DNA from: an uncultured bacterium
Lineage (GTDB): Bacteria; Acidobacteriota; Thermoanaerobaculia; Multivoradales; JAHEKO01
Direction: 5' to 3'
DNA: 17,010 nt
Assembly (NCBI GenBank): GCA_938016625.1
Contig: CALILB010000379.1
Location: 1 to 17,010 of the forward strand
Part shown: positions 1 through 17,010 of the stretch, piece by piece
How positions within the stretch are numbered: position 1 is the first letter of the stretch
How the letters are laid out: every line of letters starts with the position of its first letter
The notes under the pieces: generated by a model
Database searches by the model: none
Told to the model about the DNA's origin: nothing
What the model saw: the letters and a program-made list of their open reading frames with translations, nothing else
Program-made: the position numbers and the translations under genes

Positions 1-1017
1 TGGCTCATGTTCGGAGTCGATCCGGCGGTGGGTACCCTGCCGGTCGAGGTCTTCTGGCTCTTTCAGGCTGTTTTTGCCGGCACCGCGGCGACTATTGTCT
101 CCGGCGCCATGGCCGAGCGGATGCGCTTTGTCGCGTATCTGACTTACTCTTTCCTGCTCACCGCATTCATCTACCCGGTGGTGGGGCATTGGGTCTGGGG
201 TGGCGGCTGGCTGGCGCGTCTCGACTTTCACGACTTCGCCGGTTCGACCGTCGTCCACGCCGTGGGTGGCATCGCCGCTCTCGTGGGTGCTTGGATGCTC
301 GGGCCACGCATCGGCCGGTTCAAGGAGGACGGCACGCCACGTGTCATCAGCGGTCACAACCTGCCGCTGGTGATGATCGGGGTCTTCATCCTCTGGTTCG
401 GCTGGTACGGCTTCAACGCCGGTTCGACACTGGGAATGGGCGAGCCGGGCGTTGTCGCCAGGATCGCGATGAACACAACATTGGCGCCGGCGATGGGGGC
501 GATCGCGGCGATGTTGACCGCCTGGGTCAAGTATGGGAAGCCCGACCTCACCATAGCCCTCAATGGCGCGCTGGCAGGACTGGTGGGTATCACCGCGCCC
601 TGCGCCGTGGTCAGCCCCGGGGCCTCGATCTGGATCGGCTTCGTCGCCGGAGTGATCGTCGTCTACGGCATCGAGTGGTTGAACCGGATAAAGGTCGACG
701 ATGTTGTCGGTGCCTTCCCGGTGCACGGCCTGTGTGGAATCTGGGGAACCCTGGCAGTGGGTCTCTTCGGGCAAGCGATGCTGGGAGCACCCAACGACGG
801 TCTCTTCTACGGCGGTGGCGCCGGGCAGCTGGGGATCCAATCGCTCGGGGTCATCGCCTGTATGGGCTTTACCGCCATCGCCATGTGGGTCGTGTTCAAG
901 GCTATCGATGCCGTGATCGGGCTGCGGGTGTCGAAGGAGACCGAGCTACGGGGACTCGATCACGACGAACACGGGATGGAGTCTTACGGTGGCTTCGTGA
1001 TCTTCACCACCGAGTGA
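1..1017 (+). CDS. amt: Ammonium transporter (Amt/MEP/Rh family), 5'-truncated. The reading frame is open to base 1, so the N-terminal ~100 aa lie upstream of the window.
   Basis: The 336-aa translation is multi-pass hydrophobic. It carries Amt-typical motifs (GTAATIVSGAMAERMRF, HNLPLVMIGVFILWFGWYGFNAGS, LNGALAGLVGITAPC, AFPVHGLCGIWGTLAVG). The frame continues upstream of the first ATG with no stop. Confidence 0.9.
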   Translation, partial: WLMFGVDPAVGTLPVEVFWLFQAVFAGTAATIVSGAMAERMRFVAYLTYSFLLTAFIYPVVGHWVWGGGWLARLDFHDFAGSTVVHAVGGIAALVGAWMLGPRIGRFKEDGTPRVISGHNLPLVMIGVFILWFGWYGFNAGSTLGMGEPGVVARIAMNTTLAPAMGAIAAMLTAWVKYGKPDLTIALNGALAGLVGITAPCAVVSPGASIWIGFVAGVIVVYGIEWLNRIKVDDVVGAFPVHGLCGIWGTLAVGLFGQAMLGAPNDGLFYGGGAGQLGIQSLGVIACMGFTAIAMWVVFKAIDAVIGLRVSKETELRGLDHDEHGMESYGGFVIFTTE

Positions 1018-1035
1018 CCGGGGAGCGAATAAGCC

Positions 1036-1368
1036 ATGAAGCAAGTCGTTGTCTATCTTCGTCCCGAGCAGTTGCCGGCGGTCAAACAGGCGCTCTACGA
1101 GGCCGAGATCCGTCACCTGACGGCAATCTCGGTCCTCGGCACGGCGCCGAAAACGGAGCAGCAGATGTACAGAGGTGTCGAACGCGAGGTGGAGCTATTC
1201 CGCCGGATGCGGGTCGAAGTCAACGTCCAAGACGCCATGCTGGAGACCACCATCGACGCCATCAGCCGGGGTGCGATGGAGAGCGGTGGCTTTGGCAAGA
1301 TCTTCATCACCGAGCTCCACGACGTCGTCAAGATCTGGACGGGTGAGCGCGGAACCCGGGCGCTCTAG
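1036..1368 (+). CDS. P-II family nitrogen regulatory protein (GlnB/GlnK-like), atypical: the residue aligned with uridylylation site Tyr51 is Arg.
   Basis: The 110-aa protein aligns by eye to E. coli GlnB along its length: MKxxxxxxKPxxL..VKxAL start, T-loop MYRGVERE, B-loop GGFGKIFIT, and C-terminal VKIWTGERG matching IRIRTGE. It sits between amt and glnA, 18 bp after the amt stop. Confidence 0.85.
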   Translation: MKQVVVYLRPEQLPAVKQALYEAEIRHLTAISVLGTAPKTEQQMYRGVEREVELFRRMRVEVNVQDAMLETTIDAISRGAMESGGFGKIFITELHDVVKIWTGERGTRAL

Positions 1369-1380
1369 CGGGGCATATCG

Positions 1381-2817
1381 ATGGCTCGGAAATACCAGGT
1401 CACCGCTCTGGACGTGCTCAAGCAGATCAAAGAGCACGACATCAAGTTTCTAGACCTCAAGTTCGTCGATCTGTTCGGCACCCTCCAGCACCTGACGGTG
1501 CCCACCGAGGTCGTCGACGAGGATACCTTCCGGCACGGCGTCGGTTTCGACGGCTCTTCGGTCCGCGGCTTCCAAAAGATCAACGAGAGCGACATGCTGC
1601 TGATGCCGGATCCGAACTCGATGTTTCGCGATCCCTTTTTCGACGACCCGGCGCTCTCGGTCTTCTGCGACGTCATCGATCCCGACGGCTACAAACCCTA
1701 CTCGCGAGACCCGCGTGGTGTCGCGCGCCGCGCCGAAAAGCTCATCCGCTCGCTCGGGATCGCCGATACGGCCTACTTTGGTCCGGAGCTCGAGTTTTTT
1801 GTCTTCGATGACGTCAGCTTCGACCAGGCTACCCAGCACGGCTACTACTTCTTGAACAGCAAGGCCGCGTTCTGGAGCACCGGTGGCAAGGAAGGGCCGA
1901 GCCTGGGTCACCAGGCGGCGCGCAAGGAGGCCTACTTTGCCGCTCCGCCCGTGGATCAGTACAACAACCTGCGCTCGAAGATCTCGGACGTACTGACGCT
2001 GGCGGGCATTGAGCCCGAGCTCCACCACCACGAGGTCGGCGCCGCGGGGCAGTGTGAGATCGGCTTCCGCTTTGGCCCGCTGCTGCTGCAGGCCGACAGC
2101 GCCATCAAGTACAAGTACGTGGTCAAGAACGTCGTCGACCGCTACGGCAAGACGGTCACCTTTATGCCCAAGCCGCTGCTGCAGGAGAACGGCTCGGGGA
2201 TGCACGTCAATGTGAGCCTGTCGAAGGGCGACACGAACCTCTTCTATCGCTCCGGCGGTTACGCGGATCTGAGCGAGACGGCGATTCATTTCATCGGTGG
2301 TCTGCTCCACCATGCGCCGGCGCTGTGTGCCTTTTGCGCGCCGACCACCAACTCTTATCGACGGCTGGTGCCCGGTTACGAGGCGCCGATGAATCTCGTC
2401 TACTCACAACGAAACCGCAGTGCCTGTATCCGGGTACCGATGATGGCCAGCTCGCCAAAGGCCAAGCGCATCGAGTTCCGCACCCCCGACCCTTCGGCAA
2501 ACCCCTACCTGGCTTTTGCCTCGATTCTGCTGGCCGGTCTCGACGGAATCCGCAACGAGATCCAGCCACCGGATCCGATCGACGAGGACATCTACGAGCT
2601 GGCCGAGACCGAAAGAGGGGCGGCCATCGCGCGGACGCCGGGCTCGTTGGAGGAGTCCATTGACGCCCTGGAGAGAGATCACGAGTTTCTCGTCCGGGAC
2701 GATGTTTTTACCTCCGACGTGATCGAGAACTACATCGACTTCAAACGGGAGCACGAGATCGAGTTCGTGCAACTGAGGCCCCATCCGGGCGAGTTCACCC
2801 TCTATTTCAATGTCTAG
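1381..2817 (+). CDS. glnA: Glutamine synthetase type I (GSI). A Tyr in a DIYEL motif aligns with the E. coli adenylylation loop NLYDLP.
   Basis: Full 478-aa GS sequence. The N-terminal beta-grasp region is MARKYQVTALDVLKQIKEHDIKFLDLKFVDLFG. The catalytic region contains GSGMHVN and NPYLAFA, and the C-terminal ...HPGEFTLYFNV closely matches E. coli ...HPVEFELYYSV. It starts 12 bp after the P-II stop. Confidence 0.95.
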   Translation: MARKYQVTALDVLKQIKEHDIKFLDLKFVDLFGTLQHLTVPTEVVDEDTFRHGVGFDGSSVRGFQKINESDMLLMPDPNSMFRDPFFDDPALSVFCDVIDPDGYKPYSRDPRGVARRAEKLIRSLGIADTAYFGPELEFFVFDDVSFDQATQHGYYFLNSKAAFWSTGGKEGPSLGHQAARKEAYFAAPPVDQYNNLRSKISDVLTLAGIEPELHHHEVGAAGQCEIGFRFGPLLLQADSAIKYKYVVKNVVDRYGKTVTFMPKPLLQENGSGMHVNVSLSKGDTNLFYRSGGYADLSETAIHFIGGLLHHAPALCAFCAPTTNSYRRLVPGYEAPMNLVYSQRNRSACIRVPMMASSPKAKRIEFRTPDPSANPYLAFASILLAGLDGIRNEIQPPDPIDEDIYELAETERGAAIARTPGSLEESIDALERDHEFLVRDDVFTSDVIENYIDFKREHEIEFVQLRPHPGEFTLYFNV

Positions 2818-2851
2818 GTGAAACGATTCGAGGCCAAAAAGGACGGTAGTC

Positions 2852-4144
2852 ATGGATCAAGCGCAGATGATAGGAATAGCACTCGGACTGGGAGGCGCAG
2901 CCCTGTTGCTCCTGCTGGCCTTCATCAAGACCCACATCGTCATCAGCCAGCCAAACGAGGTGGTCATTCTCTCGGGCCGCCAGCGCCGCCTACCGGACGG
3001 CCGCAAGGTCGGCTACAGAATCATCCGCGGTGGCCGCGGTTTCCGCTGGCCGTTCTTGGAGTCGGTCACACGCCTGCCGGTCACCACTCGGGCGATCGAT
3101 GTTCATCTATCGAAGGCCCTCAGCGCCGGCATGATCCCAATCACCGTCGAGGGGCGAGCCAACGTCAAGCTCGCCGGTAGCGAGGAGGAGGGGTTGGAGA
3201 GCGCTGTGGAGCGATTCCTGGGCAAGGGCGACGATGCCGTGGACAGAACCGCCCAGCAGGTCCTGGAGGGTGCGTTGCGCGGTGTCGTGGCGACGGTGAG
3301 TCCCGAAGAGGCCAATGCCCAGCGGCTCCAGCTCGCCCAGCAGGCCGCCGATCACGCTCGCGAGGATCTCAGCCGGCTCGGTATCGTGCTCGATTTCTTT
3401 CAGATCCAGAGCATCTCGGATGACCAGGGTTATCTCGAGTCCATCGGCCGCAAACGGAACGCGCAAGTCCAGCGAGACGCCAAAATCGCCGAGGCCAGGG
3501 CGGACGCCGAATCGCGCCAGGTGTCGGCGGAGCAGAAACTCGTCGGCCGCGAGGCCGAGATCGAGGCTGAAAAGGTCATCGTCAAACACGAGAACGAGCT
3601 CGCCGTGGAGAAGGCGGATCTCCAGGCCGAGACGAATCGCTCCCAGCAGAGAGCCGAGGTGGCGGGCAAGGTCGCACGTGTCGAGGAGGAGATCGACCTC
3701 GAGACCAAACGAGTCGAGCTGAGCACCAAACGCCACGAGGCCGACACCGTGATACCCGCGCGTGCCCACCGGGAAGCGCAAGAGCTCGAAGCGCAGGGCA
3801 AAGCGGCCAGAATCCTTGAAGACGGCAAGGCCACCGCCCAGGCCGTGGAGCTGATGCGCGAGCAATGGCAGGATGGCGACACCCATGACCTCTTTCTGAT
3901 CCAGATGCTGCCCGAGTTGCTCGACAAGGTCACCCGGGTGGTGGCCGACAACTTGCGGGTCGAAAAGCTCACCATCCTCGACGGAGGCAACGGCGAGGGC
4001 CTTCCCACTTATGTCAAGAACATCGCCAACAGCGCCGTGGTCATGCTCGAGCAGGTGAAAAACGCCACCGGTATCGATATGGAGAAACTGGCGAAGGGCG
4101 GGAGCCAGGAAAAGGACGCAAAGATCCCTAAGGACCTCGGTTGA
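2852..4144 (+). CDS. Flotillin-like SPFH/Band-7 membrane scaffold protein, with an N-terminal TM/hairpin and a long E/A/K/Q-rich coiled coil.
   Basis: N-terminal hydrophobic segment IGIALGLGGAALLLLLAFI. The SPFH core is VVILSGRQRR...IIRGGRGFRWPFLESV...IDVHLSKALSAGMIPITVEGRANVKL. An extended charged heptad-like region follows (AEARADAESRQVSAEQKLVGREAEIEAEKVIVKHENELAVEKADLQAE...), typical of FloT/YqiK-type flotillins. Confidence 0.85.
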   Translation: MDQAQMIGIALGLGGAALLLLLAFIKTHIVISQPNEVVILSGRQRRLPDGRKVGYRIIRGGRGFRWPFLESVTRLPVTTRAIDVHLSKALSAGMIPITVEGRANVKLAGSEEEGLESAVERFLGKGDDAVDRTAQQVLEGALRGVVATVSPEEANAQRLQLAQQAADHAREDLSRLGIVLDFFQIQSISDDQGYLESIGRKRNAQVQRDAKIAEARADAESRQVSAEQKLVGREAEIEAEKVIVKHENELAVEKADLQAETNRSQQRAEVAGKVARVEEEIDLETKRVELSTKRHEADTVIPARAHREAQELEAQGKAARILEDGKATAQAVELMREQWQDGDTHDLFLIQMLPELLDKVTRVVADNLRVEKLTILDGGNGEGLPTYVKNIANSAVVMLEQVKNATGIDMEKLAKGGSQEKDAKIPKDLG

Positions 4145-4261
4145 GGCGCGAGCCCGAGCCACCTTCTGGCCTTCTCATCGGCCGCGAGGCGAGAACCCCA
4201 CTCGATTCCGCAGGCGGGATAAGATTCGAGTCTCTCGGGCGTGAGGAGGGCCTTGTCGAGC

Positions 4262-4281
4262 CGAGGCTTTTATATGCCTCG
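4262..4281 (+). promoter_or_regulatory. Small hairpin (6-bp stem CGAGGC/GCCTCG, 8-nt loop TTTTATAT). It sits in the 166-bp intergenic region upstream of the stressosome-module operon. The AT-rich loop is the only TATA-like element in this GC-rich gap, so it is a candidate -10 or operator element.
   Basis: The inverted repeat is read directly at 4262-4267 and 4276-4281. The only substantial non-coding gap on the plus strand in this window is 4145-4310, between the flotillin stop and the 4311 ATG. Confidence 0.3.
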
Positions 4282-4310
4282 CCGGCAGGATTAGTCCGAG
4301 GTGATCTCAG

Positions 4311-6206
4311 ATGACGATACGAGCAAAGATCCTGATCATCCTCTCCACGGTAGCCATCGTGTCGGCGGGAATAAGCTCGCTTCTCGGCTACCGAACCGCC
4401 CGCAAGGCTCTGGAGAGACAGTCCTTCGACAAGCTCACCGCGGTGCGGGAGATGAAGGCCAGCCAGGTGGAGGACTACTTCCAGCAGATCGTCGACCAGA
4501 TCGTGACCTTCTCCAGAGATCGGATGACAGTAGACGCCATGAGGGCGTTCAGTGCAGAGTTCTCGAACCTCGAGAGCCAGGTGGGATGGGACGAGCAGGC
4601 AACCGAAGAGGCAGAGCTCGAGCTTCGCTTGTACTACCAAGAGGAGTTCTTGCCTCGACTCGAGCAGAACCTCGAAAGTCCAGCCACCCTTTCCAGCTTT
4701 TGGCCGAATGACCGCGAGAGCCGGATACTCCAATATCAGTTCATCGCCGCCAATCCGTTCGACACCGGCTCTAAATCCAGTCTCGAGGAGCCCGCGGAAA
4801 AGAGCGCCTACAGTCGCGCTCATAAGCTGTATCATCCGATCTTTCGGGACTACCTCGAGAGATTCGGCTTCTACGACATCTTTCTGGTCGACCTAGAAAC
4901 CGGGCACATCGTCTACTCGGTATTCAAGGAGGTGGACTTCGGGACATCGTTGTTAAGCGGTCCTTACCGGGAGACGAATCTTGCTCGGGCGTTTCAGGCT
5001 GCCCGCCAGGCCGCCGCGCAGGATTTTGTGCTGTTGGTCGACTTCGAGCCCTATCACCCCTCCTACGGCGGTCAGGCTTCGTTCATTGCCTCGCCGATCT
5101 ACGACGGCCCCGAGAAGGTCGGAGTCCTGGTCTTCCAGATGCCCGTCGATCGGATCAACGACATCATGACCAGCAAGCACGAGTGGTCACGGGTGGGTCT
5201 GGGCGAGAGCGGAGAGACCTATATTGTCGGCTCGGACTACAAGATCCGAAATCAGTCGCGCTTTCTGATCGAGGACAAGGAAAACTACCTAAAGTTGATC
5301 GCGAGCATCGGTACTCCGGACTCGATCATAAAGGCCATCGCCAACCTCGATAGCTCCATCGGTCTTCAGGAGGTGCAGACCGAAGGCACTCGGGCTGCAC
5401 TAGGTGGGGAAACCGGTACGAAGATCTTTCCCGATTATCGTGGTGTCCCCGTACTCTCATCGTTCATGCCGCTCGACATTAGGGATGTCGATTGGGTGAT
5501 CATGAGCGAGATCGACGAGGCCGAAGCGTTCGAGCCTGCCAGGACACTGAGGAACCGGGTTTTGATCTGGCTGGCGGTTCTGATCGGCGCGAGTGTCGTC
5601 GCTGCCATGGTCTTCTCCAAGGGTCTGACCCGGCGACTCGAGGCGCTTTCTGAGACAGCAGCCCAACTTGCCGACGGCTTCCTCTATGTGGAGGTCGACA
5701 CCAGCGGCCGAGACGAGATAGCCGATCTCTCCAAGAGCTTCGAGACCATGCGGCAGTCTCTTGTCGAGCTGGTGGAGAAGCAGGAGGCCGAGATCGACGC
5801 TCTGTCGACACCGCTGATCCCGCTACTGGACGACGTCGTGGCCATGCCTCTCGTCGGCGAGCTCGATTCCAAGCGGATCGAGAAGGCCAGGCAGACTCTC
5901 GTCGAAGGTCTGCATGCCAGGGGGGCGAAGGCGGCGCTTCTCGATTTGACCGGTGTTCCTAGCCTCGACACCGGGAGCGCCGAAGCGCTTCTGGGAGCTG
6001 CCAAGGCGGCCCAGCTCTTGGGAGCGAAGGTCGTCATCACCGGTATGCGATCGGAGGTCGCTGCCAGCGTTGCAGATCTCGGCCTCCACCTCGACGGAGT
6101 CGCCACCGAGCGCTCGCTACAGAGCGGTATCTCTTTCATTATGAACGAGATAGGCGCTGCCAAGATGAAAAACCACTTGCAAGCTGGTGAGGAGGAAGAC
6201 GAATGA
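4311..6206 (+). CDS. Membrane-anchored RsbR-type stressosome protein. Domain order: TM1, periplasmic double-Cache (dCache_1-like) sensor, TM2, HAMP, coiled coil, C-terminal RsbR-type STAS domain.
   Basis: TM1 is ILIILSTVAIVSAGISSLLGY. The ~370-aa extracytoplasmic region ends in the Cache hallmark DYRGVPVLSSFMPLDIRDVDWVIMSEIDEAEAF. TM2 is VLIWLAVLIGASVVAAMVFS. The HAMP-like segment is KGLTRRLEALSETAAQLADG...DEIADLSKSFETMRQSL. The C-terminus aligns with B. subtilis RsbR STAS: LSTPLIPLLDDVVAMPLVGELDSKR...ALLDLTGVPSLDTGSAEALL...GAKVVITGMRSEVAASVADLG. The RBS GAGGTGA lies 6 nt before the ATG. Confidence 0.85.
   Translation: MTIRAKILIILSTVAIVSAGISSLLGYRTARKALERQSFDKLTAVREMKASQVEDYFQQIVDQIVTFSRDRMTVDAMRAFSAEFSNLESQVGWDEQATEEAELELRLYYQEEFLPRLEQNLESPATLSSFWPNDRESRILQYQFIAANPFDTGSKSSLEEPAEKSAYSRAHKLYHPIFRDYLERFGFYDIFLVDLETGHIVYSVFKEVDFGTSLLSGPYRETNLARAFQAARQAAAQDFVLLVDFEPYHPSYGGQASFIASPIYDGPEKVGVLVFQMPVDRINDIMTSKHEWSRVGLGESGETYIVGSDYKIRNQSRFLIEDKENYLKLIASIGTPDSIIKAIANLDSSIGLQEVQTEGTRAALGGETGTKIFPDYRGVPVLSSFMPLDIRDVDWVIMSEIDEAEAFEPARTLRNRVLIWLAVLIGASVVAAMVFSKGLTRRLEALSETAAQLADGFLYVEVDTSGRDEIADLSKSFETMRQSLVELVEKQEAEIDALSTPLIPLLDDVVAMPLVGELDSKRIEKARQTLVEGLHARGAKAALLDLTGVPSLDTGSAEALLGAAKAAQLLGAKVVITGMRSEVAASVADLGLHLDGVATERSLQSGISFIMNEIGAAKMKNHLQAGEEEDE
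6189..6198 (+). promoter_or_regulatory. Shine-Dalgarno GAGGAGGAAG, 7 nt upstream of the 6203 ATG. It lies inside the 3' end of the upstream gene, so the two genes are translationally coupled through an ATGA stop/start overlap.
   Basis: Read directly: tGAGGAGGAAGacgaATGA. Confidence 0.6.
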
Positions 6207-7111
6207 ACAGAACCTCAGGATCGGCCGGGGAGGGCGGAAACATGGCTGCTCTCCTCGAGCTCTACCGAATCTCCGAGGACGATCTGGACCGCGTAAGGGA
6301 ATTCGCCAAGATGGCCGGATCGGGATTGGAGGGTTTGATTGGCCAATGGTACGAGTGGCTCCAGAACTTGCCGGAGTACGACCACTTCTTTTCCGAGCCC
6401 GAGACTCTGGAACGCGTCAAACGTCTTCAGCAGGACTACTGGGCAACGTTTCTAGCGGCGCAAATGGACGATTCCTACCTCGAGACTCGGAGGCAGGTGG
6501 GGGAGACACACGCTCGGATCGGACTTTCGCTGAACACTTACTTTGCCGGGATGGACATGATGCTCGAGCTCTTCACTAGAGCCGTTCACAAGGCTGATTT
6601 GAAGGACGGGGCAAAGTTGAACATGCAGGAGTCGGTTACCAAGATGCTCCATCTCGACACCTCCATCGTTGTCGATACCTACAACCACATGGTCGAGGAG
6701 ACGCTGACGGCCCAGGCAAAGTCGCTGATGGAGATGTCCACTCCGGTGACCCAGATCTGGAGCGGGATTCTCTTGCTGCCGATCGTTGGGATCATCGACT
6801 CGAAGCGCGCCCGCGACATCATGAATGCCACGCTGGCCAAGATCGGAGAGACCCAGGCACGGATATTCATTCTGGACATCAGTGGCGTGGGAGTGGTGGA
6901 TACGGCGGTGGCCAATCACCTGATCAAGATCACTCGGGCTACCCGATTGATGGGTTGTGACTGCACTATCTCCGGGGTGTCACCATCGATTGCGCAGACC
7001 ATTGTCGATCTCGGTATAGACGTTGGCAGGATCAAGACCACATCGACGATGAAAGACGCTCTGGCCGACGCCTTCCAACGTGTCGGTATGGAGATCACCC
7101 AGGCGAGCTGA
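6203..7111 (+). CDS. rsbR: RsbR-type stressosome protein with an N-terminal globin-coupled-sensor-like domain (candidate heme-binding proximal His103 in VGETHARIGL) and a C-terminal STAS domain.
   Basis: The C-terminal half is a near-canonical RsbR STAS: MSTPVTQIWSGILLLPIVGIIDSKRARDIM...IFILDISGVGVVDTAVANHLIKITRATRLMGCDCTISGVSPSIAQTIVDLGIDVG. The N-terminal ~140 aa is a helical globin-like domain with an H-x-R-I-G-L...Y pattern reminiscent of globin-coupled sensors. The ATG overlaps the upstream stop (ATGA). An alternative start is ATG 6242. Confidence 0.85.
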   Translation: MNRTSGSAGEGGNMAALLELYRISEDDLDRVREFAKMAGSGLEGLIGQWYEWLQNLPEYDHFFSEPETLERVKRLQQDYWATFLAAQMDDSYLETRRQVGETHARIGLSLNTYFAGMDMMLELFTRAVHKADLKDGAKLNMQESVTKMLHLDTSIVVDTYNHMVEETLTAQAKSLMEMSTPVTQIWSGILLLPIVGIIDSKRARDIMNATLAKIGETQARIFILDISGVGVVDTAVANHLIKITRATRLMGCDCTISGVSPSIAQTIVDLGIDVGRIKTTSTMKDALADAFQRVGMEITQAS

Positions 7112-7115
7112 GAAG

Positions 7116-7556
7116 ATGGCCGGCGGCAGTGGCTCGAGGATCCCCCTTCAGGTGTCGCGGCAGTGCGTCGTGGCCTCGATCCAGCTCGATCTGACCGCGG
7201 AGGTACTCCGACAGTTCCGCGCCGACCTGCTCGGGCTGCTGCACGACTCCGGATGCAGCGGCGTCATACTCGACGTCTCGGGTGTCCAGATCATGGATTT
7301 TGAAGACTTCGAGGCGTTGCGACGGACCATGGCCATGGCGGCCCTCATGGGGGCCCAGACGATCGTCTCCGGTCTCAGGGCGGGTGTCGTCTCGTCGTTG
7401 GTCGAGCTGGGTGCCGACACCGAGGATATTGTCGCCACGCTCGATCTGGACGATGCCTTTCGCGTCATGGATGAGCTGCGCTCGGCGGCTCGCGATGAGC
7501 TCGAGGAGGAGGACAACCGTGAGCAGTCGGTCGGTCCGCTTGCAGATCCGGTCTGA
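7116..7556 (+). CDS. rsbS: RsbS-type single-domain STAS protein (stressosome core). The residue aligned to the phosphorylatable Ser59 appears to be Phe in an acidic DFEDFE context.
   Basis: The 146-aa protein aligns with B. subtilis RsbS: RIPLQVSRQCVVASIQLDLTAEVLRQFRADLL...GVILDVSGVQIMDFEDFEAL...MGAQTIVSGLRAGVVSSLVELG. The six-frame ORF begins at 7080 but overlaps the upstream gene, so ATG 7116 (MAGGSG...) is preferred. Confidence 0.8.
   Translation: MAGGSGSRIPLQVSRQCVVASIQLDLTAEVLRQFRADLLGLLHDSGCSGVILDVSGVQIMDFEDFEALRRTMAMAALMGAQTIVSGLRAGVVSSLVELGADTEDIVATLDLDDAFRVMDELRSAARDELEEEDNREQSVGPLADPV
7503..7513 (+). promoter_or_regulatory. Shine-Dalgarno GAGGAGGAGGA, 5 nt upstream of the GTG 7519 start of the RsbT-RsbX fusion gene. 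It is embedded in the 3' end of rsbS.
   Basis: Read directly: tcGAGGAGGAGGAcaaccGTGagc. The GTG is in frame with the RsbT-like sequence. Confidence 0.5.
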
Positions 7557-8619
7557 GCCGGACGCGATGCGGCCGGTGATGGAGGCCACTCGCAGAGCCC
7601 GCCAGATAGGCTTTGGACCTCAGGAGGCCCAGGCGATCTCCACAGCGGTGTCAGAGCTCGCGAGGAACATCTTGAAGTATGCGAGTACTGGAGAGGTGAT
7701 CATCGAGGAGACGCAAAGCGGGCGGCGTAAGGGCCTTCAAATCACTGCGCGCGACCGCGGTCCGGGCATCGCCGATGTCGAGTCCGCCATGCGGGATCAT
7801 TTCAGCTCGGGGGGAACCCTCGGTCTGGGTCTGCCGGGTGTCAAGCGGATGATGGATGAGTTCGAGATCGATTCCGCACCCGGCCGCGGCACCCGAGTCG
7901 TGATTCGCAAGTGGCTAGGGCCCCACGGTGATCTTGGAAGGTCCCGTCTCCGCGAGGCCTTGAAGAGATCGGGGGAGGGGCGGACCGGCGGCCAGATCAG
8001 CAGTGGCGCACTCACAAGCGGCGAGACCAAGGCTGCGGCCGGAGTCGACTGCGCGTTTTTCATTCGCCCCTGCCGAGGAGAGCGCGTCAGCGGTGACGCA
8101 GCCGTCATCGAGCAGCGCGAAGGCTTTATCTTCGCTGCCCTCATCGATGCCTTGGGTCATGGGCCTTCCGCCCACCGGATCGCCGTGCAGGGAGCGGCTT
8201 ACCTGAAAGAGTCGTGGACTTCAGATGTCCTTGCCACCCTCCATGGGCTCCACGATGCACTTCGCGGCACCGAGGGGGCCGCTGCAGGGCTCTGTGTGCT
8301 GGAGGTCGCTACGAGCACGGTGCGTTATGCGGGCGTCGGAAACACGGTTATCCGCAGCTTCGGCTCGCGAGAGGAGCGTCTCTACTCAGCGGCCGGCACC
8401 CTGGGCCATCAGATGCGCACCCCCAAGGAGCAACGTCTGGTGGTCACTCCCGGCGATGTCCTCATGCTCTACTCTGACGGCATCAAGGAACGGTTCGAGC
8501 TGGACGATTATCCACAGCTCAGGTATCAGAAATCACGCACCATCGCGAAGACCGTAGTGGAGCGATTCGGCAAGGACCACGACGACGCCGGCTGCGTGGT
8601 ATTGAGAATCGAATCATGA
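7519..8619 (+). CDS. Fusion protein. N-terminal RsbT-type GHKL serine kinase (stressosome switch kinase). A ~40-aa G/S-rich linker follows. C-terminal RsbX-like PP2C feedback phosphatase. The start could instead be ATG 7567.
   Basis: The N-domain is VRLQIRSEPDAMRPVMEATRRARQIGFGPQEAQAISTAVSELARNILKYAS...ITARDRGPGIADVESAMRDHFSSGGTLGLGLPGVKRMMDEF, matching B. subtilis RsbT including the G1/G2 ATP-lid boxes. The C-domain is CRGERVSGDAAVIEQREGFIFAALIDALGHGPSA...YAGVGNTVIRSF...VLMLYSDGI, matching B. subtilis RsbX motifs (CGDSFF..ELICAVADGLGSGSLA, YCSVGNVRFIL, IIHTDGL). The single uninterrupted frame 7282..8619 is in the six-frame track. Its 3' end overlaps the next ATG (ATGA). Confidence 0.8.
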   Translation: MSSRSVRLQIRSEPDAMRPVMEATRRARQIGFGPQEAQAISTAVSELARNILKYASTGEVIIEETQSGRRKGLQITARDRGPGIADVESAMRDHFSSGGTLGLGLPGVKRMMDEFEIDSAPGRGTRVVIRKWLGPHGDLGRSRLREALKRSGEGRTGGQISSGALTSGETKAAAGVDCAFFIRPCRGERVSGDAAVIEQREGFIFAALIDALGHGPSAHRIAVQGAAYLKESWTSDVLATLHGLHDALRGTEGAAAGLCVLEVATSTVRYAGVGNTVIRSFGSREERLYSAAGTLGHQMRTPKEQRLVVTPGDVLMLYSDGIKERFELDDYPQLRYQKSRTIAKTVVERFGKDHDDAGCVVLRIES

Positions 8620-10283
8620 TTCCCCTCGGAAGCATTGCTATCAGACAATCGGCGTCGATTCTCGAAGCCCGAAACAAGATCCGGACAGTGGCCGAGACGG
8701 TTCTGCATGATGCTGTGGGCGCCACTCGCGTAGCCACGGCGACTTCGGAGATAGCCCGGCTCCTGCTGCGCGAAGGAAACGATTCCCGCATTGATGTGGG
8801 CCTCGACATCCAAGCTCGAGCCCGTTGGCTGGTGATCGATTTCATCGGCCATCAATCGCTGTCCGGGGTGAACGAACTGGCGGGATTATTCGACGAGGTC
8901 GACGGACCCTATGATGTCAGCGGCGAGAACCTCGTCCGGGGCCTGGTGTCGCTTCCAGGTAGCGGCTTGCCCGACGAGGGATCGATCGCCACACTCCGGT
9001 CGGTGGTGGAAAAGAAGGGCCGGGACGAGCTGATCGCCGAAATCCAGATCAAGAACGTCGAGCTGCAGGATTCACTGGACAACTTGAGACGGGAGCGGTC
9101 GGCCAAGGAGCGGATGGAGAGCGAGCTCAACATCGGCCGCGAGATCCAGATGAGCATGCTGCCGCTCTCCTTCCCCGCCTTCCCAGACCGTACCGACTTC
9201 GACGTCCATGCTTCTCTCTATCCCGCGCGTGAGGTCGGCGGTGACTTCTACGATCTGTTTCTGATCGACAACCAGCATTTCTGCTTCTGTGTCGGCGACG
9301 TGTCGGGGAAGGGAGTGCCGGCGGCGCTCTTCATGGCGGTGACCAAGACCCTGATCAAGTCGCGAGCCGCGAACGACCTCTCGCCGGCGAGCATCTTGAG
9401 CCACGTCAACACTGAGTTGAGTCATCGCAACGAATCCTGCATGTTCGTGACCATATTCCTGGCCATCCTCGATCTCGAGATCGGTGAAATGGTCTACACC
9501 AATGCCGGACATAATCCACCTTACGTCAAGCGTGCCGATGGCAGTCTCCTGCGCCTCGATAGCCGGCATGGTCCGATCGTCGGTGCCGCAGAGGGTCTGG
9601 CCTATCGAGAGGACAGGGAAGGCCTCAGTCCCGGAGACCTCGTTTTTCTTTACACGGATGGGGTTACGGAGGCCATGAACGAGGAAAGTCAGCTCTATAC
9701 CGAAGACAGACTCAAAGGGCTTCTCTCGAATCACCCTTGCAGCTCGGTCGAGGAATCGGTCCGGGTCAGCGTGGATGACGTGTGGGATTTTCAGGGCGAG
9801 GCCGAACAGGCCGATGATATTACGGTAATGACCGTGTCCTACTCCGGGCCGAGTGAAGATGTGGAGTCGAACCGACTCGAGCTGAGAGCTGTTAATCGAC
9901 TCGAAGAGATCGCTCGTGTCAATGAGAGCTTCAACCAGTTCGCCCGGGAGCATGGGATACCGGATGCGATCAGACGGAAGATCAATCTCGTCTTCGATGA
10001 GCTGCTCAACAACATCATCTCCTACGCCTACGGGGACGATGACGAGCATCTCATGGAGATCGTCATCTCATTGGTGAACGGTCGCCTCGTCACCACGATT
10101 AGCGACGATGGTCGGGCTTTCAATCCCTTCGAAAGCGAAGCTCCGGATACCGGACTCTCGGTCGATGAACGTCCCATCGGAGGTCTGGGTGTACACCTCG
10201 TGCGAAGTGTGATGGACACGGTGAAATACGAGCGGCACGGCAGGAGAAACGTCGTGACCCTGGAAAAGATCGTCGAGCAGTAA
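8616..10283 (+). CDS. Fusion protein. An N-terminal ~150-aa domain of uncertain identity (possibly a degenerate RsbT-like domain lacking ATP-lid motifs). Then an RsbU-type PP2C (SpoIIE-family) phosphatase. Then a C-terminal RsbW/SpoIIAB-type GHKL anti-sigma-factor kinase.
   Basis: The PP2C core is MESELNIGREIQMSMLP...GGDFYDLF...FCFCVGDVSGKGVPAALFMAVTK...SCMFVTIFLAILD...YTNAGHNPP...LVFLYTDGVTEA...ADDITVMTVSY, matching B. subtilis RsbU motif by motif. The C-terminal 140 aa is LELRAVNRLEEIARVNESFNQFAREHGIP...INLVFDELLNNIISYAY...LVTTISDDGRAFNPFE...IGGLGVHLVRSVMDTVKYERHGRRNVVTLEK, matching RsbW. The ATG overlaps the upstream stop. Confidence 0.85.
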   Translation: MIPLGSIAIRQSASILEARNKIRTVAETVLHDAVGATRVATATSEIARLLLREGNDSRIDVGLDIQARARWLVIDFIGHQSLSGVNELAGLFDEVDGPYDVSGENLVRGLVSLPGSGLPDEGSIATLRSVVEKKGRDELIAEIQIKNVELQDSLDNLRRERSAKERMESELNIGREIQMSMLPLSFPAFPDRTDFDVHASLYPAREVGGDFYDLFLIDNQHFCFCVGDVSGKGVPAALFMAVTKTLIKSRAANDLSPASILSHVNTELSHRNESCMFVTIFLAILDLEIGEMVYTNAGHNPPYVKRADGSLLRLDSRHGPIVGAAEGLAYREDREGLSPGDLVFLYTDGVTEAMNEESQLYTEDRLKGLLSNHPCSSVEESVRVSVDDVWDFQGEAEQADDITVMTVSYSGPSEDVESNRLELRAVNRLEEIARVNESFNQFAREHGIPDAIRRKINLVFDELLNNIISYAYGDDDEHLMEIVISLVNGRLVTTISDDGRAFNPFESEAPDTGLSVDERPIGGLGVHLVRSVMDTVKYERHGRRNVVTLEKIVEQ

Positions 10284-10323
10284 AGCAAGAGGGATCAAAC
10301 ATGTATTCAAAAGAGGTGTGGCT

Positions 10324-10656
10324 ATGAAAATGGAAACCACTGCGGTGGACTCGGTTACGGTTGTACGCTGCGAGGGCAATCTCGACACCAACACCTCGGT
10401 CGAGGCCCAGGACACCTTGAACCAGCTCATGGATGATGGGGCCGCCAAGATATTGATCGATTTCGAAAAGGTCGATTTCGTCAGCAGTGCCGGACTCCGG
10501 ATACTGCTCGCTAGTGCAAAGCGCCTGAGCTCATCCGGAGGTGGTCTACGCATCACCGGCCTCAACGACGTCGTCAACGAGGTCTTCGAGATTTCGGGCT
10601 TCAGCACGATCCTCGACGTTTTCGCCTCGGAGGAAGAGGCGCTCCAGGGCTTCTGA
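10324..10656 (+). CDS. rsbV: RsbV/SpoIIAA-type anti-sigma-factor antagonist: a single STAS domain with a conserved phosphorylatable Ser in the DFVSSAGLRIL motif.
   Basis: The 110-aa protein MKMETTAVDSVTVVRCEGNLDTNTSVEAQDTLNQLMDDGAAKILIDFEKVDFVSSAGLRILLASAKRL...LRITGLNDVVNEVFEISGFSTILDVFASEEEA is the classic SpoIIAA fold signature. The RBS AAGAGG lies 7 nt upstream of ATG 10324. The six-frame track begins at in-frame GTG 10318. Confidence 0.85.
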   Translation: MKMETTAVDSVTVVRCEGNLDTNTSVEAQDTLNQLMDDGAAKILIDFEKVDFVSSAGLRILLASAKRLSSSGGGLRITGLNDVVNEVFEISGFSTILDVFASEEEALQGF

Positions 10657-10746
10657 GGGGTACCTGCCTCCTCGAAGACTCTCGACGACGCATCCAGTGT
10701 TCAGAAAGCTCTCCAGGTGCCGGTGTCCTGAGAAAGCACCACCACG

Positions 10747-12123
10747 ATGACGATCAGTGAGAGCTCGCGGCTCCGGACCGGATGGGATCTGCTGATCCTG
10801 GTGCTGGTTCTTCTAAGCTGTCTGCTGGTTCCTTTTCAGATCGCTTTCCGGCATCAGGTGAACCTCGCAGGGTCGGTTCTTCTCTATTTGATCGACCTCT
10901 TCTTTCTGCTGGACATCTTTCTCAACTTCCACACCACCTTCCGGCGCCAGGGTGCCGAGGTCACCGATCCCGGTGAGATAGCCCGGCACTACCTCGGAAC
11001 CCTCTTTCTCGTCGATCTGCTGGCGGCGTTACCGTTCGATGCCCTCCTGCTCCCGTGGAGAGGCGTCGAGATCGGCGGAGTCTCGGTCGTCCTGCTGGCG
11101 AGGCTGCTGCGCCTGCTCCGCGTCGTCCGCCTGTTTGCCATCCTCAGACGGTGGCAGCGACAGAATTGGACCAACGCAGGTTTCTTGCGCATCGCCAAGC
11201 TAGCGGCAGTCATTCTCCTCCTGACCCACTGGATCGCCTGTGCCTGGTTTCTGATTCCTTACATGGAAGGTTTTCCCGAGGACTCGTGGGTCGTGACCGA
11301 GGGAATCGATGAGGCGGAACCGGTGTCGCAGTATGTCCGCTCTCTCTACTGGGCCATCGTCACCATGACGAGTGTGGGTTACGGGGACATCACACCGGTC
11401 CGCAATACCGAGTATCTCTTCACCATGCTGGCCATCGCGGTGGGCGCCTCGATCTACGCCTTTGTCATCGGCAACATCGCATCGCTGCTCAGCAATCTCG
11501 ATCGCGCCAAAGCGAGCTTCTGGAACCGGGCGGAGACGGCCAATCAGTACCTCCGCAGCCGGCGCGCCCCGTCCAGACTGAGCGAGCACATTCGGGACTA
11601 CTACGAGTACGTGTGGGAGAGGTACCGGGGGATGAGCGAGCAGGAGCTCTTTGGCGATCTTCCGGGTCCGGTGAGGCTCGAGATTCTCCTCCACCTGACT
11701 CGAGATCTGCTGGAGCAGGTGCCACTGTTCCGCCACTGCACCCCGGCACTCCGCAACGCGTTGCTCATGGCGTTGAGGCCACAGGTCTTCGGACCGGACG
11801 GATACATAGTCAGGGAGGGGGAGGTCGGGAACGAGATCGTCTTCATCAGCCGGGGTACGGTGGAGATCCTTACTGAAGAAAGAAAGAAGTCCCACGGCAA
11901 CCTGGGCAGTGGCGAGTACTTCGGCGATCTGTCGATGCTGCTGGGGGAGCGGCGAACGGCGTCGGTGCGGGCAGTGACATACTGTGACGTGTTCGTTCTG
12001 GCGCGAGAGGACTTCGACAGGATCAAGAGCGAGTACGAGGAGTTCAAGGAGATTCTGAAGACCATCTCCTCGGAAAAGTCGGAGCGCCTGTCTGCGCTTG
12101 TTCTGGACGGCGTGGTCCTCTAG
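10747..12123 (+). CDS. Cyclic-nucleotide-binding-domain-containing voltage-sensor K+ channel (6TM; S4 with regularly spaced Arg; TSVGYGD selectivity filter; C-terminal CNBD with intact phosphate-binding cassette).
   Basis: S1-S3 are hydrophobic segments. S4 is VVLLARLLRLLRVVRLFAILRR. The pore helix plus filter is YWAIVTMTSVGYGDITPV (nt 11368-11388 encode TSVGYGD). The CNBD is VPLFRHC..LRNALLMALRPQVFGPDGYIVREGEVGNEIVFISRGTVEI...GSGEYFGDLSMLLGERRTASVRAVT, with Glu and Arg-Thr of the phosphate-binding cassette present. Confidence 0.9.
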   Translation: MTISESSRLRTGWDLLILVLVLLSCLLVPFQIAFRHQVNLAGSVLLYLIDLFFLLDIFLNFHTTFRRQGAEVTDPGEIARHYLGTLFLVDLLAALPFDALLLPWRGVEIGGVSVVLLARLLRLLRVVRLFAILRRWQRQNWTNAGFLRIAKLAAVILLLTHWIACAWFLIPYMEGFPEDSWVVTEGIDEAEPVSQYVRSLYWAIVTMTSVGYGDITPVRNTEYLFTMLAIAVGASIYAFVIGNIASLLSNLDRAKASFWNRAETANQYLRSRRAPSRLSEHIRDYYEYVWERYRGMSEQELFGDLPGPVRLEILLHLTRDLLEQVPLFRHCTPALRNALLMALRPQVFGPDGYIVREGEVGNEIVFISRGTVEILTEERKKSHGNLGSGEYFGDLSMLLGERRTASVRAVTYCDVFVLAREDFDRIKSEYEEFKEILKTISSEKSERLSALVLDGVVL

Positions 12124-12137
12124 ACGATCGAGAATCG

Positions 12138-14738
12138 ATGAGCACGATCATCATCGGCGACGGTCTGACCCGCGAGGTTCTGAGCCCCGAGCTTCCCTAC
12201 CGGGAATCGAGGCAAAACATCGGACAGGCGGAAGTCACGCGGCTGCTGGGCAGAGGCAGGAGCTTCGGCGAGGGTCCGCTGCCTCTATTCCTGCGGCGGG
12301 CGGTAGAGGACGGAGATGATGGTGGAGGTGGGGGAGTCATCTTCTTGGCCACCCTCCCCGACTCCGAAGTCGACGGAAAACCTTCCGGGGAGTCACCCGG
12401 CCCCGAGGTTTTCGTCGATCCGCTACAGGATCTGGCTAGGCAGGTGAGAGTTGTTTCCACCTCGACGGATTCCCTTCCCTGGCAGGAGCTCATGACCACG
12501 ATCGAGGCGCTTGGTGGCTCCGAGGAGGCTCGCCTGAGCTCGGAACAGGGTGAGCTCCGATTCCTGGTGGTCGGTTGTCACACCGAGCAACGAATCATGG
12601 CGATTGCTTCATTTCTCAAGAATGTCCTCGGGTACGAGCGCGTCGGTGTGGCTTCTCATCTAGTGGGTAGCGCCACACCAGCCGGTCATTTCGCGGCGCT
12701 GAGGCATAATCTGCCCGGCGCCGGCGTCGAAGTCATCCTCGACCTGGAAGAGGCCGCAACTTTCGCAGGGCTCGACCCTGCGCCGTTCGGACCCCTCGGC
12801 TACCGCCCCTGTGCTCTGGAGCTGCCCGACGAAGAGACATCGCTCGCCGCGGAACAGAGGCGCATCGTCGAGCTTCTCTGTCTGCACTGGACGAGGGCCC
12901 GCCTGCGACCGCTGGCCGGGGGCTTCAGCGGCAGCCTGCTGCTGTTGGCGGATGGATGGAAAGGCGAGGCCCGGACCGAGCCCCTGGTCCTCAAGATCGA
13001 TGCCTTCTCGCAGATGCGGCGTGAGTTGGATGGGTACCACCTGGTCAAGGACTTCTTTGGCAAGCATGTGCCCACTTTCTCCTATCCAGTGGCGGATGGC
13101 GACCTCATCGGCGTCGGGATGGAGCTGGCGGCCATGGAGGGGCGGCCGCGGACACTCCAGGATGCTTTCGAGGAGGCCGAGGACGAGGAGAGCCTGGGTC
13201 GTTTTATGCGCCAGCTGGACAAATCCCTGGTTCTCCTTTCCGAGAAGCTCTATAGCAACACCCGGGAGGAATCCGGGGTCGTGCCTTACCGTGTGTTCGG
13301 TCTCCATGCCAAAAAGCAACAGAAATGGCTGCGGCAGAACGGCGAGCTGACCCTCTCCTACCTCGAGACCGAGCTGCAAAACGAAGCGAAGCCCAACCCT
13401 CAGCAACTGGCAAAACTTCTCGGGGTAGTCGCCTCGAACGAGGACAGCGTCGACAGCGAAGTCTGCCTCAGCCATGGCGACCTGAACTTTGCCAACGTCA
13501 TCTGCGACCAGGCCGACAACATCTGGTTTATCGATTGGACACACAGCGGCTACGCCCCGGTCGAGCTCGATTTCGCCAAGCTGGAGTCGGATGCCAAGTT
13601 CGTGATGAGCAAGGAATTCGAACCCGAGGACCTACAACGGCTCAAGAAGCTTGAGGAGTATCTAGCCTCACACCGTCTACCCGCCGACGCCAATTCGCTC
13701 CCTGAAAGCCTGAAGTTCGCCAAGTGGGACCTGCGATTTCGCAAGATTCTCGGGGCCGTCAGACGAATCCGCGAGACCTGCTTTTCCCTCAAGGAGACCG
13801 ACGACTGGCTGGTCTACCGGATCGCCCTCTTGCGCTACGCCCTGCACACGCTCAGCTTCGACAAACGCCGAGACCGAGGCGAGTGCGAGCCAACACAGCT
13901 CATGCAGGCTCTCTATTCGGTGGAATGCCTGATCTTCGATCTCGTGGCCGACGACTTTCATCTGAAGACCCGGGGAGAGCGGCCACCCGTCTATCCGCCT
14001 CGGCTCAGAGTTTCCATCGACGAGGCGCCGTGGATGTTGGACAGCCCCGGCTACGATCCTCCCTTCTACGTCGATCCCTCGGTCACCCAGAACGAGCGGG
14101 ACGGCGGCGCGGGCGGCTGGGCCGATCCGGGGGACTTCGAGCAGGTCAAGGAAGAGCCGAGGATCCAGGCGGCCAAGTTCAAAGACGACAGCGGCAAACC
14201 GCTCAACCCCCGGGGCCGAACCGGAATCGCGGGTCGTGGACTGCTCGGGCTGTGGGGCCCCAACCTTTCGGTGGCCGTCAACCTGGTGCGCACCAACGAG
14301 GCGACCGGGGAGTTGGAGATTCTCCTGGGGAACAAGGAGGGGGGGCAGGATCTGGAGCTTCCCAAGGGGTTTGTCCTGCCGGGCGAGGAGCCCGACGAGG
14401 CGGTGGCTCGGGTGCTCGAGAGCGAGACCGGGTGGCGACCCTCGGGCCTCGATTCGGAAGTGGTTTTCGAGGGCTACACCTACGATCCCCGGGAGACCGA
14501 CAATGCCTGGGTCGAGAGCCGGGTATCCTTGATCGTGGCCGGCAGTGACCTGCGGCGCAGCACCTTTCGACCGGGTGGCGAGTTCGACGAGGTCAAGTGG
14601 TGGCCGCTCGAGGCCGAGACCATTAACCGGGTCCCCTCCGGCCAGGCCCGCTTCGTCAGAGAGTCTCTCACCCGGCTGATGGAGGCGGGCCACCTGGACA
14701 AAGCCACGGCCGAGAATCTGCTGACCGCTACAGGGTGA
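12138..14738 (+). CDS. Large multidomain protein. The ~210-aa N-terminal domain is of uncertain fold (weak resemblance to the isochorismatase / cysteine-hydrolase Rossmann core, but with Arg where the catalytic Cys would be). The central domain is an APH / choline-kinase-fold small-molecule phosphotransferase. The C-terminal domain is a NUDT9-like Nudix hydrolase (ADP-ribose pyrophosphatase-like).
   Basis: The kinase has a G-rich loop RPLAGGFSGSLLLL and a VLKI beta3 Lys, then the catalytic loop CLSHGDLNFANVICD and the IDWTHSG metal-binding motif (nt ~13474-13520). The Nudix domain reads GRTGIAGRGLLGLWGPNLSVAVNLVR and has the Nudix box GFVLPGEEPDEAVARVLESETGW (nt ~14367-14435). The N-domain has FLVVGCHTEQRIMAIASFLKNVLGYERVGVASHLVGS. 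The start is 14 bp after the channel stop, with no terminator evident. Confidence 0.8.
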   Translation: MSTIIIGDGLTREVLSPELPYRESRQNIGQAEVTRLLGRGRSFGEGPLPLFLRRAVEDGDDGGGGGVIFLATLPDSEVDGKPSGESPGPEVFVDPLQDLARQVRVVSTSTDSLPWQELMTTIEALGGSEEARLSSEQGELRFLVVGCHTEQRIMAIASFLKNVLGYERVGVASHLVGSATPAGHFAALRHNLPGAGVEVILDLEEAATFAGLDPAPFGPLGYRPCALELPDEETSLAAEQRRIVELLCLHWTRARLRPLAGGFSGSLLLLADGWKGEARTEPLVLKIDAFSQMRRELDGYHLVKDFFGKHVPTFSYPVADGDLIGVGMELAAMEGRPRTLQDAFEEAEDEESLGRFMRQLDKSLVLLSEKLYSNTREESGVVPYRVFGLHAKKQQKWLRQNGELTLSYLETELQNEAKPNPQQLAKLLGVVASNEDSVDSEVCLSHGDLNFANVICDQADNIWFIDWTHSGYAPVELDFAKLESDAKFVMSKEFEPEDLQRLKKLEEYLASHRLPADANSLPESLKFAKWDLRFRKILGAVRRIRETCFSLKETDDWLVYRIALLRYALHTLSFDKRRDRGECEPTQLMQALYSVECLIFDLVADDFHLKTRGERPPVYPPRLRVSIDEAPWMLDSPGYDPPFYVDPSVTQNERDGGAGGWADPGDFEQVKEEPRIQAAKFKDDSGKPLNPRGRTGIAGRGLLGLWGPNLSVAVNLVRTNEATGELEILLGNKEGGQDLELPKGFVLPGEEPDEAVARVLESETGWRPSGLDSEVVFEGYTYDPRETDNAWVESRVSLIVAGSDLRRSTFRPGGEFDEVKWWPLEAETINRVPSGQARFVRESLTRLMEAGHLDKATAENLLTATG

Positions 14739-14744
14739 TTGTCG

Positions 14745-15665
14745 ATGTCGCTGACCCCCACCGAGAGAGCATGTCTCGAAGCCTTTCGACAAGGTGCCGA
14801 TCCGGTGCGGACTAGGGATCCGGGCAGGATGGAAGAGTGGCTCGGATTCGGTCTCCGTCTGCTGCTGGAGGCGGGCGCGAAGATCCGAGAGGGTCGCGCC
14901 AAGATCGACGAGGGCGAGGTCGAGCTCAAGAGTGATGGGTCCCCCGTCACTAGTATCGAGGAGGAGATCGAGCGGCTATTGGTAGAACGCCTCACGGTCT
15001 TTACCGAGAACATTGCGATGGTGGGTGAGGAGACCGGTGGAGCTCTGCCGGAGTCGGGATTTGCGGTGGCGATCGATCCGATCGACGGCACCTGGGCCTT
15101 TGTCAACGGCACCGAGACCTACACCACCACCCTCGCCTTCTTCCATGACCGTGAGCCCTTTCTGGGCATGGTCTCCAACCCCGCTACAGGCGAGATCGGG
15201 TATGCCCTCAACGAGGAGGCCTCGCGCCTTCTTCAGCTCTCCCTCTATGGCGAAGCAGATGCCGCCTGTTCTTTGCCACGGGCGGGAGCGGAGGCCGCGC
15301 CACCCTGCCTACTTGTCAATGTCCATCCGAGCAGCCAAGGTGGAGCCCTGGCCGCGGCACTCCACGAGGCATGGTCGCGGGGTGAGGTCGACATGGTGCG
15401 CTCACCCGGCGGCTCGCCGGCCTGGGCGCTGCTCGAAGCCGCCAAGGGCGACTTCGTCTATGTCAATCAGTGGACGAAGAGGCCGGCGGACGTCTACGAC
15501 CTGGCTGCCGGTGTCCTGCTCGTGCGGCGGGCCGGCGGTGAGGTCACGGATCTGGAAGGGCAGCCGATCGACATGCTTCGCCACCAGGGTCCCTTTGTCG
15601 CCTCGATCGACCAGCCTTCCAGAAAAAAGGTAATCGAGCTGGTCGGCCGGGTGGTGAGCAGCTAG
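14745..15665 (+). CDS. Inositol monophosphatase / CysQ (3'(2'),5'-bisphosphate nucleotidase) family phosphatase.
   Basis: Family motifs are present: MVGEETGG (metal-binding E-E), AIDPIDGTWAFVNGT (the DPIDGT signature) and, later, WAL..LEAAKGDFVYV (WD-x-x-AG-like). ATG 14745 is preferred because an RBS-like GGGTGA lies 6 nt upstream, inside the stop of the previous gene. The six-frame track starts at TTG 14739. Confidence 0.8.
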   Translation: MSLTPTERACLEAFRQGADPVRTRDPGRMEEWLGFGLRLLLEAGAKIREGRAKIDEGEVELKSDGSPVTSIEEEIERLLVERLTVFTENIAMVGEETGGALPESGFAVAIDPIDGTWAFVNGTETYTTTLAFFHDREPFLGMVSNPATGEIGYALNEEASRLLQLSLYGEADAACSLPRAGAEAAPPCLLVNVHPSSQGGALAAALHEAWSRGEVDMVRSPGGSPAWALLEAAKGDFVYVNQWTKRPADVYDLAAGVLLVRRAGGEVTDLEGQPIDMLRHQGPFVASIDQPSRKKVIELVGRVVSS

Positions 15666-15725
15666 CCGGCTACCGCCTCTCGTCGTACTTAGAAGTCAGT
15701 TCGAAGGAATAGATCGCAGGGTCGA

Positions 15726-16985
15726 TTAGCTGTTGCGGCGCAACAGCATGACAGTGATGTCGTCCTCCTGGGGAGCCGATCCGCTGTGGTCGTCGACGCT
15801 GCGGAGAATCTCCTGAATCACCTCGGCGCACGACAGGTGACCGGTCTTCTGGAGGATCTTCATCACGGGCTCTTTCTCGAGCTCCTCGTCCTCGGCGTTC
15901 CGCGCCTCGAAGACTCCATCGGTGATCAGAGCCAGGGTGTCCCCGGGCTCGAGATCGACAGCCGTTGGTGCGAGAACCTCCTGCATTGGAAACATGCCCA
16001 GTGGAACACAGGTCGGGTCGAGTAACTGGAACTCATCAACGGCTGCCCGGTAGAGGATGAGTGGTCCCTGACCTGCCGCATGGTACCGAAGCTGGTGCCC
16101 TTCGGAATCGAGGTGTCCGATGAAGGCTGTGACGAATCGGCCAGCGGGCAGATCCTCCGTGAGCTGGTCGTTGATGTTCTTCAGCAACTGCTCGAGATCG
16201 ATTCCCAGTCGGACGGCCAGCCGGAGCATCGAGCGGACCTGGGTAACGCTGAGGGCGGGTCCGATTCCGTGTCCCGTGGCATCCGCCAGAAGCATCATCA
16301 GATTGCCTGTCGGCGAAGCGATCAGGTCGAACGAGTCGCCGCTCGTTTGCTCCGCTGGGCGGTTCAACCCAGCCACGTCGTAGCCCGGTATCTGTGGCAT
16401 CTCTTCGGGAAGGGTGCGCTGTTGGATGTCCCTGGCGACGCCGAGCTCACTTTCCAGATGAGCCTTGGCCAGACTGTCCTCGTGATATTGCGCGTTGCTG
16501 ATGGACAACGATGCGAAGTGCGTAAGCTCTTTCAGTAGGAGTCGATCGCTGTCATCGATTGCCGCATTCTCGTTGAGGTAGATCTGCAGCACACCGATGG
16601 TCGCCTTCGACTCGTCACAGAGCGACAGCGAGACGATAGTCCGCGAGCCGTCCTGACTGATCTCTTCGGTCATCTCGCAGTGCTTCGATGCTTCCTCAGC
16701 AAGATTTGAGCAGTGCTGCCGCTCAGTGTCGGCCATCTCGCTCGGCCAACGCGAGTGCTCGAGCTCGAGCGTTTCGTCTTCGTCGTTGCACAGGTAGATG
16801 CTGCCGCCGATCGCACCCAATTCGCCGGTCGCGATATCGAGAAACGCGTTGAGCACCCGGTCGAGGGTCAGCGACGAGTGAATGCTCTTCGCCGCAGCGA
16901 TAATCATGGACAGTCGCCAGAGCTTGGTCTCGGCGGTGAGACTCGTCGTTTCGTCCACTACGTCTTTGAGGGATTTTTCCGTCAC
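15726..16985 (-). CDS. GAF-domain plus PP2C (SpoIIE/RsbU/RsbP-type) serine phosphatase. It is convergent with the upstream operon.
   Basis: The N-terminal GAF-like region is LSMIIAAAKSIHSSLTLDRVLNAFLDIATGELGAIGGSIYLCNDEDETLELEHS.... The PP2C core is LESELGVARDIQQRTLP...SGDSFDLI...LMMLLADATGHGIGPALSVTQVRSML...RFVTAFIGHLD...YHAAGQGP...LALITDGVFEA...EDDITVMLLRR. The GTG start has GGAGGG 6 nt upstream on the minus strand. Confidence 0.85.
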   Translation of the reverse strand: MTEKSLKDVVDETTSLTAETKLWRLSMIIAAAKSIHSSLTLDRVLNAFLDIATGELGAIGGSIYLCNDEDETLELEHSRWPSEMADTERQHCSNLAEEASKHCEMTEEISQDGSRTIVSLSLCDESKATIGVLQIYLNENAAIDDSDRLLLKELTHFASLSISNAQYHEDSLAKAHLESELGVARDIQQRTLPEEMPQIPGYDVAGLNRPAEQTSGDSFDLIASPTGNLMMLLADATGHGIGPALSVTQVRSMLRLAVRLGIDLEQLLKNINDQLTEDLPAGRFVTAFIGHLDSEGHQLRYHAAGQGPLILYRAAVDEFQLLDPTCVPLGMFPMQEVLAPTAVDLEPGDTLALITDGVFEARNAEDEELEKEPVMKILQKTGHLSCAEVIQEILRSVDDHSGSAPQEDDITVMLLRRNS

Positions 16986-17010
16986 TGCCCGCCCTCCAAT
17001 CTAGGTGCCG

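Follow-up and report, generated by a model that had tools for sequence, protein, structure and literature searches.

A stressosome-type locus with fused kinase and phosphatase proteins and an RsbW-like pseudokinase domain

The O2-dependent control of a kinase by stressosomes with a haem-containing RsbR has been demonstrated in Vibrio (PMC4976288; PMC9237108), and a survey of the family of RsbRSTX modules is available (Heinz et al. 2022, PMC9237108). In the globin-coupled modules of V. vulnificus and V. brasiliensis, a haem-globin-STAS RsbR is followed by an RsbS lacking the Bacillus phospho-serine, by RsbT, and directly afterwards by an RsbX-type single-domain PP2C. The modules contain no sigma factor, and the downstream signalling output is a hybrid histidine kinase with a response regulator. 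According to Heinz et al., an RsbU_N domain was not found in most of the downstream proteins; their text does not describe the pseudokinase. The MtR/MtS/MtT/MtX/MtG system of Moorella thermoacetica (Quin et al. 2012; PDB 3zt9) has the same RSTX order and a non-sigma output, the GGDEF protein MtG, which receives the signal through its RsbU_N domain (PMC12143880). In Bacillus subtilis, the order is RsbR-S-T-U-V-W-sigmaB-X. Furthermore, HsbR/HsbA of Pseudomonas aeruginosa and CrsR/CrsA of Shewanella oneidensis (PMC6482189) combine a PP2C domain with an RsbW-type kinase/anti-sigma domain, which together govern how far a neighbouring single-STAS protein is phosphorylated; RpoS, the sigma target, is a separate protein and no member of the partner-switch pair. 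In addition, Rv1364c of Mycobacterium tuberculosis (PDB 3ke6) is a PAS-RsbU-RsbW-RsbV fusion.

The window analyzed here, the whole 17,010-bp stretch of DNA, is one entire contig, filled by annotated genes with gaps of only 60–166 bp between them. Six co-directional genes, most of them overlapping, were located on the + strand at 4311–10656 in the order R1, R2, S, T-X, U-W and V. Their start and stop codons overlapped or were tightly spaced throughout, and the stop codon of R1 overlapped the start of R2. The same genes were found, identical, on a 22.6-kb JGI contig that reaches beyond the window in both directions, with COX2 upstream and DUF420 downstream. The domain content proposed in the initial annotation, with STAS, HATPase_c, SpoIIE and Cache families in six + strand genes, was supported by Pfam matches far beyond chance, except that the Cache match in R1 fell under the cut-off. 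The gene order (two RsbR, RsbS, T-X, U-W, RsbV) was likewise borne out, and the coordinates were correct or nearly so apart from the starts of S, T-X and V. Its description of the locus as a compressed B. subtilis sigB operon did not hold: R2 matched V. vulnificus RsbR with an E-value of 6.5e-99, and T and X resembled the Vibrio RSTX proteins. The sigB-type identity was set aside, and because X also directly follows T, as in RsbRSTX modules, the locus was assigned to the RsbRSTX module family.

R1 (4311–6206, +, 631 aa) was a membrane RsbR paralogue, absent from the Vibrio modules, with a transmembrane segment, a probable dCache domain, a second transmembrane segment, HAMP and STAS. The Pfam E-values were 1.5e-11 for STAS and 1.4e-9 for HAMP; that of dCache_1 was 1.9e-7, at 31 bits and thus under the 45-bit cut-off of Pfam, and the same domain was tabulated without a 'weak' mark in the orthologue on the syntenic contig L002. 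Residues 480–604 matched the NCBIfam YtvA-family STAS model, and both RsbR-type phospho-sites were kept (GELDSKR and SLDTGS). R1 orthologues preceded the globin RsbR in loci labelled Acidobacteriota, Gemmatimonadota, Ignavibacteria, Chloroflexota and Desulfobacterales. R2 (6203–7111, +, 302 aa) was a haem-globin-coupled RsbR with Protoglobin (1.8e-27) and STAS (3.7e-13) domains. Its residues 16–298 aligned with the cryo-EM chain 7o0i_B of V. vulnificus RsbR as a full-length homologue, and the alignment retained the histidine of GExHARxGL, the tyrosine of W/F-Y-x-W-L, and the IIDSKRA and VVDTAVA motifs. By reference to Jia et al. 2016 (PMC4976288), the histidine and tyrosine are probably the proximal and distal haem residues.

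S (7116–7556, +, 146 aa) was an RsbS-like single-STAS scaffold, with its start corrected to ATG 7116. It matched STAS in Pfam (1.4e-5) as well as RsbS of B. subtilis (6jhk, E 5.3e-16) and of V. vulnificus (7o0i_a, E 4.7e-15). In an alignment of 74 family members with two reference RsbS sequences, the column of Bacillus RsbS Ser59 held Phe in S, and S or T occurred in only 13 of the 76 rows, B. subtilis RsbS among them. Because the canonical position of S would not accept a phosphate, the release of RsbT by phospho-RsbS, as in Bacillus, would not apply as such.

T-X (7519–8619, +, 366 aa) was an RsbT-type GHKL Ser/Thr kinase (residues 1–134, nt 7519–7920, +) fused to an RsbX-type PP2C phosphatase (residues 176–366, nt 8044–8616, +) through a variable linker of about 40 residues; in the Vibrio modules, the two are separate. 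The start was corrected to GTG 7519, preceded by a GGAGGAGG Shine-Dalgarno sequence. The same 366-aa protein was called by the Logan and ENA gene callers; the JGI call in locus L087 was 350 aa, starting 48 nt further downstream. The RsbT and RsbX assignments were upheld by Pfam (HATPase_c_2, 9.9e-15; SpoIIE, 1e-9) and by identities of 44% (T) and 38% (X) to the separate proteins of the Vibrio aquimaris RSTX locus. Moreover, the X domain was nearest to Moorella MtX 3zt9 among solved structures (E 1.3e-16), and the T domain matched SpoIIAB. Across 13 divergent members, the kinase motifs of T (N-box E46 and N50; G1 box D79, G81 and G83; G2 box G99–G107) and the metal-site residues of X (D193, D210/G213-H214-G215, D320-G321, D355-D356) were invariant. 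A search with T-X gave 880 proteins at E <= 1e-5; 119 of the 120 matches listed carried both domains, nearly all with 325–386 aa. The fusion was a single uninterrupted ORF in 22 species-level genomes (22 of 73), and it correlated with a PP2C-kinase output; X directly followed T throughout this lineage. U-W had more than 120 full-length relatives. The fusions of T to X and of U to W are thus real and not frameshift artefacts, since relatives of both are numerous and the T-X ORF is uninterrupted in 22 genomes.

In U-W, the SpoIIE-family PP2C domain (residues 219–408; 9270–9839, +; Pfam 4.9e-49) was followed by an RsbW-type GHKL kinase domain (residues 427–551; 9894–10268, +; HATPase_c_2 1.4e-24; RsbW 6m36, E 6.5e-6). 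Among 36 orthologues, the PP2C residues G208-G209-D210, D228/G231-K232-G233, D348-G349 and D400-D401 were invariant, and the ATP-binding motifs of the W domain were intact, with N466, D497-D498 and G522-G523-L524-G525 invariant and G499 almost invariant. In NCBIfam and the PDB, U-W found its best matches at family level only (RssB, SiaA and Rv1364c). By Foldseek, the structure model of the whole protein came nearest to Rv1364c, in the crystal structure of RsbU-RsbW (E 1.1e-20), although the inter-domain arrangement of the model was poorly defined (pTM 0.52). Unlike U-W, Rv1364c has a PAS input, includes the STAS domain in the fusion, and lacks both a stressosome context and an N-terminal pseudokinase. 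V (10324–10656, +, 110 aa; start corrected to ATG 10324) was an RsbV/SpoIIAA-type single-STAS protein (Pfam STAS 2.6e-19; TIGR00377 anti-sigma-factor antagonist 2.2e-24). Its motif [FY][VI]SSAGLR was invariant in 23 orthologues and includes a conserved phosphorylatable serine, the probable counterpart of B. subtilis RsbV Ser56.

The N-terminus of U-W differed from the proposed RsbU: the PP2C domain was present, but the RsbU N-terminal domain was replaced by an RsbW-like pseudokinase, psiW (residues 1–135; 8616–9020, +). It was followed by a long helical linker (residues 136–180; 9021–9155, +), a single helix in both models with low confidence in the monomer (pLDDT 56–65), whose motif SRxELxxE.Q.KN.EL. 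was conserved across all output classes. Residues 141–354 of U-W aligned with residues 125–342 of P. aeruginosa RssB, the aligned stretch beginning upstream of PP2C; RssB is among the proteins underlying a published coiled-coil linker mechanism (PMC12143880). The psiW domain was remotely homologous to T (hhalign E 1.6e-4), and its HMM matched the T domains of 18 loci weakly. Regardless of the type of output, the gene immediately following T/X shared this domain: among 85 representatives, it headed 69 histidine kinases, 10 PP2C proteins (7 with a W-type kinase), 2 cyclases, 1 GGDEF and 1 HD_5 protein. A D1-type hybrid kinase of Vibrio aquimaris also began with psiW. In the searchable literature, which did not extend to Pane-Farre et al. 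2005 or Figure 3 of Heinz et al., no description of a psiW-type pseudokinase was found, nor of a T-X fusion. The initial annotation had named no earlier description of the gene content, and in this literature none was found for T-X; the combination of PP2C, orphan RsbW and adjacent STAS protein is established in HsbR/HsbA, CrsR/CrsA and Rv1364c.

Compared with the B. subtilis operon, all catalytic and STAS families were represented, and the R phospho-sites, the V phospho-serine, the kinase T and the phosphatase X were present. However, the locus lacked sigB, the RsbU_N four-helix bundle and RsbS Ser59; X followed T and not sigB, two pairs of proteins were fused, and the R proteins carried haem-globin and Cache-HAMP sensors. 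The receiver would be psiW and the output a PP2C-kinase with a STAS protein, in contrast to RsbU_N and GGDEF in MtG. HsbR and CrsR receive a phosphorelay through a response-regulator receiver, whereas in U-W an RsbW-like pseudokinase, placed after a stressosome, is the input. In 80 genome loci with more than ten phylum-level labels, genes for an R-type STAS protein, for S, for T/X and for a protein with psiW clustered together, mostly in this order on one strand. The architecture occurred in MAGs labelled Halieaceae/Halioglobus, Gemmatimonadota, Planctomycetota and Ignavibacteria and in many metagenome contigs. No gene was invariably adjacent after V across the loci compared.

On this evidence, the six genes probably form one signalling operon, in which a Vibrio-type stressosome is wired to a phosphatase/kinase acting on V. 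The catalytic motifs were intact in T, X, PP2C and W, and the phospho-sites were kept in V, R1 and R2. R1, R2 and S would assemble through their STAS domains, as in their homologues, with R2 binding haem and reporting O2 and R1 reporting an extracytoplasmic ligand through Cache-HAMP. The T domain would phosphorylate the Ser/Thr sites conserved in the R proteins, and X, fused to it, would strip these phosphates. psiW may serve as the docking domain for the stressosome state, either as a degenerate paralogue of T that pairs with the T domain or by binding unphosphorylated core STAS domains as RsbW binds RsbV. A point against this reading is that Heinz et al. did not detect an interaction between VvRsbT and VvD1 (PMC9237108). 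The helical linker would relay the signal, as shown for RsbU and RssB, to an effector consisting of PP2C and an active RsbW-type kinase. The kinase/phosphatase balance on the V serine would then shift, as in HsbR/HsbA and CrsR/CrsA, and V or the W domain would engage a target encoded elsewhere, which may be a sigma factor, an anti-sigma factor or a non-transcriptional partner. That the R/S/T-X and U-W/V parts are instead unrelated, the latter with its own input and adjacent by chance, is very improbable. U-W/V-like pairs are widespread without stressosomes (PMC6482189); however, the TGA that ends T-X overlaps the start ATG of U-W, a psiW-bearing gene followed T/X in 86 of 90 sequences with any output domain, and psiW, N-terminal in nearly all proteins listed by a profile search, was observed solely beside stressosome cassettes.

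That no sigma factor is linked to the locus was confirmed, and almost none of the related loci had one alongside. A phmmer scan with E. coli RpoS, FliA and RpoE of all six-frame segments of at least 90 aa gave no match in the window, and the 22.6-kb contig carried no sigma gene. An ordinary sigB-type operon, with a sigma gene that lies a little beyond the window and shares a transcript with V, would be compatible with the window alone, which is a whole short contig. This reading has scarcely any probability left, because the longer contig, with identical genes, was sigma-free on both flanks, no six-frame segment near V matched the E. coli factors, and the Pfam tables of the 128-kb L002 and the flanks of L001, L095 and L097 listed no sigma family. 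It is a possible, though not the favoured, reading that the W domain is a true anti-sigma factor holding a sigma factor encoded elsewhere, which dephosphorylated V would release. The intact RsbW-type core and the typical antagonist V are consistent with this, as is the binding of the separate RpoS by CrsR/HsbR through the kinase/anti-sigma domain (PMC6482189); JGI also names U-W-type proteins sigma-B regulation proteins, a name derived from homology only. Against it, no sigma gene lay within about 10 kb of U-W and V in any such locus, the three sigma matches in all scanned sequences were unrelated and far from the cassette, and the targets of many RsbW/RsbV-like pairs are not sigma factors, HsbA, for example, binding FlgM and HsbD (PMC6482189). 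It is rather doubtful that V, in one phosphorylation state, regulates an adjacent membrane-transport or nucleotide-signalling protein. The neighbours were as first annotated: a cNMP-binding ion channel (10747–12123, +; Pfam), 91 bp after V and associated by position only, followed by nucleotide-metabolism-type genes (an APH/TCAD9/NUDIX protein and an inositol-monophosphatase-family protein), then GAF-PP2C, DUF420 and others on the 22.6-kb contig. In two separate types of context, a membrane channel or transporter gene came immediately after V. The channel followed V in L002, L030, L031 and the Planctomycetota-labelled L096, and the channel, APH/NUDIX and IMPase genes stayed beside the cassette despite rearrangements in loci of three phylum labels. 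In Halieaceae-type loci, a Na/Pi-cotransporter-family gene took its place, 0–6 nt after V there and in L097 and about 70 nt after V in L095. The channel and the APH/TCAD9-NUDIX/IMPase block here, and the cotransporter there, are accordingly tentative candidate targets of V, and known STAS proteins act on non-sigma targets (PMC6482189). The evidence is adjacency only, however; the channel and transporter are unrelated, Halioglobus loci carry neither, and the literature examined offered no precedent for the gating of a channel by a free RsbV-like protein.

If the W domain does hold a sigma factor, the locus would be a general-stress-response switch like CrsR/CrsA-RpoS in which the input alone has changed. 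The locus is a variant of known stress- and O2-sensing cascades with pairs of known enzymes fused, and its architecture is not rare but found across many phyla. The sole unexpected feature is the unannotated dead-kinase domain, which appears to link the sensor complex to the output.

The window was one complete contig of 17,010 bp with a G+C content of 56-65%, in which the genes were arranged nearly back to back and the largest intergenic gap was 166 bp. A partial ammonium transporter gene (amt, 7-1017) was followed by the genes for PII (1036-1368), glutamine synthetase (glnA, 1381-2817) and an SPFH/Band_7 protein (2852-4144). The cassette of six plus-strand genes that came next encoded the membrane RsbR paralogue R1 (4311-6206; probable dCache, HAMP and STAS, with two hydrophobic segments seen in the translation), the globin-type RsbR R2 (6203-7111; Protoglobin and STAS), the RsbS-like S (7116-7556; STAS), the kinase-phosphatase fusion T-X (7519-8619; HATPase_c_2 and SpoIIE), the phosphatase-kinase fusion U-W (8616-10283; SpoIIE and HATPase_c_2) and the RsbV-like V (10324-10656; STAS). 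For S, T-X and V, the start codons were adjusted after inspection of the sequence. Downstream were a cNMP-binding ion channel (10747-12123), an APH/TCAD9/NUDIX protein of 866 aa (12138-14738), an inositol-monophosphatase-family protein (14739-15665) and, on the minus strand, a GAF-PP2C protein (15726-16985). The Pfam E-values of the cassette proteins were far beyond chance, which confirmed the six-gene domain set proposed in the initial annotation. ATGA overlaps were present at the R1/R2 and T-X/U-W junctions, and the genes of S and T-X shared 38 nt, which makes translational coupling likely; V started 41 nt past the U-W stop. The promoter scan of the window returned no promoters, and terminator-like sites occurred at the shuffle expectation.

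To our knowledge, stressosomes are well understood in Bacillus and Listeria only. Both R1 and R2 possessed the variable N-terminal sensor, the C-terminal STAS domain and the two Ser/Thr sites typical of RsbR-type co-antagonists. Over its full length, R2 was homologous to the haem-globin RsbR of V. vulnificus (7o0i_B, E 6.5e-99), a protein from a stressosome of solved structure, and it had the RsbR phospho-site motifs IIDSKRA and VVDTAVA, and R1 (STAS E 1.5e-11) carried the motifs GELDSKR and SLDTGS. In the alignment to V. vulnificus RsbR, R2 kept the histidine of GExHARxGL and the tyrosine of W/F-Y-x-W-L, which are the predicted haem ligands according to this alignment and Jia et al. The combination of a Protoglobin-STAS RsbR with predicted haem-ligand residues, X right after T and a signalling gene next was that of the Vibrio-type globin RSTX systems.

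The gene of S, a single-STAS scaffold protein, was located between R2 and T-X as is usual for RsbS, and S matched the RsbS of B. subtilis (E 5.3e-16) and of V. vulnificus (E 4.7e-15). In B. subtilis, phosphorylation of RsbS Ser59 releases RsbT, whereas S has Phe at this position and the V. vulnificus RsbS has Gly. Ser or Thr was found in this column in 13/76 rows of an alignment of 74 family members and two reference RsbS sequences, the B. subtilis RsbS being one of the 13. The usual motif of the family was MD[LAFV][ED][DE]F, and in the window the Phe is followed by two acidic residues. Ser59 is a mark of the Bacillus mechanism and not of the presence of the complex. Because S and most of its family lack the phosphorylatable serine while R1 and R2 keep their sites, the release of T, if any, would be under different control. 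Since they are homologous to the corresponding chains of 7o0i, R and S are predicted to assemble into a large pseudo-icosahedral STAS core that binds T. The C-terminal tail of S, roughly 30 residues long, was acidic and is missing from the PDB RsbS chains of 115-123 aa.

The T domain of T-X, encoded after S, was a small GHKL Ser/Thr kinase (HATPase_c_2, E 9.9e-15) like RsbT, with the N, G1 and G2 boxes invariant in an alignment of 13 sequences. The X domain was a single PP2C domain like the feedback phosphatase RsbX, here fused to T; its best-matching solved structure was the Moorella thermoacetica RsbX homologue MtX (3zt9, E 1.3e-16 over the whole length), and its metal-site Asp residues were invariant in the same 13 sequences. 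The search with T-X returned 880 proteins at E <= 1e-5, and both domains were present in 119 of the 120 listed. The kinase and PP2C active-site residues were invariant even in members just 46-61% identical to the window protein. With more than 120 full-length relatives of U-W (52-100% identity) in addition, both fusions proved to be genuine, as had been proposed from the sequence, and a frameshift or assembly artefact was ruled out by hundreds of homologues of the same length.

T and X formed a single ORF in 22 of the 73 evaluable loci and were separate adjacent genes in 51, which indicates that the fusion is a derived and recurrent state. In the split loci, T ended just past the motif RKW and X began a few codons further on. 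Among the 22 fused loci, 16 had the U-W and V output, five were truncated or masked, and one (Undibacterium, L059) had a hybrid kinase. T and X were split in all 15 T/X-evaluable loci with a PP2C-only output, in the cyclase locus and, with the sole exception of L059, in the histidine-kinase loci. Across the 73 evaluable loci, the T-X fusion thus tracked the PP2C-kinase output. Together with the loss of the RsbS phospho-serine, this recurrent fusion suggests a logic of release other than that of the textbook model.

Of a sigB-type switch, the PP2C phosphatase, the RsbW kinase and the RsbV STAS protein with its phospho-serine were present. The metal-site residues of the PP2C domain were invariant, and the N, G1 and G2 motifs of the W-type kinase domain were intact. 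The model of the whole U-W was closest to the crystal structure of Rv1364c RsbU-RsbW (Foldseek E 1.1e-20). The motif [FY][VI]SSAGLR was invariant in 23 orthologues of V; the B. subtilis RsbV sequence in this alignment was used for marking the phospho-serine only. As in HsbR and CrsR, PP2C and then an RsbW-type kinase were in one polypeptide with a single-STAS gene adjacent. HsbR/HsbA and CrsR/CrsA are well-known examples in which a fused PP2C-kinase acts on the STAS protein encoded beside it (PMC6482189). The input end of HsbR and CrsR is an N-terminal response-regulator receiver, whereas no Response_reg match was found by Pfam in U-W, whose N-terminus is the RsbW-like domain that we name psiW (residues 1-135).

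The U part of U-W had been named RsbU in the initial annotation; for its N-terminus, an identity with RsbU_N, the RsbT-binding four-helix bundle, was rejected. With the threshold relaxed to E <= 10, Pfam still gave no hit in residues 1-180, and the region was modelled with the alpha/beta fold of GHKL proteins, RsbW and SpoIIAB being its nearest structural matches. In the AlphaFold2 model (pLDDT 85.5), psiW had the predicted order beta-alpha-alpha-beta-beta-alpha-beta-beta, after which came two helices, one at 121-132 and one of 45 residues at 136-180. In the full-length model, psiW (residues 2-112) and the true W domain (420-552) showed the same order of secondary-structure elements. The distance from the third strand to the next helix was roughly 30 residues in W, where we place the predicted ATP lid, and 6 residues in psiW. 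A remote homology linked psiW to the T domain as well (hhalign E 1.6e-4), and the psiW HMM matched T weakly in 18 loci. In the hhalign alignment, R48-L49 of psiW were opposite R49-N50 of T. The N-box Asn is thus missing, and the family alignments of psiW contained no G1/G2 glycine motif, so psiW is considered a pseudokinase. From residue 141 through the PP2C domain, U-W aligned to residues 125-342 of P. aeruginosa RssB, which is one basis of a published mechanism in which a coiled-coil linker activates a PPM dimer (PMC12143880).

The position of psiW was nearly constant. In nearly every locus, the gene after T/X matched just the first 150-170 residues of U-W in tblastn, whatever followed, and a psiW match was found in 86/90 sequences when the window and the fetched loci were scanned. 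By Pfam on representatives, the psiW-type N-terminus was fused to PP2C-kinase with V next in about 20 loci, to PP2C alone in 15 loci (14 with a cyanobacteria label), to a HisKA-HATPase_c histidine kinase with or without REC and Hpt in 27 loci, and to an adenylate/guanylate cyclase in one. The psiW profile search of 1.84 billion representatives returned 531 proteins; among the 150 listed, nearly all were matched from their first residue. The 85 longest proteins included 69 histidine kinases (31 with REC and 12 with Hpt), 10 PP2C proteins (7 of them also with a W-type kinase domain), two cyclases, one GGDEF and one HD_5 protein. The psiW fragment alone gave no match in a word-indexed protein search, probably because so short a query shares too few indexed words, and no match to plasmids was obtained in tblastn. 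A general intramolecular pairing of psiW with W was ruled out, since PP2C-only and cyclase proteins without a second GHKL domain carry psiW too.

The scan of one genome per species yielded 178 stretches encoding relatives, of which 80 were kept as loci and examined. The labels of the MAGs included Myxococcota, Gemmatimonadota, Acidobacteriota, Halieaceae/Halioglobus, Cyanobacteria and Betaproteobacteria, and further Planctomycetota, Chloroflexota, Nitrospina, Ignavibacteria, Desulfobacterales and Spirochaetales. When the window proteins were mapped, an R-type STAS gene, S and T/X were clustered in nearly all sufficiently long loci, in most of them in the order globin-R, S, T/X on one strand. 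No gene invariably adjoined V across the loci; instead, two contexts recurred. In the Halieaceae-type context (L001, L013, L015-L018, L024, L029, L095 and L097), a gene of the Na/Pi-cotransporter family encoding 529-531 aa began 0-6 nt past V (about 70 nt in L095). The transporter gene was followed in several of these loci by a gene for a 264-aa acyl-CoA thioesterase, and a PAS-STAS (RsbR-like) gene was convergent to it in L095 and L097. In the other context, with Gemmatimonadota, Ignavibacteria and Planctomycetota labels, the genes for the cNMP-binding channel, the APH/TCAD9-NUDIX protein and the IMPase remained next to the cassette even where they had been inverted or moved, often together with amt-PII-glnA-Band_7. 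The amt and channel blocks (7-4144 and 10747-15665 in the window) were seen in L002, L010, L012, L025, L026, L030-L032, L056 and L096 as well, shuffled in order and orientation; in L012, for instance, the channel block was inverted and upstream, and the amt block came after V. The persistent adjacency of both blocks to the cassette suggests that these genes are functionally linked or were transferred as one unit.

Several loci differed from the window in detail. The amt, PII and glnA proteins of the window were 87-96% identical to those of the Gemmatimonadota MAG loci L010 and L012, whereas R, S, T-X, U-W and V of these loci showed lower identities of 51-70%; this discordance hints at a possible exchange of the cassette. 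L002 was 51-77% identical to the window over all shared genes. In L025, from an Ignavibacteria MAG, T and X were split, a V-like gene (3718-4047) was upstream of R1, and the region after U-W (10745-11654) matched an extra STAS domain and an extra RsbW-like kinase before the APH-NUDIX gene. In the 866-aa protein of the window, a kinase-like APH/TCAD9 region was joined to a NUDIX hydrolase of NUDT9-like type at the C-terminus; an inositol-monophosphatase/CysQ-like gene came directly after it. The two halves were called as separate genes in L096 (Planctomycetota label), where a second V-like STAS gene was between the channel and the APH/TCAD9-NUDIX gene. The GAF-sensor PP2C (15726-16985, minus strand) was a second PP2C phosphatase near the cassette; in L002 its counterpart (14573-15832) was encoded on the same strand and separated the channel gene from the APH-NUDIX gene. 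The relation of RsbP to RsbU offers an analogy: the GAF-PP2C protein could act on V as an alternative input that does not depend on the stressosome.

The search of plasmids with T-X also found a Vibrio aquimaris locus with the same order as separate genes, encoding R (525 aa), S (129 aa), T (133 aa), X (196 aa) and then a hybrid kinase. The T and X domains of the window were 44% and 38% identical to the separate V. aquimaris proteins, and the hybrid kinase contained psiW at residues ~2-118 (E 9e-13) and HisKA from residue 156. The locus (L094, NZ_CP045351.1, 958990-975957) is on a 1.3-Mb replicon of V. aquimaris THAF100 filed as plasmid pTHAF100_a, and PLSDB listed no gene features for this stretch. 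The 525-aa RsbR matched R2 in the STAS part only, which indicates a different sensor domain. T/X-like genes of 31-35% identity occurred on many plasmids of cultured bacteria (matches H3-H15), including Deinococcus radiodurans (megaplasmid), Streptomyces, Paraburkholderia, Sphingomonas and Phaeobacter (54 records), and some were annotated as 'ATP-binding SpoIIE family protein phosphatase'. These cultured hosts could serve as tractable model organisms.

According to Heinz et al. 2022 (PMC9237108), RsbRSTX modules without sigB occur in several phyla, and the signalling genes that follow them are of eleven types, PP2C phosphatases among them. The homologies of R2, S and X and the RSTX order in V. 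aquimaris place the window cassette among these modules. Sigma-less stressosomes, globin RsbR, X right after T, PP2C-type outputs and PP2C-kinase/STAS switches with a fusion of the U-W type are already known, and the novelty initially ascribed to a fused cascade without a sigma factor was largely anticipated. Three features had no description in the literature searched, where an earlier description is possible: chiefly the candidate adaptor domain psiW, then the T-X fusion with its link to the PP2C-kinase output, and the membrane Cache-HAMP RsbR paralogue.

Around the observed domain set, intact active sites, conserved cluster, fold of psiW, its near-constant position after T/X and lack of a linked sigma factor, a wiring from R/S/T-X through psiW to PP2C/W and on to V is reasonably probable. 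O2 sensing through haem has been shown for Vibrio RsbR (PMC4976288; PMC9237108), and R2 may sense O2 likewise, while R1 would add an extracytoplasmic input. T-X would determine how far the R STAS domains are phosphorylated. psiW may read the state of the stressosome in one of two ways, through a pairing with T or through contact with the STAS core, like RsbW on RsbV, and the helical linker would pass the signal to PP2C. The balance of PP2C and W would then set the phosphorylation of V, and V or W would act on a target encoded elsewhere.

Regarding this target, the proposal that the 17 kb hold no sigma factor gene stood. E. coli RpoS, FliA and RpoE as phmmer queries gave no match in the window, a search that very divergent ECF sigma factors could escape, and no gap exceeded 166 bp. 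None was found just outside either, in a 22.6-kb JGI contig with identical genes that extends on both sides. A conserved sigma factor nearby was ruled out with these three queries, and no sigma families were listed in the Pfam-labelled contexts of the related U-W and V loci either; none of these loci, the window or its 22.6-kb extension contained a cognate sigma gene in the operon. A sigma factor encoded elsewhere in the genome is a possible, though rather doubtful, final target. The kinase domain in HsbR/HsbA and CrsR/CrsA sequesters RpoS, a sigma factor that is a protein of its own and no part of the switch pair, and HsbA also binds the non-sigma partners FlgM and HsbD (PMC6482189). A non-transcriptional final target appears improbable.

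A broader and tentative reading is that psiW is a general, so far undescribed adaptor of Vibrio-type stressosomes to all outputs, with the switching on the surface of the stressosome itself. psiW would then serve hybrid histidine kinases, PP2C, PP2C-kinase and cyclases. Not released RsbT but psiW of the effector would bind or leave the core of unphosphorylatable RsbS and R STAS domains, depending on R phosphorylation, which the resident T-X kinase/phosphatase would set. If true, this adaptor role would explain the loss of the RsbS phospho-serine and why T can be fused to X. According to Heinz et al. 2022 (PMC9237108), most proteins downstream of the widespread Gram-negative RsbRSTX modules lack RsbU_N, and an interaction of RsbT with the output was not demonstrable. 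The adaptor role would also explain why neither RsbU_N nor an interaction of RsbT with D1, the hybrid kinase downstream of RSTX, was found in V. vulnificus. For the exit of the signal from the Gram-negative RsbRSTX stressosome, the conserved psiW and helical linker are a concrete candidate, based on their presence in the first downstream gene in 86/90 sequences, with any output chemistry, and in a Vibrio D1-type kinase. psiW thus puts the question of stressosome output within direct experimental reach.

Follow-up and report, generated by a model that had tools for sequence, protein, structure and literature searches.

A chemoreceptor-like RsbR paralog, predicted to span the membrane, is encoded directly upstream of globin-RsbR stressosome modules

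Introduction

How signals enter the stressosome and pass through its STAS core remains, to our knowledge, unresolved in the Gram-positive models, and the only defined inputs we know of are light, for YtvA, and O2, for the globin-coupled RsbR of Vibrio. A gene in a 17,010-nucleotide contig from an uncultured member of the Acidobacteriota (CALILB010000379.1; the whole stretch is referred to here as the window) raises the question of whether a stressosome might also take a signal from across the membrane. The gene (positions 4311–6206; all features described here lie on the plus strand) encodes a 631-aa protein, termed R1, which an earlier note on this DNA had read as an RsbR paralog with the TM-dCache-TM-HAMP input of a chemoreceptor, a reading that holds on the sequence and context tests reported below. 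If R1 indeed serves a stressosome, its sensor would provide a small-molecule input site open to purification and ligand screening. The well-understood TM2/HAMP relay would then connect directly to the RsbR linker helix, so that the step from sensor to core could be approached with the mutational logic developed for chemoreceptors and sensor kinases.

Results

The R1 open reading frame starts with an ATG preceded by AGGTGA, and its assignment draws on the translation, Pfam, an AlphaFold2 model (mean pLDDT 85.3) and homologs, among which more than 100 full-length proteins carry the same three domains at 52–89% identity. From the N-terminus, the order is TM1, dCache, TM2, HAMP, an unbroken linker helix and, at the C-terminus, STAS. 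Exactly two hydrophobic segments were found on the Kyte-Doolittle scale, with peak windows starting at residues 7 and 417, which bears out the two transmembrane helices called earlier. TM1 (~aa 7–25; 4329–4385), with 19-residue windows of 1.8–2.4, lies within a continuous model helix spanning residues 3–69 and is either a signal-anchor helix or, possibly, a signal peptide that is cleaved, while TM2 (~aa 415–436; 5553–5618) peaks at 2.69 in the window from residue 417 and is continuous in the model with helix AS1 of the HAMP domain (helix 408–454). The HAMP domain itself (aa 435–485; 5613–5765), also predicted in the earlier note, directly follows TM2, scores 38.6 bits with Pfam PF00672 against a cut-off of 25 and has sequence matches in the PDB to the HAMP domains of HtrII and Af1503. 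R1 thus has the standard topology of a sensor between transmembrane helices followed by HAMP, and from the usual position of HAMP the sensor would be extracytoplasmic.

The region between the two helices comprises ~390 aa, and the sensor within it (~aa 27–414; 4389–5552) was assigned by Foldseek and the AlphaFold2 model to the dCache fold, to which a helical insertion of ~115 aa (aa 70–185) is added. On this point the earlier claim of a dCache domain stood by fold and fell short by Pfam profile, as R1 reached 31.3 bits with dCache_1 (PF02743) against a gathering score of 45 (E = 1.9e-7, aa 186–341). Across the sensor, the model averages a pLDDT >90 in most 10-residue blocks and shows a long N-terminal helix followed by two PAS-like alpha/beta modules, as in solved dCache domains. 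Foldseek returned a probability of 1.0, with target-normalised TM-scores of ~0.5, against the ligand-binding domains of PctA, CtaA, PctC, McpH, DctB and Mlp24. Some relatives bearing the same sensor pass the Pfam dCache_1 cut-off (47.4 and 48.6 bits), and for the related loci L081, L086 and L087 the dCache_1 listing carries no weak or faint mark. The dCache fold of the R1 sensor is confirmed at the level of the predicted structure despite the sub-threshold Pfam score. By sequence, no solved structure in the PDB matched the sensor at E <= 0.01, and by eye no counterpart of the PctA-type amino-acid-binding residues was apparent.

Proteins with MCP, hybrid histidine kinase, adenylate cyclase and PP2C outputs carry the same sensor subfamily, in which ~40 residues are >=95% identical across 79 sensor modules with different outputs. 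Polar residues that are invariant in the sensor include H171, D189, K206, E207, D209, D244, Y248, E302 and R313. In architecture and fold, the input half of R1 is that of dCache-HAMP chemoreceptors and kinases such as PctA/B/C, CtaA, McpH, DctB and B. subtilis McpB, from which R1 differs in its helical insertion and in its RsbR-type STAS output. Since the same sensor-HAMP module occurs on genuine MCPs, and members of the R1 family are labelled 'methyl-accepting chemotaxis protein' in some sources, R1 might be taken for an ordinary chemoreceptor or, in view of its C-terminus, for a generic STAS/SulP-related membrane protein, in either case mislabelled and unconnected to a stressosome. The part of the protein that follows HAMP speaks strongly against both.

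Directly before the STAS domain, R1 carries the linker motif (E/A)LS(A/T)P(L/I)(I/L/V)P of RsbR proteins. The linker helix (aa 486–505; 5766–5825), with the motif ALSTPLIPL, aligns with residues 142–161 of the Listeria RsbR linker ('ELSAPLLPI'); over the somewhat longer segment 'IDALSTPLIPL' (aa 494–504), the counterparts are 'LQELSAPLLPI' in Listeria and 'ITALSTPIVPI' in YtvA. Residues Q491, I495, A497, L498, P501, I503 and P504 of the linker are invariant in the R1 family alignment, and in the model a helix spanning residues 469–498 runs from HAMP AS2 into the linker, joining HAMP to STAS. The STAS domain (aa 506–612; 5826–6146) was assigned by phmmer against the PDB, Foldseek and NCBIfam, and scores 44.4 bits with Pfam STAS over aa 506–593 (cut-off 22.6). 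Its best PDB sequence match is Listeria RsbR (77.4 bits, 1.3e-20), ahead of V. vulnificus RsbR (56.7), RsbS (51.1), YtvA (47.2) and SpoIIAA (20.7), with no match to SulP/SLC26 even at E = 10. The target-normalised TM-score in Foldseek against B. subtilis RsbS was 0.92, and the best NCBIfam match to aa 480–604 was the YtvA_fam model. Within the window, the domain scored 50.8 bits against the globin-coupled RsbR encoded downstream, 38.4 against RsbS and 17.1 against an RsbV-like protein. Judged by sequence, the STAS output is clearly of the RsbR type, as the earlier note had proposed, and not generic STAS/SulP. With no MCPsignal domain (PF00015) detected in R1 by Pfam even at E <= 1, with this C-terminus, and with a complete RsbR/S/T/X module in the same operon, identity as a chemoreceptor or a generic STAS/SulP protein is contradicted by Pfam, phmmer and operon context alike; we rejected it as barely conceivable.

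The STAS domains of R1 and of its partner globin-RsbR share just 24% identity, and a recent duplication of the latter as the source of the former was rejected for that reason. Between loci, the R1 STAS is also much less conserved than that of globin-RsbR (45–63% vs 70–97% identity). Such divergence would suit an arrangement in which R1 is a stand-alone dimeric membrane receptor whose STAS domain sequesters RsbT, or RsbT-RsbX, until ligand frees the kinase, in parallel with a soluble globin stressosome. Both the obligate dimeric state of HAMP-containing receptors and the poor fit of a closed shell to membrane geometry are in keeping with this arrangement, and RsbT-dependent but stressosome-independent sensing is described for B. 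subtilis in the part of PMC11821858 available to us. RsbR-type STAS domains of the systems studied, by comparison, assemble into RsbR/RsbS cores, and the gene order described below also weighs against a separate receptor.

For the two positions at which RsbRA of B. subtilis is phosphorylated, the alignment register is anchored on two Listeria mutant chains, 9o3o (T175A, 'IDAER') and 9o5l (T175E, 'IDEER'). HMMER alignment to 7b0u, 9o3o and 9o5l, and MAFFT, place Ser520 of R1 (PLVGELD-S-KR; codon at 5868–5870) at RsbRA Thr171/Listeria Thr175. The earlier assignment of a Glu to this site was therefore mis-registered: that residue, Glu517, lies three positions upstream and pairs with Listeria Thr172. 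The second site, said earlier to be kept, is indeed Thr554 (codon at 5970–5972; RsbRA Thr205/Listeria Thr209) in both the HMMER and the MAFFT alignments, so that both positions appear from the alignment to be phosphorylatable in R1. The idea of a phosphomimetic at the first site, wrong for R1 itself, nevertheless describes much of its family, as among 120 members Asp/Glu, Pro or Ala predominate at both sites. Asp/Glu accounts for 47% at the first site and 57/120 (48%) at the second, while Ser/Thr is found in 7/120 (6%) and 24/120 (20%), respectively. YtvA has Glu at both positions (E168 and E202), and in 8/8 loci Ser and Thr are preserved at the two RsbT target sites of globin-RsbR.

The stop codon of R1 overlaps the start of the globin-coupled RsbR gene (R2; 6203–7111) by 4 nt (ATGA). 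The R2 product combines a protoglobin domain (Pfam 96.8 bits) with STAS (49.6 bits) and is followed by RsbS (7116–7556), a single STAS domain with B. subtilis, Vibrio and Listeria RsbS as its top phmmer matches in the PDB (5e-16). The position equivalent to Ser59 is Phe in the window RsbS and F, L, G, A, Y or P across 8/8 loci; lacking the canonical phospho-serine, these proteins cannot follow as written the classical trigger in which phosphorylation of RsbS is followed by release of RsbT. The RsbT kinase (7519–8619) is fused in one ORF to an RsbX-like PP2C phosphatase (Pfam HATPase_c_2 and SpoIIE; 366 aa, counted from the GTG start assigned in this analysis), a fusion also seen in L083 and L087, with separate genes in other loci. 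Next comes an effector (8616–10283) made up of an N-terminal domain of ~180 aa, a PP2C domain (SpoIIE, 167 bits) and an RsbW-like kinase domain (HATPase_c_2, 87 bits). RsbU_N was not detected by Pfam in its first 218 aa, where no family matched, and a hybrid histidine kinase in L086 begins with this domain too (37% identity over 167 aa, E = 3e-22). An RsbV-like anti-sigma-factor antagonist with a single STAS domain (10318–10656; NCBIfam TIGR00377 85 bits vs cut-off 53, Pfam STAS 69 bits) completes the series, and Pfam found no sigma factor in the window. Between positions 4000 and 10900, the scan gave 0 promoter-like sites vs 1.7 expected by chance and 5 terminator-like sites vs 4.3 expected; as nothing rose above chance, the operon boundaries rest on gene spacing alone.

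The presence of an RsbW-like kinase domain in the cluster, together with the alignment of Ser520 with the antagonists' phospho-serine and the JGI label 'anti-anti-sigma regulatory factor/HAMP domain-containing protein' given to family members, raises the alternative that R1 is a membrane-bound anti-sigma-factor antagonist like RsbV or SpoIIAA, with a STAS domain that would be phosphorylated and bound by the downstream kinase domain, and no stressosome subunit. We consider this highly improbable. The R1 STAS scores 77 bits against RsbR compared with 21 against SpoIIAA and 17 against the RsbV-like protein of the cluster, and the antagonist role already has a dedicated RsbV-like gene in the window and in 5/7 loci with called genes. 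Moreover, Ser/Thr occupies the candidate acceptor position in only 6% of the family, which is an ill fit to a phosphorylation-dependent antagonist, and L081 and L086 possess R1 without a PP2C-RsbW or RsbV-like gene.

Gene order was compared over 16 loci, i.e. the window and 15 related loci from MAGs of Chloroflexota, Latescibacterota, Planctomycetota and Acidobacteriota and from unassigned metagenome contigs. In 16/16, R1 is followed directly downstream by globin-RsbR, RsbS, RsbT and RsbX, as far as the contigs reach, and in none of them does R1 occur without globin-RsbR. Most of the proteins recovered by genome and metagenome scans with the family alignment combined sensor and HAMP with other outputs, and a STAS output was seen in only 1/80 and 7/80 loci, respectively. 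The patterns searched for were those of the sensor domain, which explains the small yield, and the synteny count accordingly rests on 16 loci, not hundreds. The strict adjacency and translational coupling of R1 with globin-RsbR and RsbS in all 16 argue for one complex. YtvA, the closest analogue with respect to the acidic sites, joins stressosomes formed by other RsbR paralogs. On this evidence we regard a stand-alone receptor as unlikely, if clearly less so than the antagonist role. As a separate observation, genes recurring beside the module encode Amt, GlnK, GlnA, a cyclic-nucleotide-gated channel and an APH-TCAD9-NUDIX protein. Among named relatives of GlnA, the best come from Acidobacteriota MAGs, at 71% identity.

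Discussion

Cumulatively, we think it likely that R1 is a membrane-integral RsbR paralog which co-assembles as an accessory subunit of a globin-RsbR/RsbS stressosome, with output through RsbT. Full-text literature searches returned no published description of a membrane-integral RsbR, although one may have been mentioned earlier. An accessory role is the best reading, at the sequence level, of two features of the family, namely its constant company with globin-RsbR in the 16 loci and its mostly non-Ser/Thr residues at the two phosphorylation positions. According to the mechanism we propose, the extracytoplasmic dCache domain between the two transmembrane helices would bind a ligand, probably a specific one, and the signal would pass the membrane through TM2 into HAMP. 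The second HAMP helix, unbroken into the RsbR linker helix, would in turn control the RsbR-type STAS domain. Given that all turrets of a closed pseudo-icosahedral particle cannot be in the membrane, a mixed assembly must be assumed, in which R1, through its STAS domain, would be a minority subunit of a stressosome made mainly of soluble globin-RsbR and RsbS. R1 may thereby both anchor the particle at the membrane and add an outside signal to the gas or redox signal of the globin. The combined state would determine how active the RsbT kinase is or whether it is let go, RsbT being fused here to the RsbX phosphatase. RsbT would then act on the downstream PP2C-RsbW-like protein and the RsbV-like substrate.

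An earlier account, in the part available to us, already describes globin-RsbR/S/T/X modules whose downstream outputs vary (PMC9237108). There, the common core in V. vulnificus and V. brasiliensis consists of a protoglobin-STAS RsbR with RsbS, RsbT and RsbX directly downstream. As far as the available parts of the two Vibrio papers go (PMC9237108, PMC4976288), the likeness extends to single residues, with Ser and Thr of the window globin-RsbR at the equivalents of VvRsbR Ser199 and Thr233 and an RsbS without the Bacillus phospho-serine in both systems. Both also lack sigma B and have a variable output module after the core (PMC9237108, same portion). The Vibrio modules described in that portion differ in having a single cytoplasmic RsbR each, whereas here a dCache-HAMP RsbR always precedes the globin-RsbR; compared with them, the window also has the RsbT-RsbX fusion and an output formed by the PP2C-RsbW-like fusion and the RsbV-like protein (PMC9237108).

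The closest parallel to an accessory subunit is YtvA, the LOV-STAS protein of B. subtilis, in that both it and R1 would be accessory RsbR paralogs with a sensor joined to STAS by a helical linker, and mostly acidic sites are common to YtvA and the R1 family. YtvA forms no stressosomes with RsbS alone, needs other RsbR proteins and provides positive input only (PMC3944199), a dependence paralleled by the constant co-occurrence of R1 with globin-RsbR. YtvA differs in being soluble and in perceiving blue light through FMN-LOV, whereas R1 is predicted to span the membrane and carries dCache and HAMP; this particular R1 also departs from it in having Ser520 and Thr554 in place of Glu at both sites.

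Another parallel concerns membrane attachment. Prli42 is a protein of 31 residues. In Listeria, this miniprotein tethers RsbR to the membrane (PMC6614362), so that Listeria RsbR1/Prli42 and, by prediction, R1 share a link between stressosome and cytoplasmic membrane. The Listeria tether is a separate protein binding a soluble non-heme globin turret, whereas for R1 both tether and sensor would be the RsbR polypeptide itself. If this is correct, stressosomes are not solely cytoplasmic, and membrane attachment can be built into a sensor subunit. Chlamydia RsbU, with a periplasmic sensor, TM, HAMP and PP2C, resembles R1 as a membrane-spanning partner-switching sensor; according to the part of the report available to us (PMC11619594), it is a phosphatase acting on RsbV, in contrast to the RsbR-type STAS subunit upstream of RsbT that R1 would represent.

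A more far-reaching reading, which taken as a whole we put forward only tentatively and rate well below co-assembly itself, is that these loci represent an undescribed, widespread class of stressosome built into the membrane, in which a transmembrane dCache-RsbR with a defined extracellular small molecule as ligand is combined with an O2/NO-sensing globin-RsbR, so that the hub would merge a chemical cue from outside with a gas or redox cue from inside. Held to the same tentative degree, and as part of the same reading, signalling might proceed free of RsbS phosphorylation to a sigma-less partner switch, maybe one controlling the nitrogen assimilation or ion-channel genes found repeatedly beside the module. 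The R1 family is present in at least four phyla, and its architecture is common in sequence databases under generic labels only, so that its recognition would re-annotate many genes.

R1 is a two-TM receptor with an RsbR-type output

R1, the membrane RsbR paralog, is encoded by an open reading frame of 631 residues (4311-6206, + strand) with a Shine-Dalgarno-like AGGTGA upstream of its ATG. The earlier note had read it as a dCache sensor flanked by two TM helices and followed by a HAMP domain, and each of these elements was recovered. Kyte-Doolittle analysis returned exactly two hydrophobic segments (residues ~7-25 and ~415-436), with no third at threshold over the entire protein, and Pfam placed HAMP at residues 435-485 (38.6 bits, cut-off 25) and STAS at 506-593 (44.4 bits, cut-off 22.6). 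Since the dCache_1 match (residues 186-341; 31.3 bits, E = 1.9e-7) was below its cut-off of 45, the Cache region was examined by fold. An AlphaFold2 model, computed from a 30-sequence family alignment, had a mean pLDDT of 85.3, with most 10-residue blocks between the TM helices averaging >90. When this model was compared with the PDB using Foldseek, the best matches were integrative full-length models of B. subtilis chemoreceptors, followed by the dCache ligand-binding domains of PctA, PctB, PctC, CtaA, McpH, PctD, DctB and Mlp24, all at a probability of 1.0.

A single helix of the model (469-498) comprises HAMP AS2 plus the linker and runs into the first STAS strand, so that HAMP is in helical continuity with the RsbR linker and STAS domain. 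Because HAMP directly follows TM2 and the partners of the STAS domain are cytoplasmic, the sensor is predicted to lie outside and the STAS domain inside, making R1 a receptor with two TM helices and an extracytoplasmic dCache domain. In either case, with TM1 kept as an anchor or cleaved off as a signal peptide, the sensor would be extracytoplasmic.

The sensor belongs to a mobile input module

At ~390 residues, the sensor (residues 27-414) is longer than a typical dCache domain of ~250-280 residues, and the model shows, after the long N-terminal helix and ahead of the first β-strand, an additional helical segment of ~115 residues (~70-185). Genome and metagenome scans with the R1 family alignment retrieved mostly proteins common to R1 over residues 1 to ~490 (TM1, dCache, TM2 and HAMP; 35-58% identity) with different outputs, namely MCP signalling, hybrid histidine kinase, class III adenylate cyclase, PP2C and PAS-PP2C-RsbW-like kinase. 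Across 79 such modules, ~40 sensor positions are ≥95% identical. Many of these near-invariant positions are polar or aromatic (including Q141, N148, K155, H171, Y188, D189, Y202, K206, E207, D209, D244, Y248, S251, Y252, Q276, W292, E302, T303, Y304, D309, R313 and R317), which points to a putative defined binding site, and the predicted ligand is probably specific. No solved structure matching the sensor by sequence was found in the PDB. Together with the R1 sensor, those of loci L002-L080 and L092-L167 constitute a distinct, highly conserved dCache subfamily with the ~115-residue helical insertion, carried by Cyanobacteria, Gammaproteobacteria, Bacteroidota, SAR324 and others, with STAS among its outputs; no member is known to us to have been characterised, nor a ligand for any.

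STAS type and phosphorylation sites

The C-terminal 148 residues of R1 alone were compared with all PDB sequences by phmmer. Listeria RsbR ranked first (77 bits, E = 1.3e-20), ahead of V. vulnificus RsbR (57 bits, E = 3.3e-14), RsbS of several species (51 bits, E ~2e-12), YtvA (47 bits, E = 2.9e-11) and SpoIIAA (21 bits, E = 4e-3), and no SulP/SLC26 STAS domain in the PDB matched even at E = 10, in agreement with the RsbR-type output originally proposed. The alignment with RsbR starts inside the linker helix, where 'IDALSTPLIPL' of R1, a motif invariant in the family, corresponds to 'LQELSAPLLPI' in Listeria and 'ITALSTPIVPI' in YtvA. The best NCBIfam model for residues 480-604 is the YtvA family, spanning linker and STAS, and within the window the R1 STAS domain is nearest to that of the downstream protoglobin-STAS paralog, globin-RsbR (50.8 bits), followed by RsbS (38.4) and the RsbV-like protein (17.1).

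The residue equivalent to B. subtilis Thr171 had been called Glu, a potential phosphomimetic. With the register anchored on two PDB chains of mutated Listeria RsbR (T175A, 'IDAER', 9o3o; T175E, 'IDEER', 9o5l), this call proved to be off by three: the Glu is Glu517, aligned with Listeria Thr172, and the true equivalent of Listeria Thr175 (B. subtilis Thr171) is Ser520 ('PLVGELD-S-KR'). The second site is kept, as had been noted, with Thr554 ('SLD-T-GSA') aligned with Listeria Thr209 (B. subtilis Thr205). By sequence, R1 of the window therefore has two residues that could be phosphorylated and lacks a phosphomimetic. Among the best 120 R1 homologs, the first site is Ser/Thr in 7, Asp/Glu in 56, Pro in 32 and Ala in 11, and the second is Ser/Thr in 24, Asp/Glu in 57, Pro in 12 and Ala in 11; only five carry Ser/Thr at both. 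The phosphomimetic idea is thus wrong for R1 of the window but true for much of its family, whose pattern matches that of YtvA (E168 and E202; sequence checked against 2mwg). The globin-RsbR partner has Ser and Thr at the two sites in 8/8 loci, corresponding to Ser199 and Thr233 of VvRsbR, which a study of V. vulnificus treats as counterparts of the phosphorylation sites in B. subtilis RsbR (PMC9237108).

R1 is encoded with a complete stressosome-type set

Downstream of R1, the window encodes a complete stressosome-type set on the + strand: globin-RsbR (6203-7111), with its start codon and the stop codon of R1 overlapping in ATGA; RsbS (7116-7556); a fusion of RsbT with an RsbX-like PP2C (~7519-8619, ~366 residues); an effector consisting of an N-terminal domain of ~180 residues, PP2C and an RsbW-like kinase (8616-10283); and an RsbV-like STAS protein (10318-10656). 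No sigma factor is encoded near the cluster. In the RsbT-RsbX fusion, which joins a kinase to the phosphatase reversing its action and is unusual among stressosome modules, the N-box and G-boxes of the kinase appear intact, as do the Asp motifs of the PP2C; the fusion recurs in L083 (11223-12320) and L087 (10286-11437), and the two are separate adjacent genes in L081, L082, L084 and L086. The N-terminal ~180 residues of the effector had no Pfam match. Because its first ~170 residues recur in a hybrid histidine kinase that L086 encodes in the corresponding place (11250-13292; 37% identity, E = 3e-22), this domain is the best candidate RsbT-docking module and may, on this similarity, receive RsbT.

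Neighbourhoods were inspected in 15 loci besides the window (a 4.46-Mb Chloroflexota chromosome, MAGs named Latescibacterota, Planctomycetota and Acidobacteriota, and metagenome contigs without taxon). The order R1, globin-RsbR, RsbS, RsbT, RsbX was kept in all 15, to the extent of each contig, and R1 without globin-RsbR was seen in none; in the loci inspected, R1 is obligately paired with these canonical genes. Heinz et al. have already reported globin-RsbR/S/T/X modules whose downstream outputs vary, and their section on these modules makes no mention of an upstream membrane paralog (PMC9237108).

At the position of B. subtilis Ser59 (Listeria Ser56), RsbS of the window has Phe ('IMD-F-EDF'), and RsbS of L081-L087 has L, G, A, Y, P, L and A, usually with acidic residues next. 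Since Ser or Thr is absent there in 8/8 loci, the classical RsbS-phosphorylation trigger cannot apply, and signalling in this clade, as judged from these residues, cannot rely on phosphorylation of RsbS at this site. Vibrio RsbS likewise lacks the canonical phospho-serine (PMC4976288), and the pattern agrees with B. subtilis data that support signalling independent of phosphorylation (PMC3944199).

Membrane-spanning RsbR-type proteins in sequence databases

An exhaustive HMMER search of 1.84 billion cluster representatives with the HAMP-linker-STAS fragment of R1 yielded 6,453 at E ≤ 1e-10 and 25 at E ≤ 1e-30. Most of the best 150 (135-798 residues) align over linker and STAS only, and 27 of the best 149 have at least two hydrophobic segments, mostly as two TM helices separated by a long loop. 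Pfam examples include representatives P0383 (dCache_1-HAMP-PAS-STAS) and P0423 (TM-TM-HAMP-PAS-STAS). Based on this survey and these examples, membrane-spanning RsbR-type proteins are a sizeable, diverse class in sequence space. Their database labels are only 'HAMP domain-containing protein', 'methyl-accepting chemotaxis protein' or 'anti-anti-sigma regulatory factor', and our full-text literature search found no description of them. A Tll0287-like-HAMP-PAS-STAS protein was also seen in L084 (2112-3824); RsbR-type STAS domains with other inputs, membrane or cytoplasmic, PAS-PAS-STAS among them, occur in the set of L087 (441-1649, - strand), P0299, P0383, P0423 and L084, and P0327 joins an AMP-binding enzyme domain to STAS.

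Proposed role of R1 in the stressosome

The R1 observation is real and far beyond chance, and sequence, fold and conserved synteny lend good support to reading R1 as a membrane RsbR paralog. By analogy with YtvA, a known accessory RsbR-type subunit that acts as a positive input and builds no stressosome with RsbS alone (PMC3944199), R1 dimers would join a mixed stressosome as accessory subunits. Through them the particle would sit at the membrane, a placement that Listeria achieves in trans with Prli42 (PMC6614362). RsbT would likely act on the globin-RsbR sites and, in the organism of the window, also on Ser520 and Thr554. The stressosome core has a radius of ~90 Å, and its turrets extend to ~150 Å. 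By rough geometry with these dimensions, a particle could have one turret or a few anchored in a flat membrane without neighbouring turrets clashing with it, which lends support to membrane placement.

Neighbouring genes

The genes amtB, glnK and glnA lie at 7-2817, and ammonium transporter, P-II and glutamine synthetase genes adjoin the module in the window, L084 and L087. The same three loci also encode a cyclic-nucleotide-gated ion channel near it; an 866-residue APH-TCAD9-NUDIX protein is encoded in the window, L085 and L087, and an inositol monophosphatase in the window, L082 and L087. Window genes at 10747-12123, 12138-14738 and 14739-15665 belong to this recurring set, whose orders and orientations vary among L082, L084, L085 and L087. 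The recurrence of these neighbours hints that the module is functionally tied to nitrogen status or nucleotide signalling. A GAF-PP2C (SpoIIE-type) phosphatase encoded at the window's right edge (15726-16985, - strand) is another partner-switching-type component near the cluster. Directly 5' of R1, an SPFH/Band-7 (stomatin- or flotillin-like) gene is found in three loci (window, 2852-4144, + strand; L085, 1-141; L090, 2-721). SPFH proteins organise membrane microdomains, and it is conceivable that this protein helps to position a membrane-tethered complex.

Follow-up and report, generated by a model that had tools for sequence, protein, structure and literature searches.

An RsbT-Type Kinase and an RsbX-Type Phosphatase Joined in One Polypeptide in an Acidobacteriota Stressosome Operon

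The Locus and Its Genes

The window analysed here, the whole stretch of 17,010 nucleotides of contig CALILB010000379.1 (assembly GCA_938016625.1) from an uncultured bacterium of the Acidobacteriota, carries two rsbR paralogues, an rsbS, a gene in which rsbT and rsbX are joined (hereafter T-X), a gene for an output protein, and a gene for an RsbV-like anti-sigma-factor antagonist (Table 1). RsbR, RsbS, kinase, and phosphatase are encoded together, and by its gene content, the operon is a stressosome module of the Vibrio rsbR-rsbS-rsbT-rsbX type. The output protein consists of a degenerate RsbT-like N-terminal domain termed U_N (aa 1-112), a long helical linker (aa 121-180), a PP2C domain (aa 195-410), and an RsbW-like GHKL kinase domain (aa 420-552). 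A scan for promoters and terminators between positions 3900 and 11000 gave nothing exceeding the shuffled expectation.

The order dCache-STAS, globin-STAS, RsbS, T-X, U_N-PP2C-GHKL, RsbV is common to Gemmatimonadota, Halieaceae, Acidobacteriota, Acidimicrobiia, and Fimbriimonadia, and the nearest relative, a Myxococcales MAG, keeps the upstream half of it. In Cyanobacteria, Ignavibacteria, and some Gemmatimonadota, T and X are separate genes, either in the same operon or in one with a shorter, PP2C-only output, so that the T-X gene occupies the slot held by separate rsbT and rsbX in these sister operons.

The fusion gene lies in a frame without stop codons from 7282 up to the TGA at 8617-8619. 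Within it, the GTG at 7519 is the biologically sensible start: a GGAGGA Shine-Dalgarno sequence lies about 7 nt 5' of it, and alignment places the N-terminus of the product level with residue 1 of RsbT-like proteins. The 5' end of the gene overlaps the 3' end of rsbS by 38 nt, and its stop codon shares bases with the ATG start of the following gene (ATGA). An earlier, sequence-only reading had proposed an in-frame fusion of RsbT to an RsbX-like phosphatase adjoining rsbS, and on this, the uninterrupted reading frame, the Pfam domains, and the position in the operon agree; the product length of 367 aa given there was wrong, since inspection of the frame and independent gene callers both give 366 aa followed by the stop codon.

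Table 1. Genes, domains, and catalytic motifs of the operon in the window (aa, residues of the encoded protein).
Feature	Position	Strand	Basis
dCache-HAMP-STAS rsbR paralogue (membrane)	4311..6206	+	Pfam, locus comparison
Protoglobin (haem sensor)-STAS rsbR paralogue	6203..7111	+	Pfam; phospho-site alignment
rsbS, 146 aa, single STAS domain	7116..7556	+	Pfam, gene calls
rsbT-rsbX fusion gene	7519..8619	+	Open frame of 366 aa, GTG start, TGA stop
RsbT-type GHKL Ser/Thr kinase domain, aa 1-133	7519..7917	+	Pfam, invariant motifs, AF2, Foldseek
Kinase N box, E46/N50	7654-7668	+	Invariant, 104 homologues
Kinase G1 box, D79-x-G81-x-G83	7753-7767	+	Invariant, 104 homologues
Kinase G2 box, G99-TLGLGL-x-G107	7813-7839	+	Invariant, 104 homologues
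Interdomain linker, aa 135-175, G/S/A/R-rich	7921..8043	+	Predicted disordered (AF2)
RsbX-type PP2C phosphatase domain, aa 176-366	8044..8616	+	Pfam SpoIIE, PDB matches, Foldseek
PP2C GD motif, G192-D193	8092-8097	+	Invariant, 104 homologues
PP2C DALGHG motif, D210-x-x-G213-H214-G215	8146-8163	+	Invariant, 104 homologues
PP2C GN "motif 5", G274-N275	8338-8343	+	Invariant in alignments
PP2C DG ("SDG"), D320-G321	8476-8481	+	Invariant, 104 homologues
PP2C DD, D355-D356	8581-8586	+	D355 invariant, 104 homologues
Output protein, 555 aa, U_N + helical linker + PP2C + RsbW-like GHKL	8616..10283	+	
RsbV-like anti-sigma-factor antagonist, 110 aa, single STAS	10324..10656	+	Pfam, gene calls

A close known counterpart is the "minimal stressosome" encoded by rsbRSTX in Vibrio vulnificus and V. 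brasiliensis (Jia et al. 2016, PMC4976288; Heinz et al. 2022, PMC9237108). Both modules have a globin-coupled RsbR with Ser and Thr phospho-sites and a small RsbS; in both, X comes directly after T, there is no sigB gene, and variable output genes lie directly downstream. However, the Vibrio RsbT and RsbX are separate, with RsbX described as a "single domain PP2C", whereas in the window they form one polypeptide. The window operon also differs in having a second RsbR, the membrane-bound dCache-HAMP-STAS protein, and in its output, a PP2C+GHKL/STAS partner-switch pair in place of the two-component system of Vibrio.

The Two Halves and the Linker

The N-terminal half matches Pfam HATPase_c_2 (aa 11-131, E 5.7e-15) and HATPase_c (aa 38-130, E 9.4e-12), both above the gathering threshold. 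The sequence-only reading held that its ATP-binding motifs are retained, and alignment bears this out: E46, N50, D79, G81, G83, and G99-G107 do not vary among 104 homologues. Comparison by BLASTP with B. subtilis RsbT gave 115 bits and 45% identity over 133 aa, against 45 bits with SpoIIAB and 29 bits with RsbW, all with reference sequences entered by hand; in sequence, the T half is much nearer to RsbT than to these paralogous anti-sigma kinases. The AlphaFold2 (AF2) model of the domain, with a pLDDT of about 90 except in the ATP lid (aa 94-102), matches SpoIIAB with a TM-score of 0.75-0.77 (Foldseek). The kinase is encoded directly 3' of the globin-type rsbR and rsbS, and this rsbR-rsbS-T order is kept in every related locus whose upstream flank was recovered. 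The free-standing format of RsbT, about 130-140 aa, is not found here, the domain making up the first 133 residues of a 366-aa chain.

The C-terminal half is a minimal PP2C/SpoIIE catalytic domain, modelled with pLDDT above 90 over most residues and matching Pfam SpoIIE at aa 204-357 (E 6.4e-10, above the gathering threshold). Retention of the PP2C metal-binding motifs, which had also been claimed, withstands a proper alignment: D193, D210, D320, and D355 are the same in all of 104 sequences, as is D356 in an alignment of 33; in a larger alignment, D356 is conserved to at least 90%. Searched by profile against the PDB, the X half matches 3zt9 (MtX, 1e-28), 3w40 (RsbX, 1.7e-16), and then Rv1364c (5.5e-10); by fold, 3zt9 (TM 0.88) and 3w40 (TM 0.84) again take the top two ranks (Foldseek). 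Both structures are of RsbX homologues, and the "GN" of motif 5 is a signature of RsbX-type PP2Cs, according to PMC4524716; this signature is present in the window protein. The nearest solved relatives of the X half, by sequence profile and by modelled fold, are of the RsbX family and not RsbU, SpoIIE, or RssB.

The linker quoted in the sequence-only reading, PHGDLGRSRLREALKRSGEGRTGGQISSGALTSGETKAAAG, was found exactly as given (41 aa; G9 R5 S5 A5 L4 T3). The AlphaFold check proposed there yielded two confident domains (mean pLDDT 85.5), while the linker and the ATP lid are modelled at low confidence; in the linker, pLDDT is below 50 at aa 136-157 and 168-170 and about 50-65 in between. The linkers of homologues vary in sequence and in length (4-60 aa, median 35). 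Post-translational cleavage inside the linker may occur. The production of a separate RsbX from an internal start is unsupported: the one start-like in-frame codon in the linker is a TTG (aa 148), with a GAGG just 2 nt upstream.

These features make it probable that the protein is a natural fusion of adjacent rsbT and rsbX, in which a kinase and a PP2C, both predicted to be active, share one chain through a flexible, non-conserved tether as a packaging variant of the canonical cycle. The folds and catalytic motifs are those of RsbT and RsbX (PDB 3W40) of Bacillus subtilis and of MtT and MtX (PDB 3ZT9) of Moorella thermoacetica, but in these species T and X are separate genes; in B. subtilis, they even stand at the two ends of the sigB operon, with rsbX under sigma-B feedback control. 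Rv1364c of Mycobacterium tuberculosis and the mycobacterial "RsbUW" (PDB 3KE6) have the opposite order, phosphatase then kinase, and their target is an RsbV-type antagonist of the output branch instead of the stressosome core, whereas the two halves of T-X belong to the RsbT and RsbX subfamilies.

The Output Protein and Its U_N Domain

In the canonical model, RsbT must leave the stressosome and bind the RsbU_N domain. No Pfam RsbU_N was found in the protein encoded downstream of T-X, which in this differs from its B. subtilis counterpart with its four-helix RsbU_N domain. U_N is instead a homologue of the T domain itself, matching its N-terminal half (hhalign probability 88-90%, E about 2e-6, with two independently built alignments) over just about 60 columns; control comparisons of U_N with the PP2C domain and with the C-terminal GHKL domain of the same protein gave probabilities below 1%. 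In the AF2 model, the order of strands and helices in U_N is that of the T domain, but without the ATP lid, the N-box Asn, and the G1 box. U_N starts the gene directly 3' of X or T-X in 59 loci, whether the output is PP2C+GHKL, PP2C alone, or a hybrid histidine kinase.

These observations would fit an alternative for the large family of RSTX modules whose output gene opens with U_N, in which T-X is never a diffusible messenger: it, or T and X as separate proteins, would stay on the stressosome as a resident writer and eraser that sets the phosphorylation of RsbR, while the STAS core captures and releases the pseudo-kinase U_N, or else the T domain takes U_N as its partner, as GHKL anti-sigma kinases do in their homodimers. 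A kinase that had no need to travel could join its phosphatase free of cost. In the study of Heinz et al. (2022, PMC9237108), moreover, RsbU_N is undetectable in most outputs downstream of RSTX modules, and two-hybrid assays showed no interaction of V. vulnificus RsbT with the downstream kinase. If true, this alternative would connect Gram-negative stressosomes to their outputs, a link so far missing, and would explain why kinase and phosphatase fuse freely. However, U_N is equally frequent where T and X are split and hence does not specifically explain the fusion; no U_N was detected with the window's query in the fused loci of Aeromonas and picocyanobacteria; the homology is confined to its short span; and the T half is still 45% identical to a genuine switch protein. 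We consider this alternative unlikely.

Phospho-Acceptor Sites in RsbS and RsbR

The sequence-only reading named both RsbS and RsbR as substrates of the kinase and phosphatase; of the two, only RsbR is a likely one. RsbS of the window, unlike that of B. subtilis, has a phenylalanine, Phe62 (7299-7301), at the Ser59 position, where the conserved STAS "D-x" motif aligns unambiguously (reference RsbS entered by hand). A Ser or Thr occurs at this position in just 2 of the 42 relatives with the fusion and in 6 of the 31 with separate genes. A tie between loss of the phospho-serine and fusion was rejected: there is no correlation, and the residue is missing in most relatives of either kind.

The globin-coupled RsbR of the window has Ser at the equivalent of T171 ("GIIDSKR") and Thr at that of T205 ("VVDTAV"). 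Among its relatives, all 53 have Ser at the former position and all 53 have Thr or Ser at the latter; these counts are for globin-RsbR only, the STAS tails of dCache-RsbR aligning too noisily to score family-wide, so that for dCache-RsbR the window sequence alone was read directly. In V. vulnificus RsbR, the equivalents of the two sites are Ser199 and Thr233, according to PMC9237108. Given that RsbS has neither Ser nor Thr at the Ser59 position, the T-X pair would most likely cycle RsbR only, and part of the textbook stressosome cycle cannot apply.

The missing acceptor in RsbS could also mean that one half is a pseudo-enzyme kept for docking or regulation, either a kinase serving as an anchor or a dead PP2C capping RsbT. 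There is a precedent of a kind in B. subtilis, where what RsbT does as a switch for RsbU can be separated from its action as a kinase (Kang et al. 1998, cited in PMC4976288). Nonetheless, this explanation has little chance of being right, for all the ATP-binding and PP2C metal-binding residues are invariant in 104 homologues at 45-100% identity, and both RsbR acceptor positions are kept in every globin-RsbR relative scored.

Fused and Split Forms

Database matches to the window protein number 880 at E<1e-5, with 586 at E<1e-30 against 50%-identity cluster representatives, and the homology of the fusion protein, as scored on sequence, is far beyond chance. Other fusions of HATPase_c to an RsbX-like SpoIIE domain, for which a search had been suggested, are plentiful: the T-X architecture is present in 230 of 265 retrieved homologues. 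Fused homologues at 81-93% identity to the window protein were also found, and the exact Aeromonas salmonicida fusion sequence occurs on 224 contigs, complete genomes of cultured strains included. In related genome loci, from many phyla, T and X are fused in 41 of 74 and separate in 33. The fusion, whose rarity had been implied, is instead common.

At least 24 contigs from independent samples carry the identical protein, called as a gene in the same way each time. Although close relatives have two genes, sometimes with just one in-frame stop codon between them, the idea that the organism really has two genes and that the fusion is a frameshift or a lost stop codon in a single contig has next to no probability, given the recurrence of the same 366-aa product across independent runs and assemblies, the fused state of the 81-93%-identity homologues, of closed chromosomes and complete isolate genomes, and of hundreds of Aeromonas assemblies, and a 41-aa linker without counterpart in split loci, whose stop and start codons abut.

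A few "reverse-order" X-T proteins (6 of 265) might be taken for permuted fusions. The only one with recoverable gene context, P0238, directly follows a separate 133-aa rsbT; it is therefore an rsbX fused to a further GHKL domain and not a permutation.

The tree behind the count of state changes is a rough one, built by neighbour joining and lacking support values; on it, parsimony requires a minimum of 5 changes between the fused and split states, which implies at least four or five switches; in some split loci, T and X share a frame with one stop codon between them. Since fused and separate genes alternate among near relatives that share the operon, the fusion would be a near-neutral or mildly advantageous form of packaging rather than a new mechanism. 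Their repeated interconversion points to near-equivalence and not to a special device, and from these loci the two forms look near-equivalent.

The fusion is a widespread variant, present in hundreds of genomes under a generic annotation, and is apparently unstudied: a full-text search of the openly accessible literature found no description of an RsbT-RsbX fusion. The NCBI PGAP name "ATP-binding SpoIIE family protein phosphatase" (HATPase_c_2 + SpoIIE) covers the window protein and its homologues in RefSeq/GenBank, including those of Aeromonas salmonicida, Halieaceae, and Planctomycetota; however, the same name is given to unrelated output proteins with PP2C followed by GHKL, and it says nothing of a stressosome RsbT-RsbX fusion.

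A Possible Mechanism and Its Meaning

The stressosome model assumes a diffusible RsbT and a separately supplied reset phosphatase, RsbX, the ratio of which is thought to set sensitivity and recovery time. If the protein is a natural fusion working in the canonical cycle, its T domain would dock on the RsbR/RsbS STAS core and phosphorylate RsbR at the Ser and Thr equivalent to T171 and T205 of B. subtilis RsbRA, and its X domain would strip these phosphates again. The fusion would oblige writer and eraser to be made together, in a 1:1 ratio, and to sit in the same place. As the sequence-only reading proposed, the coupling might let the complex serve as an adaptation and reset device. A phosphatase at work on phospho-RsbR would thus have the kinase/switch domain tethered nearby, ready to rebind the dephosphorylated site, and a kinase tied to a 190-residue phosphatase may behave unlike free RsbT.

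The fusion alone overturns nothing. It is a genuine architectural variant, of ordinary to moderate interest, within a known system, already in public annotation under an uninformative name, and a confirmation, of the Rosetta-stone type, that T and X work together. The natural one-chain, 1:1 form and the split sister operons nevertheless offer a ready comparison for the roles of stoichiometry and proximity in activation and reset, and because the fusion is present in the cultured, genetically tractable Aeromonas salmonicida, a test of fused versus split forms is feasible.

Reality and distribution of the fusion

The forward-strand frame of the RsbT–RsbX fusion protein (T-X, with a T and an X domain) has no internal stop between 7282 and its TGA (8617-8619). 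The most plausible start is the GTG at 7519, which has a GGAGGA about 7 nt 5' of it and from which the N-terminus aligns position by position with RsbT-like proteins. The product, also predicted by independent gene callers on other contigs, has 366 aa; the 367 aa of the sequence-only reading had included the stop codon. Pfam places HATPase_c_2 at aa 11-131 (E 5.7e-15) and SpoIIE at aa 204-357 (E 6.4e-10), both above the gathering cut-off, and the linker quoted in that reading is letter-exact at aa 135-175. Linkers in fused proteins (n=226) span 4-60 aa, with a median of 35, and are rich in R, A, P, S, and G; the linker is a spacer and not a conserved element.

An assembly artefact as the origin of the fusion is ruled out by the recurrence of the exact 366-aa sequence, with unchanged neighbours, in at least 24 contigs that stem from different runs and assemblies, by homologues of 81-93% identity with the same architecture, and by closed chromosomes. 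The sequence-only reading had proposed a search for further kinase–RsbX-like fusions, and these proved abundant: 230 of 265 retrieved relatives have T followed by X, the remaining classes being X only (24), X then GHKL (6), and T only (3). With each species represented by a single genome, a scan gave 80 related loci, among which the stressosome operon was found again and again and many of which have T and X matches within a single stop-free frame. Some of these lie on closed chromosomes or come from cultured isolates, among them Aeromonas salmonicida ATCC 33658, A. sobria, A. piscicola, Synechococcus CS-1328, and Vulcanococcus limneticus; the A. salmonicida sequence recurs unchanged on 224 contigs. 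The T-X fusion is real, widespread, and not rare. A full-text search of openly accessible literature found no paper that discusses it. The architecture is already public under generic names (for A. salmonicida, “ATP-binding SpoIIE family protein phosphatase”, “histidine kinase” and, in UniRef, “Serine/threonine-protein kinase RsbT”), and it is apparently unstudied.

Identity and catalytic motifs of the two halves

In an alignment of 104 sequences (45-100% identity), the kinase residues E46 and N50 of the N box, D79-x-G81-x-G83 of G1, and G99-TLGLGL-x-G107 of G2 are invariant, as are GD 192-193, D210-x-x-GHG, G274-N275, D320-G321, and D355 of the phosphatase; D356 does not vary in a 33-sequence alignment, and its conservation in the larger alignment is at least 90%. 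The claim that both halves keep their catalytic motifs is thus upheld, including the metal-binding residues of the PP2C domain (D193, D210, D320, and D355), and both halves look catalytically competent from these alignments.

The “GN” at motif 5 is the signature of RsbX-type group II PP2Cs, of which 3ZT9 (MtX, the Moorella RsbX homologue) and 3W40 (B. subtilis RsbX) have been solved (PMC4524716). The best solved relative of the C-terminal half is 3zt9 in a single-sequence search (1.3e-16); in a profile search, 3zt9 (1e-28) and 3w40 (1.7e-16) rank ahead of Rv1364c and SpoIIE, and the fold matches give TM 0.88 and 0.84, respectively. Against reference sequences, the T half scores 115 bits with B. 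subtilis RsbT (45% identity over 133 aa), 45 bits with SpoIIAB, and 29 bits with RsbW. The AF2 model (mean pLDDT 85.5) has two confident domains, low confidence being limited to the ATP lid (aa 94-102) and the linker (aa 136-170). Pfam, the structural ranking, and the RsbT score therefore bear out the RsbT–RsbX identity first proposed, and by every testable criterion except the free-standing state, the halves are members of these two families.

The operon and its surroundings

T-X is the fourth gene of a six-gene operon in which stop and start codons overlap or abut. This is the same module as the Vibrio “rsbRSTX” minimal stressosome module with its globin-coupled RsbR (PMC9237108, PMC4976288); however, RsbX is a single-domain PP2C in the Vibrio literature, whereas here it is fused to RsbT.

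Coordinates of the stressosome operon and flanking genes
Feature	Position	Strand	Remark
dCache-HAMP-STAS RsbR	4311-6206	+	operon gene 1
Protoglobin-STAS RsbR	6203-7111	+	operon gene 2
RsbS	7116-7556	+	operon gene 3
T-X fusion	7519-8619	+	operon gene 4
N-terminal domain + PP2C + RsbW-like GHKL	8616-10283	+	operon gene 5
RsbV-like STAS	10324-10656	+	operon gene 6
Cyclic-nucleotide-gated K+ channel (Ion_trans + cNMP_binding)	10747-12123		directly downstream of operon
TCAD9 (ternary-complex-associated domain 9) + APH/choline-kinase-like fold + NUDIX, 866 aa	12138-14738		downstream of operon
GAF + SpoIIE/PP2C, 419 aa	15726-16985	-	

In the product of the fifth gene, another pair of antagonists is fused, namely PP2C (aa 195-410) and RsbW-like GHKL (aa 420-552), and the RsbV-like STAS gene follows; no sigma-factor gene adjoins 8616-10656. 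The GAF-SpoIIE/PP2C protein is a further partner-switch-type phosphatase, convergent and about 5 kb from the operon. On the 5' side, 7-4144 carries a nitrogen-assimilation cluster with amtB (partial), glnB/P-II, and glnA, followed by an SPFH/Band-7 protein.

Substrates and the output protein

Both RsbS and RsbR had been put forward as substrates. RsbS has Phe62 (7299-7301) at the position of Ser59 of B. subtilis. Ser or Thr at this position is limited to 8 of 73 related RsbS proteins; most of those from fused loci, like most from split loci, lack it. In all 53 relatives compared, by contrast, the globin RsbR keeps Ser at the T171-equivalent and either Thr or Ser at the T205-equivalent, positions that correspond to Ser199 and Thr233 of VvRsbR (PMC9237108). 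RsbR is therefore probably the sole substrate of T-X, and in such modules RsbS looks like a scaffold that cannot be phosphorylated.

The N-terminal domain of the output protein (U_N, aa 1-112; 8616-8951) has no Pfam match. In hhalign comparisons with two independently built alignments, it shows homology to the N-terminal half of T (probability 88-90%, E ~2e-6), the controls, against PP2C and against the output protein's own C-terminal GHKL, giving a probability of less than 1%. Its strand-helix order in AF2 is that of the T domain, with the ATP lid, the N-box Asn, and G1 all missing. Alignment and model thus indicate that U_N is a degenerate RsbT-like GHKL domain. It begins the gene directly downstream of rsbX or T-X in 59 loci, where PP2C+GHKL, PP2C alone, or a hybrid histidine kinase follows it. 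Heinz et al. found RsbU_N undetectable in most outputs of RSTX modules and no interaction of VvRsbT with the downstream kinase (PMC9237108); U_N could be the missing receiver of stressosome output and may be a partner of the T domain. That U_N is itself the element sequestered by the stressosome, which would make T-X a resident writer/eraser, is rather improbable.

Fused and split forms

Across the 80 related loci, T and X form one protein in Gemmatimonadota, Halieaceae, Acidobacteriota, Myxococcales, Acidimicrobiia, Fimbriimonadia, Aeromonas, and picocyanobacteria, and are encoded apart in Coleofasciculaceae and Xenococcaceae cyanobacteria, Ignavibacteria, two Gemmatimonadota, Iodobacter, Desulfobacterales, and others. 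Both domains are complete in 74 loci, of which 41 have the fused and 33 the split form. Parsimony on a rough neighbour-joining tree of concatenated T+X, without support values, gives at least five state changes, the X-GHKL class counted. In several split loci (L033, 5388-5396; L039; the Iodobacter-type L049, L048, L051, L053, L055, and L057; L024; and L032), rsbT and rsbX share a reading frame, with one stop codon (TAG, TAA, or TGA) between them and the rsbX ATG 0-4 codons on. A single mutation would therefore suffice to fuse or to split the two genes, and a point mutation or stop-codon readthrough would yield a short-linker fusion. The two forms are interchangeable in evolution and swap freely.

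The X-GHKL proteins (about 335 aa; P0238, P0241, P0253, P0254, P0255, and P0261) are not permuted T-X, since the one recovered locus (L085, 185-1575) already has a separate 133-aa rsbT upstream; they are a different fusion, of rsbX with a further kinase-like domain.

Since otherwise identical operons carry now the fused and now the split form, the fusion is rated a packaging variant with quantitative consequences at most; it is mechanistically conservative and implies no new chemistry. T-X is a single polypeptide with two intact catalytic domains on a flexible tether, in the T+X slot of a stressosome operon. By analogy with Heinz et al. (2022) and B. subtilis work, the T domain would dock on the STAS core and phosphorylate RsbR, and the X domain would undo this phosphorylation. 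The fusion would ensure equimolar co-expression and co-localisation, and the kinase (switch) domain would be tethered beside any site just cleared by X, so that recapture could be faster. Taken jointly, the identity of T-X and this packaging-variant mechanism are considered quite probable; that the fusion turns the complex into an adaptation/reset device, as first proposed, may be the case.

Sensors beside the fusion vary (globin, or PAS-PAS in Aeromonas), as do outputs (PP2C+GHKL/STAS, or a hybrid histidine kinase and an HD-domain response regulator in Aeromonas). The operon of the cultured fish pathogen A. salmonicida ATCC 33658 (L042, 3372-9863) encodes a PAS-PAS-STAS RsbR, RsbS, T-X (354 aa), a hybrid histidine kinase (HisKA-HATPase-REC-REC-Hpt), and a REC-HD response regulator. 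The literature search turned up no work on a stressosome in Aeromonas; A. salmonicida would be a tractable model.
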